A stretch of DNA of 62,051 nt from Patescibacteria group bacterium (GCA_035946335.1 DASYZL010000001.1:1-62051); one strand, 5' to 3'. Positions 1 to 62,051 are shown, counted from the stretch's first letter. Notes: generated by a model not told the origin, from the letters alone. Translations and numbers: made by a program.

Positions 1-27
1 TACCTAGTTATTATAAGTGAATAAGAT

Positions 28-1164
28 CTACTTTTTACTATACTGTTTGTATAATTGCAAAATTACGTTAGCATTATTTTCAGTATAGTGAAGTTTTGCA
101 AATTTGAGGGCATTTGTAGCCTTTTCCCTCAGAATGTTAGGATGTGTATAAAAATACTCAATCGTTTTTTGAATATTTTCTGAAGTAATATCAATGATTT
201 TACCAACTGAATTATCCATTGCTTCCGGAACACCCCCTCTATTTGTTGCAACGACAGGTATGCCACAAGAAAGCGCTTCTATTATGACCCTTCCAAACCC
301 TTCCTCATTTAATGAAGGGACAATAAGTAAATCCGCGCTGTTATATACTGACGGTAAACTCTCCTGAGAAATGCCACCTAAGAAAATAATATTTCTATTT
401 TTTAGCGCGGCTTTTTTAACATTTTCTTCAAGAGGTCCTACTCCTGCAATAAGAAGACATATGGAATCTTTCCAATTACTTGCTGCGACCATTAAGGGAA
501 TTAATCCCTTCTCTTCAACAAGTCTTCCCACAAAAAGAACAATAAATTTTTTATCGAGTTTTAACAATGCTCTACATGTATTCTTATTAAGTGGTAAAAA
601 AACTTTTTGATCAACCCAATAAGTGAACGTCTTTATTTTATTTTCCGGAATACCGAGAGCTATAATTTCATTCTTGGACTGTCGGGATAAGGCGAGAACT
701 GAATCGGCATTTTGAAATACCCAACACGCGATATTGGTATATAAGCTAGATTTAGGAAATTGGTAAATTGAGTGAGTTGAAATAATCATTTTCTTCCTAA
801 ATACAATTGCCCAAATACATCCTACGAAACCCGCAATGATACCATGTGCATGAATTACTTTACTGTTTCTAACTATGAGCACAAAAGGTGTTACAATAAA
901 AAGACTAGGAAAGAGATATAAAAATTCAAGGAATGGATATTTTACAAAACGATAGAACAAACCTCGAATTATTGGAATTCTGACAACAGTAACAAATGGT
1001 CGCCGTTGAAGCACTTCTCCTTTTGTCCTTGTTTCCAGCGGTTGATAAGTTAGAACCGTTAGTGAAATCTTGTTCTTTTGAGTAATTTTAAGAAAATCAT
1101 CAAAATGAGTTTCAATACCACCAATATTTGGAGTAAAGCCAATGGCAAGCATGAGTATGCTCAT
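28..1164 (-). CDS. GT-B fold glycosyltransferase (family 4-like)
   Basis: 378-aa ORF. The C-terminal 'NEEGFGRVIIEALSCGIPVVATNRGG' is the E-x7-E nucleotide-sugar binding signature of GT4/GT1 enzymes. Its start overlaps the upstream stop by 4 nt. Confidence 0.8.
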   Translation of the reverse strand: MSILMLAIGFTPNIGGIETHFDDFLKITQKNKISLTVLTYQPLETRTKGEVLQRRPFVTVVRIPIIRGLFYRFVKYPFLEFLYLFPSLFIVTPFVLIVRNSKVIHAHGIIAGFVGCIWAIVFRKKMIISTHSIYQFPKSSLYTNIACWVFQNADSVLALSRQSKNEIIALGIPENKIKTFTYWVDQKVFLPLNKNTCRALLKLDKKFIVLFVGRLVEEKGLIPLMVAASNWKDSICLLIAGVGPLEENVKKAALKNRNIIFLGGISQESLPSVYNSADLLIVPSLNEEGFGRVIIEALSCGIPVVATNRGGVPEAMDNSVGKIIDITSENIQKTIEYFYTHPNILREKATNALKFAKLHYTENNANVILQLYKQYSKK

Positions 1165-2201
1165 AACTTAAATTTTGCTTTGAAAACAATGTAACCATAG
1201 AAAAATGTTGTTCCGATGCACATAATAGGTTGCAAAAACCATGCAACATCAGCTATCTGTGCAAATCCCCGACAAGAATCCCATAATGGTTTAATGAAAG
1301 TTATGCTGTAAAAAACAAATTTCAAAAGTTCGTAATTGTCACCTTTCATATACACACCCCATCTTCTTTTTGATTTTTCCGCAATTGCATACTGCTCAAC
1401 AAAAAGTATCCTTCTTCTCAAGAAGGATAAAATCCCTCTCGAACCAGTTAGGTGTATTATAGAGTTTTTTACAAATCCAAATTCGTTGTGGCCTTTTTGT
1501 ATAACGTCAACCATGACATCAATAGGATAGTGATATTCTGGACGAATATCGGCAAATTTATTTACAATATCTCTTCGCATTAAACATCCGTTTGTACCAA
1601 CTGACGGAATTTTTCTAGGATCCTTTTCAAAATGAACTAAGTAATATCTTCCTTTGTCTTCTGCTTTTCCGGTCAGAACCCATTTTTTCGCAGTTTGTGG
1701 CATACGATCAGCTTTGTGGAGATAATAAGGCAATGGTTCACTCGTACCAAATAAAGCAAAGTACCTATCAAGCAAACCGTAACTTCTGTTGTAATGATAA
1801 TAGCAGGTTGTTGTCGCTACCATATTTGGATTTTCATTAAGTGGCACTATCATTTCTTGCAGCCATTTTTTATTAGGCAAAAAGTTATCATGGTCAACAA
1901 CCAAAACCAGTTCTCCTCTCGCAGTGTTATATGCTACGCCCCTGTTGAATTCTGCGTTCTGCTTATGTGTTGGCACAGAAATAACTTTTGCTCTAAATTC
2001 TTTTGCAATTTTTTTTGTATTATCAGTTGACCCTCCATCTCCGAGGATAATTTCGATTTTATTTTGTGGATAATCTTGGTTTCTAATTGCAGTAAGACAT
2101 TTCCCTAAGGTTTTCTCAGAATTATAAGTAGGAATAATAACGGAAATGGTAAAAATTTTCTGTTTCACTTGCTCCATATATAAAACATAATCCTCTCCCA
2201 T
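1161..2201 (-). CDS. GT-A fold glycosyltransferase (family 2)
   Basis: 'ISVIIPTYNSEKTLGKCLTAIRNQ...IILGDGGSTDNT...LVVDHDN' is a typical GT2 N-terminal signature with a DxD-like motif. The start is uncertain: the ORF track uses 2201, and an internal Met at 2177 would shorten the overlap with the SDR gene. Confidence 0.8.
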   Translation of the reverse strand: MGEDYVLYMEQVKQKIFTISVIIPTYNSEKTLGKCLTAIRNQDYPQNKIEIILGDGGSTDNTKKIAKEFRAKVISVPTHKQNAEFNRGVAYNTARGELVLVVDHDNFLPNKKWLQEMIVPLNENPNMVATTTCYYHYNRSYGLLDRYFALFGTSEPLPYYLHKADRMPQTAKKWVLTGKAEDKGRYYLVHFEKDPRKIPSVGTNGCLMRRDIVNKFADIRPEYHYPIDVMVDVIQKGHNEFGFVKNSIIHLTGSRGILSFLRRRILFVEQYAIAEKSKRRWGVYMKGDNYELLKFVFYSITFIKPLWDSCRGFAQIADVAWFLQPIMCIGTTFFYGYIVFKAKFKL

Positions 2202-2968
2202 AAAAATCCTGGAAGGAACCTCTTAAGAAGGATTGTAATGTAAGCATCTGCTCCAAGGATTATTGTCTCCGGCGGATTTTCTGAGGCAATCACATTATCA
2301 ATTTTTTTCAGTATCGAATTATAGGTTAACATTGGCATAAATATTCTAGCGAGAAGAAACTTCTTTCTCAATGGCATATGAGGTAATTTCTTTTCTTTAG
2401 TTATTTGCTCATTCTTTATAGCGCCAGGAGCAAGCGTCGTAATCCAGATATTTTCCTTTTGTATTTCGTATTTCATTCCGTTGCTAAGAGCCTGTAGTGC
2501 AAATTTTGATGCGCTGTATAGAGCAAAGTTTGGCAGAGAAATTAATCCATTCAATGATGTTATATTAATAATTTTTCCTTTACCATTATCTATCATGACA
2601 GGTATTATCTCTTTCATCATACGAAAAGCACCCACAAGGTTTACCTCCAGTAACTTCTGGAGATTGCCTATCGATGATTCCATTGCCGGTTTGGAAATCG
2701 TAATGCCTGCATTATTAATAAGAATATCTATATCTTTTTCTTTTTGTAAGATTTTGCGGATAGCATTTTTACACTGAGTTTCATTCGTAACATCAAGCAA
2801 TATTGGATAAATAGATAGTTTCTCTTTTTGCCAAAGTCTCTCAAGGAAAAGTACGTCTTCATTACTCCTTACACCAGCAAAGACAGTATTTCCTTGTTTT
2901 GCAAGTTTCTCAGCCAAATATCTGCCAAGACCAGAAGAACAACCAGTAATTACAATATTATTGTTCAT
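2165..2968 (-). CDS. short-chain dehydrogenase/reductase (SDR)
   Basis: 'ITGCSSGLGRYLA' (TGxxxGxG), 'NNAG' and the catalytic 'YSASK' (Y-x3-K) are all present in canonical order. Confidence 0.85.
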   Translation of the reverse strand: MNNNIVITGCSSGLGRYLAEKLAKQGNTVFAGVRSNEDVLFLERLWQKEKLSIYPILLDVTNETQCKNAIRKILQKEKDIDILINNAGITISKPAMESSIGNLQKLLEVNLVGAFRMMKEIIPVMIDNGKGKIINITSLNGLISLPNFALYSASKFALQALSNGMKYEIQKENIWITTLAPGAIKNEQITKEKKLPHMPLRKKFLLARIFMPMLTYNSILKKIDNVIASENPPETIILGADAYITILLKRFLPGFLWERIMFYIWSK

Positions 2969-2979
2969 AACCTATTATA

Positions 2980-4086
2980 TTATAATGATTTTTTATAAAC
3001 ATCTTCAATAATCTCCCAGCTTTCAAGAACACTTTTGCTCCATGTGAATTGATCTGACCAATCTTTTGCAGCCCTAGACAATGTTCGCAACATTTTCTTA
3101 TTATTAATAAGTATATCCATTGCATTAGCTAATGCTTGAGGATTAGGATCTACAAGCAAACCTGTTTTATTGTCTCTTATAGAGTCTCTCAAACCTTCAA
3201 CGTTGTACCCAATTACTGGCGTGCCAACTGAGTTTGCTTCAATTACTGTAAGTCCCCACCCCTCTTTTTTTGATGGATGGATTAAAATCCAGGACTTCTG
3301 AAGCAACAGCCATTTTATTTTTTCATCAACAAATCCTAAATATTTAATACTCTCTCGGAGAGAGTATTTTTTTAAAAGTATTTTGGTGAAATGTTTCTTT
3401 TCCTCTTTTCCAGCAATAAAAAATTGCAGGTGAGGATTATTTTTTTTAACCATTTTAAATGCTACTAAAGCGTCCTCAATTCCTTTGTCTAAAGATATTC
3501 TATTCAGAAATAATATTGAAGGAAAAATTGTTTTCACTATATTTATATGTATTTTCGGAACCGACACGCCGTTGTGAACAACGAATATGTTGCATTCCGG
3601 AATATTCATTTTCATAATATCTAATTTTGTTGAGTTAGAAACCGTAATAAAAGTAACTTGTTTATAGAGGAAAAAGAAAAATGGTTCAGTTATATAGCCA
3701 ATTAATGCGAGTGGGAAAATAATATTGTCAAACCAAACTTTTCCAGCAACTTCATGAATTACTGCAATAATTTTTTTTCTATTAAAAAAGATAGGTGTAA
3801 AAAAAGGTAAGAAATGGAAACAGTCTATAACAACGTCCGCTGATGAAAATTCTCCTCGAATAGCATAAAGTAATACCCACATATGCACACTATATTGAGA
3901 ACCAAAACGTTTTACTGTAATCCCTTCTAATATTTCTTCCTTTTTGGCTCCCAAAAACTGAGAGGAAATCCATGTGATAGTACTCCCTTTTTTCTGCCAA
4001 AATAATGCGTGGTTCCACAACATTGTTTCAGCTCCTCCGGCCAAAGGATGCTTAATATCTCGCCAATTAAGAATAAGAATATTCAT
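2980..4086 (-). CDS. GT-B fold glycosyltransferase (family 4-like)
   Basis: 'SKKEGWGLTVIEANSVGTPVIGYNVEGLRDSI' E-x7-E motif. The N-terminal 'ILILNWRDIKHPLAGGAE' is typical of the family. Confidence 0.8.
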   Translation of the reverse strand: MNILILNWRDIKHPLAGGAETMLWNHALFWQKKGSTITWISSQFLGAKKEEILEGITVKRFGSQYSVHMWVLLYAIRGEFSSADVVIDCFHFLPFFTPIFFNRKKIIAVIHEVAGKVWFDNIIFPLALIGYITEPFFFFLYKQVTFITVSNSTKLDIMKMNIPECNIFVVHNGVSVPKIHINIVKTIFPSILFLNRISLDKGIEDALVAFKMVKKNNPHLQFFIAGKEEKKHFTKILLKKYSLRESIKYLGFVDEKIKWLLLQKSWILIHPSKKEGWGLTVIEANSVGTPVIGYNVEGLRDSIRDNKTGLLVDPNPQALANAMDILINNKKMLRTLSRAAKDWSDQFTWSKSVLESWEIIEDVYKKSL

Positions 4087-4116
4087 TTCTTGTTTGATGA
4101 AACAATACTTTAAAAT

Positions 4117-4935
4117 TTAATTCGTAACATTTATCCTGAAATTAAGCTCTTCATCATATCGCCATTTCCTCTTACTCTTATCATCGTAATAGTGCATAAT
4201 TTTCAGGCGATAGTAGACAGCAACTGTATCCCATGAAATATCATAAATCGCTTTCCAAAAATTTTTTGATGTGATAGATGACCAATTATTAAACCTTAAA
4301 TCTACAGGAGACTCTTCTATTTTTGTGTATCCTAAGTAATTTGCTACAGCCAAAATTTCGATATCAAATGCAAATTTTTTCACTAGAAGCCTTGGTAATA
4401 CATCTTCAAGCACTTTTCTTCTAAATAATTTTAACCCCACTTGAGTATCTCTGATTGATAGAGAAAATAACATTTTCACCATGGTACGATAGCCCCATGA
4501 AAGTACCCTTCGTTGCCAGGGATAATGAACGTTAGAATCGGGATGCAGCTTGGAACCAATGACTATATCCAACTTTTCGTCTTGAATCCGTTGGATCATT
4601 TGCTGAAGTCCCCGTGGATGAAGATCCATACCAGCATCAATAAAAGCTATTAGATTTCCTCTTGCTTTTGCCATACCATACCGGACTGCATACCCTTTTC
4701 CGTGATTATGGGCATATCCGACGACCTTTATTTTTCTTGATTTAATTTTCTTTACTTGCTCAACAGTCTTATCGATATATCCATCAACAACGATGATAAC
4801 TTCATAATTTTTTGTGATTGTATCCATGACTTTTTGAATTTGCCGTACGTCTTTTTGTATAGTTTTCTCTTGACAAAATGCAGGAACAATAAGCGAAATG
4901 AATGAAGATATATGCTGCGTTTTATTCATACTCAT
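4117..4935 (-). CDS. GT2 glycosyltransferase, polyprenyl-phosphate sugar synthase-like (DPM1/GtrB-like)
   Basis: 'LIVPAFCQEKTI...VIIVVDGYIDKT...AFIDAGMDLHP', then 'IRDTQVGLKLFRR' and 'FAFDIEILAVANYLG', as in dolichyl/undecaprenyl-phosphate glycosyltransferases. Confidence 0.65.
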   Translation of the reverse strand: MSMNKTQHISSFISLIVPAFCQEKTIQKDVRQIQKVMDTITKNYEVIIVVDGYIDKTVEQVKKIKSRKIKVVGYAHNHGKGYAVRYGMAKARGNLIAFIDAGMDLHPRGLQQMIQRIQDEKLDIVIGSKLHPDSNVHYPWQRRVLSWGYRTMVKMLFSLSIRDTQVGLKLFRRKVLEDVLPRLLVKKFAFDIEILAVANYLGYTKIEESPVDLRFNNWSSITSKNFWKAIYDISWDTVAVYYRLKIMHYYDDKSKRKWRYDEELNFRINVTN

Positions 4936-5041
4936 GTTATAGACTGTTTCCTTTGTATACGCAATGCAGAAGAATACATAGGTACTATATAAACATCTAA
5001 CACAAAAAAGACTAAAAATTATAGAGTTTCACTGAATTTTT

Positions 5042-5758
5042 TTATTTTTTAATCGTTTTTAGTAAATTTCGCATATGCTCAAGCCTTTCAGGAGTACCAA
5101 TATCTGTAATAAGTTCACTCGTGTCATATCCAAATATACGTCCATTTCTTTCTAATAATGCAGGCAAAAGGTCACGTGCAATGTCGTATGACGATTTACT
5201 TATCAAATTTGAAAAAACTTCCGGACTAAACATGTACAAAGCTGCAAGATTGTGTGGGTTTTCAGGTATCTTGTGATTTAAATGAGGTTTTGCAAGAATT
5301 TTTTTGATTTGAAAATTTGTGTCATATTCCACCAGATCACTGTCTTCAGGATGATAAGCATGGTGCATTGCCGCTGTAATCAGCGCATTGTGTTCTTTGT
5401 GAAAAGCTAATAACTTACTAAAATCAACGAATGCAATTACATCACCGTAGATAATAACCGTGTCTTCAGTTATATACTTTGCTATTCGATTAAGCGCCCC
5501 ACCTGTCCCAAGGAGTTCTTTTTCGAATGAATACCTTATAGAAACTCCGAATGCGCTACCGTCACCAAAATATTCGGTGATTTGTTCTGGCATATAGTGA
5601 AGATTTACAAATATATCGATAATATCGAATTGTCTTAAGTGTTCAATATGCCATTGCAATAGGGGCTTTCCACCAATAGGAACCATAACTTTTGTCATTA
5701 CACGAGAAATCTCTGGAAGTCTTGTTCCTTTTCCCGCTGACAAAATTACGGCTTGCAT
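5042..5758 (-). CDS. sugar-1-phosphate nucleotidyltransferase (HddC-like heptose-1-P guanylyltransferase candidate)
   Basis: N-terminal 'MQAVILSAGKGTRL' nucleotidyltransferase signature and 'GTGGAL'. The specific assignment rests only on adjacency to the GmhA and HddA-like genes. Confidence 0.7.
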   Translation of the reverse strand: MQAVILSAGKGTRLPEISRVMTKVMVPIGGKPLLQWHIEHLRQFDIIDIFVNLHYMPEQITEYFGDGSAFGVSIRYSFEKELLGTGGALNRIAKYITEDTVIIYGDVIAFVDFSKLLAFHKEHNALITAAMHHAYHPEDSDLVEYDTNFQIKKILAKPHLNHKIPENPHNLAALYMFSPEVFSNLISKSSYDIARDLLPALLERNGRIFGYDTSELITDIGTPERLEHMRNLLKTIKK

Positions 5759-5809
5759 GAGTAAATTTTATAGAATCAAAATGAAATCCGCAATGGAATA
5801 AGGCAGAAA

Positions 5810-6421
5810 TTATTTTTCTTGCTGCATAGATTTTTCAACGAGCAGGTCAAAAGCATCTTTAAAATATTTCGTCATCAAATGCAAAATAATGTCATGAATC
5901 CCCTCAACGATTTCATATTCCCCTTTTTGTGTAGGAACGAAAATCTTTGCATCAGCAAGCCTATTAAGCTTACCCCCATCAAATCCGGAAAGTCCAATTA
6001 CCGGAATTTTATGATGTTTCGCAAGTTCAACTGCTTTAATAATATTTGCCGAATTACCGGAACTCGAAATTGCAATGACCACATCACAATCCTGCAGGTA
6101 ATTTTTAAGAGGACCCGCAAATACCATATCATATCCTATATCATTGGCCCATGCTGTTAATTCTTCTTCTGTTGAAGGAACTCGAATTGCTTGAAAACGC
6201 CGATGTTGCGAGTCAAGATAGTGACTAAAAACTGTCTTATTAAAATCAGCAACCCAATGAGAAGCGAGAGCAAGTGAACCTCCGTTACCAAAAACATAAA
6301 TTCTCCCATCATGCTCATATACTGCCTGTAAGATATTGAGGGCTTTAGCAATTTCTTTCGTTGGTAATTGTGTTAGCGTGTCCTTCACATTGGTAATAAA
6401 ATTTTGAATATATTTTTCCAT
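5810..6421 (-). CDS. gmhA: phosphoheptose isomerase (SIS domain)
   Basis: 'IYVFGNGGSLALASHWVADF' and 'VVIAISSSGNSANIIKAVE' match the GmhA/SIS pattern. The length of about 200 aa is typical. Confidence 0.8.
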   Translation of the reverse strand: MEKYIQNFITNVKDTLTQLPTKEIAKALNILQAVYEHDGRIYVFGNGGSLALASHWVADFNKTVFSHYLDSQHRRFQAIRVPSTEEELTAWANDIGYDMVFAGPLKNYLQDCDVVIAISSSGNSANIIKAVELAKHHKIPVIGLSGFDGGKLNRLADAKIFVPTQKGEYEIVEGIHDIILHLMTKYFKDAFDLLVEKSMQQEK

Positions 6422-6435
6422 ATATTTCTACTTTA

Positions 6436-7446
6436 TTATTGCGTGTTCATTTGTATTTCTGCTCCCGATTGAACAAACTTTATGGGTAGCTCTTGAAAAT
6501 CCGCAACTGCATATTTCTTCGCAACTTTATACATTTTTTTTCTAATTCGATCTTTTGTACTAATTGGCGAAATAAACATTATGCAACCTCCACCACCCGC
6601 TCCGAGCAATTTTCCACCCCATGCTCCTGCATCCAAACCCATTTCATATAGTTCATCAATAAATGGACTCGATATCTTATTTGTTAAACTTTTTTTCATA
6701 ACCCATCCATTGTGAAGCATACGCCCTAAACCTTGGAAATTTCCTTTTAGCAATTTTTCCGAAAATTCATCTACCGAATATGCCATCTCTTTTAATGTGT
6801 TAAATCTCATTTCGTCTTTTTCTGTGTTTGCTTTCTGATCTGTAAGAATAGATGATGCATCTCTTGTAATACCTGTAAAAAAGAGGAGTAAATGTTCTTC
6901 AAGGGCTATGCGCTTTCGAAAATCAAGCAAGATAGGCTCTATCGATACACTTCCATCCTGGTTAAATTGGAAAATATTAAACCCCCCGAGCGAACTTGCA
7001 TATTGATCTTGTTTACCAATTGGCTCATGTAATAAATCGATTTCAAGTCTAGCCGCTTCTTCCGCGGTTTCTTCTTTTGTTAATTTTTTTCCTTGATATG
7101 CCGCAAGCCCCTTCATCAACGCAACAGAAAAACTGGAGGAAGAACCAAGGCCCGTTCGAGATGGTAAATCGGCAAACGAAGCAATTTCAATACCGCTGAA
7201 AATTTCTTTATCGATAAGCGCCGCCTTAATCCGAGTATTGTGTAGTTGCTTAGGATGATTGACTGTCTCAGAAACTGAGTATCGTGCTGCAACTTTATTA
7301 ATTAATGGCGTTCTATTGATAACCACATGAACATACTGATCTATTGTTGTAGAGATAACTCGTCCTGGACTCCTTTTATAAAACGCGGCAAGATCAGTAC
7401 CACCACCCAAAAAACTGATTCTCATTGGTGCCCGAACAACTATCAT
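6436..7446 (-). CDS. GHMP-family sugar kinase (HddA-like D-glycero-D-manno-heptose 7-phosphate kinase candidate)
   Basis: 'RAPMRISFLGGGTDL' N-terminus and GHMP ATP-binding motif 'PSRTGLGSSSSFSVAL', followed by 'KLLGAGGGG'. Confidence 0.75.
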   Translation of the reverse strand: MIVVRAPMRISFLGGGTDLAAFYKRSPGRVISTTIDQYVHVVINRTPLINKVAARYSVSETVNHPKQLHNTRIKAALIDKEIFSGIEIASFADLPSRTGLGSSSSFSVALMKGLAAYQGKKLTKEETAEEAARLEIDLLHEPIGKQDQYASSLGGFNIFQFNQDGSVSIEPILLDFRKRIALEEHLLLFFTGITRDASSILTDQKANTEKDEMRFNTLKEMAYSVDEFSEKLLKGNFQGLGRMLHNGWVMKKSLTNKISSPFIDELYEMGLDAGAWGGKLLGAGGGGCIMFISPISTKDRIRKKMYKVAKKYAVADFQELPIKFVQSGAEIQMNTQ

Positions 7447-7505
7447 AGACGTATTTTATTGAATACTAGAGATAGTAGCACACTTATTGTCAAATAGGAA
7501 ATACA

Positions 7506-8780
7506 TTAATGTCTATGCTTTCCATAACTCCATAATACATTTAGCAAAAGGAGGAGAGAAACTAACGAAACAAAAATCAACACATAAACAACCTGATAAA
7601 GCGTCTGGTGCAAAAAAGTAATAAGAACAATAAAAAGTATTGCCACGAATAAGTTGATTTTATAAACTTGTGTCTTACCTAATGAGAGTAAAAAATTATG
7701 TAAAAGCGTAACGAGAGAATAAACAAACATAAAGAGAGAATATATTCCAAGGTATTTTCCTACTCCTGCATATGCGGATGCGGGAAAAAATATTTTTAAA
7801 ATAAGTTGTGGAAAGAAAAAATACGCAAAAGATGCACTTAGGGAAATAAACGAAATGATACCAATTGCTAAAAGGAGTGTCCCTCGCAAACTTTCTTCTT
7901 TTTCTTTTTTTTGCGCTATAAGAGGAAAAAAAACAACATAAATTGGAGCAGTCACATAAAAAATTGATTTTCCCATTACCGAAACGGCAGCATAGTATCC
8001 TGCATTTTCAGGACTAAAAAAATGTCTTACAAACAGAATATCTGTACTGGAAATAATCGTTATTCCAAGTGTAGCAAGGAAAAATGGTAAACTAAATTTA
8101 ATGAACTCATGCTTAAAATTTGTTGAACCTTGTTGAAATAAATTGATCTTGTTCTTCTTGTATACATACCAACATAAAAGAATCAACGGGATAATGCCAG
8201 AAATGACCAATGCTATCATTGCTCCGAATACTTTCAAACCAAGTAAAATGAGCATGATGCCAAAAACAATTTTCAGTACCGGGCCGAGTATTGTGGTAGC
8301 TGAAAGGAAGAAAAAATGTAATTCTCCCTGAAGTACGCCTGATGGTAATGCAGTAAGAATAGAAAAATAAATTGTTAAAAAAATCAAAAATAACAGACGA
8401 ATATCTCCAATGTGTAAAAATGACTGCAACGACCACGAGCTCAAACATAAAACAAAAAGAATGGCTGTTGCAAGCAAAAAGAGAAAACGGAAACCTCCGC
8501 TTACCAGATCGCTTTTTCCTTGTTCATCTTTTCTCGCAGTATATTGAGCGGAAAATTTGGTAAAAATATTAGCCAAGGTTCCCTGAAAAATGCCGAAAAG
8601 AACAAGGAGGGACATTAAGGAAGAATACAATCCGTAGTCACTTACGGATAATAGATGGTGACCACCAATAAACAGATTAAATAACCAGTTAAATATATTT
8701 GAGATAAAGGTTCCAGTAAAAATAATAGCACTACCTGAAATAAGCGGATGTTCAACTATTCGTTTAATGTGACGTTTCAT
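7506..8780 (-). CDS. polysaccharide/oligosaccharide flippase (MOP/Wzx-like)
   Basis: 424-aa protein made almost entirely of hydrophobic helices (about 12 by eye). It lies in a glycosyltransferase cluster and has no enzymatic motif. Confidence 0.6.
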   Translation of the reverse strand: MKRHIKRIVEHPLISGSAIIFTGTFISNIFNWLFNLFIGGHHLLSVSDYGLYSSLMSLLVLFGIFQGTLANIFTKFSAQYTARKDEQGKSDLVSGGFRFLFLLATAILFVLCLSSWSLQSFLHIGDIRLLFLIFLTIYFSILTALPSGVLQGELHFFFLSATTILGPVLKIVFGIMLILLGLKVFGAMIALVISGIIPLILLCWYVYKKNKINLFQQGSTNFKHEFIKFSLPFFLATLGITIISSTDILFVRHFFSPENAGYYAAVSVMGKSIFYVTAPIYVVFFPLIAQKKEKEESLRGTLLLAIGIISFISLSASFAYFFFPQLILKIFFPASAYAGVGKYLGIYSLFMFVYSLVTLLHNFLLSLGKTQVYKINLFVAILFIVLITFLHQTLYQVVYVLIFVSLVSLLLLLNVLWSYGKHRH

Positions 8781-9822
8781 AAATTCGTTGATAGAATGAG
8801 AGAGTTTGTTCCGCAGCTTTTTTCCAAGAAAAAGTTTTTGCTTGTATCAATCCCTTTTCTACCATCTCTTTCCGCTTTCTTCCATCTGTAAATAGTTCAA
8901 CAATCGCTTCGCCTATCGAAGCCTCATTATACGCATCAACAAATTCTGCTGCATCCCCTGCAACTTCAGGCAGTGAACCCTCTTTAGAGGTAATTACGGG
9001 ACACCCACAACTCATTGCTTCAATGACACCGAGTCCAAACCCTTCGTAGAGACTAGGCATAGCAAATACGGTTGCACAATTGTAGAGCTGTACTAACTCG
9101 TCATTTTCCACAAATCCCAGACGATATATATTTGAATTTTTTTCTGCAATTTCTATAACAATATTTCTATCAACATTCCAAGGATTCGCTGTGTCATAAT
9201 CTTTTTCTACCAAAGCCTTCCCAACCATAACGAGTGGAACATGTTGAGTAATACAAGCTCTCATGAGTCTGGGAAGATTTTTATTCCACGTTACATCCCC
9301 TACGTACAGAGCAAAGTACTCTGGTAATCCATATTTATTAAAGAGTGCTTGTTTATTAATTGCCTTTTCAGAAAGTTTTTGAAATGTTTCTCCAGCTGCA
9401 AGATATACTACAGAGATTTTTTCATTAGAAATACCGATAAGTTTATGTATATCTTTTTTTGAACACACTGAATCAGTGAGAATTCCATCAACATTTTTGA
9501 GTAAATGCTTTTGTAGTTGCCAGATCAACTTTCCTTTTATTCCCGCCGGAAAATGTTTTTGGAAAACTAGTGGAGTAAGATCATGAACAGTAACAACAGT
9601 CAAGTGATGTTTCAGTAGTGGCAGCGTCTGAAAATATGGATCAAAATATGGGTAGTGCACAACGTTAACGTTTTGAGGAATTGATTTAGGGTCAGTAAAG
9701 AATGTATAAGAATGCTGCGGGAAGTACTTCTGCAATGCATCTTTCAAATGCAGCAGATAGAAACCTACTCCTCTGACCTTATGACCTGATGAAAGGGGGG
9801 AAATGTCAATTGCGATATTCAT
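8764..9822 (-). CDS. GT-B fold glycosyltransferase (family 4-like)
   Basis: 'PSLYEGFGLGVIEAMSCGCPVITSKEGSLPEV' E-x7-E motif. Confidence 0.8.
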   Translation of the reverse strand: MNIAIDISPLSSGHKVRGVGFYLLHLKDALQKYFPQHSYTFFTDPKSIPQNVNVVHYPYFDPYFQTLPLLKHHLTVVTVHDLTPLVFQKHFPAGIKGKLIWQLQKHLLKNVDGILTDSVCSKKDIHKLIGISNEKISVVYLAAGETFQKLSEKAINKQALFNKYGLPEYFALYVGDVTWNKNLPRLMRACITQHVPLVMVGKALVEKDYDTANPWNVDRNIVIEIAEKNSNIYRLGFVENDELVQLYNCATVFAMPSLYEGFGLGVIEAMSCGCPVITSKEGSLPEVAGDAAEFVDAYNEASIGEAIVELFTDGRKRKEMVEKGLIQAKTFSWKKAAEQTLSFYQRIYETSH

Positions 9823-10942
9823 ACATTTTTAAAAACCCTACAATCCCATACAATGCAACAACATACAAAACAGGAATTAGGATAACAAAATATCGTGAGG
9901 AAATTTGTCCAAAAGAAAAAAACAACATATAGCAAGCAATCCAAGCAAAAAGAATCTCTACTGTTTTTTTGTGAGGAATTTTTTTCAAGAAATAAAATAC
10001 CATTGTTACAATTGCAAGAACAGTAATAACAGGCCACGTTATACTCCACTGTGAATCAGAAATAACAGGCTTATTCCCGTACCAGACATACCATTTATTC
10101 AGTAGCAATAGCGGCCAGATAGACAGAGGTAAGATCAGTTGGCTTTTATGATATAAAAATATCCACTTCTGTATACCAAGAAACGATTTTATAGAATATC
10201 CATACCAGAAAGAACGAATATACGTTATGAGCAAAATAAAAACAGAAACTGGAAATGTTGCAAGCAAATAGTAGAATTTTTCTTTTTGCCCCTGAAGAAG
10301 CAACACGATAGATTCCGCTGCGAGAATGGTGATTCCGGTAATAAAAAACTTAATCGCAATAAAACATCCTAAGCAAATGCTTACAAGAATAAAGAAAAAA
10401 AATGACTTTCTAGCATTGAGAGCTTTGTTAAAAAAATAAAAACAACCAAGTAGAGCGACAAGTTGCATGATATCCAAAAGTGGCGTGTAGATGAATTGAT
10501 TAAGAAAAATCCTTTCACTACTTACCATAGCAACAGGAATAAGCGAAATGAGCTTGTTGGAAAAAATCTGATTTCCGACAAGAAACAACAAGATAAGCGA
10601 AAGAATACCACTGAGCAATGTGATCTCATTTGCATTATTAAAAACTACGGCTGATAATCCGATGAAATATCTTCCCAACGGTGGCGTATCAGGAGCAATC
10701 AGCTGCGGTAGTGTTCCTTGTATGTATTTACCTCCTGCATATGCATTGACAGTTTCATCAGGAATCCAACCGATTGGGTGCTTATTGACATACTGAGAAG
10801 ATATATATATCTTCTCTAGCGCTGGAAACCCTCTCCAATAATTAAATGAAAAATATGAATCTTTATGAAATAAAATAACATACAAAATGTTATATATAGT
10901 GATAATAAGGAGAATACCTCCGGCAATTTTCGTAAGTTTCAT
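9806..10942 (-). CDS. polytopic membrane protein, GT-C (PMT_2-like) glycosyltransferase candidate, family D
   Basis: First-loop 'PDETVNAYAGG...PPLGRYFIGLS' and 'LLDIMQLVALLGCFYF' align by eye with the N-terminal half of the 39142..41214 protein ('GDDGLFAYVG...GPLGKYLLGFS', 'SLDIMQVFFLLLSIWTF'). Confidence 0.6.
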   Translation of the reverse strand: MKLTKIAGGILLIITIYNILYVILFHKDSYFSFNYWRGFPALEKIYISSQYVNKHPIGWIPDETVNAYAGGKYIQGTLPQLIAPDTPPLGRYFIGLSAVVFNNANEITLLSGILSLILLFLVGNQIFSNKLISLIPVAMVSSERIFLNQFIYTPLLDIMQLVALLGCFYFFNKALNARKSFFFFILVSICLGCFIAIKFFITGITILAAESIVLLLQGQKEKFYYLLATFPVSVFILLITYIRSFWYGYSIKSFLGIQKWIFLYHKSQLILPLSIWPLLLLNKWYVWYGNKPVISDSQWSITWPVITVLAIVTMVFYFLKKIPHKKTVEILFAWIACYMLFFSFGQISSRYFVILIPVLYVVALYGIVGFLKMYEYRN

Positions 10943-11904
10943 TGCTTATGCTTCATTTGCCAATCCCATGCGGTACGTACGATAGATTCAAGATCTGAAT
11001 ATCTTGGACTAAACCCTAATACGCTTTTTGCTTTATTATTATCTGCGTATACAATTGGCGGATCACCAAGACGTCGGGAAACCTCAATAATACTGAGCAT
11101 TTTTCCACTTACCTTTTGTACCATATCTAAAATTTCACGATTTGAGTATCCAATTCCTGTACCAAGATTAATACTGTCACTTTCTTTTGTTGTTTGTAAT
11201 TTTTCTAATGCTTGAATATGTGCAGTTGCCAAATCTTCTACATGAATATAGTCACGAATGCATGTACCATCTTTCGTAGGATAGTCGGTTCCGAATAGAG
11301 AAAATGGCCTATTCGCCCGAAGCGCTTGCATTGCAACTGGAATAATGTGTGTTTCAGGACTATGCTCTTCCCCTAAGCTCCCATCAATAGACCCACCACA
11401 AGCATTAAAATAGCGAAGGTTGATATACTTGATCCCGAATAACCTATCATACCAACGAAGCACTGTTTCAAACATGAGTTTTGATTCACCATAAACACTT
11501 TCCGGTTTCTTTGACTCTTCCTCTGTGACTGGAATTTTTTCTGGAGTTCCGTATATTGCGCATGTTGACGAAAATATAATAAAGGGAATTTTATGTTCCT
11601 TCATGTACTCAAGGAGATTAAGTCCACCAAGAATATTATTGCGAAAGTATTTTTCCGGATTCTGCATGGATTCACCTGCTAGGGTGTATGCGGCAAAATG
11701 AATCACCGCATCAAAAGAGTACCCATTGAGCTTCAGCAAATCTTCTTTTTTGAGTAAATCTCCAATAACAAGTGGACATGATACTGTTTCTTTGTGTCCC
11801 TGACTCAGATTATCAAAAACGGTAACATCATTTCCTGCCTCCAAAAGCTGCTTAACAGTTATACTACCAATATAACCAGCTCCTCCAGTAACGAGAACTT
11901 TCAT
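10939..11904 (-). CDS. galE: UDP-glucose 4-epimerase
   Basis: 'MKVLVTGGAGYIGS' Rossmann motif, catalytic 'YGESKLM' (Y-x3-K), 'RYFNACG' and 'DGTCIRDYIHVEDLA'. This is the classical GalE pattern. Confidence 0.85.
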   Translation of the reverse strand: MKVLVTGGAGYIGSITVKQLLEAGNDVTVFDNLSQGHKETVSCPLVIGDLLKKEDLLKLNGYSFDAVIHFAAYTLAGESMQNPEKYFRNNILGGLNLLEYMKEHKIPFIIFSSTCAIYGTPEKIPVTEEESKKPESVYGESKLMFETVLRWYDRLFGIKYINLRYFNACGGSIDGSLGEEHSPETHIIPVAMQALRANRPFSLFGTDYPTKDGTCIRDYIHVEDLATAHIQALEKLQTTKESDSINLGTGIGYSNREILDMVQKVSGKMLSIIEVSRRLGDPPIVYADNNKAKSVLGFSPRYSDLESIVRTAWDWQMKHKQ

Positions 11905-12010
11905 AGTAGAATTGTAACATCTATCCTCAAAAAATAACAGCGAAAAACTTATTTACCAACCGCGCATTCTCTACAGAAATTTTCTTATAGTATGTTTGCT
12001 ATCCTGTAGT

Positions 12011-13591
12011 TTACAAAGAGTGGAGCCTCTCATATAGATATTTTTGCAGTGAGAACGGAGACGTAAGCCTTCCTCCTGTATTCCATGTTCGGTATTCCTC
12101 ATAGAAAGCCAATGAATTAACAAAGTACCAATTTTTTTTCGAAATGGATACCCTTGACAAATCAACAACGGTTGTCCCACGCATCTTCGCTAAAATTTTT
12201 GTATGTGGTGGCAGTGGTTTATTAGCTGCAACTACGCCGACCTTATGACCACTGCTTGCTTCTTTCCCCGCAAAACGAATCACCATTGCCAGAGGATAAC
12301 TATTATCCGGACTTGACCAGTAATAATCATATACCAAAATACCTTGTGGATATTGCTTTTCAAGCATTTGTGCCATACGTTGCACCTGTATTATGTCAGA
12401 TTGATCAGAAAAAAATGGAAGTATTGCCTGAAGGTTTACCCAAAATATGAAGAACGAAAAAAGAATAAGGAATATTCTTCCAAAGTTTCCTTTTTGCCAG
12501 ATAAATTTACCTATAATGAAAAAGGCATAGGCACTTAGAAGCAGCAAGAAGGGTGTAAGGTAGAGTAAGTAACCCTCTGACCGTTCTCCTCTGTAGTAGC
12601 GATTAATGATGAGTAGTATCCCCGTTACAATGAAGAAAAATTTTAAGACAAGCGGTGTATCTCTCTTAAGAATTGCATACACCGCAAAGATAATTCCGAC
12701 AATCATTTCAAAAAATCCTAATACATAACTACCACCAAATTCATTAGCCCAAAAATTCGGAAGAAAATGGAGAAGATACAGCCTCCAACTATTCGGAACA
12801 TAAATACGATACTCACCAATAAGAAAGTAGTCCAAAATATTTCGTATATTTGCATAAGATTGCTTACTATCCCAATAGACTATTGTCCCAATAACGATAA
12901 AAAATCCAAAAAGTATGCAAAAAAGATACGTCACTTTTTTTAAAAATGAAACATTGGGCAATAAGAACGGAAAAAGAAATAGGATAAGCAAGTTAAGCGA
13001 TTGATAATGTAGTCCCAAATCCATTCCTAGAAAAAATCCAGCAAGCAGAGCAAATATCGTCATTTGTTTTTTCCAGAGAAGGATTAAGCAATAGATGAGA
13101 AAAATTGTACCTATCCAGACAAATGAATGTTGACTTATACCTATGCTTCGAGTAATAAGATGTGGCGAGAATACACCGAGTATCATCAGGAGAAACCCAA
13201 AAACACTTCCTAATAATTCTTTCCCAATAAAGTAGAGTGCGCCGATTGCAATAGTGCTTAGCAACACGAGAAAGAATTGTGGCGCAAAAATCGTAAAAGG
13301 AAATATGACATAACTCAAAGCAAGAAGAAGATAATAATTACCACCAAACAAAAATGGACCCGCAGAGCTAAATGACCCAACAAATGGATAGACATGATGC
13401 TGCACGATCTGCCAAGTCAACATAATGTCTCGTGAATCATCCGATCCAAATCCGAAACGTTGTGAAAAATGAAAGAGACGTAAGAAAAGCGCAATAAATA
13501 GCGCGCAACAAAAGAAAATTGCTTCTTTCGTTAAAACAGAGTGAATAAATATAGAAAAGCGATGTTCCGTTTGTTGTCCGTTTCGCCGCAT
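12011..13591 (-). CDS. polytopic membrane protein, GT-C-like, family B (divergent member)
   Basis: 526 aa with many TM helices. 'GSDDSRDIMLTWQIVQHHVYPFVGSFSSAGPFLFGGNYYLL' parallels the family B motif seen in 13645, 15940 and 30620. Confidence 0.5.
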   Translation of the reverse strand: MRRNGQQTEHRFSIFIHSVLTKEAIFFCCALFIALFLRLFHFSQRFGFGSDDSRDIMLTWQIVQHHVYPFVGSFSSAGPFLFGGNYYLLLALSYVIFPFTIFAPQFFLVLLSTIAIGALYFIGKELLGSVFGFLLMILGVFSPHLITRSIGISQHSFVWIGTIFLIYCLILLWKKQMTIFALLAGFFLGMDLGLHYQSLNLLILFLFPFLLPNVSFLKKVTYLFCILFGFFIVIGTIVYWDSKQSYANIRNILDYFLIGEYRIYVPNSWRLYLLHFLPNFWANEFGGSYVLGFFEMIVGIIFAVYAILKRDTPLVLKFFFIVTGILLIINRYYRGERSEGYLLYLTPFLLLLSAYAFFIIGKFIWQKGNFGRIFLILFSFFIFWVNLQAILPFFSDQSDIIQVQRMAQMLEKQYPQGILVYDYYWSSPDNSYPLAMVIRFAGKEASSGHKVGVVAANKPLPPHTKILAKMRGTTVVDLSRVSISKKNWYFVNSLAFYEEYRTWNTGGRLTSPFSLQKYLYERLHSL

Positions 13592-13644
13592 CAGGTACTC
13601 TTATTGTACCATGTTTTCTTAGAACAAAATACATTGTGAATCGG

Positions 13645-15201
13645 ATGTACACTATGCTATGCTTTCTACAGGTGAAATTTTTAACTATAAAGAACATCTT
13701 TGCTGTACTTATCTGTTTGGGAATTCTTTCTGCTCTTTATCAGAGCAGTTGGTTTGTTTTGCACCATGATATTATGTTTAACACGGATATTGCCCGTGAT
13801 TTTTTGTTGATAGAAAATGCCGTTTCAGTACATAAACTTCCTCTTATCGGTCCTCGCTCAGGAGGAATTCCTGGTATCTTTCATGGTCCGTTGTGGTTAT
13901 ATATTAACTTACCTGCCTTTATACTGAGTAAAGGAAATCCTGTCGGTGTAGGCTGGTTTTGGGTATTACTTATTGCTAGCAGCATCGCTACAACTTACTT
14001 TGCTGGACGAAAACTTTTTTCTCAAACCACAGGACTATTAAGCGCACTGCTTATTGCATTTGTTTCCATAACGAATGCAAGTAGTCTTTTTAACCCATAT
14101 GGTGCGGTTATACTTTCTCCACTTTTTTTCCTTTTTTTCATTGATTATGTAAAAAAAGGGCAAGCAAGAGATTTGCTCATTACATTATTTCTCCTCGGGT
14201 GTATAGTTCAATTTCAAATTGCTTTCGGTGGTCCGATCCTTATTTTGTCAAGCATATGGGTTCTCGCTGTTATTTTCCTAAAGAAAAAATATACTCATCT
14301 ATTGTCATTTTTTATTCTCCTCATTCCATTTTCAACGTATATACTCTTTGACCTTCGCCATCAATTTCTTGAAGCACATTCGCTGATAGCATATATTAGT
14401 CATCCTTCTGGAATTCCTTTCCATGTAAACATTGTTCAGGACAGACTAAACGGAATAAAGAGTAATCTTACACTTGTTCCATATCCCTCTTTTCTCATGA
14501 ACACTATCCTCATTATCTTCTGGATATTTGTTGCTCTCCGATCAATCTTTCCTTCTGCCATAAAGCAGAGAATTTCCTATCTCTTCTTTGTATATATTTA
14601 CGTTGGCTATTGGATACTGACATTTGGATTTCGGGGAATTGTATGGGGATATTATTACTGGCCATTCCTACCTATGCTCGTAATTCTTTTTTGCGCAAGT
14701 TACCGTATTATCGGCAAGATAGCCTTTATAGTACTCTATATATGGGTACTCTTTGCCGCACAACAATATGCAAAAAGCATGACAGATTATTATCGTACCT
14801 TCAGTGGTAACGATAGTGGATCATGGCTCTTTAATCTTCACCTTGCACAAACTGTTTTTTCCCAACACGATAAAAATTTTGGGTATTATGTTTTTTCTCC
14901 TGATGAATTTGGATATAGCCCACGATATGCAATGGACTACCTTACGAAAATGCACCCAGAAGTAACAGTCTTTCCATATAAAAAAGAGTCTATAACTTAC
15001 CTACTCATTTCACCTCCTGGAGGAAAGAACAATAGTATTGCTGGGGGTTGGTGGAAAACAAACAGGGTAAAAATATCTGCGAAACCAATAAAAGTCTGGA
15101 AATACCCAAGCGGCTTTTCAATCGAGAAATATTATTTAACTCCTCAGGAAACTGCTATCCCTTCTGATCCATATCTTATTGATTCAATTTTTTTCCGCTA
15201 A
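13645..15201 (+). CDS. polytopic membrane protein, GT-C-like, family B
   Basis: 'NTDIARDFLLIENAVSVHKLPLIGPRSGGIPGIFHGPLWLYINLPAFILSKGNPVGV' matches 15940..17418 closely. The ORF track starts at GTG 13636 and the first ATG is 13645. ATG 13654 and GTG 13672 are also possible starts. Confidence 0.6.
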   Translation: MYTMLCFLQVKFLTIKNIFAVLICLGILSALYQSSWFVLHHDIMFNTDIARDFLLIENAVSVHKLPLIGPRSGGIPGIFHGPLWLYINLPAFILSKGNPVGVGWFWVLLIASSIATTYFAGRKLFSQTTGLLSALLIAFVSITNASSLFNPYGAVILSPLFFLFFIDYVKKGQARDLLITLFLLGCIVQFQIAFGGPILILSSIWVLAVIFLKKKYTHLLSFFILLIPFSTYILFDLRHQFLEAHSLIAYISHPSGIPFHVNIVQDRLNGIKSNLTLVPYPSFLMNTILIIFWIFVALRSIFPSAIKQRISYLFFVYIYVGYWILTFGFRGIVWGYYYWPFLPMLVILFCASYRIIGKIAFIVLYIWVLFAAQQYAKSMTDYYRTFSGNDSGSWLFNLHLAQTVFSQHDKNFGYYVFSPDEFGYSPRYAMDYLTKMHPEVTVFPYKKESITYLLISPPGGKNNSIAGGWWKTNRVKISAKPIKVWKYPSGFSIEKYYLTPQETAIPSDPYLIDSIFFR

Positions 15202-15943
15202 GATACTTTACATATCCAACTGGAAATCGTAAGGCAGAGAAAAATGCAAACACAAACCCCTGCCAACTATCAAGAAATCCTTTATGCCGTATGTACCCAA
15301 GAAAAAACCACCATATTGGCAGAATAATCATATATTTGCTAAATGTTACTGGATCTTTGCCTGTTTTCTTTTCCCGAAATTCCTCTGCAATGAGACTGGT
15401 ATAACGTTTATAACGCATAAGATAGCGGCCAAAGTATGGATCAGCTATATGTACAAGAGGATTCTGTAAATACCCAACTGATCCATTAACTACAGCCTGT
15501 TCGTGTACGTCTTTTTGCGGCAAATGACCTTTCCCTCTCCTGTACAACCGCAGTGTATAGTCAGGATACACGCCGCCTTTCATGAGGAATCGCCCCAAAA
15601 ACCAATTTTTCCGGGGAACCCAGTAGCCATCCATACTTTTCCTATCTTTTATTACTTCCTCTATTTCTGCTGCAAGTTGTGGCGTTACCCGCTCATCTGC
15701 ATCCAGCTGCAATACCCAGTCTTTTGTTGCCTTGTCGATTGCTTTTTGCTTATTAATGTGAAATATCGGCGGATTGTCAGTGATAATAACCCGCGCACCA
15801 AACGCTCTTGCTATTGCAACTGTTTTATCTGTTGACGTCCCATCGACAATGATGATTTCATTGGCAATATCCTTAACCGATGTGAGGCAATTAGGCAGAT
15901 TTTTTTCTTCATTATATGTTGCGAGAACAACAGAAAGACTCAT
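15176..15943 (-). CDS. GT2 glycosyltransferase
   Basis: 'LSVVLATYNEEKNLPNCLTSVKDIANEIIIVDGTSTDKT...VLQLDADERVTP'. It is paralogous to 41502..42254 and 53568..54476. Confidence 0.8.
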   Translation of the reverse strand: MSLSVVLATYNEEKNLPNCLTSVKDIANEIIIVDGTSTDKTVAIARAFGARVIITDNPPIFHINKQKAIDKATKDWVLQLDADERVTPQLAAEIEEVIKDRKSMDGYWVPRKNWFLGRFLMKGGVYPDYTLRLYRRGKGHLPQKDVHEQAVVNGSVGYLQNPLVHIADPYFGRYLMRYKRYTSLIAEEFREKKTGKDPVTFSKYMIILPIWWFFLGYIRHKGFLDSWQGFVFAFFSALRFPVGYVKYLSGKKLNQ

Positions 15944-17418
15944 ATTCGTGTTTGTACTATTATGCCACTTGGGAATTGTTTTGTCTTTATTATCAATCCA
16001 TCATGTTTTCTTACAGTAAGCCAATTCTGCAAACGGAACGGATATTGTAGATCCGGCTCAAGAATGAAAAACGCAAGATGAGTCTGCTGTAATGGCTGGT
16101 AATGATATGTTTTTTGCCCATACCAATGGAAAAGGTATTGATATGAATAATCGAAAACAGGTGGCGTATATACATTGATTTTAAACTGTCGTCCATGAGC
16201 TTCTTTATATATATAAGTGACGACCTGTAGCTGATTTCGGTAAACCGACGCATCACCTATCCATAAAGGTCTTGAAAAACTTGCAGCTAATTGTATAGGG
16301 CTTATCGCAACACAAGCAATAATTGCAATCAACGCAGTAATATATATTTTTCCCGTTGTTTCCTTCAATATTTCGTAGCAAAGTATTGTTACAATGAATA
16401 TATATACAACAGGCAATCCGACAACGTAGTGAGTGAACAGATCATGTTTAAAAAACGATAGGCCTATGAAGAAAACAGAAATGACAATATTACAATAGAC
16501 AAGAAAAAATTGTGATGTTTTTGCAAGGTGCTTACGAACAAAAAAGAACGAAGTTAACGAAAAAATAAGGACAAGAATACCAGCTAGCAGGTTATTTGCA
16601 AAAGTATAGTTCCATAAGCTAAAGAGCATATTCCAGCTTTGTTGTGCTTGATGAATAAGATTAAAAGTTTCACTTCCTGCTCCTTTAGTAAAAAGCGTGA
16701 AAAGACTTTTTGTCATTAAAAACTGATGACGTGCATCAAAAAAAATTCGCGGAGAAAGAATGAGAAGAAATCCGAGAATAAAACTGCAGATGGATTTGAA
16801 TGAAAGAAATCTTTTAAGTAATACGACTACGGCAAGTACTGTTCCTATGCAAAACAGCAAACCAAAAACAATTTCTATATCAAGGATTAATGAAAGCAGT
16901 AAACCAAGAATAAAAAAGGGAATGAAGGACTTATTTTTACTGCTACGGATTGTCTGTAACGTATAAAAGACAGCTAGAACAAAAATTGGCGCAATATTTG
17001 GATTCCATATTTGTGATGACCATGCAATAAGTACCGGCGAGATACTCAGAAATATACCAAAAATAACACCAAACAATGTCCCACCGATTTTTTTTCCAAG
17101 AAAGTAACCAGCTAGAATTGTCACGCAACCAACAAGGCCTAAAAATAGGGCAACACCTTGAGGATTACCACTTGAGAGGAAAAAGGCAGGAAGCAAAAAA
17201 TAGTACCACCAAGGACCATAGAAAACGCCGGGCAAACCAGTGGTCGGCCCAATAAGAAGTAATTTATGCTGTGAGATAATTTGAGAAAGTGTCAACATAT
17301 CGCGCCCAACATCATAGGTAAACGCAAATGAGTTGGATAATGCACCGGTAAGTCGCAGATAGCATCCTATGATAAAAATGAAGAGTAAACAGAATAAAAC
17401 CAGTTTTTGTTTTGTCAT
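15940..17418 (-). CDS. polytopic membrane protein, GT-C-like, family B
   Basis: 'TYDVGRDMLTLSQIISQHKLLLIGPTTGLPGVFYGPWWYYFLLPAFFLSSGNPQGV' in a hydrophobic multi-TM protein. Confidence 0.6.
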   Translation of the reverse strand: MTKQKLVLFCLLFIFIIGCYLRLTGALSNSFAFTYDVGRDMLTLSQIISQHKLLLIGPTTGLPGVFYGPWWYYFLLPAFFLSSGNPQGVALFLGLVGCVTILAGYFLGKKIGGTLFGVIFGIFLSISPVLIAWSSQIWNPNIAPIFVLAVFYTLQTIRSSKNKSFIPFFILGLLLSLILDIEIVFGLLFCIGTVLAVVVLLKRFLSFKSICSFILGFLLILSPRIFFDARHQFLMTKSLFTLFTKGAGSETFNLIHQAQQSWNMLFSLWNYTFANNLLAGILVLIFSLTSFFFVRKHLAKTSQFFLVYCNIVISVFFIGLSFFKHDLFTHYVVGLPVVYIFIVTILCYEILKETTGKIYITALIAIIACVAISPIQLAASFSRPLWIGDASVYRNQLQVVTYIYKEAHGRQFKINVYTPPVFDYSYQYLFHWYGQKTYHYQPLQQTHLAFFILEPDLQYPFRLQNWLTVRKHDGLIIKTKQFPSGIIVQTRI

Positions 17419-19133
17419 TTTATGGAAACGGCAACCACAAGATTGTCAGCTAGAAGCTTTCTAACAATTTCATTAACATTTTCTTTTCTTATATAGAGAT
17501 ATTTTTCCAAATCAACCCGTTGCGTTATGGGAATTGCTGAAATATATTTCGTCTTTCCATCACGATAATCGTATAATGTTACATAGTCTCTTGCCAGCAT
17601 GGTGTTAAAAAGCGGTGCATAGTCTGCAGGTTTTCTCCCAAGAATGTAAAAGTTAGGATTGTACCAGACAATTTTGGGCTTTGTCGTCTCAATATCAGTA
17701 ACTTGTCCCTGACTGATTCTATCTGATTCACCCATACCAGGATTTAAGATATCGTATCGAGAGGCAGGAGCAACATTGGTATAGAATAGTTCTTCAAACT
17801 CGAATGGACCAACCCATACATAATCTGTTGGCTTAAGGAGTAGGTTGATGATCGGTGCAACTTGTGGCCTGTCATAAATAAGCGGTGCTGTTCCCATGTA
17901 TTTTCCGTAGAATTTGTCACCAAACTTATTGAAAAAATATGTTCCAAGGAAAAGACTATAGAGAGCAAGTGGAATAAACAGAAATTGATAAATGAATTTT
18001 TTTGCACTTTCGGTTTCTTTCGAGATTTCCTTAAGCAGTGATACAAACAAGAAGCAAATAGCAAAGAGTGAAATAAAGATATACACTGCGCTTTGATAAT
18101 CCGTTTCACCTGAGGTTAATGGATTACTTCTTCCATTTGCATAAGTACAGAACAGGATAAAAAAACATGCGACAAGAAATTTCCGTTTTGAAATTAGGTA
18201 AATTGCCATAGTAACATCAGCAATAGCAAAGGTGATATTAGCGGGATAGGAAAAATTAAAGTCTCGTACCTGTACTAAGAGAGCGAAAAACCTGTCAAAA
18301 AAATCATGTGCAATGACTATTGCGAAACGGAGTGGATTAATTGTCGTTATCCCGGCAGGTCGAGGATAATTGTAGATATAGTATTTTTGATTGAATACGA
18401 ATGCATCGTAGTAATAGTCACTAAAACTTCGCGTTATAACCAAATATAAACCGAATAAAATATACGGCACAATAATAATTCCTATTGCAAGTACTGTTCT
18501 CCTGTTGAATAGTATTTCATTTCTGAAATACAAAATGAACGCAAAAAGATAGAGACACAGGACGAGGTAAATATACGTCAAAGAACATAATACTGCGAGC
18601 GTCGTTGAAACAGAAAGAAAAATAACATCAGGTATGGTTAACGATTTCTTTTGAACTGCTTTCATGCTAAGAAGTGCAATGCTAGGAAGTAATAAGAATG
18701 CAGAAACACTATCCGCAAGTAACATGTGAAACCAGTAATATGTTGCTGATAATGCAAGGATACCAACAAACAAAAAAATAACGTTTTTTATTTCTTTTCC
18801 AATACTTTTTATAAGAAAACGTGAGACAAACAACGTGTAGAGAAACAATAGGACTGCATATACGATACGGAACCGAACAAAAGACTGACCACTAAAAAGA
18901 ACAACAAGTGCAGCAATAAAGTATGCAACAGGTCCATGATGAGTAAAAAACCCAACGTACGGCAGGCGTCCGTGTAGAATATACCATCCACCTAAAATAT
19001 TATCGAATTCATCAGGATAGGATTCATGGAAGGTATTGATGAAAAAAATACAAAAAATAATTGCCCAATAAAATAGGTTTGAAAAATTTTCTTTTCGAAA
19101 AAAATGTGATAATTTCTGCAAAAACCCGTTCAT
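17415..19133 (-). CDS. polytopic membrane protein, GT-C-like candidate (singleton)
   Basis: 572 aa with many TM helices. It has an early loop 'SYPDEFDNILGGWYILHGRLPY' with an Asp-Glu pair, and a C-terminal soluble part of about 150 aa. Confidence 0.45.
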   Translation of the reverse strand: MNGFLQKLSHFFRKENFSNLFYWAIIFCIFFINTFHESYPDEFDNILGGWYILHGRLPYVGFFTHHGPVAYFIAALVVLFSGQSFVRFRIVYAVLLFLYTLFVSRFLIKSIGKEIKNVIFLFVGILALSATYYWFHMLLADSVSAFLLLPSIALLSMKAVQKKSLTIPDVIFLSVSTTLAVLCSLTYIYLVLCLYLFAFILYFRNEILFNRRTVLAIGIIIVPYILFGLYLVITRSFSDYYYDAFVFNQKYYIYNYPRPAGITTINPLRFAIVIAHDFFDRFFALLVQVRDFNFSYPANITFAIADVTMAIYLISKRKFLVACFFILFCTYANGRSNPLTSGETDYQSAVYIFISLFAICFLFVSLLKEISKETESAKKFIYQFLFIPLALYSLFLGTYFFNKFGDKFYGKYMGTAPLIYDRPQVAPIINLLLKPTDYVWVGPFEFEELFYTNVAPASRYDILNPGMGESDRISQGQVTDIETTKPKIVWYNPNFYILGRKPADYAPLFNTMLARDYVTLYDYRDGKTKYISAIPITQRVDLEKYLYIRKENVNEIVRKLLADNLVVAVSIK

Positions 19134-19151
19134 AGGATTTTCTGTATTGTA

Positions 19152-20753
19152 TCATTCAGACTGATAAATATACAGAGCGGGCTCTCCATTGTGATAGAAA
19201 ATGGTTTGTAATTTTGTAAGTGTTTTTTGATCCTGCTGTTGTGCAGTGATTAGAATAGCCTTTGCCGCTTTTCCGCATGCTCCAAAGTAAACGTGCTGTA
19301 TGTTAAAACATTTCTTTGTAGTTAACCATGATCCACCCTGTGCCTGATACCACTGAGGATCGATCTTGTTGTAAAATAAATAGAAAATATATCCCTGCTC
19401 TATTGAGTTATCCATAAAAACGGTCTTATTGTTTTTATTTATTTGATAGGCTTCCTGAACAGCTTGTTCATATCCATATTGCCAATCTGGTCCATCGTCC
19501 GTGTTTATATGCACAAAATACATATTACAGTAGTAGGCAAAATTGATGAAAAGCAAAACTCCTGCAAGGTTGAAAACAAAAATACGCTTAAAGTTTTCCA
19601 ATGATATTATTGATACCCATCCGATTGCTTCGAAAATTTGCCAAACTGGTAGAAAGACGAGTGTTCTGAGTGCGTGTGGTGAGCCGATAACCAGGGCGGA
19701 AGGAATCGGGGAGATCAAAAACCAGTATAAAATAATCCAAGCTTTCTTGAGATACTTTTCCAAAAAAATAAATATTCCTATCAGAAGAAACGGCAATGAT
19801 ACAAGATATAAATCACCCATACCAGGCGCATGATGACGGGCCAAGTCTCCTGTGATAAAGAGCCAATTCGGGTCGAAATGGGTTAGGTAATTTTGCAAAA
19901 AAACTCCTGCGTACACAACGCGCCTGTTTTCTAAAATCTGCCCGAAGATATCTCCATTTACCTTATCTTGCTGGAGTTCCTGAACTGAATGCTGTAATAG
20001 AGTGGTTTGTTGCGAAGTAAATGTAAGGCTTACCCCACGAGCTGTCGCATTTCCGCTGAAAAGCCAGAGAGCGTTGCTTGCAAGAAAAAATACGATTACT
20101 AGTGCAATAAAATGCTTGTGTTGCAACGCATATTTTCTTTGCCATATCAGAAAACCTAAAAGCAGTAACGGAACAAATATTTTTTCAGTTTGATACGTAT
20201 AGATACTGAGCAAAAAAGAAACAATTCCAAGGAGAAGAATCATTTTTTTATTCCTGTTAACACCCTTTACCAGCAGCCAGCCTCCGGTAGTTACAAAAAA
20301 GAGGGAAACATTCGCCTCAAACGCACCTCGGGAAAATTGAATAGACCAAGGAGAAATTGCAAAAAAAAGCATTGAAAAGAACGCGAGAAGCAGAGCATGT
20401 TTTTCTTTTTTGAAAAGCTCCCAAACAAATGAAAATACTGCAAGTATTGTCAGCGAGCCAAAAAACGCAGACGGAAAGCGTACAGCAAATTGTGTCAGAC
20501 CGAACACTTTTATTGACGGGACAGTCAGGTATATATACAATGGCGCTTTGTAATCACCGAATGACCGGAATGTCGCCGGCATAACATAACCATATTCATC
20601 TCTTCCTGTCAGAAGAATTGCATAGGCATTGTAACCCAGGGCTGCCTCATCCCAATCCAAAGAATTAGGAATACTATCAAGATTGTAAAAACGCAGGAAA
20701 ACACCAAAAAGAAAAACAAGAAAAAATCCAATGATACACAGTAATTTTTTCAT
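19152..20753 (-). CDS. GT39/PMT-like membrane glycosyltransferase, family A copy 1
   Basis: 'LDWDEAALGYNAYAILLTGRDEYGYVMPATFRSFGDYKAPLYIYLTVPSIKVFGLTQFAVRFPSAFFG'. The start is moved to Met6 (MKKLLCII), which abuts the upstream stop at 20755. Confidence 0.75.
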   Translation of the reverse strand: MKKLLCIIGFFLVFLFGVFLRFYNLDSIPNSLDWDEAALGYNAYAILLTGRDEYGYVMPATFRSFGDYKAPLYIYLTVPSIKVFGLTQFAVRFPSAFFGSLTILAVFSFVWELFKKEKHALLLAFFSMLFFAISPWSIQFSRGAFEANVSLFFVTTGGWLLVKGVNRNKKMILLLGIVSFLLSIYTYQTEKIFVPLLLLGFLIWQRKYALQHKHFIALVIVFFLASNALWLFSGNATARGVSLTFTSQQTTLLQHSVQELQQDKVNGDIFGQILENRRVVYAGVFLQNYLTHFDPNWLFITGDLARHHAPGMGDLYLVSLPFLLIGIFIFLEKYLKKAWIILYWFLISPIPSALVIGSPHALRTLVFLPVWQIFEAIGWVSIISLENFKRIFVFNLAGVLLFINFAYYCNMYFVHINTDDGPDWQYGYEQAVQEAYQINKNNKTVFMDNSIEQGYIFYLFYNKIDPQWYQAQGGSWLTTKKCFNIQHVYFGACGKAAKAILITAQQQDQKTLTKLQTIFYHNGEPALYIYQSE

Positions 20754-20754
20754 A

Positions 20755-22395
20755 TTATCTTGTTGCAAGAATAAAATCAGGCTTGCCGTTCAAAAAATCT
20801 ATTGATTGTATTATGTGGAAATTTAAAGGAATTTCTCCTGGTGCACCAACATACAAAACCTTTTTACCCACATCTGTTGACTCAATCAGTTGTGAGCGGA
20901 ATTGATACTTACCCACTGCAGTTACATTATAAAATCCAAAGACATCATGTGTTATCGAACCTATATTCCAATATGTTTGGGAAGGAATATTCCCAAACCA
21001 TAACAAGTAAATATATGGCCTACCGTAGTATGAAGTAAATGAAATGACATCGTACTGATTTTGCAGTTTTTGTGTTGCTATTATCGCCTGCTGGTATCCA
21101 TATTGCCAGTCATAAGAATATAATTTCGGAAAATTCACGAAATAATTATTAAGAAATGCTGCAACAGAAACAACAACGATTACAATTCCACCAATCCAGG
21201 TAAAACGAAGTATTTGTTTTCTTGCAGAAAGAAGTTGTGAAAGATACCATATTCCGTATGCTCCCATCATTTCATAAGTAGGAATATATGGTTCTCCACG
21301 GAGCGCATGGGGTGTTTCTTTTGCCGTAGCAGCTGCAACTGGCGCTAAAATAAACCAACCAAATAGCAATATAGTTGTTTTATTTTTATTTTTTGCGATC
21401 GCAAATGCACCAAATAAAATCAGCGGCAACTCAAAGAGAAATAACTCACCGCTATCTTGCATGGAAAACCGCGGATTGATATCGCCGGTAAAGAAAAGAA
21501 AATTTGGATTGAAAAAATCAAAGTAATGCCTCAGATATAATAGCGAAAAAATGACCCGTCTGTTGTGAATTATCTTTGCAAGAGTACTGTTATTTTCTTC
21601 CTGTATCCACGCATTTGACTCATGTACAACATCCTCTGCTGAGTAGGTAAAAATGCTCACCTCATTAAAACGCAGTTTACTCTCCGGAGTTCTGAGAAAC
21701 TGGATAAATGGCACGAGCAAAACCAACCCTACAATACAGGAAGCAATAATAGGAATTACTTTTTCTTTTTTCAAAAAATCTTTCCAATATAAGATTGTTA
21801 ATAAGATAATAAGTAACGGAATAAAAATCCGTTGCGCATTAAACGCATAAATTCCTATGGTAAAGGAAATACTGCTCGCAACTAATATCCATGGATTTTT
21901 TCGTTTTGCAAGTAAAAAAAGATAAACACCAAGAACAGTAAAAAATGTTGCAATGTTTCCTTCGTATGCAGCACGACTCAATTGAATATGCCAAGGGGAA
22001 ATTGCTAATAGAAAGGGTGCAGCAAGTGAAATAAGTGCATTCTTCCTCTCCCAAAACAATTCTCTTGCTAGAAAGTAAACAAATAATACCGTCAGCGTTC
22101 CGAAAAGTGCAGAAGGAAAACGAACCGCAAACGTATTTTTACCAAAAATCCTAATTGATGGAACAGTTAAGTAAATATTGACAGGTGCTTTGTAGTCGCC
22201 AAATGCAATAAATCGTGCAACTGGTAGAAATTCGTGGTGTTCGTCATAACCGCCAGTCGTCAGGAGTGAATATGCATTGTATCCTTGAGACACTTCATCC
22301 CAATATAGACTTTCAGGAACTGAACTGATTCCCCAAAAACGCAACAGAGCTGCAAGAGCAACAATGCCAATAAGCAGCCAATTACTTTTTCTCAT
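20755..22395 (-). CDS. GT39/PMT-like membrane glycosyltransferase, family A copy 2
   Basis: 'LYWDEVSQGYNAYSLLTTGGYDEHHEFLPVARFIAFGDYKAPVNIYLTVPSIRIFGKNTFAVRFPSALFG'. The start is moved to Met22 (MRKSNWLLIG), giving a 14-nt overlap with the upstream gene. Confidence 0.75.
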   Translation of the reverse strand: MRKSNWLLIGIVALAALLRFWGISSVPESLYWDEVSQGYNAYSLLTTGGYDEHHEFLPVARFIAFGDYKAPVNIYLTVPSIRIFGKNTFAVRFPSALFGTLTVLFVYFLARELFWERKNALISLAAPFLLAISPWHIQLSRAAYEGNIATFFTVLGVYLFLLAKRKNPWILVASSISFTIGIYAFNAQRIFIPLLIILLTILYWKDFLKKEKVIPIIASCIVGLVLLVPFIQFLRTPESKLRFNEVSIFTYSAEDVVHESNAWIQEENNSTLAKIIHNRRVIFSLLYLRHYFDFFNPNFLFFTGDINPRFSMQDSGELFLFELPLILFGAFAIAKNKNKTTILLFGWFILAPVAAATAKETPHALRGEPYIPTYEMMGAYGIWYLSQLLSARKQILRFTWIGGIVIVVVSVAAFLNNYFVNFPKLYSYDWQYGYQQAIIATQKLQNQYDVISFTSYYGRPYIYLLWFGNIPSQTYWNIGSITHDVFGFYNVTAVGKYQFRSQLIESTDVGKKVLYVGAPGEIPLNFHIIQSIDFLNGKPDFILATR

Positions 22396-24004
22396 AGATT
22401 CTCCAGAGAACTTGTAGGGGCTCAAGTCTATCCGTAATTGTTTCATCAGGGGCTGCATTGATAGTGCATGTTGAGCGAATCAGATAGAGAGATTTTTTTG
22501 GTAAGAATGCATGCGGATCACCAATTCCTGCAATACAATCAGGAAGAAATGTAACTTTACCGATTTTTCTCACTCCTCCCGTTTGCCAAACCTTTTGAAA
22601 AAGGTTTGGGTCAATTTGATTCCAAAAAACAAACTGAAGGAGGAACTTATCGTCTGAGCCGGAAACATATACATGATCATACATTGCATAGTTTTCCTTT
22701 ATTTCTGTCGCAACAGTTCTGCTACTTGCATTCCAAAACTCATTACCAGCACCGTTAAATTGAAACAAATAGCGATAAAGAAAAAGTCCAATACAAACAA
22801 CATACCCTATAATAATAGTCGCAGTGGTGATTAGAAAAAGTATCTTATTTTTTTTGGATATTTCAAACGCATAAAAAATACCACTCCCAATAATGATAGA
22901 AAAAAATGGCACCATTAGCAGCGCACGGATAATATATGTTGTACCAGAACCAATTGCAGAGGAAAGCGGCGCACAGAAGAGCCCTGCAGCAACGGTGAGG
23001 GCTGTTTGTTTACTTGTTTTTTTTGCAAGAAAAATAATACCAAACAAAAGCAGAGGAAATTCAATGATATAAAGAACACCTTTAAAGAAAATACCGTATG
23101 TATATACTGGACTAATATCACCGGTAATAAACAAATGCTGCATTGAAAATGCTCCTAAGTAGTTATCTATCATGCTACTTGCTAAAATAGTCACTTTATT
23201 AGTGACAATATCTTTCAGCAATGTCGGAGCAGAACTTTTTTCTCGGAAATAATTTACTTGCTTGGTCACTTGTTCAATGTTTTTCGGGTCTTTCCATGCA
23301 AGCACCTCTTCTCTACTGACTCCTTGTGTGATAGTTACCAGAAAAAAAGAAGCAAGAATAGTAAAACAGAGAAAAATGAACAAAAACAATTGCTGTTTCC
23401 TTTGCAGTAATTGTTTATAGTACAAAAAAATAAGGATGGGTACAAAACTAACCAAGAAAACCTTCATAGCGTGATAACTGTAAAACGCAAGGAGAAACGC
23501 TGGAATCGACCAGAGAATTGTCCCTTTCCTCAAACCCTTGAGCAGGAGATATGTCCCCAAAAGGTAAAAAAATACCCCCATGTTACCATCCCATGCACCT
23601 CTATTAATGACAGTGTTCCATGGAGAAAATACCATTACGAACCCGCTCAGACTCGCAATCATTTTATTCTGAAAAAGCAGATCAGCTAGTAAATACACCA
23701 GTATCACCGACCCAATACCAGCAAGAGCAAACGGTAATCGTCCAGTAAATGGCGACAGCCCGAATATACCTACAAAAGGTGCGCCAATATAGACCGGGGT
23801 TGGCGACAAGGAGCTATCTAAGTTAATGGAAAGCGGAAGGAACTTGCCCGAAATATCATGTCCACTAGTTTTCCAAATAGTATATGAACTATAAATATAA
23901 CTTATTTCATCATTGGCGAAGCCATATGAAAGTGAATCCAAGTGCCATAACCGCATAACTGCAGCAAATAAAACTATAATAATAAAACCAATCTGCTTTT
24001 TCAT
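22382..24004 (-). CDS. GT39/PMT-like membrane glycosyltransferase, family A copy 3 (most divergent)
   Basis: 'FANDEISYIYSSYTIWKTSGHDISGKFLPLSINLD...GIFGLSPFTGRLPFALAG' keeps the DE and the FG...R.P..AG frame but lacks 'FGDYK'. Confidence 0.65.
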   Translation of the reverse strand: MKKQIGFIIIVLFAAVMRLWHLDSLSYGFANDEISYIYSSYTIWKTSGHDISGKFLPLSINLDSSLSPTPVYIGAPFVGIFGLSPFTGRLPFALAGIGSVILVYLLADLLFQNKMIASLSGFVMVFSPWNTVINRGAWDGNMGVFFYLLGTYLLLKGLRKGTILWSIPAFLLAFYSYHAMKVFLVSFVPILIFLYYKQLLQRKQQLFLFIFLCFTILASFFLVTITQGVSREEVLAWKDPKNIEQVTKQVNYFREKSSAPTLLKDIVTNKVTILASSMIDNYLGAFSMQHLFITGDISPVYTYGIFFKGVLYIIEFPLLLFGIIFLAKKTSKQTALTVAAGLFCAPLSSAIGSGTTYIIRALLMVPFFSIIIGSGIFYAFEISKKNKILFLITTATIIIGYVVCIGLFLYRYLFQFNGAGNEFWNASSRTVATEIKENYAMYDHVYVSGSDDKFLLQFVFWNQIDPNLFQKVWQTGGVRKIGKVTFLPDCIAGIGDPHAFLPKKSLYLIRSTCTINAAPDETITDRLEPLQVLWRIYEKK

Positions 24005-25623
24005 GGTGTTTTAAAGAAATATTTCATTACCGGTTGTCCGTTTGGAAAGTTAATAGTCATATCCTTCGTGCCTATCCCCCGATAGTCAATATATAAAGTA
24101 TGCGGCCGCAAATGCGCATAGTCAATGTAATCAACGAAATGATATTTACCAAAGCTTTTTACTTCATCAAATGCGGCATAGTTTTTCGGATAATATACAA
24201 CTTCTTTTCGAAAAACTGCAGGATCATACTTTGTGTAAAGCAAGAAAGAAATGTAAGGAAAGTTCTCTGGCCCGAACATCACTACCTGATCGGAAGGATA
24301 TTTTTCTGAAAGTTCAACTGCTTGCTCAAATCCATAGTGAAGATATTGCGCTTTTTGATAGTTAATATGCAGATAATATGCATCAAAAAAATAGAGAATA
24401 TTAATCATATATCCAATAAGAAAGCAAAAAGAAAAGAGCTTAACCCAAGTATTTCTCTGAGCATATGATATGATTCCCTCTGCTCCGATGCTCATAACAA
24501 TAATGAACAAAGGTAGCAGGAGGAAAAGACGCGTAGATGACTGTGAGTCATTGGTGATGGCTGATGGTAGTATACCCAATAGAAACCATAGTACAAATAT
24601 AACTTTATTCTTCTCCTTTACCTGCATAATGCCGATACATCCAAATATCAAAAGTATTGCGTCAAGAAGGTAAAAATTACCAAAGTACCCAAGACTATTC
24701 ACTAATTTTGAACCACCGGTATCAAACAAGAAAGATGGCGAAAGTGCTTCGAGGTAGTTCTCTCCGATTTTATATGGAATTGCGAATGGTTTTGAGTAAA
24801 AAATTCTTCCTAAAATTTTATCATTTGAACCATCTATTCGAAAAACATCCGTAATTTCATGTACTATACCTTTATCATTCCATATTGCAAGACTTGATAT
24901 TTTTCCGGTGCTTGATAAATAAACACTCTTTCCCACTAGAATAATTACCACCAGAAAAATGCAGAGACCAGCATAAAAAAATACATTTTTTGGAAGTTTT
25001 TTCCAATATACGGAGAATAAGATCATGCAAAACAATGGGGTAAATATGACAAACGAATGATACGTAAACATTGTTGCTGAAAGCAGCAGACACGAGACAA
25101 GAAAAAGCAGTTTCTTTTTTACATTCTGAATATAATGCAAAAAAGCTAATAATCCCCCAAGGAAATACATAGTTGCAATATTGACCTCAAATGCCATTCG
25201 GGAAAAATAAATTCCCCAAGGTGATACGGTAAAAAACACTGCAGCAAAAAGTGCAACTCGCTTTTTCTGAAAGAGTTTTAAGACGAGAAAATAGGTAAGA
25301 ATAACTTGTACGACACCTGCTAGAGCACTGGGAAAACGGATTGAAAAATCATTTAAACCAAATATTGCGATTGAAGGAATAGTAACAAGCGGGTAGCCAA
25401 TGAGTTTCCAGTCACCAAATGACTCAAGGCTGATTGGAAAATATTTTCCATGTTCATCATACCCTGTTTTCATTAGGGAGTATGCATTATAACCTAACGC
25501 TTGTTCGTCTATGTTAAGGCTTGCAGGAATTTGTGTAAGTGCAATAAATCGTAAAGCAGCCGCGAAAAGGACAATACATATCAATAACCAATAATTCTCA
25601 AGAAATGTTTGCTTCATAAACAT
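24001..25623 (-). CDS. GT39/PMT-like membrane glycosyltransferase, family A copy 4
   Basis: 'LNIDEQALGYNAYSLMKTGYDEHGKYFPISLESFGDWKLIGYPLVTIPSIAIFGLNDFSIRFPSALAG'. Confidence 0.75.
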   Translation of the reverse strand: MFMKQTFLENYWLLICIVLFAAALRFIALTQIPASLNIDEQALGYNAYSLMKTGYDEHGKYFPISLESFGDWKLIGYPLVTIPSIAIFGLNDFSIRFPSALAGVVQVILTYFLVLKLFQKKRVALFAAVFFTVSPWGIYFSRMAFEVNIATMYFLGGLLAFLHYIQNVKKKLLFLVSCLLLSATMFTYHSFVIFTPLFCMILFSVYWKKLPKNVFFYAGLCIFLVVIILVGKSVYLSSTGKISSLAIWNDKGIVHEITDVFRIDGSNDKILGRIFYSKPFAIPYKIGENYLEALSPSFLFDTGGSKLVNSLGYFGNFYLLDAILLIFGCIGIMQVKEKNKVIFVLWFLLGILPSAITNDSQSSTRLFLLLPLFIIVMSIGAEGIISYAQRNTWVKLFSFCFLIGYMINILYFFDAYYLHINYQKAQYLHYGFEQAVELSEKYPSDQVVMFGPENFPYISFLLYTKYDPAVFRKEVVYYPKNYAAFDEVKSFGKYHFVDYIDYAHLRPHTLYIDYRGIGTKDMTINFPNGQPVMKYFFKTP

Positions 25624-25632
25624 GATATTTGA

Positions 25633-27291
25633 TTAGTATGAAAATGCGATCTCATAAAAAATTGGGTGATGCAGTCTATCGTAGATTATTGTATCGGGCT
25701 TTATTGTAGAAGGAAATTCTTTGGGATTGCTGACCAAAAGGATCTTTTTTCCCTGCATATTTTTGATAAGAGGCAGGTTGTGAACAAAATAAATATTATC
25801 AATTCTATCAACCGAAATCCACCCTCCTTGTTCAATGTGAAATGATTTTGTTGAAGACAATTGGTATTGTTTTGGATTATATTTTGCGTAAACCAAATAA
25901 TAAATATATTGCTTTGTATCATTAAGGTAATCAGATATATAAATACGGTCATAATGAGATCTTTTTTTGCTTATACTAGTCATAAGCTCCTGATATCCAT
26001 ACTGAGAAAAGTACCCATAATAGTCAGGGAAGTATGTTGTGTAGGAAATGAAAAATAACCCTATAGACGCAATATACCAAAATAGAAAGATTGTAATCAG
26101 CGATTTTTTAAAAAATATGCTCTTCATTGAACGGATCCGCTGGGTTAAGGAGTATGCACCAATAGCTTCAACGGTCACGAGAAATGGTATCATCGGAGAA
26201 GATCGCGCATAATGACCGTCTCCTGTCAAGGCATCAGCAACTGGTGCAAAAAGTAAAAGCAAGAATGGAAACATGAGTTGCTTTTCTTTTTTTGTTGTAA
26301 TGATAAAGACAATTCCTAAAATGAACAACGGTAGTTCTATAAGATATGCGAGATTGCGCGGAGGTAACAATGCATATTGCGTTGTTGTCCCATCTATATA
26401 AATATAATAAAGAGAAAAATGATGAAGATAGTTAATAAAAAATTGTGTGGCGAATGAACGCGGTTTTTCCATAATTATTTTACAGAAAAAAACAGGATAC
26501 TCTTTCATACAGCTTCCCCGCTTTGCATTAACTTTGTTAATAATGCCAATACTGTTAACATTTTGAAACATACCCACCTGTGAGAATCGTGTATTTGCAG
26601 TCATATTTCCTAAGAGCAGAAGCGGGGCAACGCATACTATAAATAAACTTGCACTAAACAATATAAGAAGTTTTCTTTGTAAGAATTGTTTTCTATAAAA
26701 TAAAAACGACACAAGAATCACTATAGGAATGAATAATGCATAGGCTGAATACGTGTACATACATAACGAAAGAAATACAATAGCAATCGGTAAAAAGTAT
26801 TTGTTTATCTTCCAACGAATAAGAAAATTTAGGCCGCAAAGAAGCAAGCATACGCCTAACGTTGCTTCAGTATTGATCCTGCTTATACCCACTGCCCATG
26901 GAAGTGTAGCAAGGAGGAAAGATGCAAATAATGCAGCAACATTATTGAATAATTTTTTTACAAAAAGATACACTAGCGGAATTGCAAAAACTCCGGCAAG
27001 AAAAGGAGGTACCCGCACTGCAAATTGTGTAAGACCGAAAAGTGCGACAAATGGCATTAAGATATACGTCGTACTAAATGCAGGCCGATAATCACCAAAC
27101 CCTTTAAGGAAGAGCCCTGGTGGATTACCCCATTGATCATGACCGGTATGCAAAAATGAATATGCATCATAGAGAAAATCTGCTTCATCATTTAAAAGTC
27201 CCGTGGGAATAGCACCAAATTTGTACGCACGCAAAAAAATTCCTAAAGAGATAGCAAGGAGCAATAATAAAATTAGTATATATTTATTCAT
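25633..27291 (-). CDS. GT39/PMT-like membrane glycosyltransferase, family A copy 5
   Basis: 'LLNDEADFLYDAYSFLHTGHDQWGNPPGLFLKGFGDYRPAFSTTYILMPFVALFGLTQFAVRVPPFLAG'. Confidence 0.7.
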   Translation of the reverse strand: MNKYILILLLLLAISLGIFLRAYKFGAIPTGLLNDEADFLYDAYSFLHTGHDQWGNPPGLFLKGFGDYRPAFSTTYILMPFVALFGLTQFAVRVPPFLAGVFAIPLVYLFVKKLFNNVAALFASFLLATLPWAVGISRINTEATLGVCLLLCGLNFLIRWKINKYFLPIAIVFLSLCMYTYSAYALFIPIVILVSFLFYRKQFLQRKLLILFSASLFIVCVAPLLLLGNMTANTRFSQVGMFQNVNSIGIINKVNAKRGSCMKEYPVFFCKIIMEKPRSFATQFFINYLHHFSLYYIYIDGTTTQYALLPPRNLAYLIELPLFILGIVFIITTKKEKQLMFPFLLLLFAPVADALTGDGHYARSSPMIPFLVTVEAIGAYSLTQRIRSMKSIFFKKSLITIFLFWYIASIGLFFISYTTYFPDYYGYFSQYGYQELMTSISKKRSHYDRIYISDYLNDTKQYIYYLVYAKYNPKQYQLSSTKSFHIEQGGWISVDRIDNIYFVHNLPLIKNMQGKKILLVSNPKEFPSTIKPDTIIYDRLHHPIFYEIAFSY

Positions 27292-28934
27292 TGTGCAATT
27301 GCCTCAAACGCAATGCTGCCATCAGGAAAGTATATATTGTGTAATGACTTGACAGTATCAGGGACTTCATGAGGCGAAGCAATAATGAGAGTATTTTTTC
27401 TTCCACGCATTGCGGACCAATCGATTGGTAAAAATTCATATTTACCAATTTTCCGGTACATTCTAATAGCACTCATTCGTTCTGTTGTCTGCCAATAATG
27501 CTGATACCAAGACGGGTTTATTTTGTTAAAGAACAAATAGTAAATATAGGGTTGATCATAATAGTAGGTAACAAGAATATGCTGGTAATTCTTTTCTTGC
27601 AGTTTGGCATATGCAAAAACTTGCTGATATCCGTATTGCCAATATAATGCATTATCCCTTGGTGTGACAACGTAGTATTGATGCAGGTAGTATAAAAAAT
27701 TACAGAAGAGCACTACGCTCGCGAGTATGACAAATCCAAAATAGAGCATTTGCGAAAAATGTTTTTTTAGAAAGAGACTACTTGTAAATACTCCAATTGC
27801 AACAGCAATTTGCATGAAAGGGAGTGAACCGATATCTCTCACTGCATGAGGAGCACCAGTTGCAACAGCAGATGGCACCGGTGCAATAAGGATTAGAAAA
27901 AAAACAAGAAATGATTTTTTATTGCGAAACGTAACCAACGCATAGATTCCGATCAAGAGAAATGGCAAATCCCATAGATATAACATGCCCATACCTATCG
28001 CCTGATGCTGCTGTCCGCTGTCACCTTGGAGGAACAAAAAATCAGGAGAAAAATGTTCAAGGTAATTTTTTGTTAGAGTACTTATCCATACTATTCGTCT
28101 GTTTGCAAGTATTTCTCCTGCTATATCGTGGTATTTTTGCGCTTTTTCCAGTTGTTTTATACTAGAATCGAGTGTCGTTTGATCGGAAAAAATAGTGACA
28201 GTTGCAAACCGTGCATCAGTAGTGGACGAAGATAAAATGAGACTTTGCAGGATAGGAAGACTGCCAAAGAAACAAATCGCAAAGGCAATAAGTACCACTA
28301 TAAACTGCTTTTTCAACTCTTTCCAATACAAAACTCCCAAGGCAATGAATAATAATGGCACTAAAAGACGAAAACTGTGGTATGAGTACAAAACGATTAA
28401 AAATGAAATTGACGAAATAAAATAGTACCATTTATTTTTCAACCCCTGGAAAAAGAAAAAAAGCCCTAATGCAAAAAAGAAAACGCCGATATTGCCTTCA
28501 AATGCGGCCCTACTAAACTGCAATGACCAAGGAGAAATTGCAAAGAAAAAGCTGGTCAGTAAAGCAACAGGATGAAAATGTTTTTTCTTGAAAATATCTT
28601 CTTCTATTTCTTTTGTCAGCAAGAAAACGACAATAATCGTAAATGTTCCAATAACTGCTGACGGTAAGCGTACGGCAAATAATGTTAGCCCAAATAGCGC
28701 AACCGAAGAAGCAGTTAAATACGTATATGCAGGGGGCTTGTAGTCATCAAATGAACGAATAGAAAGAGGAAGAAGATTACCATATTCATCCTTTCCCGTT
28801 GTTAAAATCGAATAGGCATTATATCCTTGTGATGCTTCATCCCAATCAAGGCTCGGTGGATTTATTCCAAGTTGATAAAAGCGCAAGCACATACCGAGCA
28901 GAAGAATACTAACAAGAATTATCTTTTCTTTCAT
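27288..28934 (-). CDS. GT39/PMT-like membrane glycosyltransferase, family A copy 6
   Basis: 'LDWDEASQGYNAYSILTTGKDEYGNLLPLSIRSFDDYKPPAYTYLTASSVALFGLTLFAVRLPSAVIG'. The start is moved to Met8 (MKEKIILV), just after the upstream stop at 28936. Confidence 0.75.
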   Translation of the reverse strand: MKEKIILVSILLLGMCLRFYQLGINPPSLDWDEASQGYNAYSILTTGKDEYGNLLPLSIRSFDDYKPPAYTYLTASSVALFGLTLFAVRLPSAVIGTFTIIVVFLLTKEIEEDIFKKKHFHPVALLTSFFFAISPWSLQFSRAAFEGNIGVFFFALGLFFFFQGLKNKWYYFISSISFLIVLYSYHSFRLLVPLLFIALGVLYWKELKKQFIVVLIAFAICFFGSLPILQSLILSSSTTDARFATVTIFSDQTTLDSSIKQLEKAQKYHDIAGEILANRRIVWISTLTKNYLEHFSPDFLFLQGDSGQQHQAIGMGMLYLWDLPFLLIGIYALVTFRNKKSFLVFFLILIAPVPSAVATGAPHAVRDIGSLPFMQIAVAIGVFTSSLFLKKHFSQMLYFGFVILASVVLFCNFLYYLHQYYVVTPRDNALYWQYGYQQVFAYAKLQEKNYQHILVTYYYDQPYIYYLFFNKINPSWYQHYWQTTERMSAIRMYRKIGKYEFLPIDWSAMRGRKNTLIIASPHEVPDTVKSLHNIYFPDGSIAFEAIAQ

Positions 28935-28935
28935 A

Positions 28936-30630
28936 CTATAGCTTGTCTCCAACAATGAACACTAAATCACCATTATGATTATAAATCTTTTTCAACACTC
29001 TGACATTCGATTTCTGATGCTCATATTCACTTGGCGAAAGCGCAATGAGTACATTATGAACCCCTCCCGCCATTTTCTTGAGATCAATATAATCAAGTTC
29101 GTGTTCTCCAGCTCCCCAGCTTGTTCCTCCAAATAGGTATTTTCCAAATCCATACCAGTGCCCGTTTTTTTGGTATTGCGAGGGGTCATATTTGCTATAA
29201 TAAAGTACATACATATATGGCTTCCAGTAATGACCCGAAATAATAATTTTTCCATACTTATTTTGTACTGGGAATACATATTGTAACAATTCTTTGTACC
29301 CATCAGCAAAATCAGCACTCGTCCCCCTTGCAGAAGGACCGTAATATAAGTAGAGGTATTTGGAAAAAAATCCGATAACAATACATAATAAACACATTAC
29401 AAAGATAATCCGCCATTTCCCTTGTAGCAAAAAGAAAATCCATGCTACCCCAAGTCCAGTAATTAGTTGCGGTATCGGTAGTACATTGAGGATTCGAAGC
29501 GCATGGGGATTTGGCACAGAGATTGCAGCAGGAATTGGTGCGAGCAGCATCCATGAAAGAACAACCCATTTTGCTTTTTTCGGCAATTTCCAAAACACGA
29601 CATATAACCCAACAAGGACGAATGGAAATTCCCAGAGATAGAGCATGCCCATTCCGCTTGTTGACTGACGGCCTTGCGGATCACCCTTCGTAAAGAGAAA
29701 ATCCCAACTGAAATTTGCAAAATACCCTTGTACAATCATTTCCGCATAAATAACTCGTCTGTTGTCAATAATTTTATTCATAAAAGTGGGGTGTTTTTCG
29801 AGATCTACTGATGCTGAATAAACTGCTTGTTGGGCATTATCAAAAACACTTACCTGATTAGCTCGAATGCTTCCCTGGGGTGTGGCAAGCGCTTTGTACA
29901 TTGGAAACGAAACGATAAGGAAGAAGAGTACTGCAAGAAAAACAGTTTTTTTCTTCTGTAATAATTCCTTGTGAAAGATAATAAGTAGAGCAATAAGTAT
30001 AAGTGGCGCAAAAACGACAATGCTTCGGTAAAAATAAACACTTACCGCAAAGAGAAACATTGAGAAAAAAAGAAGTGTTATTTTCTTTTTACGTAAAGCG
30101 ACAAGAAATATTATTATGCCACCAATAACAAATGGTGTTCCAATATTTGCTTCAAATTCAGTTCTTGAATACTGAATAGCCCATGGTGCTATTGCAAGAA
30201 AAAATACAATGAGTAAACTGATAGGAGTTCGGTATTTTTGCAGTATACCTGTACCTTTCTCTTCCAGAAGAAGCAATTCGTTCACAAGAAAAAAAGTAAG
30301 AACAACGTCACTGATTCCGGCAAATGCAGATGTAAATCGCGTTGCAAACTCATTTAAACCGAAAAGTGCTATCGGAATAACAGAAAGATAAATATTAGCA
30401 GGCATTTTATAATCGTCATATGATCTGAATAGGATTGGCATAAATGTTCCATACTCGTCACGTCCTGTTTTGAGAATCGAATAGGAATTATAAGAAAACG
30501 CTGCTTCATCCCAATAGATAGATACTGGTACTTCGGTGATCCGATAAAACCGCAGAAAGGCTGCCAGGAAAACAAGCAAAAACAGACAAAGCTGTACCCA
30601 ATATGTTTTTATAAAGACATTAATCTTCAT
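28936..30630 (-). CDS. GT39/PMT-like membrane glycosyltransferase, family A copy 7
   Basis: 'IYWDEAAFSYNSYSILKTGRDEYGTFMPILFRSYDDYKMPANIYLSVIPIALFGLNEFATRFTSAFAG'. Confidence 0.75.
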   Translation of the reverse strand: MKINVFIKTYWVQLCLFLLVFLAAFLRFYRITEVPVSIYWDEAAFSYNSYSILKTGRDEYGTFMPILFRSYDDYKMPANIYLSVIPIALFGLNEFATRFTSAFAGISDVVLTFFLVNELLLLEEKGTGILQKYRTPISLLIVFFLAIAPWAIQYSRTEFEANIGTPFVIGGIIIFLVALRKKKITLLFFSMFLFAVSVYFYRSIVVFAPLILIALLIIFHKELLQKKKTVFLAVLFFLIVSFPMYKALATPQGSIRANQVSVFDNAQQAVYSASVDLEKHPTFMNKIIDNRRVIYAEMIVQGYFANFSWDFLFTKGDPQGRQSTSGMGMLYLWEFPFVLVGLYVVFWKLPKKAKWVVLSWMLLAPIPAAISVPNPHALRILNVLPIPQLITGLGVAWIFFLLQGKWRIIFVMCLLCIVIGFFSKYLYLYYGPSARGTSADFADGYKELLQYVFPVQNKYGKIIISGHYWKPYMYVLYYSKYDPSQYQKNGHWYGFGKYLFGGTSWGAGEHELDYIDLKKMAGGVHNVLIALSPSEYEHQKSNVRVLKKIYNHNGDLVFIVGDKL

Positions 30631-32230
30631 GCAAAAGCGGGCTATTTAAGAGCATCGCAGGAGGGGTTGGGATTGGCTTGTTCTTATGGAATCTCCTCAT
30701 TTGCACAATATAGTCACCGAAGTGTTTTTCTTCAATGATATCGGATACTTTATCTTCGTCGTATGCAATTTTTATTGGGTAGATGTACGGAATACCTTCA
30801 TTTGGTTCAAAAATAAGGAAACGAATATCAGTTGCAAACGTTTTTTCTGGTAAATTGCCCAATTGCCCTGTCTGGCCTCTCCCGGCGAAGTAGGGAAGGT
30901 ATCCATATTGTGTCATTCCGTAATGCTGATAAAGGTATGCCCACGTTGTATTAATATAAAGAGGGTTTGTCATGGTGATAATAGAAAAGGGCTTGTTGTA
31001 TGCCTTTTGATAAGTATAGTTCACAATTGCTTTTTCTTCTGGTAACGTTGCCCCTTGCTGTACGGTGAAGATTACAAAATTATTTGTAAGATACGTTTGG
31101 GAAAGCTGTATCTGACAAAAGAAGAGAAAAATAATCCCCAGAAAGAAAATGAATTTGTTTTTTAAAAAAGTAATAAGCAAGTAAGCCGTCGCGATAACTC
31201 CAGAAGGGAAAAAAGCATAAAAAAGAAAGTAGCTTGTTGAAATTCCGCTGCTAAAAAATTGAAAAAGTAATAGACTTCCCAACCAGATGCCTACAAACAG
31301 GAGTGGTTTCTTGTCTTCTCCCTTCATTTTCCTTATGAGTGCACAAGTAAAAATTCCCAGAAGGAACAGGACAATAGTAGAGGAAAATGCAAATGTTGTT
31401 GTTGTAAAAAAGTCAGTTGAACGCTTCAGAAAATTCTCCAAGAGCAGTTGTAGGGTAACATGTCCATGATCTGTGTTATACAAAAAGGATACAGCTCCCT
31501 TAATCCCTTGAAAATGGAATTTTATTTCTGCAATAAAAAATGAACTGAGGAGGAGTAATAATCCGATAAGGAAAGCGGCACATTGTTTAATGGTAATATG
31601 AGTCTTAAAGATAAATAGAAAGAGCGGTAAGCAGATAAGTAACAACGCAAAGGCAAATTCCCCTTGTATAAAAATACCGAACAGTACCCCGCTCAGCAAT
31701 GCAGATAAGGCACGAGGTTTTTCTAAAAAATCCCAAAGAAAGAATAATAGCACTGGGACAGCGAGGAGACTGAGAATCGGGTTTGACAACCAGTGTGTTG
31801 ACATTTGAAAGAGTGGAGAAAGTATGTAGAGCAGGAACGCAACAATTGTTATCTTTGTCTGGGAAAATAATCTCTGTGTTAATAGTGCGAGAACTCCAGC
31901 ACTTACATATAGCAATATACTAAAAAATAGCGCTGCAAACTCTGGCTGATTGTAAAGCATATATGGCACAGCAAGAGCGTAGTACCATAACACACCGTGA
32001 AATACACCCGGAATATCAGTGGAAGGTCCAAGAATTTTTAAGTGATCGTCATGTAAGATACTGTTCGCTTCGAATGCATCGCGTGCTTGATCATAGGAGA
32101 AAAAAACATGATAGATGATACCTTGTGCAGTAATAAAAATTGCGCAAGCAAACCCAGCAATAAGAAGTAACTGCAAGAGCATTGGGATGCTTCTCCAAGA
32201 GTTCGTGATAGCCGTTACTGTTCTTTTCAT
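30620..32230 (-). CDS. polytopic membrane protein, GT-C-like, family B
   Basis: 'SYDQARDAFEANSILHDDHLKILGPSTDIPGVFHGVLWYYALAVPYMLYNQPEFAA' is the same motif as 13645 and 15940. Confidence 0.6.
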   Translation of the reverse strand: MKRTVTAITNSWRSIPMLLQLLLIAGFACAIFITAQGIIYHVFFSYDQARDAFEANSILHDDHLKILGPSTDIPGVFHGVLWYYALAVPYMLYNQPEFAALFFSILLYVSAGVLALLTQRLFSQTKITIVAFLLYILSPLFQMSTHWLSNPILSLLAVPVLLFFLWDFLEKPRALSALLSGVLFGIFIQGEFAFALLLICLPLFLFIFKTHITIKQCAAFLIGLLLLLSSFFIAEIKFHFQGIKGAVSFLYNTDHGHVTLQLLLENFLKRSTDFFTTTTFAFSSTIVLFLLGIFTCALIRKMKGEDKKPLLFVGIWLGSLLLFQFFSSGISTSYFLFYAFFPSGVIATAYLLITFLKNKFIFFLGIIFLFFCQIQLSQTYLTNNFVIFTVQQGATLPEEKAIVNYTYQKAYNKPFSIITMTNPLYINTTWAYLYQHYGMTQYGYLPYFAGRGQTGQLGNLPEKTFATDIRFLIFEPNEGIPYIYPIKIAYDEDKVSDIIEEKHFGDYIVQMRRFHKNKPIPTPPAMLLNSPLLHED

Positions 32231-32231
32231 G

Positions 32232-32954
32232 TTAATCAGTAAAGCGATACTTCAATAGTGTCCAGAGAGCAATCGGTCCATCCTTCATCGCAACAAGCTT
32301 TTTCCCTTCTTCATAGTTTCGGGGTACTGTTTCGATAGGAAGCTCTATAACACGAAGATGTAATTTAAGCAACTTAGCTGTTATTTCTGGTTCAAATGCA
32401 AATCCTTTTGCATGAATTGCCAGATGCTGTAATGCGTTACGGGGAAATAACTTATAACAAGTCTCCATATCAGTAATCCACGTCCCATATAGTACACTCG
32501 TCACTAAACTTAAAAATCTGTTACCGATATAGTGGAGAAGAAATTGGAGATTTTTTTCTTCTTTTGTAAAATGAGGAAGCCTTTTCAAGCGTGTTCCATA
32601 AACAATGTCTGCTTTTTTGAGTAAAATTGGTTGTACTAACTCTTTTAAGAACTTTGGGTCATATTCGAGATCTGCATCTTGAATAACAATGTAATCTCCT
32701 GTTGCTTTTCTAATACCAGTTATTACCGTTGCACCTTTCCCGGCATTTTTTTTATGTTGTGTGAATGAAATATTTTTCAATTTTTCTTTTTTGAGAAAGC
32801 TTGTTACTTTTTCAGCAGTCTTATCTATCGACCCATCATTAATAATGATTATTTCCTTTGTGATACCAGGGATAGTAACTGCAATAACTTTCTGCAGTAC
32901 TTCAAGTATAGTCTTCTCCTCATTAAAGACCGGGATAATAATTGATAATTTCAT
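32232..32954 (-). CDS. GT2 glycosyltransferase, polyprenyl-phosphate sugar synthase-like (DPM1/GtrB-like)
   Basis: 'LSIIIPVFNEEKTILEVL...IIIINDGSIDKT...NAGKGATVITGIRKATGDYIVIQDADLEYDP...FAFEPEITAKLLK'. Confidence 0.75.
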   Translation of the reverse strand: MKLSIIIPVFNEEKTILEVLQKVIAVTIPGITKEIIIINDGSIDKTAEKVTSFLKKEKLKNISFTQHKKNAGKGATVITGIRKATGDYIVIQDADLEYDPKFLKELVQPILLKKADIVYGTRLKRLPHFTKEEKNLQFLLHYIGNRFLSLVTSVLYGTWITDMETCYKLFPRNALQHLAIHAKGFAFEPEITAKLLKLHLRVIELPIETVPRNYEEGKKLVAMKDGPIALWTLLKYRFTD

Positions 32955-34864
32955 AGCTTAAAAAGCATTTCCTGCCCTCTCGTTCCAAGTAGCATACCCG
33001 GAAAACAATGTGACTGCTGCAACAGTAATGCATAATGAACATTCGGATCACCGATAAGTTTGTTCAGCTCAGTCCCAGTTAACGAACAATTATGGAGTAA
33101 CATATTGATATTTCCCATATTCGCTAGTCTTTTCCGCCTGATAGATGCTGTAGCATTATTGTCAAGACTTGGTGTCTCATAATATATTTGTCTCCCGGTT
33201 AGGGCTGAAAATACAGGAAATGAATTTCCTGATTGATCCAGCACTATTATAGCATCAGTTACAGGGATTTCACGTTGAATAACTTCACTCATAGCAAGTG
33301 TCTGAAGAGGAACAATAAAGGGTTGAGAAGCAAAAAATGATCTAAAAAATACAAAAAGATCTGGAACAATTACGATAAAAATGAGTGATACAAGAAGGAT
33401 TTGACTAACAACCTGTTTCTTTACATAGATTGATCCAATGACAAACCCTGTTGGAATCAAAAGGAAAATATATGTTAGCCAAATAAACTGGAAAACGTTA
33501 AAAACACCGCTTATTTGGACAAAAAATGTCGGTAGTAATAATCCGACAAGGATAACAATAAGCCAGAACACATGTACATAGTTTTGATAAAATGATTTTC
33601 GAAATAGATTCTGTATACGCAAAAGGGATAGAAAGCGGATATTAAGCGACGGGACAAAATACCAGAAAACCGCAACCAGGTATAGAAATGCGATGTGCAG
33701 CTGGTTATTATGCGCTGCGAAAACCTGGTATTTCAACCCCCATGCATATGAAGAGAGTGCAAGGGAACCTTCAATAAAATGACGGTACAAGAGAAATGGC
33801 GCGAATAACAATCCACCTGCTCCATAATTTATGGGAAGATAGAGAAAAGCACCTAGAAGAAATCCGAATAAACACATAAACAGAAATCGTGTATTTCTCT
33901 CACGGAGAAACGAAATTCCTGAAACAACGAAGACAGCCACATATACCATGACAGCTGCGTAGATTTTTGTTGATGGTAATACTCCGAGAAGCAGAATAGG
34001 AAATAGCATTTCTTTTTTTGTTTTTACTGAAAAAAACGTAGGAACAAGCAAGAACACAAAACATGTACCAAAAAGTACAGTCGGATCAAAAATATGCGAA
34101 TATCCCTGTATAATACCAGGATTATAATTAAGAAATTCCCTATCAAGCAGAAATGAAGTTATTGCGGTTAACCCCTGTCCAAAATAGAGAAGAATAAGAA
34201 ATATCAATATCCCCGCCTTTGACATTTTCATGTATTTTGCCGTTGCCAGTGCGGAAAATCCAAAGAAAAGCATTAGAAAGACTGGGAAGAAACGGAAAAA
34301 TAAGTCGTAGACAGAAAAAACAGGAAAAAGGTTAAAAAAATTCGCAATGAGGAAATCGTAGAGAAAATGATATCCGTGGAACGGCACATCACTCAGATAA
34401 GGTGTTTTTGGTGGAAATTGAGCGATAAACTGACGGATTAGACTCACATGGAAAAATCCGTCAATGGCATTTGCTCCATAGAGCTGCATTCCCCGCTTTG
34501 TGATAATGCCACTCGTTATAGTAAACAAAACAGCAGCAAATGAACCGATAAGGATAACAAAGACATTCTTATCCCAGGTGATTTTTTGTTTCGTCAGCAA
34601 ACGAGACACTTCTTGTATCAGGCAAAATAAAAGAAAAAAATAGTAGAGAAAAGTCACATGTATCCACGATAATATATACACTGTAACAAGAAAAAAACTG
34701 ATACCTAATCCAAATGCACATATCTCTCTTATTAAACCATCGAATTGCTTATCATATAATAAATCGAATAGATATCTCCCGGGAATGTAGATTGCGACCA
34801 AAAAAAACAAAATGAATAAAAGTACTGAGATAACTATCATATTAGGAAGCGAGAATGACATCAT
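32951..34864 (-). CDS. large polytopic membrane protein of unknown family (possible GT-C or polymerase)
   Basis: 637 aa and hydrophobic almost throughout (more than 12 helices by eye), with a short C-terminal soluble tail. I recognise no motif. The start could be the internal Met at 34840. Confidence 0.35.
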   Translation of the reverse strand: MMSFSLPNMIVISVLLFILFFLVAIYIPGRYLFDLLYDKQFDGLIREICAFGLGISFFLVTVYILSWIHVTFLYYFFLLFCLIQEVSRLLTKQKITWDKNVFVILIGSFAAVLFTITSGIITKRGMQLYGANAIDGFFHVSLIRQFIAQFPPKTPYLSDVPFHGYHFLYDFLIANFFNLFPVFSVYDLFFRFFPVFLMLFFGFSALATAKYMKMSKAGILIFLILLYFGQGLTAITSFLLDREFLNYNPGIIQGYSHIFDPTVLFGTCFVFLLVPTFFSVKTKKEMLFPILLLGVLPSTKIYAAVMVYVAVFVVSGISFLRERNTRFLFMCLFGFLLGAFLYLPINYGAGGLLFAPFLLYRHFIEGSLALSSYAWGLKYQVFAAHNNQLHIAFLYLVAVFWYFVPSLNIRFLSLLRIQNLFRKSFYQNYVHVFWLIVILVGLLLPTFFVQISGVFNVFQFIWLTYIFLLIPTGFVIGSIYVKKQVVSQILLVSLIFIVIVPDLFVFFRSFFASQPFIVPLQTLAMSEVIQREIPVTDAIIVLDQSGNSFPVFSALTGRQIYYETPSLDNNATASIRRKRLANMGNINMLLHNCSLTGTELNKLIGDPNVHYALLLQQSHCFPGMLLGTRGQEMLFKL

Positions 34865-35789
34865 CGTCTTTTTTACAGAAAAGTTTTTTATTTTTCCTTC
34901 GTACTTTCAATGCCTGTGGCAATAACTGGACTGCTTGAAAAAATCCACTGAGCAACTCCCAATTTTTTCCTTTTAATGAAGTGAGCAAATGATACGGAAG
35001 CCATAGTATGTGCTCAGTTATCAAATGAGTATCTGTTGCGTTTACCCAAACAAATAAAAATTGATTGCGATACGCAAGTTTCTGGATCCTTGTGGCAGTA
35101 TAATTCTTCTTGATTGCACCTCCCTCGTGTTCGTGGGTAACAATACTCTCCTTTTCAAATAGTGTTTTATACCCTGCTTTTCTTGCCCTGTAGGATACAT
35201 CAACATCTTCCCAGTAGAAGGGATTATAGATATTGCAAAGACCATGCAACGTATCCCAGATAGATTTACGGAATGCACCGCTTCCGCAACTCACCCATAG
35301 TGTATCTTCTTTATCAAGATCTCCTGCAGCATGTACCAGAAATCCCCGTTTCCATTGTCCTATTCCCCTTCCTCGTAGAATTGTTTTCCCGTCTTCAATA
35401 CTTTCATCCAAACAGCCAACGCCAAACACATCCTTTTCTTCAAAGTGCTTGAGAAGCGGTTCAAGAAATCCTTTCTTGGGAATTACATCGGTATTTAAAA
35501 GGAGCAAAATATCTCCGCTTGCAAGACTAACTCCTCTATTCACATTTGCTGAAAAACCACCATTACGTCTATCTGTATTGGTAATCGTTTTTACTAGTAT
35601 ATTTTTCTCTTTGGAATGTTCAATGAAATCTTTTATAACTGCAACAGAATTATCAGATGAAGCATCATCTGGAATAATCATCTCTATTGTTCCTTTTCTG
35701 TAATCCTTTACCGCTTCAAGAACTTTCGGAAGATTTTTCTTTAATAGTCTTTCTCCATTATAATTAGGAATAATAATACTGATGTTCAT
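34842..35789 (-). CDS. GT2 glycosyltransferase
   Basis: 'ISIIIPNYNGERLLKKNL...IIPDDASSDNS...NGGFSANVNRGV...LLLNTDV...WEDVDVSYRARKAGY'. Confidence 0.8.
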   Translation of the reverse strand: MNISIIIPNYNGERLLKKNLPKVLEAVKDYRKGTIEMIIPDDASSDNSVAVIKDFIEHSKEKNILVKTITNTDRRNGGFSANVNRGVSLASGDILLLLNTDVIPKKGFLEPLLKHFEEKDVFGVGCLDESIEDGKTILRGRGIGQWKRGFLVHAAGDLDKEDTLWVSCGSGAFRKSIWDTLHGLCNIYNPFYWEDVDVSYRARKAGYKTLFEKESIVTHEHEGGAIKKNYTATRIQKLAYRNQFLFVWVNATDTHLITEHILWLPYHLLTSLKGKNWELLSGFFQAVQLLPQALKVRRKNKKLFCKKDDDVILAS

Positions 35790-35798
35790 AAATCAATC

Positions 35799-38063
35799 TT
35801 AAAGTAATCGGTCTGAAAATACTACTCTATGGACCCCTTTCGGCACATAAACACCCCTGAGCGCAAGATCTGTTTGAAGTATACTGGTTTTATTACCATC
35901 AATGGCAACCTGCCATGTTGGATAAAATGTATCAGTTAAAACAAGAAATCCATCAGCTGAGTTATTTGTATTGATAGTGATGCTATTTGGTGAGTAAGCA
36001 AGAATACGTACCGTTCCTTTTGTGGGGGAAAATGGAGGAATTGTATCTTGAACAAATGCAACATCATTTAATGAATATTGCATGTTAAAAATGTTTTCTA
36101 TTGTTTCCTGATCTGAATGTGTTTGAATAACTTTATTGACAAAAAAGGCGCGTGGCAACACATTTTTATTTTCAAAAATTCTCGTCTGTCCTTCCTGGAA
36201 AACTTTTGTTAATGCAGGGTTTTTTTCTTCATGCAATGACAAAACATATTTCACTCCCAATAAATCCATGATGCGGCTATTGTATGAATGAGGTGTAATA
36301 ATCCTATTAAAACCAAATGGCTCATTAATATCCGGCTTTCCTCTTTCAGATGCAACAACCAATTCTCCGTATCGCAATAAATATAACGGGTCATATCCGT
36401 CAACGCTTTGCAAATGGTAATAGGATGAAACATTTGGTGGAAATATTTGTGAATCAGTTGTCATGTAACGGTAGTTGCCTAGATTATTTTGTAAAAAGGA
36501 AATTGTTTGCGTTTGAGGAAAAAGATATTGAGCAGGAGTAAACGGGATAAATTTTTCAGCAAAGCGCACAATATCAAAAACAAACAGAATTGTCAAACAA
36601 AAGAGGAGTGCGTATTGTACATTCTTTTTTTGTTGCGTCAGGAGAAAAAACATTACAAGTACTGCAAAAGCAACGAATGTAACAGATGGAAAAATAAGAT
36701 TTTGTTTGGCAATTTGTAAATCCATAAGGGGAATGGCAAAGGTAACACCTTCCTTCAAAACAAAGACCCACAATCCTCCGAAAAGAAGCGCAAAAAATCC
36801 GATAATAATAAGTATTTTTTTGTCCTGTTTTTTCAAGAAATAATCAGCTCCCACTGCCGCAAGTATTGCAAGGGAAAAATCCGTTACATATAGAAGCCGG
36901 GTTGGCTGCGAAGTTGAAAGAAAAGGAATTTTTAATAGAAACGGAATTACTGCAACAGGTGTTGGGAGAGCAAAAAGAAGTGAAAGAAAGAAAAGAACAC
37001 TGAAAAAAAATGTTTTTTTGTCATGGCGGAAGAACAAAGCATACATGGCAAATAAAAGAGGGATAATGCCAATATATCCAACGAACTCGGCGTAATTCCA
37101 AATTCCCCAGTAATTCAATGTTGCTGGATTGCCAAAAAAGTCAGGCGCAACAAATTGCACGAGGTGCTGCCATGGAAGAAACCATCCTTGTGTTGTAAAC
37201 GGATTTTGATCAACACTCCGGGCAGAAAATTGGATGAATTGTAACGTTGGTAACCATTGTGCAGCTGTTACGACAAGAATTGCAATGCCTACTAAAAGAA
37301 ACGGGATATATATCCTGAATATCGATAAAATGACTGAAGACTTTTTTTCTTTTTTTGCTTTTTGAGAAATTCTAACGAATAAATATAGGTTACTGATACA
37401 CAAACTATAAAACAACACTTGTATATGGCCACCTAAGAACTCACAGACTTCAGCAAAGAAAAAAATGAATCCCCACCCAATCGTCCATTTTCGTAACAAT
37501 TTATCTTTGGCAAGCAGGATGAGCGGGAGCCAGATGACGACTTGTAACACCGTATTCCACTCGAGCCATGCAACAAAAAATCCGGAAAAACAAAATGCAA
37601 GAGCTCCCAAAACTCCCGCACGCCAATCTAATCTTAAAGATTGTAAATAGAAAAATAAAAAAATGGCACCTAAGAACGGCTGCAATATGATAAGCAGACT
37701 CCAAGCAAAGTGGAAGGGCAAAAGGAAGAAAAAAATATTAAGAGGATAGAAAGGAGCTGATTGAAAATTTGCAAGTAGCGGATACCCGGCAAAGCTGTAA
37801 GGATTCCATAAGGGAAGCTGTCCAAGTTTTTCCATAGCAATCACAATGAATCGCCAAGGATATTGTTGCCTGATTGGATCGGTAATCAAATAGTTCTTAT
37901 AAGGAATTCCATTGGGATTTGTTTTTGCATACAAATCACGAAATGGGTGATACAGTCCGATAAGATCATCCGAAGGAATTGGCAAGAAACCAGACAGGAG
38001 AAACTGCCGAAAAAAAATAAGAATGATAAGGAAAATAAAAAGAACCGGGAAAATTTTTTTCAT
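35799..38063 (-). CDS. YfhO-like polytopic membrane protein (GT-C candidate)
   Basis: About 750 aa. 'SDDLIGLYHPFRDLYAK...ITDPIRQQYPWRF' and the C-terminal 'LVLTDTFYPTWQVAIDGNKT...VYVPKGVHRVVF' resemble the YfhO family layout. The start is moved to Met30 (MKKIFPVLF), giving an ATGA overlap with the upstream stop. Confidence 0.6.
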   Translation of the reverse strand: MKKIFPVLFIFLIILIFFRQFLLSGFLPIPSDDLIGLYHPFRDLYAKTNPNGIPYKNYLITDPIRQQYPWRFIVIAMEKLGQLPLWNPYSFAGYPLLANFQSAPFYPLNIFFFLLPFHFAWSLLIILQPFLGAIFLFFYLQSLRLDWRAGVLGALAFCFSGFFVAWLEWNTVLQVVIWLPLILLAKDKLLRKWTIGWGFIFFFAEVCEFLGGHIQVLFYSLCISNLYLFVRISQKAKKEKKSSVILSIFRIYIPFLLVGIAILVVTAAQWLPTLQFIQFSARSVDQNPFTTQGWFLPWQHLVQFVAPDFFGNPATLNYWGIWNYAEFVGYIGIIPLLFAMYALFFRHDKKTFFFSVLFFLSLLFALPTPVAVIPFLLKIPFLSTSQPTRLLYVTDFSLAILAAVGADYFLKKQDKKILIIIGFFALLFGGLWVFVLKEGVTFAIPLMDLQIAKQNLIFPSVTFVAFAVLVMFFLLTQQKKNVQYALLFCLTILFVFDIVRFAEKFIPFTPAQYLFPQTQTISFLQNNLGNYRYMTTDSQIFPPNVSSYYHLQSVDGYDPLYLLRYGELVVASERGKPDINEPFGFNRIITPHSYNSRIMDLLGVKYVLSLHEEKNPALTKVFQEGQTRIFENKNVLPRAFFVNKVIQTHSDQETIENIFNMQYSLNDVAFVQDTIPPFSPTKGTVRILAYSPNSITINTNNSADGFLVLTDTFYPTWQVAIDGNKTSILQTDLALRGVYVPKGVHRVVFSDRLL

Positions 38064-39133
38064 TGTATAAGCTTTTGAACCGATTCGCAGAATTGCTTTT
38101 CTGAAAAATCTGCTGCACGTTTTTTTGCGTTTTTTGAAAAAGATTCCCATAGTTTTTTATCTTCTATCAGTTTTTCTGTTTTTTCTTGTAACTCATCAAG
38201 GGTTGTCCACAACAATCCATTTTTTCCGTCTTGGACAATCTCTGTTTGGCCTCCGGCATGAATAACAACTGGCACGCATCCTGCTCCCATTGCTTCAACT
38301 GTTGCTATACCGAAGTGCTCAGCATATTCCGGATGTTTTTCAAGATCTTCCCCATACCCGCTTGCGTGCCAGTAAATTTTCGCTCTGGAGTAGATATCCC
38401 ATAATTCCTCATTTGTCTGGTTTATGAGAAACCGTATCGGATACCCTTTTGCACTCATCTGCATTGTTGCGAATGCTTCCTTATCGCGTTCTTTGATACT
38501 TACTGCCAAAACAAAATTCCACCCCTTTAATCCGTTATCAACCATATGTTTAAACGCATCAATCATGATATCCTGTTTCTTGTAATTGCCTCCATATATT
38601 GAAACATTTGCTACACGAAATCTTCCAACATGCAAAATGATATTTTCTTTTTTGATTTGCCTTGGATGTAACGCTACCGGTGGATATAAAACTGTTGTTT
38701 GTAAATGAAATTGTTTATCGATAAATGATTTTGTGTACTGGGAATTGCAGAAAAACTTGTAAATCCTTGCAACTTTTAGTTTATCAACAAGAGTAACCGT
38801 CTGCATTGCTTCAAGAGGCTGCTGGATATGAAGAAGTACTTTTTTTGTTAGTAAAAGCGGAATACTTCCGTCACTTAATACAATAATGACATCGTACTGT
38901 TTACTTTGGAAAAACCGTTCCCAAAACGAAACATGAGGAGAAAATATATTCTTTACGAGTTTTAGTTGTGATATATCGACAGCAAAGCGTTCATGAATAT
39001 CGCGAAGATCCTGTGGATTATCCCAAAAAATTGAAACGCTATTGTTCTCTGCTAAACATGCAGCAATAGTCATCATGTATTTTTCTCCGCCACCCAAATC
39101 ATCAAGATACGGGTCATAAATGCCAATGTTCAT
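38060..39133 (-). CDS. GT-B fold glycosyltransferase (family 4-like)
   Basis: 'EHFGIATVEAMGAGCVPVVIHAGGQTEIV' E-x7-E motif. Confidence 0.75.
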   Translation of the reverse strand: MNIGIYDPYLDDLGGGEKYMMTIAACLAENNSVSIFWDNPQDLRDIHERFAVDISQLKLVKNIFSPHVSFWERFFQSKQYDVIIVLSDGSIPLLLTKKVLLHIQQPLEAMQTVTLVDKLKVARIYKFFCNSQYTKSFIDKQFHLQTTVLYPPVALHPRQIKKENIILHVGRFRVANVSIYGGNYKKQDIMIDAFKHMVDNGLKGWNFVLAVSIKERDKEAFATMQMSAKGYPIRFLINQTNEELWDIYSRAKIYWHASGYGEDLEKHPEYAEHFGIATVEAMGAGCVPVVIHAGGQTEIVQDGKNGLLWTTLDELQEKTEKLIEDKKLWESFSKNAKKRAADFSEKQFCESVQKLIQ

Positions 39134-39141
39134 ACAATCTA

Positions 39142-41214
39142 TTATAGAGGAAGCGTGATGTTTTCTCCATCATGTGCTTGTTTTTTCAGGATTGTTCTTG
39201 CGGTGTTTCCTTTTTTGTCGATAAGTATTAAACTTCCACCATCACTGCCGTGTAAGCGCGATTGATATTGTTTTTCAAATCCATTTACTCCCTGGTATGT
39301 CGTGCTGCTGTAAATAGCTGTACAGCATTCGTTCGTATTCATAACATCCACAGGGATGCTTTGTGTATACACGCGTGATGGGTAGGGAATAACTGATAAA
39401 CCTTGAAATGAAAGAATTGCAGATTTTGTTGCTTCATTCCATAGATAAAAAGATGTGAACAGCGGAATTACTTGTCCAGGGTATGGATTCTCAAGATAGG
39501 CATTTTGTATGTGCTCTTTTTCAATTCCCGATAGGTTACTTAAGTATAAGAGCATGTGTATCTCTTTTTGCCTGCTATATTTTTGAGGATCAATCAAAAC
39601 CTCATAGCCATCAATATCCTGCACAAGAATGTTGCCAGTTTTATCTGTTACTGATCCTCTTTTACCAAAAGTAACTCTTGCTATTAATATGTCTCCAGGC
39701 TGGAAACTATTCAGTAAATCATTCCAATCCCAAATAACTTTCCAGACATTATCTGTTTTTTGAAACCGGATTGTTTTTTTCTCCTGAAAACTACCTAAAT
39801 TCCTTGTTGCATAGGTCATGACACCCGAAACAATAAGCGAATCGTGTGCTTGCGTTTCTCCTGTTTGATGAAATGAGACAGACTGTATTTGCCCCTCTTC
39901 ATAGGCCTTTTGTGCAATAAGACGAAATACAGACCTGTTTGGAAGATGTTGATTATTGTCTATGTCTTCCATATATACATCCTGAAAATATCCATGAGAC
40001 ATATTGTAGAGAAAATAAGAAAGTACCGGCTGCACTGAAGGAGTAAGAAAGCTGTGTAGATAGACGAAAAAACCTATGCCAACGATATACAAACTACTTA
40101 TAACCATAACACGCCACTTTTCAATACCTTTTGTAATGTATTGGGCAGTAAAAAAATACAGAAATGGAAGAACAAGAAGTATATAACGCGTATAAACAGG
40201 GATGAAGAGGAATAGAAATATTGCAGCAATAACATACAGAGTAAGCATTTTTTTAACCAAGGAGTGATGCGTAATCCAGATGTTAATCATTCCAAAAATA
40301 CTGACAATAATACTAATGGGCCAAATGATCCACCATTCCTGTATTACAGTTAACACCCCGTTGCTAATATCCGGAAATTTTCCTAAAAAGAAAATATCAA
40401 ATAATGCTTTATGATGAACAGGTAGGTGTGATTTTGCATAAAATGCAATAATATACTTTTGCAATTTCAAAAAATCCTTAATGGAATAACCCAAGGCAAA
40501 GTACCTGCCATACGGAAAGAGAAATCCTGTGATACATCCCAAACAAAGCAAGAGAAACGGGAACAGTTTATGCTTTTTATAGTAAGCAAATGCAAAGAGG
40601 AAAAATAGAATAGGTGAAAGAATGGGAAATTTAATGGTGGAAAACAATCCGAGTGAAATTCCTGATAGAAGCGAAAAATACTGAGAAGCAGAAAGCGATT
40701 TTAGAAATGTCCAAATACTGAGAAGAAGAAAGAATACCTGCATGATATCTAATGAGCTGCTAACCAGTTGCGAGGCAAAAAGCGGATCACTAGCAAGAAG
40801 GAACGTAGCGAATAAACCGACCATGGACTTACCGGATACTGTTTTACCAATGAGAAACAGCAGAATAATACTGCCAATCCCAAGGAAAAGTGTTGCATAA
40901 TATGGATTGCCAAAAAGTAAAATAGAAAAACCTAGTAAGTATTTTCCAAGCGGTCCGGTTTCAGGATTAAACTGTGAGGGGTCAGCTCCATGCACCAATG
41001 TATATCCGACATAGGCAAACAATCCATCATCACCAACAGTTCTTTGGGACAGTGGTAAAACCCACTGCGAATGCTCTACCCTATCTTTCCAATACAATCC
41101 GTCGTATTTACTGAAAAGTAAACTTCTCTGGGAAAAAATAATTTGTCCAAGTTGCAGTAAAATGAAAAGGGAAAGAACGAATGAAGCTATTTTTTCTGAT
41201 TTGAGGAGAATCAT
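39142..41214 (-). CDS. fusion protein: N-terminal GT-C (PMT_2-like, family D) membrane domain plus C-terminal class B PBP-like non-catalytic (NTF2-like and dimerisation/pedestal) region
   Basis: The N-terminal half of about 430 aa is homologous to 9806..10942. The C-terminal 250 aa ('FQKTDNVWKVIWDWNDLL...GKRGSVTDKTGNILV...GVNGFEKQYQSRLHGSDGGSLILIDKKGNTARTILKKQAHDGENITLPL') reads like the N-terminal half of PBP2a-type class B PBPs. It ends where the transpeptidase would begin. Confidence 0.6.
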   Translation of the reverse strand: MILLKSEKIASFVLSLFILLQLGQIIFSQRSLLFSKYDGLYWKDRVEHSQWVLPLSQRTVGDDGLFAYVGYTLVHGADPSQFNPETGPLGKYLLGFSILLFGNPYYATLFLGIGSIILLFLIGKTVSGKSMVGLFATFLLASDPLFASQLVSSSLDIMQVFFLLLSIWTFLKSLSASQYFSLLSGISLGLFSTIKFPILSPILFFLFAFAYYKKHKLFPFLLLCLGCITGFLFPYGRYFALGYSIKDFLKLQKYIIAFYAKSHLPVHHKALFDIFFLGKFPDISNGVLTVIQEWWIIWPISIIVSIFGMINIWITHHSLVKKMLTLYVIAAIFLFLFIPVYTRYILLVLPFLYFFTAQYITKGIEKWRVMVISSLYIVGIGFFVYLHSFLTPSVQPVLSYFLYNMSHGYFQDVYMEDIDNNQHLPNRSVFRLIAQKAYEEGQIQSVSFHQTGETQAHDSLIVSGVMTYATRNLGSFQEKKTIRFQKTDNVWKVIWDWNDLLNSFQPGDILIARVTFGKRGSVTDKTGNILVQDIDGYEVLIDPQKYSRQKEIHMLLYLSNLSGIEKEHIQNAYLENPYPGQVIPLFTSFYLWNEATKSAILSFQGLSVIPYPSRVYTQSIPVDVMNTNECCTAIYSSTTYQGVNGFEKQYQSRLHGSDGGSLILIDKKGNTARTILKKQAHDGENITLPL

Positions 41215-41238
41215 TTTGTCACATTATTCTAGCAAGTT

Positions 41239-41268
41239 TTGACAACGTAAAAAAGGCTATGCTATTAT
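41239..41268 (+). promoter_or_regulatory. sigma70-like promoter candidate (TTGACA, 18 nt, TATTAT) giving a leaderless or near-leaderless transcript
   Basis: TTGACA is at 41239..41244 and TATTAT at 41263..41268. The ATG of the small membrane protein gene is at 41275, only 6 nt past the -10 box, and there is no Shine-Dalgarno sequence. Confidence 0.45.
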
Positions 41269-41274
41269 CAAAGC

Positions 41275-41499
41275 ATGAATTTCAATTTGCCCTTTCCGCC
41301 AATTGTTTTATTCATTTTGTTTGTCTGGTCAATTTTCTGGAACGGTTTGGCACTCTGGCACGCAGCGAAAAATAATCAAAAAAACTGGTTTGTAGTCTTA
41401 TTGGTTATCCACACAGCTGGTATTCTGGAGCTTCTTTATTTATTTATTTTTGCAAAGAAAAAGTTCAAGATTGAAACAATACAATTCTGGAAACAATAG
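41275..41499 (+). CDS. small two-helix membrane protein (DUF5652-like)
   Basis: 74 aa. 'WSIFWNGLALWHAAKNNQKNWFVVLLVIHTAGILELLYLF' matches my recollection of a small membrane protein family common in candidate-phyla bacteria. A good sigma70-like promoter lies directly upstream. Confidence 0.55.
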   Translation: MNFNLPFPPIVLFILFVWSIFWNGLALWHAAKNNQKNWFVVLLVIHTAGILELLYLFIFAKKKFKIETIQFWKQ

Positions 41500-41501
41500 T
41501 A

Positions 41502-42254
41502 TTATTGTAACGAGTGCTCTTGCTGCATTTCCCACAATCGTGCGTAAGTGATAAACATACTGAATGACTGGTAGATGCTCTCAATTAATCCTACTGTCCC
41601 AACTTTCCACCCTTCTTGTAGAATGTATGAATCAAAGAATGCTGTTGCCATGACTCGGAGGAATCGCCACCATGTCATTCTCGGATGTTTTGCGTCATAC
41701 CGAAGTTTTGCCTCTATTTCGGACCATTCCACTGTTTTTGCAAGCATTGACGATAAATCTCGATGGGTATAGTGCAGTAAGTATCCATCGAGTTCGCCAA
41801 TTCTTCCTTTTGTGACTGGACTTTCGTGCACTTTTCCTTTCCAGTTTATTAGAGCTTCACGTTTAAAAAGCCGCTCCAATTTTTCTATTTTTGGCCAGGG
41901 GTGGTCACCCAGATAAAAATTCTGCCTGAGGATTTTATATACATACACTTCCTGTAATTCTTTTCGTGTTGTTGCAATAATTGTATTTTGCAACTCTGTG
42001 CTTACCCGCTCATCCGTATCAATGTAAAAAATCCATTCTCCTTTTGATGCACTCAATCCAATGTTACGCTGTTCAGCAAAATCCCTCTCAACGCCTTTTA
42101 TGATACGTGCGCCCATCCGTTTTGCGACATCACTTGTGCGATCCGTTGAGCCACCATCAATTATCAAAATTTCATCACAAAACTGAATAGAATCTATGCA
42201 GTCGGCAATAAGATGTTCCGCATTTTTTGCTATGATAATTGCTGAGAGTTTCAT
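41502..42254 (-). CDS. GT2 glycosyltransferase
   Basis: 'LSAIIIAKNAEHLIADCIDSIQFCDEILIIDGGSTDRT...FYIDTDERVS'. It is a paralogue of 15176 and 53568. Confidence 0.8.
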   Translation of the reverse strand: MKLSAIIIAKNAEHLIADCIDSIQFCDEILIIDGGSTDRTSDVAKRMGARIIKGVERDFAEQRNIGLSASKGEWIFYIDTDERVSTELQNTIIATTRKELQEVYVYKILRQNFYLGDHPWPKIEKLERLFKREALINWKGKVHESPVTKGRIGELDGYLLHYTHRDLSSMLAKTVEWSEIEAKLRYDAKHPRMTWWRFLRVMATAFFDSYILQEGWKVGTVGLIESIYQSFSMFITYARLWEMQQEHSLQ

Positions 42255-42309
42255 TTGTCCTAGTATAGCAGATGTTATCTAGATTTTAATCTCTTGTCAT
42301 TTATCAACA

Positions 42310-45300
42310 TCAATGTAGTTTCAAAGCTTCTATTTCTCCATTACTCGCTTCTGCATTATTTGGATCAATAAGTAGGGCATTTTCAAATGCTTGTAGCGCA
42401 TTATGATAATCTTTCATATCTAAGTAAGCATATCCAATACAACTATGTAAACGACTCCTTCTTGGTTCAATATCCAGTGCCCTTTTATATTCTTCATATG
42501 CTTCTGTTGGCTTACCTAATAATCTCAATGCATCACCTCTATACATAATGGACATCCAATTATTTGGATTAAGTGACAGTGCAAGGTTAAATTGATCGAG
42601 TGCTTCTTGATATTGCTTTTGTTGCAATTGCACATTTCCCTTGCCATTCATCGCCCAAATATCTACTGGATTTAGATCTAACGCTCTATCAAAATCTTGA
42701 AGTGCTTCGCTATATCGTTGTAAATGATGATGCGCTTCTCCTCTACGAAAAAACGCAATATCGTTTTCCGGATTAAGAGCGATAACTTTATCGTGAGAAC
42801 TCATGGCTTCTTGATACCTCCCGAGTTCATTTAATGCATTTCCTCTCCCTAAATGAGCTTCAATATTTTCAGGATCAAGCTGTGCTGCGCGGTCAAATTG
42901 CTCTAACGCATCATCATATTGCTCTAGTGATTCATAATCTAATCCTGATAATACAAGAGCGCTCGCCTCACGAACCCTGATATCATGCACGATACCCTCA
43001 GTTCTAGTTTTCGCTGCTATGACATCTGGATAGTTTATCATCCGTTTATTTGGATTATCAACCCGAAGTGAACTTGTTAAAGCAATAAGTGCTTCTTCAT
43101 ATCGTTGAAGATCTAATAAGACAAAACCTTTTTTCATCCATGCAACACTATCTTGATACTGACAAGCCTGTAATGCTTGCTCGTAAACTGCTAATGCTTC
43201 ATCTGGTCTCATAAGTTGCCTGAGCATATCCCCCTTACCCTTTAATGCGTCAATGTACTGTGGGTCAATTTGGATAGCCTTTTCAAATGCTTCCAAGGCA
43301 GCTTCATGTTCATCAATCGTAATACTTACATTGCCAATATTAAAATAAGCTAACTTATTCTCAGGAAATATTTTTATTGCTTCATCATATTTTCCTAGTG
43401 CTTCTGTTAGTTGATCTTTGTCTTCAAGCTCTTTAGCTTCCCTAACTAAATTCATTGAGTCCCTTTTATTTTGAATAGAAACACTTTTTTCTAAACTCTG
43501 AATTCTTTTTGCAAGGCTTTTATCGTGACCATTTAATGAATATGCAATATTATATGATTTTAACGCTTCAGGTAACCTATTTTGTATTTCTAATATTTCT
43601 CCTATACTTACTAATACAGATATATTTGCTTTATTTTTTGAGAGTATTTGTGCATACACCTGCAAAGCTTCTTCATATTTTTTCATGTACGTCAGCAATT
43701 TACCTTTACGAAAAGATGGCTCATAATTTCCTGGATTAAGTGCGGTTGCTTTATCATATTCTACTAGTGCATCTTCAAACCGGAACATTCTCGTGAATAT
43801 GTCACCTCTTTGCAAAAAGTAGTACTCATGAGGAGCAAGGGCAATAGCCTGATCGTATGCGGCAAGTGCCGTCGGATACTCTTTCATTTTGAATAAAATA
43901 TCACCACGATACTCATGATGGGAAACATCGTCTGGTTCAATTTGAATCAATGCATCAACTGCTGAGAGCATTCCATTTAAATCTCCAACTTTACCACTTG
44001 CTTCAAGTTTTCCATCTAATGCTACCTTATTTGAAGGATCTATTTTTAATGCTCGTTCATAAGCTTTCAATGCGGTAACAGGATTATTGCTCCGCAAGAG
44101 AATATTACCTTGCTCAACTTCCCTGTTTACCTCCTCTAAATCTTGACCAGCACGTATTTCCCTTACTTCTGACCTTGTTTTTCTCCAGACTTTTGACAAT
44201 AAAGCCATAGGACCTACCCCATCAGGTGGCGCAAGTTGCAATATTTGCTGATCACCGCTCATTTGCACATCGCCCTGAGAAACATTTGGCTCAGTTTGTG
44301 TGACATTGTATGAACGTCTCGGTTGATTCCTAGGATTTTGCCAAACTCCTAGTGTTGTTCTCTCCGGTAGAGTAACAACAGTCATCTGATCTGCAACAAT
44401 AGGATTTGGAAGATTACCAACGGTACTACTAATAGATATATATCCTACAGGTTGTTCCGGTTCACTAAGAACTCTTAAGTACGCATTGATTCTTGCTTTT
44501 CCATAATCTTCTACTGTTGCATATCTATCTTCCTGCTTTGGTGCCATACCTCTTCTTACTACCGGCCAACCTTCTTCAGGTATAGGACCAGATAATCCTT
44601 TCTGTGTGAAGGAAGGCGGTTCAACAGTTTCATGAAGTTCTAGCCAATAATCATTTTTTGCCTCTTGACTCAATTTTCCGTATTCTTTTTCATAGGACTT
44701 AGGAATTCTAAAAGGTGTCTCACCAACAGCAGACCAATAGTCTGTAACCGCAAGTCCATATTGATCACTAAAAGATGACGCTTTATTCCGGAATTGCTCT
44801 GGAGCCATAAAGAAAACTGTCCCTCTTAGTTCCTTATGCTTTGCGGGTTCAGCTCCTTTAAGCAAAGAACTGATAAGAGCAATATCAAAATCATTTAACC
44901 AAAGATTACCCTCATTCAATAATAAATTACCGAGTTTGACGTCACAATGAATTATCCCTTTTCCATGCGCAGCTTGCAGAGCACTTGCAGCCTGATATAT
45001 ATACCTCGGTAAATCATGCTGCTGAAACCTGCCGTAAACGCTAACGACATCTTTCATCGACCCATCCCTTGCGTAACCTAATGCAACAAAGTTAACTCTT
45101 CTTCCTCTCTCAAATCCCGAGCCATAATATGGCACAACATATGGATGCTGCAAGGCACTTAACCGTTCTAATGCAGTTTTTTCTATTTCAAAGCCATTTC
45201 TGACATCTTCCCCTCCCATTAGACCGTTTTGCGATTCGTTTGCAAATGCTTTTATTACCACTGGAAAACCTGTAGGCGTTTCAGTAAAGTATACTTCAGC

Positions 45301-45387
45301 ACCTCCTCCTTTACCCAATAGTCCTTGCACACGATATCCCGGATGCCCTGAATCGTTTACAATATAGCCTTGTTCAAACATACTCAT
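42310..45387 (-). CDS. Ser/Thr protein kinase (Hanks-type) fused to about 16 tetratricopeptide repeats
   Basis: The kinase has 'GKGGGAEVY' (Gly loop), 'VVIKAF' (Lys), 'IIHCDVKLGNLLL' (catalytic loop), 'NDFDIA' and 'MAPEQF'. From about aa 430 there are repeated 34-aa 'G..l....y.eAl..y..Al.ldP.n' units. No TM segment is visible. Confidence 0.85.
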   Translation of the reverse strand: MSMFEQGYIVNDSGHPGYRVQGLLGKGGGAEVYFTETPTGFPVVIKAFANESQNGLMGGEDVRNGFEIEKTALERLSALQHPYVVPYYGSGFERGRRVNFVALGYARDGSMKDVVSVYGRFQQHDLPRYIYQAASALQAAHGKGIIHCDVKLGNLLLNEGNLWLNDFDIALISSLLKGAEPAKHKELRGTVFFMAPEQFRNKASSFSDQYGLAVTDYWSAVGETPFRIPKSYEKEYGKLSQEAKNDYWLELHETVEPPSFTQKGLSGPIPEEGWPVVRRGMAPKQEDRYATVEDYGKARINAYLRVLSEPEQPVGYISISSTVGNLPNPIVADQMTVVTLPERTTLGVWQNPRNQPRRSYNVTQTEPNVSQGDVQMSGDQQILQLAPPDGVGPMALLSKVWRKTRSEVREIRAGQDLEEVNREVEQGNILLRSNNPVTALKAYERALKIDPSNKVALDGKLEASGKVGDLNGMLSAVDALIQIEPDDVSHHEYRGDILFKMKEYPTALAAYDQAIALAPHEYYFLQRGDIFTRMFRFEDALVEYDKATALNPGNYEPSFRKGKLLTYMKKYEEALQVYAQILSKNKANISVLVSIGEILEIQNRLPEALKSYNIAYSLNGHDKSLAKRIQSLEKSVSIQNKRDSMNLVREAKELEDKDQLTEALGKYDEAIKIFPENKLAYFNIGNVSITIDEHEAALEAFEKAIQIDPQYIDALKGKGDMLRQLMRPDEALAVYEQALQACQYQDSVAWMKKGFVLLDLQRYEEALIALTSSLRVDNPNKRMINYPDVIAAKTRTEGIVHDIRVREASALVLSGLDYESLEQYDDALEQFDRAAQLDPENIEAHLGRGNALNELGRYQEAMSSHDKVIALNPENDIAFFRRGEAHHHLQRYSEALQDFDRALDLNPVDIWAMNGKGNVQLQQKQYQEALDQFNLALSLNPNNWMSIMYRGDALRLLGKPTEAYEEYKRALDIEPRRSRLHSCIGYAYLDMKDYHNALQAFENALLIDPNNAEASNGEIEALKLH

Positions 45388-45393
45388 AAAATA

Positions 45394-47016
45394 TTAAGTA
45401 AAATCTTCTTCATCGAGTTTTTCTCGTTCTTTATTAACATGTTGCTGTGTTTGCACTAAAGGTTCAAACAAGTGATTCAATATGGTAAATCTACCCAAAT
45501 AGTCGGTAAATGTTTGTAAGTTTCCGGCTATTTGTTCTCTATTTGGAAGTAATTGTCCATAATAAGAACTTACTTCACTCCAACCATTTTGATCCGCAGT
45601 GCGTTTCATCCTTGTTAATAAAACTCCGATATCTTCGCTAGTCATGTCAGAAGAAATAAGTGATACTGAACCTTCACCAAGAAATAATCTTATATTTCCT
45701 TTAATAATATCTGCTAGATTTGTTACAGCTAACCGTTTTACTTCTTCTACATCTGGAGTTTCAATTCCCCTTTTTCTTGGTTCGGTAAGTTTTGCATCAT
45801 ACACTTGATCAATAAGCTCCATTCTATATTGTGAAGCTCTTGGAGAAGAACGTAATACCTGTAGTTCATTTTCTGTAAGGGAATATTTGAGGTATGCTTC
45901 AGGGTTCCATTGATACTCTTGTGTTAATGAAGCATTAATACTCTCAATATCACCTTTCAACTGACTCGTTAAGAGATAATGAAGAAAAAACAAATAATTA
46001 ACTGGAGAACCTGGAAATTCAAGGTGCACTTTTTCGTCGTTATCCTCAGTTTTCTCAGGAGAAACTTTAGGACGTTGAAGTTGTAATACGTTTTCTTGGT
46101 AAACTGGTTCTTCAACTTCTTCTATGATCTTATATTCCCCTTCGATTGATTCTTGTGGTATTGACTCTTGTTCTAGTCCAGCAATCTGACGTGCTTTTGT
46201 TTTAGCTTTTGAATGATTAGGTTGAGGTTTTTCAGAAACAACTAAAGCATTTGATTGAACATTTTGTGGCTCTGGAACAGTTGGAGTTTTTATGACACTT
46301 TCTGTCTCACTTTCATCTTCGATTATGCTTCGTTTCCTAGTAATTTCTTCATCAACTTGTTCATTGAACGTTTGCTGATGAATATCATTCCTTAGTAAAC
46401 CTTCCTCTGTACTCACAAACCTTCTTGGGCTATCCTGGATTTCAGTATTATATACACTTTCTAATGTTGGAGAAAATTGAGGTTCATTGGTTGTTCTTAA
46501 TGTTACTGTATCTTGGTCTGCTAGGAAAAAATCAACTCGAGCTACTTGCACTGACCCCAAAGTTGGAGTCATTGTCGGGTAGGATCCTGTTATTTTTTGA
46601 GTTAATTCAGACTCAGTTAAGGAAAGTTTGTTCTCATAATACTGAGTCATTGCCTTAATTAGTGCGAGTCGAATCTCGCTTTGGATTCTCACTTTCGTTG
46701 GATCATTTCTTGTTTCAGAAGTTATTCTTGAAAACTCTTGTCCAATCGTATTAATCCCCTGATGTACTTCTGAAAGTTCGTTGCAAAGTGCAATGACAAA
46801 ACCAGGATTATATAGTTCCATACTAAAATGTTGAGATTCTGGATCAGCTACATCAAGAGTAAATCGTAAACCTTGTAAAATAGCAATATCCGACATTTTA
46901 GAAATATCCACTATACTCTGTTGATTTTTTCTCCTCTCAACTCCAGTTACTTTTCTAAGAAGACTCCCTGCTCTATATAGCAATTTACTTTTTCCTGATT
47001 CAACTTGATCTTTCAT
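45394..47016 (-). CDS. hypothetical protein (acidic, no recognisable domain)
   Basis: 540-aa ORF sitting tightly between the kinase and phosphatase genes (6-nt and 19-nt gaps). The central part is E/Q/S/T/P-rich and low in complexity. There is no TM segment and no motif I recognise. Confidence 0.6.
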   Translation of the reverse strand: MKDQVESGKSKLLYRAGSLLRKVTGVERRKNQQSIVDISKMSDIAILQGLRFTLDVADPESQHFSMELYNPGFVIALCNELSEVHQGINTIGQEFSRITSETRNDPTKVRIQSEIRLALIKAMTQYYENKLSLTESELTQKITGSYPTMTPTLGSVQVARVDFFLADQDTVTLRTTNEPQFSPTLESVYNTEIQDSPRRFVSTEEGLLRNDIHQQTFNEQVDEEITRKRSIIEDESETESVIKTPTVPEPQNVQSNALVVSEKPQPNHSKAKTKARQIAGLEQESIPQESIEGEYKIIEEVEEPVYQENVLQLQRPKVSPEKTEDNDEKVHLEFPGSPVNYLFFLHYLLTSQLKGDIESINASLTQEYQWNPEAYLKYSLTENELQVLRSSPRASQYRMELIDQVYDAKLTEPRKRGIETPDVEEVKRLAVTNLADIIKGNIRLFLGEGSVSLISSDMTSEDIGVLLTRMKRTADQNGWSEVSSYYGQLLPNREQIAGNLQTFTDYLGRFTILNHLFEPLVQTQQHVNKEREKLDEEDFT

Positions 47017-47035
47017 ATATTTCTTATCATAATTA

Positions 47036-50000
47036 TCAAGTTCTTCTAGTTCTAAGTAATCTATCTTCTTCTTCTATTTTTGCTCTGAGTTTTTTTTGTC
47101 TTTCTTCTTCGGATTCTACAAGAAGATCAACTACCTGTATTGTCAAATTATCACCTGCTAAATTTCTGGATCTATAATTATTATTAAAATAGTCATATTC
47201 ATCTATCGCTCTTTGATATAAAAATCTAGCAGCATCTCGAGGATCTTTTATATTTGAAATAATATTGGCTACATATTGATTTACTTCATCATGGGAAACA
47301 GTATACCGTCTAGACAACAAAGGTATTAGATTTCTTAAAGCCTTTTTGCGCAATAATTCACGTTTCATTGTATTCCATAATCCATCAGAGGCTATTATCA
47401 ATCGTTTATGTTGTGGCTGTAAAATAATATATCTAACATCGGGCACTACCGAGCTACCAGGAAAGGTCATGCGGTCTCCAAAAGCCCTTGCTACATTTAC
47501 ACCAGCACTTCTATCTTGATACGCAAGCCTTTTTCCTCTGCTAGTATCTTCAGAAACATATTCTTTAAGTTTTCGATCCCTTTTCATCTCGCTTTCTACA
47601 TCGTGATCTACTGTGAGTTGCACCGCCCTGTTATTGCCATCAACTAATATCGCACGAGAATCACCTACATTGCCTGTAAAAAGATTATTTCCTTGAATTA
47701 ATACTGCAACTGCTGTTGCCCCATGAGGAATACTAAAGTCTTCCATTGCTTCTAACATATTTTCTGCATCTTCGAAGCTATTGTACATTGCCCTTCCCTC
47801 AGGTTCACCTTTTTTCAAATTATCGAGCAACATCTTTGGATGCAATAGAGTTAGATCCCTTGCTATAGTTATGCCTGCATTTTGATGACCTGAATGTGCA
47901 TCAACAGTTAAAAGATATACCGAATCTTTACGTCCTCCAAATTCTTCAATGTAAATCTGGTTATCTTCATTTCTTTCTCTAACGTACTCCTCAGTTCCTG
48001 GCTTCTTTGGTCCTTGACCATGGGCTATTCCTACTCCTGTTATAGGTAACTTCTCATAATGAATGCTTGCTTCAACTTTTATTTTTCCATCACTTCCAGC
48101 TGGATTAAAGACAGCATCTGGGTCTTCCACTTCAACTAATGCACTTCCATCCAAAATTGGGCTATCAGGTTTGGCACTTTTTTTATCATGTATCTCATCT
48201 ATTTTTCTTAAAAGTAATGGATTTGACTGAGAATCATCTGATAACTTGTTTTCTCTGTTTTTTAACCATTGAGCTAAAGTTTCTCTTTCCGATTCACTCT
48301 GAAGGAGTTCATCAAACAATTCGCGTACAACATCTTCATCCAAAATATTATTAAGCTGATGAATTCTATTATATTCTTCACTAAATGGACTTTCTTCATT
48401 AAAGGTAAGAAAATTAACTAAGTTTTCTCTTGTCGTATACGCTCCACCATTTCCGTGTATGTCGCTCGTGAGAAAGTTAATATCTTCTAGTATCTCCTTC
48501 CAAAATTCTCTATGTTGCTTTAATTTTGGATGAAAACCAAAAGTACCCGCAAGATCATCGATTGCTCTCCTTGATTCTCCTCGCTCTCTTACTCCATCAA
48601 TAACAGCTACTCCTCCTCTACCAATAAGCATAAGAGCCTCTTCCCCTCCATGCAGAGCCAATTCAAGTGCCGATTTGAATACATTTCTATTTGCTGACTG
48701 AGATCGTACTACTGCTGGTGTTACTGATGTGCTACTGCTTATTTTACCTTTCTTATCTTCTTCATCTTCACTAGATGTCGGAGGATTAACTGTGGCATCA
48801 ATGGAAGGATTGTTGCTGCCCCCGCTAACTGGTTGATTACCAATACGTATGCGTTTTATTCTATTTTTTTCATAAAAATGATATCCAACCCACGTTACTG
48901 TAATCAATGCAAGAGTACCAAGTGCTATACCCACACCGAGCAAGCCTCCATTTTTGCATTCTCCAGCGATTGTACTGCCACAGTCACCATCTGACGGTAG
49001 TGGATTAGTAGGCGGTGTTCCACTATGTTTTGTGGTACTCGTCTGCGTTAGTGTAGGATTTGGCTTCGCAGTGTTGGTTGGAACAGGCGTAGAATTTTCC
49101 GTAGAAGATGGAGTCGGACTGGGATTTGGAGTAGGCGTTTGGGTACCAGTAGGATGAGTTATTACTCCAGAGGTGTTGTTGGCAGTATCAACAGTAACCT
49201 GAGATAAATGATTTCCAACTTCGCCGTGTGCTGATAATCCTGAAATGTGATCTATTAACTCCATGCTTTGAATAGTTCCGTCCCGGTTATAGACTATATG
49301 CACATTTTCCCCATCCAGATATAACTCGTGTTGGTCTGTCATTTCGCTCGCTCTTCCAAAAGCAGATTTGGTTACATCAAGCGTTTTATGGTCATTACTA
49401 CCAAGAATTAACTGTGCCAATTCTTTTTGTGACATTTTTGCAGACTTACCATTTTCAATTACTGTAACTAATTCGTTTGAATTTGGATTGAACTGTTCAT
49501 TATTTCCCTCAACAACTATTGCTTTCTGATATCCTTTGGTATGATCATAATATATCCATGCATTTCCTTTCGTGTTTTCTCCCCAGTCATGGTATCCCTG
49601 GGTTTGAGACCAGTTGTCACGTCCTGTTTGCCAATCAGCTTGATTTTGATCTACTGTGATTTGCGTGTGACTGAGATCAGTTTCAACTTTTTTCAATACA
49701 CTGGTATAATCAACTGGCTGCGCAGTCAGTTGCTCAGCATGTAATTCTGTTGCAGATACTGCATCATGTGTAGCTAGTGATGTGATATGTTCAGCGTGAT
49801 CAACCGCAAGAGAAGCAGCATGAACAGTTTGCGACAATAGTTCAGCGGCTGTTGCGGTAGCTGCAATTAATCCACTTGCAGATAGCACACCCCGAACAAT
49901 TGTCCTGTTTCTTGCAAATCGTGCTTGCCATTTTGCGTCTTCCCGGGCTCGATCATCAAGTTGTTGCGATACTTCCAGAGCAATTTGATTCAGCGTCGCT

Positions 50001-50929
50001 TGATTAACATCTCCAATTTCTTGTGCAAGCTGTTTTCTTTTTTCCACTAATTCAGGGAGCATAGATTCATCACGGTAATATCCTCTTTGTATCCGCTGAT
50101 CTATTTCTTCATAAAGACGGATACGTTGCGAGTCAGATCCTTCTAGAAGTAATTGATTGCTTGCTTCAATATCTTCCTGGACATCTTTTAGTCTTTTGTG
50201 TCCTTTCGCTCCGGCAGTTGCAACCGCTGCTTCTTGGCTTAACGGAGAAGCAAGAGCGCCAACATAGGAAAAACCTTTTTGTATTACTTCCTTTACGTTT
50301 CTTGGCTTATATGCGTTCACTGCCGCTACATTTGCTTTAATTCGCTGTAACCAATGCATATACTTTTCTCCTCTTCCCGTTGCCTGCAATTGTAGCCGTG
50401 CAATCTCAACAGCTTCCTCAGCTTTCCTATGCGCTTCATGCATATCTCCTATAGATTTTGCGGCTCTGTGCGCTACGACCAATCCCGCACCAATCGGAGG
50501 CGCTACTATTCCTGCTGCAGTCAACGCTCCCGCGATTGCGTAGGTCGCGAACTGTTCACGTTTTCTGAATGTGTTTGCGACAGCATTAGCAAGATCTCTT
50601 GCATTATTTCTATCTGCTACCTGTAGCGTACTATTTTGCTGTAACGCTGCATAATTTGTTCTCTCAGCAGTCTGCATTACTAAAGCTGCATCAGCAACTA
50701 TTGGAGATTGGGCAAACTGTTGTCGCTGCTCTCTCCTGAGTTCCGCCACTACATCTCCTCTGATAAATGGTGTTAAATCATAGGTAAACGGCCGTTCATA
50801 CCAATGAAGCTCTTTCACCCTCGAAGCAACGATGTCTTCAACTTTAGCGCCAAACTGAGCTTCTGACTGCAAATAATCAGCTTGGGCAGGAGAAACTACT
50901 GGTTTAGATTGTAATTCGATTTGTGACAT
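47036..50929 (-). CDS. large receptor-like PP2C (PPM-family) Ser/Thr phosphatase
   Basis: The C-terminal domain carries the full ordered PPM motif set: 'RERNED', 'LTVDAHSGH', 'HGATAVAVLI', 'NVGDSRAIL', 'LTVDHD', 'ARAFGD', 'IIASDGLWN', 'AGDNLTIQVV'. A TM helix 'LLGVGIALGTLALITVTWVGY' is followed by 'KNRIKRIR', and a Pro/Thr-rich linker precedes it. Confidence 0.85.
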   Translation of the reverse strand: MSQIELQSKPVVSPAQADYLQSEAQFGAKVEDIVASRVKELHWYERPFTYDLTPFIRGDVVAELRREQRQQFAQSPIVADAALVMQTAERTNYAALQQNSTLQVADRNNARDLANAVANTFRKREQFATYAIAGALTAAGIVAPPIGAGLVVAHRAAKSIGDMHEAHRKAEEAVEIARLQLQATGRGEKYMHWLQRIKANVAAVNAYKPRNVKEVIQKGFSYVGALASPLSQEAAVATAGAKGHKRLKDVQEDIEASNQLLLEGSDSQRIRLYEEIDQRIQRGYYRDESMLPELVEKRKQLAQEIGDVNQATLNQIALEVSQQLDDRAREDAKWQARFARNRTIVRGVLSASGLIAATATAAELLSQTVHAASLAVDHAEHITSLATHDAVSATELHAEQLTAQPVDYTSVLKKVETDLSHTQITVDQNQADWQTGRDNWSQTQGYHDWGENTKGNAWIYYDHTKGYQKAIVVEGNNEQFNPNSNELVTVIENGKSAKMSQKELAQLILGSNDHKTLDVTKSAFGRASEMTDQHELYLDGENVHIVYNRDGTIQSMELIDHISGLSAHGEVGNHLSQVTVDTANNTSGVITHPTGTQTPTPNPSPTPSSTENSTPVPTNTAKPNPTLTQTSTTKHSGTPPTNPLPSDGDCGSTIAGECKNGGLLGVGIALGTLALITVTWVGYHFYEKNRIKRIRIGNQPVSGGSNNPSIDATVNPPTSSEDEEDKKGKISSSTSVTPAVVRSQSANRNVFKSALELALHGGEEALMLIGRGGVAVIDGVRERGESRRAIDDLAGTFGFHPKLKQHREFWKEILEDINFLTSDIHGNGGAYTTRENLVNFLTFNEESPFSEEYNRIHQLNNILDEDVVRELFDELLQSESERETLAQWLKNRENKLSDDSQSNPLLLRKIDEIHDKKSAKPDSPILDGSALVEVEDPDAVFNPAGSDGKIKVEASIHYEKLPITGVGIAHGQGPKKPGTEEYVRERNEDNQIYIEEFGGRKDSVYLLTVDAHSGHQNAGITIARDLTLLHPKMLLDNLKKGEPEGRAMYNSFEDAENMLEAMEDFSIPHGATAVAVLIQGNNLFTGNVGDSRAILVDGNNRAVQLTVDHDVESEMKRDRKLKEYVSEDTSRGKRLAYQDRSAGVNVARAFGDRMTFPGSSVVPDVRYIILQPQHKRLIIASDGLWNTMKRELLRKKALRNLIPLLSRRYTVSHDEVNQYVANIISNIKDPRDAARFLYQRAIDEYDYFNNNYRSRNLAGDNLTIQVVDLLVESEEERQKKLRAKIEEEDRLLRTRRT

Positions 50930-50949
50930 AGTCTTTATTTAGTTTCCAT

Positions 50950-51276
50950 TCAGCCTTGTAAATAGTTTTTTCTGAAATCTGAAAACGCGACAATATATAC
51001 TTCCTGTATATTTGGCACATTCGATTTGAGAAACGTATCAACCTGTTCTTTCGATGGAGACTGCTGCATGAAAGTGCAAAATTCGCCAAGCTTATCAACC
51101 GGCACATAATCAACAACACGCTCAATAAGAAAATCATCGAACTTGATAAATAACTCCAGAATTATATCTTCTTTGGTAGCATCATAAACAGTAGTTATGC
51201 CGGATTGAACGAGAATATCTTCCAGATATGAACGAACTTCTTTCGATATGGCGGCTGTTTTTTGTCCTGTTTTCAT
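50950..51276 (-). CDS. hypothetical small acidic protein
   Basis: 108-aa ORF that is the first gene of the signalling operon, ending 20 nt upstream of the PP2C gene start. It looks helical and has no recognisable motif. Confidence 0.5.
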   Translation of the reverse strand: MKTGQKTAAISKEVRSYLEDILVQSGITTVYDATKEDIILELFIKFDDFLIERVVDYVPVDKLGEFCTFMQQSPSKEQVDTFLKSNVPNIQEVYIVAFSDFRKNYLQG

Positions 51277-51416
51277 GGAATGTTGTAATGCTAAAAACGA
51301 ATTACTATTATAGGACGCTGAGGTTGTAAAGTCAATGTAATATACGAAAAATGTGTCTCATTACCGCATTCTTTAAAATAGCCTCGGACGCCTATTGACT
51401 GCATTGGACGGCCAAG

Positions 51417-51540
51417 CAAAATTAGTCTACCACTTTCTTATAATAATGCAAGTCTTATGCCAAGCAAGCTATATTTACCTCTTTTACCATTATTTTTAGT
51501 TTTCATTTAATGGAAGGGATAAATTCTCCAAAATTAGTCT
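51417..51540. repeat. 12-nt direct repeat CAAAATTAGTCT (copies at 51417..51428 and 51529..51540)
   Basis: Both copies were read directly from the sequence. They belong to a cluster of short repeats in the same intergenic region, which also includes ATAGCCTCG at 51379..51387 and 51669..51677. Confidence 0.35.
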
Positions 51541-51564
51541 CAAAATAAGTATTTTCCAGTGGTC

Positions 51565-51579
51565 ATTGTCTGAGACAAT
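51565..51579. promoter_or_regulatory. perfect 7-1-7 palindrome ATTGTCT-G-AGACAAT (operator-like)
   Basis: Read directly from the sequence. It lies in the 505-bp non-coding gap between the divergent genes 50950..51276 and 51782..52600. Confidence 0.4.
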
Positions 51580-51633
51580 TTTCCAGCCTTCCCTCCTTTT
51601 GAGGCGAAGCACCTGGAAATTTTTCACTTTTTC

Positions 51634-51653
51634 TGTCTCATACATCTGAGACA
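51634..51653. promoter_or_regulatory. inverted repeat TGTCTCA-6 nt-TGAGACA (same half-site as the 51565 palindrome)
   Basis: Read directly from the sequence. The half-site TGTCT(C/G)A recurs at 51354..51360, 51536..51542 (AGTCTCA) and 51783..51788. Confidence 0.4.
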
Positions 51654-51781
51654 CTATTTTTAGCTATATAGCCTCGTTTTTACGGCAATATTTCGCTTTA
51701 GTCCTTGTAAAGAGTAGGAAGATAGGTGCTCGTGATTATGACTGATGTGATAAAATACTCTCTAATCCCTACCCTTATGCA

Positions 51782-52600
51782 ATGTCTCTACCGCATATTA
51801 CTAAAAAACAATTCGAAATACTTACGCTTATCTATTCCTACAGATTCATTAACCGCATACACATACAAACCATCCTTAACCACAAAAACCACCGACGGAT
51901 ACATGCATGGCTCAATGACTTAGGAGAAAAGGAATGTATCGGAAGAATTTACTCAAAGAAAATGCCGGAGAACACCAAACCCGCAGTGTATTTTCTTGGG
52001 AAATATGGCCGCAAAATCCTGCAGAAACATTTTAGTGAACTAAAGAATAAAGAGGGGAAAAACAAACCGGACAAAATAGCATTGTATCAACTCACCAAAA
52101 CATACAAAGATAATCAGAGAACTGAAGTTTTCCGCCTCAGTTGTCTTGCGCTTGTCGATATATCCATCACAACCACAGCGTATGGCATCAGAGAAAGAGT
52201 GCATATTGCATTCCGATCACTCACTGAATGTGCCAAAACCCAGTTGATTGAAAAATTTGATTCATATGTACGAGTACAGAAGAAAAACGGAAAGAAGAAA
52301 CGCTACGCTTTTTTATATATTTCAAATAGAACACCCCGCAGGTTTATTCGCTACCGCATCGCTGAAATTATTAAGTTGCTTGATCGCGAATGGGACTCTG
52401 AAACAGATATTCCCCGACCGGTAGTTTTGTGCATCTGTTCCAATTTTTCTATCCGTAATTACGCCTGTAAAATCTATGAAACAAAAATGAAATACTATAA
52501 GAGAACTGACAAGCAGGTTACCTTCCGACTAACTACCCTTCATGAATATAAAACACAAGGGTTAGGCGGTAGTTACTGGTTGCTACCAAAGACTCCATAA
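51782..52600 (+). CDS. replication-relaxation (Replic_Relax)-like protein
   Basis: The N-terminal 'ITKKQFEILTLIYSYRFINRIHIQTIL...RRIHAWLNDLGEKECIGRIY...KPAVYFLGKYGRKIL' has the winged-helix layout of replication-relaxation family proteins from plasmids and integrated elements. It is one of only three plus-strand genes. Confidence 0.45.
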   Translation: MSLPHITKKQFEILTLIYSYRFINRIHIQTILNHKNHRRIHAWLNDLGEKECIGRIYSKKMPENTKPAVYFLGKYGRKILQKHFSELKNKEGKNKPDKIALYQLTKTYKDNQRTEVFRLSCLALVDISITTTAYGIRERVHIAFRSLTECAKTQLIEKFDSYVRVQKKNGKKKRYAFLYISNRTPRRFIRYRIAEIIKLLDREWDSETDIPRPVVLCICSNFSIRNYACKIYETKMKYYKRTDKQVTFRLTTLHEYKTQGLGGSYWLLPKTP

Positions 52601-52656
52601 GCGTTATAATGCTTTTTAGCTTCCTAAAAATCAAAATAAGCATGCGATCCTTTTTT

Positions 52657-53571
52657 CTACTGCAGGTATGTCCCTTTCCCGAATTTCCGTAAGTAAAAGT
52701 CCAGGATACCTTTCTGCTGCATCACCCTGCCATTGAATAATAATCTTATGCTTTCCCGAAGCAGTGAGAGTTTCGTCCGAAGCGGCGCATACGACATACC
52801 AAACAGCATCCGGTTACGGGTGAGGAAATAATCTTGGAGCTTGTTCCCTGAACCTCCCGATGAAGCTGCATTAATGTGCCACATGACTGCTTTTGGCGCA
52901 TACATCATACTGTATCCTGCTCTTTGTACTCGCTCACACAAATCAGCATCTTCATAATAGAGAAAATACCGTTCGTCAAATAGTCCCACTTTTTTCAGAA
53001 CTTCTTTTTTGATTAGCATGCAGCAGCCGCTTGCGAAACTGACTTTCTGAATTGTGTCATATTGTCCATAGTCAACTTCATCAACACCTCTATGCACACT
53101 CATCACATTCGCCCAGTCGGTGTGACCACCAGCGTACCAGAACACTTTTCCTGTTTCCTCTTTAGCGTACCGCTCTTTATGAAACTCATGGCCTTTTGCG
53201 AAATATATTTTTGGCGCTGCTATCCCTATTTTTTCATCCGAGTCCAAAACGCTGAGCAACTCTTTCAGCAAGTTTTTCTCCACAATCGTATCGTTATTAA
53301 TAACCATCACGAAATCAGCGCCGTTTTTCAGACTATAACGGATGCCAATATTATTCCCTCCGGCAAAACCGGTATTTGTGCCACTTCTAATAAGATGCGT
53401 CTTGTCATCCTGCTCATTCTTAGAAAGAACAAAAGGAATTTTTGAGGCATTGTCGACAATAACAAACTGCACGTCAAATCCTGCCTTATCCATTTTTTTG
53501 ACTGAATGAAGCCAGTCATGGGTTTCTTTGTCTGTGTTGTACTGCAGGGTAACCAGAAAGATTTTTTTCAT
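52657..53571 (-). CDS. GT2 glycosyltransferase (rhamnosyltransferase-like)
   Basis: 'FVIVDNASK...NTGFAGGNNIGIRY...VMVINNDT...YYEDADLCERVQRAGY'. Confidence 0.8.
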   Translation of the reverse strand: MKKIFLVTLQYNTDKETHDWLHSVKKMDKAGFDVQFVIVDNASKIPFVLSKNEQDDKTHLIRSGTNTGFAGGNNIGIRYSLKNGADFVMVINNDTIVEKNLLKELLSVLDSDEKIGIAAPKIYFAKGHEFHKERYAKEETGKVFWYAGGHTDWANVMSVHRGVDEVDYGQYDTIQKVSFASGCCMLIKKEVLKKVGLFDERYFLYYEDADLCERVQRAGYSMMYAPKAVMWHINAASSGGSGNKLQDYFLTRNRMLFGMSYAPLRTKLSLLRESIRLLFNGRVMQQKGILDFYLRKFGKGTYLQ

Positions 53572-54476
53572 AGCATCTTTCTTCGTATTTTCATTCCTAA
53601 TTTTTTCAGGGGACTTTTTGTTTTTTCAAGAAGTGATGTCAGGTACCAGTAACGTAACTCTTTGTGGATTTTTGTCATTTCTTTTCCCAGTTGCTGATAT
53701 GCTTTTTCTTCTTGTATCTCCTGAAACCCTTCTTCCTGCCAGGCGTTTAGGACAACAAGGAGATAATAAAATGCCATCAGAAGCGATAGAGCAAATCCAT
53801 GGAGTCCGTCTTTATATCCCTCCTGGGCAAAGAACCGTTTCATAAACTCTTTGGAAGGCAACGTTACCACATCTAAATAAGAAACCCTATATCCTTTATC
53901 TCTCAGGTTTTTTGCCTCATTTGGCGTATAAATCGTACTCATCTTTGCAACAAACTGCTGAATTGTCTCATAATTAAGATGCAGCATGGGGTTTGTGAGT
54001 TGCGCTGTTTCTCCTGCGACCACAATCATTTCGTGCACATGCTTTTGGGGAAATTTCCCTTTTCCTTTTTGAAATAACCGCAACTGATGATCCGGATACC
54101 ATCCCGTATGTTCTATCCATTTCCCAAACACAATATTTTTCCGTGGAATCCAGTAGCCAACAACGCTGCCTTCGCGTTCAATAACTTCCTGTATTTCTTT
54201 TTCCAGTCCCGGTGTGACCCGTTCATCTGCGTCAAGACACAGAATCCATTCACCTGTTGCTTTAGAAAACCCGTAATTTTTATTAACGTTGAGCATCAGG
54301 TTATTTTTACGGGTAAAAACATGAGAGGTAAATTCCTTGGCTATTGTTGCTGTCTTGTCAGAAGACTCGTTGTCAACAATAATAATTTCATCAGCGAGGT
54401 TTTTCACACTGGCTAAACAATCATGCAGTTTCTTTTCTTCGTTATATGCGGAAACAACGACAGAAAGTTTTTTCAT
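53568..54476 (-). CDS. GT2 glycosyltransferase
   Basis: 'LSVVVSAYNEEKKLHDCLASVKNLADEIIIVDNESSDKT...LCLDADERVTP'. It is a paralogue of 15176 and 41502. Confidence 0.8.
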   Translation of the reverse strand: MKKLSVVVSAYNEEKKLHDCLASVKNLADEIIIVDNESSDKTATIAKEFTSHVFTRKNNLMLNVNKNYGFSKATGEWILCLDADERVTPGLEKEIQEVIEREGSVVGYWIPRKNIVFGKWIEHTGWYPDHQLRLFQKGKGKFPQKHVHEMIVVAGETAQLTNPMLHLNYETIQQFVAKMSTIYTPNEAKNLRDKGYRVSYLDVVTLPSKEFMKRFFAQEGYKDGLHGFALSLLMAFYYLLVVLNAWQEEGFQEIQEEKAYQQLGKEMTKIHKELRYWYLTSLLEKTKSPLKKLGMKIRRKML

Positions 54477-54478
54477 AA

Positions 54479-55936
54479 TTACCTAGCAAATTGACGTTTG
54501 ATTGTCTTAACGTCTTCTATCATCTCATCTTTACTTAAAAAATACAAAATACCAAAGTATATGAAAGCACCAAACACTATCGCAAGAAGTGTTGTCAGTA
54601 AATTAGTTACAAAATACTTTGCGGCAAAAAACAGGATAATTCCCATGACGCCTGTTGAAAATGCTGAGGGGAAAATAGGGAGAATAGAAAACGGAATATA
54701 CTTTTTGGTCAGCCAGACAACGTAGACAACGGAAAACGCAATCACCGCATTTGCCAGCGCAAAGCCGTTAAATCCAAATCGCCATATCGCAATGGGTGTT
54801 AATACCCATGTTGCGATAGTCCAGAATATCATTAGGTGAAGTGACACTTTTATCTTCCCGATTGCATTTAAGGCATTTGTGAGAGGCGTGGAAATAGCAG
54901 AAAATGCAGCATTTACGGCAAAAAGGGAAAGAGAAATAAGTGTCGGTTCCCATTTCAGATATCTTGGCGTAAACAAAAATGAGATAAAATACGGACCCAA
55001 AATGACTAAACCCATCAGGGAGGGGAAAATGATTGATACAAGCGCCACGAGTGATTTTTCAACGGCAATGGAAAGGTTTTTAGTATCATGCTGCAAACGG
55101 GCAAATGAAGGGAAGGTAATGCGGATAATATTGTCCATGATAAGGCGAAGCGGCGCAAATGCCCACTTTTGGGCGAACACAATGTAGCCAACCTGGGAAA
55201 ACGGTAAGACTTTTCCGATATACGCAAATAACAAATCATCCTTCAGAAGACCAAGAAAACTGTTCATCTGAAAGGGGATACCAAATGAAAGCAGTTTTCT
55301 CGCAACATCTTTTGAGAAACCAAAACGGGGTCGCCACGGAGAAATGATATAGATAGTAATAACACCCGCAATACCCCTGGCGAGAACACCATAGGTAAAA
55401 CTACTAATACCAAATCCTTTCACAGCGAGAACGAGAACAACGGTATCAAAAACCAGTATTTCAACGATTTCAGGAATCACAAGCTTTTCAAATCGCAAAT
55501 ACCGCTCTAAAAGAATAGAGGGAATTGTTTTTAACGATGAAAGGAAAAATGACACAACAAGTGCCTGAAAAAGCAAAATGCCTGAGGGAGGAAGGCGGTA
55601 GAAAGAACCAACCACAGGAGACAGCAAGAGCGCAATAACAGATACTGATATCACCAGTGTTTGCTGAAGGGTAAATGTCGTCGAAAGATCTTTTTCTGTT
55701 ATCTGGTCCTTCTTTTGAATCAACGCACCTGCGAGTCCTATGTCGGAAAAGTAATTGAGGAACGCAATGACTGCCAATACCACCCCATAGACACCAAACG
55801 TGGTAGGAGAAAACAGAATGGTAAGAAAAATATTGACGACGAAGTTAACAATTTGCACAAAGAATGTTCTACTTACCAAAGCAATAACGCCATGTATTGA
55901 ACGTTTTGTTACTGCTGCTATATCAAGTTCTTCCAT
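54479..55936 (-). CDS. polysaccharide flippase (MOP/Wzx-like)
   Basis: 485 aa with about 12-14 TM helices. The N-terminal 'AAVTKRSIHGVIALVSRTFFVQIVNFVVNIFLT' and 'DIGLAGALIQKK' are typical of the polysaccharide biosynthesis (Wzx) family. Confidence 0.7.
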   Translation of the reverse strand: MEELDIAAVTKRSIHGVIALVSRTFFVQIVNFVVNIFLTILFSPTTFGVYGVVLAVIAFLNYFSDIGLAGALIQKKDQITEKDLSTTFTLQQTLVISVSVIALLLSPVVGSFYRLPPSGILLFQALVVSFFLSSLKTIPSILLERYLRFEKLVIPEIVEILVFDTVVLVLAVKGFGISSFTYGVLARGIAGVITIYIISPWRPRFGFSKDVARKLLSFGIPFQMNSFLGLLKDDLLFAYIGKVLPFSQVGYIVFAQKWAFAPLRLIMDNIIRITFPSFARLQHDTKNLSIAVEKSLVALVSIIFPSLMGLVILGPYFISFLFTPRYLKWEPTLISLSLFAVNAAFSAISTPLTNALNAIGKIKVSLHLMIFWTIATWVLTPIAIWRFGFNGFALANAVIAFSVVYVVWLTKKYIPFSILPIFPSAFSTGVMGIILFFAAKYFVTNLLTTLLAIVFGAFIYFGILYFLSKDEMIEDVKTIKRQFAR

Positions 55937-55938
55937 AA

Positions 55939-56664
55939 TTATGCTTTCCAGGGACGCGTCGTGAGAAGACGGTACATAACCCTGATATCTCCAAGGATCG
56001 TTGAGTACAGTCTGACTGTTGAACCCGGATTGTCAACCCAGTGTACCGGCTCTTCATAGATTTTGTACCCCATTTTTTCCCCAACTATTAACAGTTCCCC
56101 ATCAAAAAACCAGCCGTTATCAAGTATTTTGGGAATTAAGGTATCGACTGTATGTCTAGTTACCCCTTTAAAACCACATTGCGCGTCGGTAAAATGCGTT
56201 TGGAAAAATAGTTGAATAAAAAAGAAATTCATAGTCCGTGATATAAATTCGCGAAGCATGGACCTTCCCTCAACTTTTGATTCTTTTTTTAACCTTGAAC
56301 CTATTGCAATGTCATACCCGTCTTGCAATTTTTCCAAAAGGTGTGGTAAATGCTGTAAATCAGTTGATAAATCAAGATCCATATAGACACAAAAATCGGC
56401 GTTAGAATCACTCCAGACACGTTTCACTGCTCTTCCCCGTCCTTTAATTTCAAGGCGAAACAGGGAAACATTCGGATACTTTCGAGCAAGGGTTGAGGCT
56501 ATTATCGGCGTATTGTCATCTGATGCGTTATCAGCAATGGTAATATGCCAGTCATACGCTTTCAGATGTTCAGAACAATAATCAGCAAGTATGGTAATGT
56601 GTTTTTCCAGCTCTTTTTCTTCATTATACACAGGAACGGTAATTTCAACTGTTTTCTTCGTCAT
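55939..56664 (-). CDS. GT2 glycosyltransferase, polyprenyl-phosphate sugar synthase-like
   Basis: 'VEITVPVYNEEKELEKHI...ITIADNASDDNT...GRGRAVKRVW...VYMDLDLSTDL...DAQCGFKG'. Confidence 0.7.
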   Translation of the reverse strand: MTKKTVEITVPVYNEEKELEKHITILADYCSEHLKAYDWHITIADNASDDNTPIIASTLARKYPNVSLFRLEIKGRGRAVKRVWSDSNADFCVYMDLDLSTDLQHLPHLLEKLQDGYDIAIGSRLKKESKVEGRSMLREFISRTMNFFFIQLFFQTHFTDAQCGFKGVTRHTVDTLIPKILDNGWFFDGELLIVGEKMGYKIYEEPVHWVDNPGSTVRLYSTILGDIRVMYRLLTTRPWKA

Positions 56665-58291
56665 AGTATATTATACCAAGGAACAGGAAAACGATGCCAG
56701 CAAGAGAAAGCGTGTCACCTGTTTTTTCAAGATTCGTTTGCTGAAATTCAAGACGAATCGTGTGGTTGCCACTAGGAATACGGGCAGACATACCATTTTT
56801 AACCTGTTGGAGAAAAATTTCAGTACTGCCGCTATACAGATGCCAGGCAGGAAAATATGTGAGATTGACATGCATTGTCTGAGGAGTAGTAAAATGGGTT
56901 ATGAATACTTTCTCCTGCGTTTTATCTAAAATAACCGTAACCTGCTTTGCAGTGATAAAACCTTGCGGAACGTTTTTAATGGTTTTTGGTTTGGAAAACG
57001 TTTTGGGCATATATTCATCAGATATCTTTGACGCGGTAAAACGAAGCATGGAAGAAGTTGTGTAGTACGAAGACGGATACGATGTGTAATACTCCGGGAT
57101 AAAAAATTTTGTTTGCAACAAGAGAACGGAAAGAACAAGCGGAGCGGTATACAACGGGATGAGAAGATGCTTTTGAGGGATAGGTATATTGTGTAAAAAT
57201 ACCATACAGCTTCCTGCAAGAAGAGAGGTAAAAAAGGAACTGAGAATAAGAAACCGCCACGGGTATTGAAAGTATGCCATAAGTTTTATTGCGTTCCAGA
57301 TAACCAGAGCATACTGGGTTTGGATAAAAAGTGAAAAGAGAAAGCCGAAAAAAAGAACAAAAACAAGAAGCGAAACTGCTTTATTTTTTCTAAAAAATAA
57401 CACTGCCAACAGAAGCGCTACAAAGGAAAAGATAATATGTAACTTTCCAACCATAAATGACAACCCATCGTTACACCCTGGCACTGATCCGCCATATTCC
57501 CATGGCGAATACCAGAATTGCATTGGGCAAACAAAATTGTTGTGAAAGTCAGCTCCACCAGTAATTTGCGATAACACATTTGTATAGACACTTTCTGTTA
57601 GTGCCGGTAACCAATAGAACGAAGCAATAAACAATCCCAAAAGAAAAGTAACAAAACCACTCCATGTTTTTTTTGCAACAACTCCCCATATGGCAAGAAG
57701 CAAAAGAAGCGGGGAAACCATTAGCGCTGATAAATTGTGTGAACAAATAAGCAGAGCAAATGAGATTGCGCCAGTAACAAGGTATTGCCATTTTTTTTCC
57801 TGGATAAATGCAATGAATCCAAAAATAGCCAATGGCAGCAATCCATACGCATACAATTCTCCAATATCTCCTCTGACAAATATATCCACTGCATGATATG
57901 TTGCATAAGTATAAAAAACTGCTGCCAGCATACCCCCATATATTCCCCACAAATATTTTCCCAAAACATATATCCCGATACCTGATAAAAGTATGCCAAT
58001 ACCGATCATCATTTTTGTTGCAACTAAAGCAGAAAATCCGGATAACAGAAACAATGCACCAATATAATACGCAAAGGGACCATAAAAATTAAAAATAGGA
58101 TACCCGTACCCGTATCCCAAGTCCCTCACCCATCTGACTGGAAACATGCCGTCTTTGAGTGATTGAGTCATTTCATAGACACGTTGCACTTGTACATTAT
58201 CATGCACGGGAAAAAAGCCGGGGTAAAACAGTGGCTTCACTGCAAAAAAAGAAAGCAAGAGAATAATGATAAACGGAACGAGTTTTTTCAT
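56645..58291 (-). CDS. polytopic membrane protein, GT-C-like, family C
   Basis: 'FPVHDNVQVQRVYEMTQSLKDGMFPVRWVRDLGYGYGYPIFNFYGPFAYYIGALF' is paralogous to 58296..59945. The C-terminus is a beta-rich soluble domain. Confidence 0.5.
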   Translation of the reverse strand: MKKLVPFIIILLLSFFAVKPLFYPGFFPVHDNVQVQRVYEMTQSLKDGMFPVRWVRDLGYGYGYPIFNFYGPFAYYIGALFLLSGFSALVATKMMIGIGILLSGIGIYVLGKYLWGIYGGMLAAVFYTYATYHAVDIFVRGDIGELYAYGLLPLAIFGFIAFIQEKKWQYLVTGAISFALLICSHNLSALMVSPLLLLLAIWGVVAKKTWSGFVTFLLGLFIASFYWLPALTESVYTNVLSQITGGADFHNNFVCPMQFWYSPWEYGGSVPGCNDGLSFMVGKLHIIFSFVALLLAVLFFRKNKAVSLLVFVLFFGFLFSLFIQTQYALVIWNAIKLMAYFQYPWRFLILSSFFTSLLAGSCMVFLHNIPIPQKHLLIPLYTAPLVLSVLLLQTKFFIPEYYTSYPSSYYTTSSMLRFTASKISDEYMPKTFSKPKTIKNVPQGFITAKQVTVILDKTQEKVFITHFTTPQTMHVNLTYFPAWHLYSGSTEIFLQQVKNGMSARIPSGNHTIRLEFQQTNLEKTGDTLSLAGIVFLFLGIIYYDEENS

Positions 58292-58295
58292 AGCA

Positions 58296-59945
58296 TCATG
58301 TTTGAAACTGCTTCATAGCGCTAAAGAAAAATAGTCCAATTACTATGCAGATACCAATCAAACTGATGATATCCGCACTGAGACGAAGTGGTGTTTCACG
58401 AAACACGCCTTTTATCACGTGCTGACCCCTGGGAACCTGTATGTACATGACTCCCTGTGGGTTGGCATAGGAGATGCCTACCGGGGTTGCATCGACAAAA
58501 AATTTCCAGCCGGGATAATAAATGGTATTAATCTTCACGGATTCATTTTTAGGAAGATTGAGTGAAAAAGCTATTTCTCTAGAATTCCAAAAATGATTCG
58601 TAACGCTACCCTCTTGTACGACAACTTTTTGTAAGGGACTTTGTAAGGGCAACTGTTTTACCCAAACAGGGGTATATTCTGATGAAGATGTCGTTGTCGC
58701 CTGGTTGGTAAGATACCAGTTATCTGGTTGAAAGATATATGTTTCCGGTTTTGCGTAAGAGAATACAACTATCCCCTGAAAAATAACAACTAAAACCAGC
58801 ATGGCAGTCATGATTTCCGTATGTTTTCCAATAGCATACCCACCTAAAAGAGAAAGCACAAAACCTATGGGACCTAAAAATGTCCACGGGTAATCAATAA
58901 TGGAAAACAGCGGCATATGCTGCCACAGGAAATTACTCCATGAGAACAGCATCGATATCATGAGAAAAACAAGAACAATAAAAAAGACAGCCAATAACAA
59001 TCGGAATACATCTTTTTCTTTTGTGATAAAACTTTTCCCTGCCAATACAAGTGCCAAAAGGAATCCGAACAGCTGCGCAAAACCAATTTGATAGGTAAAC
59101 CCATTTTGCGAACCCGGATTGCCATAGTTCCATGAAGAAAAAAGCAGTTGTGGTAGTGAAACAAAATTGATACTCCTGTTCGCTATAGAGATTTTTGAAA
59201 GCAGAATAAGATTTTTTTCCAACAAAGCTGGAATCCAGAAAAACGCGGCGAGAAAAAGACCGAGAAAAAATGAAACAAGAAGCGGAATGAAGGCTTGTCT
59301 GTTTTGTACAAAACAGACGATACCAATACCAAGTAGAACAGGAAGAAACAGTAATGCCATGATGTTGTGACTGGTTATGAGAATGGCAAATGCCAAACCG
59401 CCAATACCTATCCACAGGTTTTTTTGTTTTTCGAATGCGATATTCCGTATTGCAAGCACAAGGAGCGGAAAACAAACGAAGGCAAATGATTCACCAATCG
59501 AACCTCGTACGTACAAATCAACCATCCGGTATGGCAGGTAGATGTATAAAAGGGCACTGACAACTCCTCCCAGTTTATTTTTCCACAAGGCACATGAGGC
59601 GAAATACATAAAAACTGCCGACAAAGGGACAGTGAGACCAAACAATATTTTTATCGTAGTAACAAAAGGGATTTTTGCAAGATGAAACAGGATACCAAAG
59701 TAATAGGGAAACGGATACGCAAAGTTAAACAATGGGTATCCATAACCAAAATCCAGATTCCCGCTATAACGCGCAGGAAACTGATGATCACGAAGTTCCC
59801 GGAACATGTCTCCCAGTCGCACAACTGCCCATAAGCCGTCATGTGTTAAGAAATAACCGGAGTGGATATACGGCAAAATGAGTGGCATGCTGACAAGCAC
59901 GAGAAAAAGAACAACTACCATATGCAATACACTATTTTGTCTCAT
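58296..59945 (-). CDS. polytopic membrane protein, GT-C-like, family C
   Basis: 'LTHDGLWAVVRLGDMFRELRDHQFPARYSGNLDFGYGYPLFNFAYPFPYYFGILF'. The ORF-track N-terminus (to 60083) overlaps the upstream gene by 150 nt and is Arg-rich, so I call Met47 at 59945. Met55 at 59921 is also possible. Confidence 0.5.
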   Translation of the reverse strand: MRQNSVLHMVVVLFLVLVSMPLILPYIHSGYFLTHDGLWAVVRLGDMFRELRDHQFPARYSGNLDFGYGYPLFNFAYPFPYYFGILFHLAKIPFVTTIKILFGLTVPLSAVFMYFASCALWKNKLGGVVSALLYIYLPYRMVDLYVRGSIGESFAFVCFPLLVLAIRNIAFEKQKNLWIGIGGLAFAILITSHNIMALLFLPVLLGIGIVCFVQNRQAFIPLLVSFFLGLFLAAFFWIPALLEKNLILLSKISIANRSINFVSLPQLLFSSWNYGNPGSQNGFTYQIGFAQLFGFLLALVLAGKSFITKEKDVFRLLLAVFFIVLVFLMISMLFSWSNFLWQHMPLFSIIDYPWTFLGPIGFVLSLLGGYAIGKHTEIMTAMLVLVVIFQGIVVFSYAKPETYIFQPDNWYLTNQATTTSSSEYTPVWVKQLPLQSPLQKVVVQEGSVTNHFWNSREIAFSLNLPKNESVKINTIYYPGWKFFVDATPVGISYANPQGVMYIQVPRGQHVIKGVFRETPLRLSADIISLIGICIVIGLFFFSAMKQFQT

Positions 59946-61602
59946 ATACCTTATACGCAATATCTGTAACCGGATACTGCGCATACATTGTACTAAGCGG
60001 CAAGACAATATGTCTTTGCGGATACGGAAACGTTGCGAGGAGGTGAATATTCGACGGGGCAGTTGCTGTGCCCTTGACAACAAGAAGTGTACGTTTCATG
60101 GTACTCACCTTTGACCAGTCAATAGGCGCAAAAGCATATTTACCAACCTGTTGCAAATGAATAAAGAGTGAATCCGGCTCATGGCGAGCTGTAGCAAGAA
60201 AGTTTTTTGCAGGATATTGCTGGTAAAAAAGGAGTGACGTATAAATAAAATCGGCATCAGTTGCAATAACAATATGCTGATATGTTCCTTCCCTGCTTTT
60301 GAGAAATAAGGCGAGCGGTTTATCTTCAGCCCGATACGTTTGTGCTGAAAGTGCTGGAAATTGCTGGGTATACGAAGCAGCAAAATAGACGAGCGAATAA
60401 CCAATGAGAAGAAAACATACCGTAAACAACATGTTTCGAATAACGGTTGGTTGTTTTTGTATCCAGGAAAATATACATAACAAGCCTGCAGCGGAAAAAA
60501 CAGTAAGTGGAATAATCGCGACAAAATCTCTCGTTGCATGAGGCGTTTCAGCGCTCAGAGAAACGATACATAAAACAATAAGAAACCATCCAGTAAATAC
60601 CCGAAGACGTTTATCAGTAAACGCAAGAAAGCATCCTGCAGCAATTGCTATGGCTTCAAACGGGTAAAACATGCCGACGTTACCAACGCTTACTGAAAAG
60701 GTACTTCCCTGCAGGAAGAAAAAACCAGGCGAGAAAAACCCGATGAGATTTCCCAAATAAACCCAAACCCACAATACAATGTTATTGAAAAAGAGTTTGG
60801 TAATAAGATTCGGGAGAGATACAAGATAGCTTCGAAACATAAGGATATTCGCCTGTGATTGTCCACCAAAAATCAAAACATTTTTCTGCATAGTGAATCC
60901 TGAAGAGGAAAAAAGCGTCATGACAAACGGGGAGAGTATGATAAAGAATAGTACTACAGAAAATACTTTCCAGAATAAAGGGGTATTATGTATTTCTTTC
61001 CACTTAAGAGAGATCAGAAAACACAGCATAACCGGCGCGACAAATCTTGCTACATTATAGGAATACAAAGATAGACCAAATGAAAGAAGCGAAAGGGTAA
61101 GGAGTAATAATTTTTTTTTATCTATTCCCATCAAAAATAACAAAACACCCAGCGTTAAGAAAAAATTTGCAATATTTACTTCCAATGCAATACGAGAGAA
61201 AAAAAGCTGCCAGGGATTTACCGTAAGCAGTGCAGCCGTAGTAAAGCTTAACCATTTATTACGAGCAATATATGCAACAAGAAAAAAAGCTATAACAATG
61301 GTACATGAACCAAGCAAGGCAGACCAGAAACGTACGGCAAAGGCAGTAAAACCAAACAGTTTTTCTGAAAAGGATGTCAAGTAGATATATACCGGTAGCT
61401 TGTAGTCTCCAAAGGATTTGAAATACAATGGCAGGAAATGCCCATATTCATCTCTACCTGTTTGCAAAATAAGAGATGCATTATAGCCAATTGCTGTTTC
61501 GTCCTGATTGAGGCCCATTGGTAAATCCGAAAAATGATAAAAACGCAGAAAAAAAGCAACGCAAAATGTTGCAATAACGAAGAATAAATACAAATTTTTC
61601 AT
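59932..61602 (-). CDS. GT39/PMT-like membrane glycosyltransferase, family A copy 8
   Basis: 'LNQDETAIGYNASLILQTGRDEYGHFLPLYFKSFGDYKLPVYIYLTSFSEKLFGFTAFAVRFWSALLG'. The start is moved to Met35 (MKNLYLFFV), 17 nt after the upstream stop. Confidence 0.7.
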   Translation of the reverse strand: MKNLYLFFVIATFCVAFFLRFYHFSDLPMGLNQDETAIGYNASLILQTGRDEYGHFLPLYFKSFGDYKLPVYIYLTSFSEKLFGFTAFAVRFWSALLGSCTIVIAFFLVAYIARNKWLSFTTAALLTVNPWQLFFSRIALEVNIANFFLTLGVLLFLMGIDKKKLLLLTLSLLSFGLSLYSYNVARFVAPVMLCFLISLKWKEIHNTPLFWKVFSVVLFFIILSPFVMTLFSSSGFTMQKNVLIFGGQSQANILMFRSYLVSLPNLITKLFFNNIVLWVWVYLGNLIGFFSPGFFFLQGSTFSVSVGNVGMFYPFEAIAIAAGCFLAFTDKRLRVFTGWFLIVLCIVSLSAETPHATRDFVAIIPLTVFSAAGLLCIFSWIQKQPTVIRNMLFTVCFLLIGYSLVYFAASYTQQFPALSAQTYRAEDKPLALFLKSREGTYQHIVIATDADFIYTSLLFYQQYPAKNFLATARHEPDSLFIHLQQVGKYAFAPIDWSKVSTMKRTLLVVKGTATAPSNIHLLATFPYPQRHIVLPLSTMYAQYPVTDIAYKVYETK

Positions 61603-61619
61603 GCAATCCGGATGACACT

Positions 61620-62051
61620 CTACTCTCCCGGTATAACTTGATATACCGTTAAGTACATAGTGCCAATACCGCGTTGATACGAGACGATTTTTTTGAGTGG
61701 CCAATTCGATGGCGCTTCATCGGTATTACTGCACGAAGGACACGGTTCATAAAATACAAAGTATGTTGGCATTGCGATGCTCGTTTTTGCGACATCTTTC
61801 GGTAACATATCATTAATGGGCCAATACCCTTTTATCGTCACATTTGTGTTATTCACCAGGTACATTTCAACTGCTTCAGGCAGTAAACCGTAGGTTCCTT
61901 CTGTCGCGATAAAAATTTTATGTGTTTGTGCCTGTTTGGCAAAAAATGCATTCGCTTCTTTGATTCCTCCCCCTGATGGCCAGCTATTGATAAACTGCAC
62001 CAGATCTGACTGTGGAATCGGTGCGTGAGCAAAATCAAAAAGAATAAAACG
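61620..62051 (-). CDS. 3' end of a gene running off the window, probably the C-terminal soluble domain of another envelope or GT-C protein
   Basis: The ORF-track start at 62000 is a GTG. I translated 62001..62051 in the same frame (RFILFDFAHAPIPQSDL) and found no stop, so the reading frame is open to the window edge. Confidence 0.5.
   Translation of the reverse strand, partial: RFILFDFAHAPIPQSDLVQFINSWPSGGGIKEANAFFAKQAQTHKIFIATEGTYGLLPEAVEMYLVNNTNVTIKGYWPINDMLPKDVAKTSIAMPTYFVFYEPCPSCSNTDEAPSNWPLKKIVSYQRGIGTMYLTVYQVIPGE

What the first reader, a model, noticed from the sequence alone, without database searches (positions are those of the whole stretch)
47036..50929. 1297-aa PP2C with a receptor-like architecture and a Pro/Thr-rich juxtamembrane linker
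Seen in sequence: a complete PPM motif series sits in the last ~300 aa. It runs RERNED, VDAHSGH, GATAVAV, GDSRAIL (about 47651..47665), VDHD, RAFGD, ASDGLWN and GDNLTIQVV. A clear TM helix 'LLGVGIALGTLALITVTWVGY' (about 48880..48952) is followed by the positively charged 'EKNRIKRIRIG', which places the PP2C in the cytoplasm. Directly N-terminal of the helix are a Cys pair ('DCGSTIAGEC') and a ~55-aa linker, 'HPTGTQTPTPNPSPTPSSTENSTPVPTNTAKPNPTLTQTSTTKHSGTPPTNPLP' (about 48985..49158). There is no N-terminal signal peptide, but a hydrophobic stretch 'YAIAGALTAAGIVAPPIGAGLVVA' near residues 130-155 could be a first TM. That would give a roughly 500-aa external domain consisting of an Ala/Gln-rich helical part and then a beta-rich part. 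There is also a ~300-aa unassigned cytoplasmic region between the TM and the PP2C. Established knowledge: Pro/Thr/Ser-rich linkers are the classic acceptors of GT39 protein O-mannosyltransferases in actinobacteria and fungi. Inference: this linker is a plausible in-cis substrate for the neighbouring GT39-like enzymes. That would connect glycosylation status to phospho-signalling.
Basis: partly seen in the sequence, partly recalled or inferred. Interest (0 to 1): 0.65.

Follow-up and report, generated by a model that had tools for sequence, protein, structure and literature searches.

The report
Membrane-anchored PP2C with orphan sensor module
This gene encodes a real membrane-anchored PP2C protein phosphatase that sits in an operon with a soluble TPR protein kinase and belongs to a very rare, unnamed protein family, but nothing supports the suggested link between its Pro/Thr-rich stalk and the neighbouring glycosyltransferases.

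Summary
The 1297-aa ORF (47036..50929, minus strand) and every listed feature exist. These are a complete PP2C domain (Pfam PF00481, E=1.6e-30), one strong TM helix (res 663-683) followed by a basic cluster, a 54-aa P/T-rich linker and a Cys pair, which are the protein's only two cysteines.

An exhaustive search of 1.84 billion protein representatives with res 1-591 found only six relatives, all unnamed and metagenomic. Sequence homology is confined to the N-terminal helical region (res ~18-399). The layout is shared by the full-length members: hydrophobic segments, then a K/R-poor region, a P-rich linker ending 7-15 aa before the TM (shorter in P0009), the TM itself, and a variable cytoplasmic tail. 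That tail carries one of two PP2C subtypes or no PP2C.

A DUF5663-like small gene lies directly upstream in 5 of 6 loci. A homologous kinase+TPR gene follows in two of them.

Charge analysis in all six members places the external part between a second, weaker hydrophobic segment (res 347-365) and the TM. That gives about 300 aa outside, not about 500, and puts the Ala/Gln-rich helical part in the cytoplasm. This is an inference, because no topology predictor was available.

The GT39 and glycosylation idea is unsupported. The neighbours are only weak GT-C/PMT_2 matches, and the relatives keep the linker without any GT-C neighbours. Verdict: a new variant of a known kind, of moderate interest.

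The parts
51307..51335 (-). Promoter-like site TTGACT-17-TATAAT, about 30 nt upstream of the small gene. It is the likely start of the operon.
   Evidence: 11 of 12 matches, joint best in the region; the total number of sites is not above shuffles; sequence. This is a consensus match only.
50950..51276 (-). DUF5663-like small soluble protein (108 aa), the conserved partner gene directly upstream of the large gene.
   Evidence: Pfam PF18908 at E=4.2e-4 and 21.3 bits, just below the 23.7 cut-off. Orthologues lie directly upstream of the large gene in L001, L002, L003 and L006, with 33-42% identity and 24 invariant columns. All five hit PF18908. No hydrophobic segment was found.
47036..50929 (-). 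The 1297-aa membrane PP2C gene (whole ORF).
49733..50878 (-). N-terminal helical domain (res ~18-399). This is the only part with sequence homology to the six relatives. It defines an unnamed orphan family.
   Evidence: Exhaustive phmmer search, with 6 relatives at E 3e-32 to 5e-8; alignments A1 and A2. There is no Pfam, PDB or Foldseek match. AF2 is confident only for helices at res ~245-335.
50471..50542 (-). Segment 1 (res 130-153): a conserved, uncharged Ala/Gly-rich stretch with a central Pro-Pro/Pro-Gly.
   Evidence: KD 1.84; crude Hessa sum +4.6; TopPred-like GES score 1.64. Conserved in 5 of 6 members but polar in P0009. K/R flanks are symmetric, 3 before and 3 after.
49835..49891 (-). 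Segment 2 (res 347-365): a moderately hydrophobic candidate signal-anchor that would take the chain out of the cytoplasm.
   Evidence: KD 1.44; crude Hessa sum +4.4; GES score 1.13. There are 5 K/R in the 15 aa before it and 0 after, and the same asymmetry holds in the relatives (3-8 against 0). The change-point of K/R density falls here.
49157..49834 (-). K/R-poor, acidic, His-enriched region with beta strands (res 366-591): the proposed external sensing domain.
   Evidence: Over res 366-662, K+R is 0.054 against 0.12-0.17 elsewhere, with net charge -19. Beta strands appear in the AF2 models at low confidence. There is no detectable sequence homology to the relatives' equivalent region.
48995..49156 (-). 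P/T/S-rich linker (res 592-645): a stalk between the external domain and the membrane.
   Evidence: An equivalent linker ends 7-15 aa before the TM in 5 of 6 family members.
48956..48985 (-). DCGSTIAGEC (res 649-658), holding the only two cysteines of the protein. This is a candidate disulphide loop just outside the membrane.
   Evidence: It is not conserved in the relatives.
48881..48943 (-). Main TM helix (res 663-683), oriented out-to-in.
   Evidence: KD 2.11; crude Hessa sum -0.6; GES score 2.04; 1 K/R before and 5 after.
47987..48871 (-). Basic stop-transfer cluster (res 687-697) followed by a cytoplasmic region of ~285 aa with no recognisable domain. This region is not conserved in the relatives.
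47129..47986 (-). PP2C/PPM catalytic domain (res 982-1267) with all the metal-binding motifs.
   Evidence: PF00481 at E=1.6e-30. The best solved relatives are plant HAB1/ABI1 at E~2e-12.
45394..47016 (-). A 540-aa soluble protein of unknown function, 19 nt downstream of the PP2C gene in the same operon.
   Evidence: Searches gave no significant match anywhere. No TM segment was found.
42310..45387 (-). Soluble Hanks-type Ser/Thr kinase (res 18-241) with a long TPR array. It starts 6 nt after the 540-aa gene and is the likely cognate kinase.
   Evidence: Pkinase at E=4.9e-24 and TPR_1 at E=2.4e-83; no TM. A homologous kinase+TPR gene directly follows the family member P0009 in L004/L005 (BLASTP 1e-51 over the full length).

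Best explanation
The gene encodes a membrane-anchored Mn2+/Mg2+-dependent PPM (PP2C) Ser/Thr phosphatase with its catalytic domain in the cytoplasm. It is the phosphatase arm of a kinase/phosphatase pair, together with the soluble TPR kinase two genes downstream in the same operon.

The most likely topology has both ends inside:
- Res 1-346 form a cytoplasmic helical domain. It includes a conserved Ala/Gly-rich hydrophobic element that may dip into the membrane.
- Res 347-365 act as a weak signal-anchor.
- Res 366-662 are outside: a His-rich segment, a beta-rich domain, a 54-aa P/T stalk and a Cys loop.
- Res 663-683 return the chain to the cytoplasm.
- An unassigned region of ~285 aa and the PP2C domain follow.

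The conserved core of the family is the N-terminal helical domain plus a co-encoded DUF5663-like small protein. The external domain and the cytoplasmic output vary between members. The protein is therefore best read as a modular envelope sensor or scaffold that here carries a PP2C output.

Shown: the ORF, the PP2C domain and its motifs, the strong TM and its charge bias, the rarity of the family, and the conserved partner genes.

Inferred: the topology of the N-terminal half, the kinase/phosphatase partnership, any sensing function, and the operon structure.
For: - PP2C domain and motifs. The same motifs align with the PP2C of P0003 and P0004.
- TM orientation: 0-1 K/R before and 4-6 after in the five members where the scan detected this TM.
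- External region bounded by segment 2 and the TM: K+R is 0.02-0.065 there against 0.10-0.17 in the other three regions in all six members, with net charge -13 to -22. An unsupervised change-point scan recovers the interval from segment 2 to the TM end in 5 of 6 members, for example 347-687 in this protein. There are 3-8 K/R before segment 2 and none after. The only two cysteines lie in the juxtamembrane external stretch.
- Operon: gaps of 20, 19 and 6 nt on one strand, and a promoter-like site upstream of the small gene.
- Conserved partners: the DUF5663-like gene is directly upstream in 5 of 6 loci. A kinase+TPR homologue is directly downstream in L004/L005. A kinase domain lies next to P0003.
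- Variable output: the PP2C of this protein is of the PF00481 type, whereas P0003 and P0004 carry the PP2C_2 type with only E~1e-3 similarity. P0006, P0008 and P0009 have no PP2C.
Against: - Segment 2 is only marginally hydrophobic (crude Hessa sum +4.4 to +5.9; GES 0.8-1.1). In the higher-GC relatives it contains an Arg and a Glu.
- The K/R depletion could reflect domain type (beta-rich and linker regions against coiled helices) rather than location.
- No dedicated topology predictor could be run, and both AlphaFold models are poor (pLDDT ~40).
- The kinase association is seen in only 2-3 of 6 loci, and the L002 kinase has a different architecture and is convergent.
- Substrates and signal are unknown.
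Confidence: 0.5

Rival explanations
1. Segment 130-153 is the first TM, so res 154-662 (~500 aa: the helical part, the beta part and the P/T linker) lie outside. The P/T linker is O-glycosylated by the neighbouring GT-C (GT39-like) enzymes, which couples glycosylation status to phospho-signalling.
For: - Segment 130-153 is a 24-aa uncharged stretch with KD 1.84 and GES 1.64, higher than segment 2. It is conserved in 5 of 6 members.
- P/T linkers are documented acceptors of GT39 mannosyltransferases in actinobacteria and in Caldicellulosiruptor (PMC12757957).
- The window holds many GT-C paralogues, one of which passes the PF02366 cut-off.
Against: - K/R flanks of segment 1 are symmetric (3 and 3). 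The region 154-346 has the highest K+R of the protein (0.166). The K/R change-point falls at segment 2, not at segment 1, in 5 of 6 members.
- The equivalent of segment 1 is polar in P0009.
- The GT-C paralogues give only weak PMT_2 hits and no PMT_4TMC, and their NCBIfam hits to Agl23 and ArnT are below threshold.
- The relatives keep the linker without GT-C genes nearby.
- No other ORF in the window has a P/T-rich stretch.
Confidence: 0.25
2. A three-TM topology. The N-terminal ~129 aa are outside, segment 1 runs out-to-in, res 154-346 are cytoplasmic, segment 2 runs in-to-out, res 366-662 are outside, and the TM returns the chain so that the PP2C is inside.
For: A TopPred-like GES scan of my own calls all three segments 'certain' in this protein. 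This topology also satisfies the K/R asymmetry at segment 2 and at the TM, and the low-K/R interval.
Against: - It needs export of a 129-aa N-terminal tail without a signal peptide, with 3 K/R just before segment 1.
- K+R of res 1-129 is 0.116, like the cytoplasmic regions.
- The soluble, signal-less DUF5663-like partner is absent from the one locus (P0009) whose protein has no detectable homology to query res 1-147. This hints that the N-terminal region is cytoplasmic. That link is an inference.
Confidence: 0.12
3. The block is an accessory or defence-type island, consisting of a kinase, a phosphatase and unknown proteins acquired horizontally, rather than an envelope-sensing housekeeping system.
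For: - The family is extremely rare and patchy, spanning loci of 37% to 51% GC.
- The relatives sit next to TIR, NB-ARC/TPR STAND, IS110 and NYN genes.
- A Replic_Relax-like gene lies divergently upstream in the window.
- The kinase matches PADLOC PD-T4-6 kinase models.
Against: - The PADLOC hits are generic kinase-domain matches. The PP2C protein, the small protein and the 540-aa protein have no PADLOC or meaningful PHROG hits.
- No relative was found in the viral contigs.
- No flanking repeats or composition break mark an island.
- L004 has a housekeeping and cell-envelope context: MraZ, RsmH, GlyRS, RecO and glycosyltransferases.
Confidence: 0.08

Closest known systems
PstP (Rv0018c) of Mycobacterium tuberculosis, a membrane PP2C paired with the kinases PknA and PknB
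   Same: It is a PPM/PP2C phosphatase anchored by a single strong TM helix. The catalytic domain is cytoplasmic, with a juxtamembrane linker and an extracellular domain of ~190 aa (PMC3052367). It is encoded with Hanks-type kinases and acts on them and on their substrates.
   Different: - PstP has the PP2C at the N-terminus and an N-in/C-out topology. Here the PP2C is C-terminal, and both ends are probably cytoplasmic.
- The protein here has an extra conserved N-terminal domain of ~350-400 aa, a DUF5663-like partner and an unassigned cytoplasmic insert of ~285 aa.
- The partner kinase here is soluble and carries TPR repeats instead of being a membrane PASTA kinase.
- The NCBIfam Stp1/IreP model scores only 43 bits against a 230-bit cut-off.
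SpoIIE of Bacillus subtilis (from my own knowledge; listed as a PPM in PMC6213207)
   Same: Membrane segments lie at the N-terminus, followed by a central regulatory region and a C-terminal cytoplasmic PP2C domain.
   Different: - SpoIIE has about ten TM helices and no sizeable external domain or P/T stalk.
- Its substrate is the anti-anti-sigma factor SpoIIAA, not a Hanks-kinase pathway.
- There is no PF07228 (SpoIIE) match here.
Plant clade-A PP2Cs (HAB1, ABI1) and the eukaryote-type PP2C family PF00481
   Same: These are the best sequence matches of the catalytic domain among solved structures (E~2e-12). PF00481 scores 107 bits.
   Different: They are soluble enzymes regulated by ABA receptors. 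Only the catalytic core is shared. The similarity places the domain in a subfamily and says nothing about shared regulation.
PknG-type soluble Ser/Thr kinases with a C-terminal TPR domain (from my own knowledge), for the partner kinase
   Same: A soluble Hanks kinase domain is followed by TPR repeats and has no TM.
   Different: No rubredoxin-like N-terminal domain was detected. The TPR array is far longer (res ~430-1025). The kinase has HCD and DFD in place of HRD and DFG (read directly from the sequence).

Membership tests
PPM / PP2C Ser/Thr phosphatases (PF00481) | Significant match to the family profile, above the curated cut-off | tested here: met
   PF00481 at 107.1 bits against a cut-off of 20.3, E=1.6e-30, res 982-1191. 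PDB PP2C hits reach E~2e-12.
PPM / PP2C Ser/Thr phosphatases (PF00481) | Conserved metal- and phosphate-binding residues: Arg and Glu-Asp of motif I, Asp of motif II (DGHGG-like), Asp of DGxW(D/N), and Asp-Asn of the last motif | tested here: met
   Read directly from the sequence: RERNED 984-989, VDAHSG 1009-1014, SDGLWN 1181-1186, GDNLT 1259-1263. The same columns align with the PP2C motifs of P0003 and P0004. Which motif binds metal is from my own knowledge.
PPM / PP2C Ser/Thr phosphatases (PF00481) | Mn2+/Mg2+-dependent phosphoserine/phosphothreonine phosphatase activity | not testable with these tools
   This needs an enzyme assay.
PstP-like membrane phosphatase with a cognate Hanks kinase | Co-encoded Hanks-type Ser/Thr kinase | tested here: met
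   A Pkinase+TPR gene lies two genes downstream on the same strand with gaps of 19 and 6 nt. A homologous kinase follows the relative P0009.
PstP-like membrane phosphatase with a cognate Hanks kinase | N-terminal catalytic domain, single TM, C-terminal extracellular domain | tested here: not met
   The catalytic domain is C-terminal, and at least one further hydrophobic segment precedes the external region. The protein works like PstP but is not an orthologue. The Stp1/IreP equivalog model scores 43 bits against a 230-bit cut-off.
SpoIIE-type membrane PP2C | About ten N-terminal TM helices and a PF07228 domain | tested here: not met
   Only 2-3 hydrophobic segments are present, and there is no PF07228 hit.
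   Among the paralogues scanned, nine hit PMT_2 (PF13231) at E 1e-12 to 2e-4, some below the cut-off. PF02366 passes its cut-off in one (59932..61704, 30.5 bits) and falls below it in two. No PMT_4TMC hit appears at E<=1e-3. The NCBIfam hits to Agl23 and ArnT are below threshold.
   It is external under all three plausible topologies, judged from the charge bias of the TM and the upstream hydrophobic segments. No dedicated predictor or experiment was available.
   No PMT or PMT_2 gene lies within the fetched flanks of any of the five relatives' loci, although the linker is conserved. The contigs are short, so this is weak negative evidence.
   This needs mass spectrometry.
DUF5663 (PF18908), for the upstream small protein | Match to the family profile above the curated cut-off | tested here: inconclusive
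   The window protein scores 21.3 bits against a cut-off of 23.7 (E=4.2e-4, near full-length). All five orthologues hit the family, with a best E of 4.2e-5.

The most novel reading that the evidence does not exclude
The six proteins define a new modular transmembrane signalling family. A cytoplasmic N-terminal helical domain, with its DUF5663-like partner and a membrane-dipping Ala/Gly hairpin, is coupled through an external stalked domain to interchangeable cytoplasmic outputs (two PP2C subtypes, a possibly degenerate PP2C, or none). The family serves as the missing membrane receptor or scaffold for soluble TPR Ser/Thr kinases. In this genome it would tie envelope or glycan status to phospho-signalling.
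Probability: 0.25. Interest if true: 0.6.

Novelty: new variant of a known kind. Interest (0 to 1): 0.4.

Why it matters
Membrane-anchored PP2C phosphatases paired with Hanks-type kinases are known, PstP being the model. What such phosphatases sense through their external parts is largely unknown.

This gene shows the same logic built on an unrelated and extremely rare scaffold, with only six relatives among 1.84 billion representatives. That scaffold has its own conserved small partner protein and interchangeable outputs.

If the topology and the kinase partnership hold, the family would be a compact system for asking how a soluble TPR kinase is connected to the cell envelope in an organism whose genome devotes tens of kilobases to surface glycan synthesis. 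It would also give DUF5663-like proteins a first functional context.

The glycosylation idea would matter only if the stalk were shown to be modified, and nothing here points to that specifically.

Tried and rejected
1. Word-indexed homologue searches failed. The full protein returned only itself. Res 690-980 returned nothing. The family alignment A2 returned nothing, although members exist in the collection. Low-complexity and Ala-rich words probably swamped the candidate list. All knowledge of relatives therefore comes from the single exhaustive search.
2. Structure prediction was poor. Single-sequence AF2 of res 128-661 gave pLDDT 40. AF2 of res 1-575 with the 7-sequence alignment gave pLDDT 40.5, with only res ~245-335 confident. 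Foldseek against the PDB gave nothing better than E=0.78. No fold assignment is made.
3. Profile and sequence searches of the PDB found nothing significant for the N-terminal family, the small protein, res 690-980 or the 540-aa protein. Two short-fragment PDB searches meant to display the PP2C motifs were uninformative.
4. Attempts to extend the family through DNA collections added nothing. A2 was too divergent for pattern scans. A3 found nothing in species-representative genomes or viral contigs. In the metagenome contigs it found only a locus with the same gene layout and the same 1101-aa ORF length as L003.
5. Taxonomy of the window could not be established. There are no tRNA genes. A nucleotidyl-transferase query found only 29-31% identical hits in unrelated phyla. 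My impression of a Patescibacteria/CPR origin (37% GC, GT-C arrays, DUF5663) is not tested.
6. I tested whether the 540-aa protein or res 690-1297 correspond to the long C-terminal extension of P0009. They do not.
7. I looked for island boundaries (direct or inverted repeats) around 41-53 kb and found none that are convincing.
8. Weak sub-threshold NCBIfam hits to sigma-factor regions (SigW and SigH, E~0.02-0.06) were judged to be chance.

Full report
OBSERVATION

The ORF 47036..50929 on the minus strand encodes 1297 aa.

- Pfam PP2C (PF00481) matches res 982-1191 at E=1.6e-30 and 107 bits.
- The PPM motifs lie at res 984-989 (RERNED), 1009-1015 (VDAHSGH), 1070-1076, 1089-1095 (GDSRAIL, 47645..47665), 1107-1110, 1148-1152, 1180-1186 (ASDGLWN) and 1259-1267 (GDNLTIQVV).
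- The strong hydrophobic helix is res 663-683 (48881..48943). It is followed by EKNRIKRIRIG.
- The Cys pair lies at res 649-658.
- The P/T linker is res 592-645 (48995..49156).
- The Ala/Gly-rich stretch is res 130-153.

C650 and C658 are the only cysteines in the whole protein. The linker is 70% P/T/S over 40 aa. No other ORF of the window exceeds 45%, and the linker is not a DNA tandem repeat.

CATALYTIC DOMAIN

The best solved relatives of the PP2C domain are plant clade-A PP2Cs (HAB1 and ABI1, E~2e-12). The bacterial Stp1/IreP equivalog model scores only 43 bits against a 230-bit cut-off. The domain is therefore a eukaryote-type PPM core. The residues known to bind the metals and the phosphate are all present (direct reading), so I expect an active enzyme.

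A VERY SMALL FAMILY

The word-indexed searches failed. The exhaustive phmmer search of res 1-591 against 1.84 billion representatives found only six relatives, at E from 3e-32 to 5e-8. All are metagenomic and unnamed. Two are fragments whose full-length forms are P0008 (1101 aa) and P0009 (1414 aa).

Sequence homology to the window protein is confined to res ~18-399. Its beta-rich region is not detectably related to theirs. The architecture, however, is shared:

- An N-terminal helical domain with an uncharged Ala/Gly-rich segment.
- A second, moderately hydrophobic segment.
- A region of ~230-300 aa that is poor in K/R.
- A P/T/S-rich linker that ends 7-15 aa before the TM in five of six members.
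- One anchor TM with K/R after it.
- A variable tail.

P0003 and P0004 end in a PP2C of the PP2C_2 type. It resembles the window's PP2C only at E~1e-3. P0006 and P0008 share a different tail with no PP2C hit, and P0009 has a long unrelated extension. The N-terminal module is thus the constant part, and the output is interchangeable.

GENE CONTEXT

In the window the genes follow each other on one strand with gaps of 20, 19 and 6 nt. In order they are:

- A 108-aa DUF5663-like gene (50950..51276).
- The PP2C gene.
- A 540-aa gene with no match to anything (45394..47016).
- A 1025-aa soluble Hanks kinase with a long TPR array (42310..45387).

A TTGACT-17-TATAAT site lies ~30 nt upstream of the small gene.

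The small gene is conserved directly upstream of the large gene in L001, L002, L003 and L006. Identity is 33-42% with 24 invariant columns, and all five copies hit PF18908. It is absent only from L004/L005. The protein there, P0009, also has no detectable homology to res 1-147 of the window protein.

In L004/L005 the large gene is followed directly by a 1301-aa kinase+TPR gene that is homologous to the window's kinase over its full length (BLASTP 1e-51). A kinase domain of a different architecture lies convergently next to P0003. No paper in the library mentions DUF5663.

TOPOLOGY

No topology predictor was available, so I used scales and charge statistics.

- Main TM: clearly membrane-spanning, with KD 2.11, a crude Hessa sum of -0.6 kcal/mol and a GES trapezoid score of 2.04. 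It has 1 K/R in the 15 aa before it and 5 after, so the PP2C side is cytoplasmic.
- Segment 1 (res 130-153): KD 1.84, GES 1.64, Hessa +4.6, with symmetric K/R flanks.
- Segment 2 (res 347-365): KD 1.44, GES 1.13, Hessa +4.4, with 5 K/R before it and none after.

The asymmetry at segment 2 recurs in the relatives, with 3-8 K/R before and 0 after.

In all six proteins K+R is 0.10-0.17 in each of three regions: before segment 1, between segments 1 and 2, and after the TM. Between segment 2 and the TM it is only 0.02-0.065, with net charge -13 to -22.

I then ran a change-point scan that was given no boundaries. It returns 347-687 for this protein (segment 2 starts at 347 and the TM ends at 683). 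It returns the equivalent interval, from segment 2 to the TM end, in four of the five relatives.

Segment 1 is among the best-conserved stretches in five members. This is unusual for a simple anchor. It is polar in P0009.

I therefore favour a model with both ends inside. Res 1-346 are cytoplasmic, with segment 1 as a buried or membrane-dipping Ala/Gly hairpin around its Pro-Pro/Pro-Gly centre. Segment 2 is a weak signal-anchor, and res 366-662 are outside.

Rough probabilities:

- The favoured model with both ends inside: about 0.5.
- A three-TM model with the N-terminus outside: about 0.1-0.15.

The weak points of my model are the marginal hydrophobicity of segment 2 and the possibility that K/R depletion reflects domain type rather than location.

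GLYCOSYLTRANSFERASE NEIGHBOURS

The window is largely a surface-glycan locus. It holds GT1, GT2 and GT4 enzymes, Wzx-like flippases, sugar-nucleotide enzymes, and a tandem array of ~540-aa multi-TM GT-C paralogues.

Those paralogues match PMT_2 only weakly. One passes the PF02366 cut-off, none shows the PMT_4TMC domain, and the NCBIfam hits (Agl23 and ArnT) are far below threshold. They are GT-C-fold enzymes whose acceptor is unknown.

P/T linkers are documented GT39 acceptors (PMC12757957). However, the relatives keep the linker in loci without any GT-C gene, and no other ORF in the window has such a stretch. The linker is thus a family-intrinsic stalk next to the membrane. Its proximity to GT-C genes in this window is not conserved. 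Glycosylation remains possible but has no specific support.

MECHANISM

Shown:

- A complete PP2C lies on the basic side of a strong TM.
- An operon-like arrangement includes a soluble TPR kinase.
- The DUF5663-like partner is conserved.
- A kinase+TPR partner recurs in another family member.

Inferred: the protein dephosphorylates the kinase and/or its substrates at the membrane. Its external stalked domain and its cytoplasmic N-terminal module, with the small protein, regulate or localise this activity. One member with a kinase partner has no PP2C at all (P0009). The common function of the family is therefore more likely scaffolding or sensing for the kinase than dephosphorylation as such.

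COMPARISON WITH KNOWN SYSTEMS

- The closest functional analogue is PstP of M. tuberculosis, with a cytoplasmic PP2C, a juxtamembrane linker, one TM and a 191-aa extracellular domain (PMC3052367). The order of the domains is inverted here and there is no orthology.
- SpoIIE shares the C-terminal PP2C but has about ten TMs and a different pathway.
- The kinase resembles PknG-type soluble TPR kinases.

This is therefore a new variant of a known kind of system, built on an orphan N-terminal module.

WHAT REMAINS UNKNOWN

- The fold of the N-terminal and external domains. Both AF2 models were poor and Foldseek found nothing.
- The role of res 690-980 and of the 540-aa protein.
- The organism.
- The signal and the substrates.

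Noticed in passing
window 15940..32230 and 56645..61704 (- strand): A tandem array of at least ten multi-TM GT-C paralogues of ~490-590 aa with weak PMT_2 hits. They are interleaved with GT2 genes inside a glycan-synthesis locus of more than 50 kb that also holds Wzx-like flippases, GT1/GT4 enzymes and sugar-nucleotide enzymes. The acceptor specificity is unknown.
   Followed up: partly
window 39142..41214 (-): A 690-aa protein combining an N-terminal multi-TM GT-C-like part (weak PF02366 hit at res 109-211) with a C-terminal penicillin-binding-protein dimerisation domain (res 517-674). No transpeptidase domain was detected. This is an unusual fusion.
   Followed up: no
window 51782..52600 (+): A 272-aa ORF with a weak Replic_Relax (PF13814) hit and a weak PHROG replication-initiator hit. 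It is divergent from the DUF5663/PP2C operon across a 505-nt intergenic region. No flanking repeats or GC break indicate an island.
   Followed up: partly
window 49655..49834 (res 366-425), and the equivalent regions of P0003, P0004, P0006, P0008 and P0009: The stretch just after hydrophobic segment 2 is His-enriched in the family, with 4-9 His in 60 aa. The whole external region holds 5-10% His against 2.4-4% elsewhere. This may be a metal- or pH-responsive element. The enrichment is significant in only some members.
   Followed up: partly
L001 8157..9423, L003 1041..2469, L006 761..1924, L003 16205..18084, L002 947..2059: The relatives' loci carry an ECF-type sigma factor with an adjacent unknown gene of 216-232 aa (L001 and L003), a TIR-domain gene (L006), an HTH_3/NB-ARC/TPR STAND gene (L003) and an IS110 transposase (L002). 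This suggests variable or accessory genomic neighbourhoods.
   Followed up: no
P0006 and P0008 C-terminal tails (L006 3295..6216, L003 4779..8084): The tails of these two members are 43% identical to each other. In the full alignment a stretch (…AGAMILRSDGSYILG…) lines up with the GSTxxV…NVGDSR strand of the PP2C domains but lacks the catalytic residues. This may be a degenerate PP2C (pseudophosphatase). It rests on one alignment only.
   Followed up: no
window 42310..45387 (-): The partner kinase has HCD instead of HRD and DFD instead of DFG, while keeping the VxIK lysine, the catalytic Asp/Asn and the APE motif. It is a non-RD kinase with an unusual Mg-loop.
   Followed up: no
window 45394..47016 (-): A 540-aa acidic soluble protein lies between the phosphatase and kinase genes. 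It has no match in Pfam, NCBIfam, PHROGs, PADLOC, the PDB or the relatives' loci. It is a candidate substrate or adaptor and is entirely uncharacterised.
   Followed up: partly
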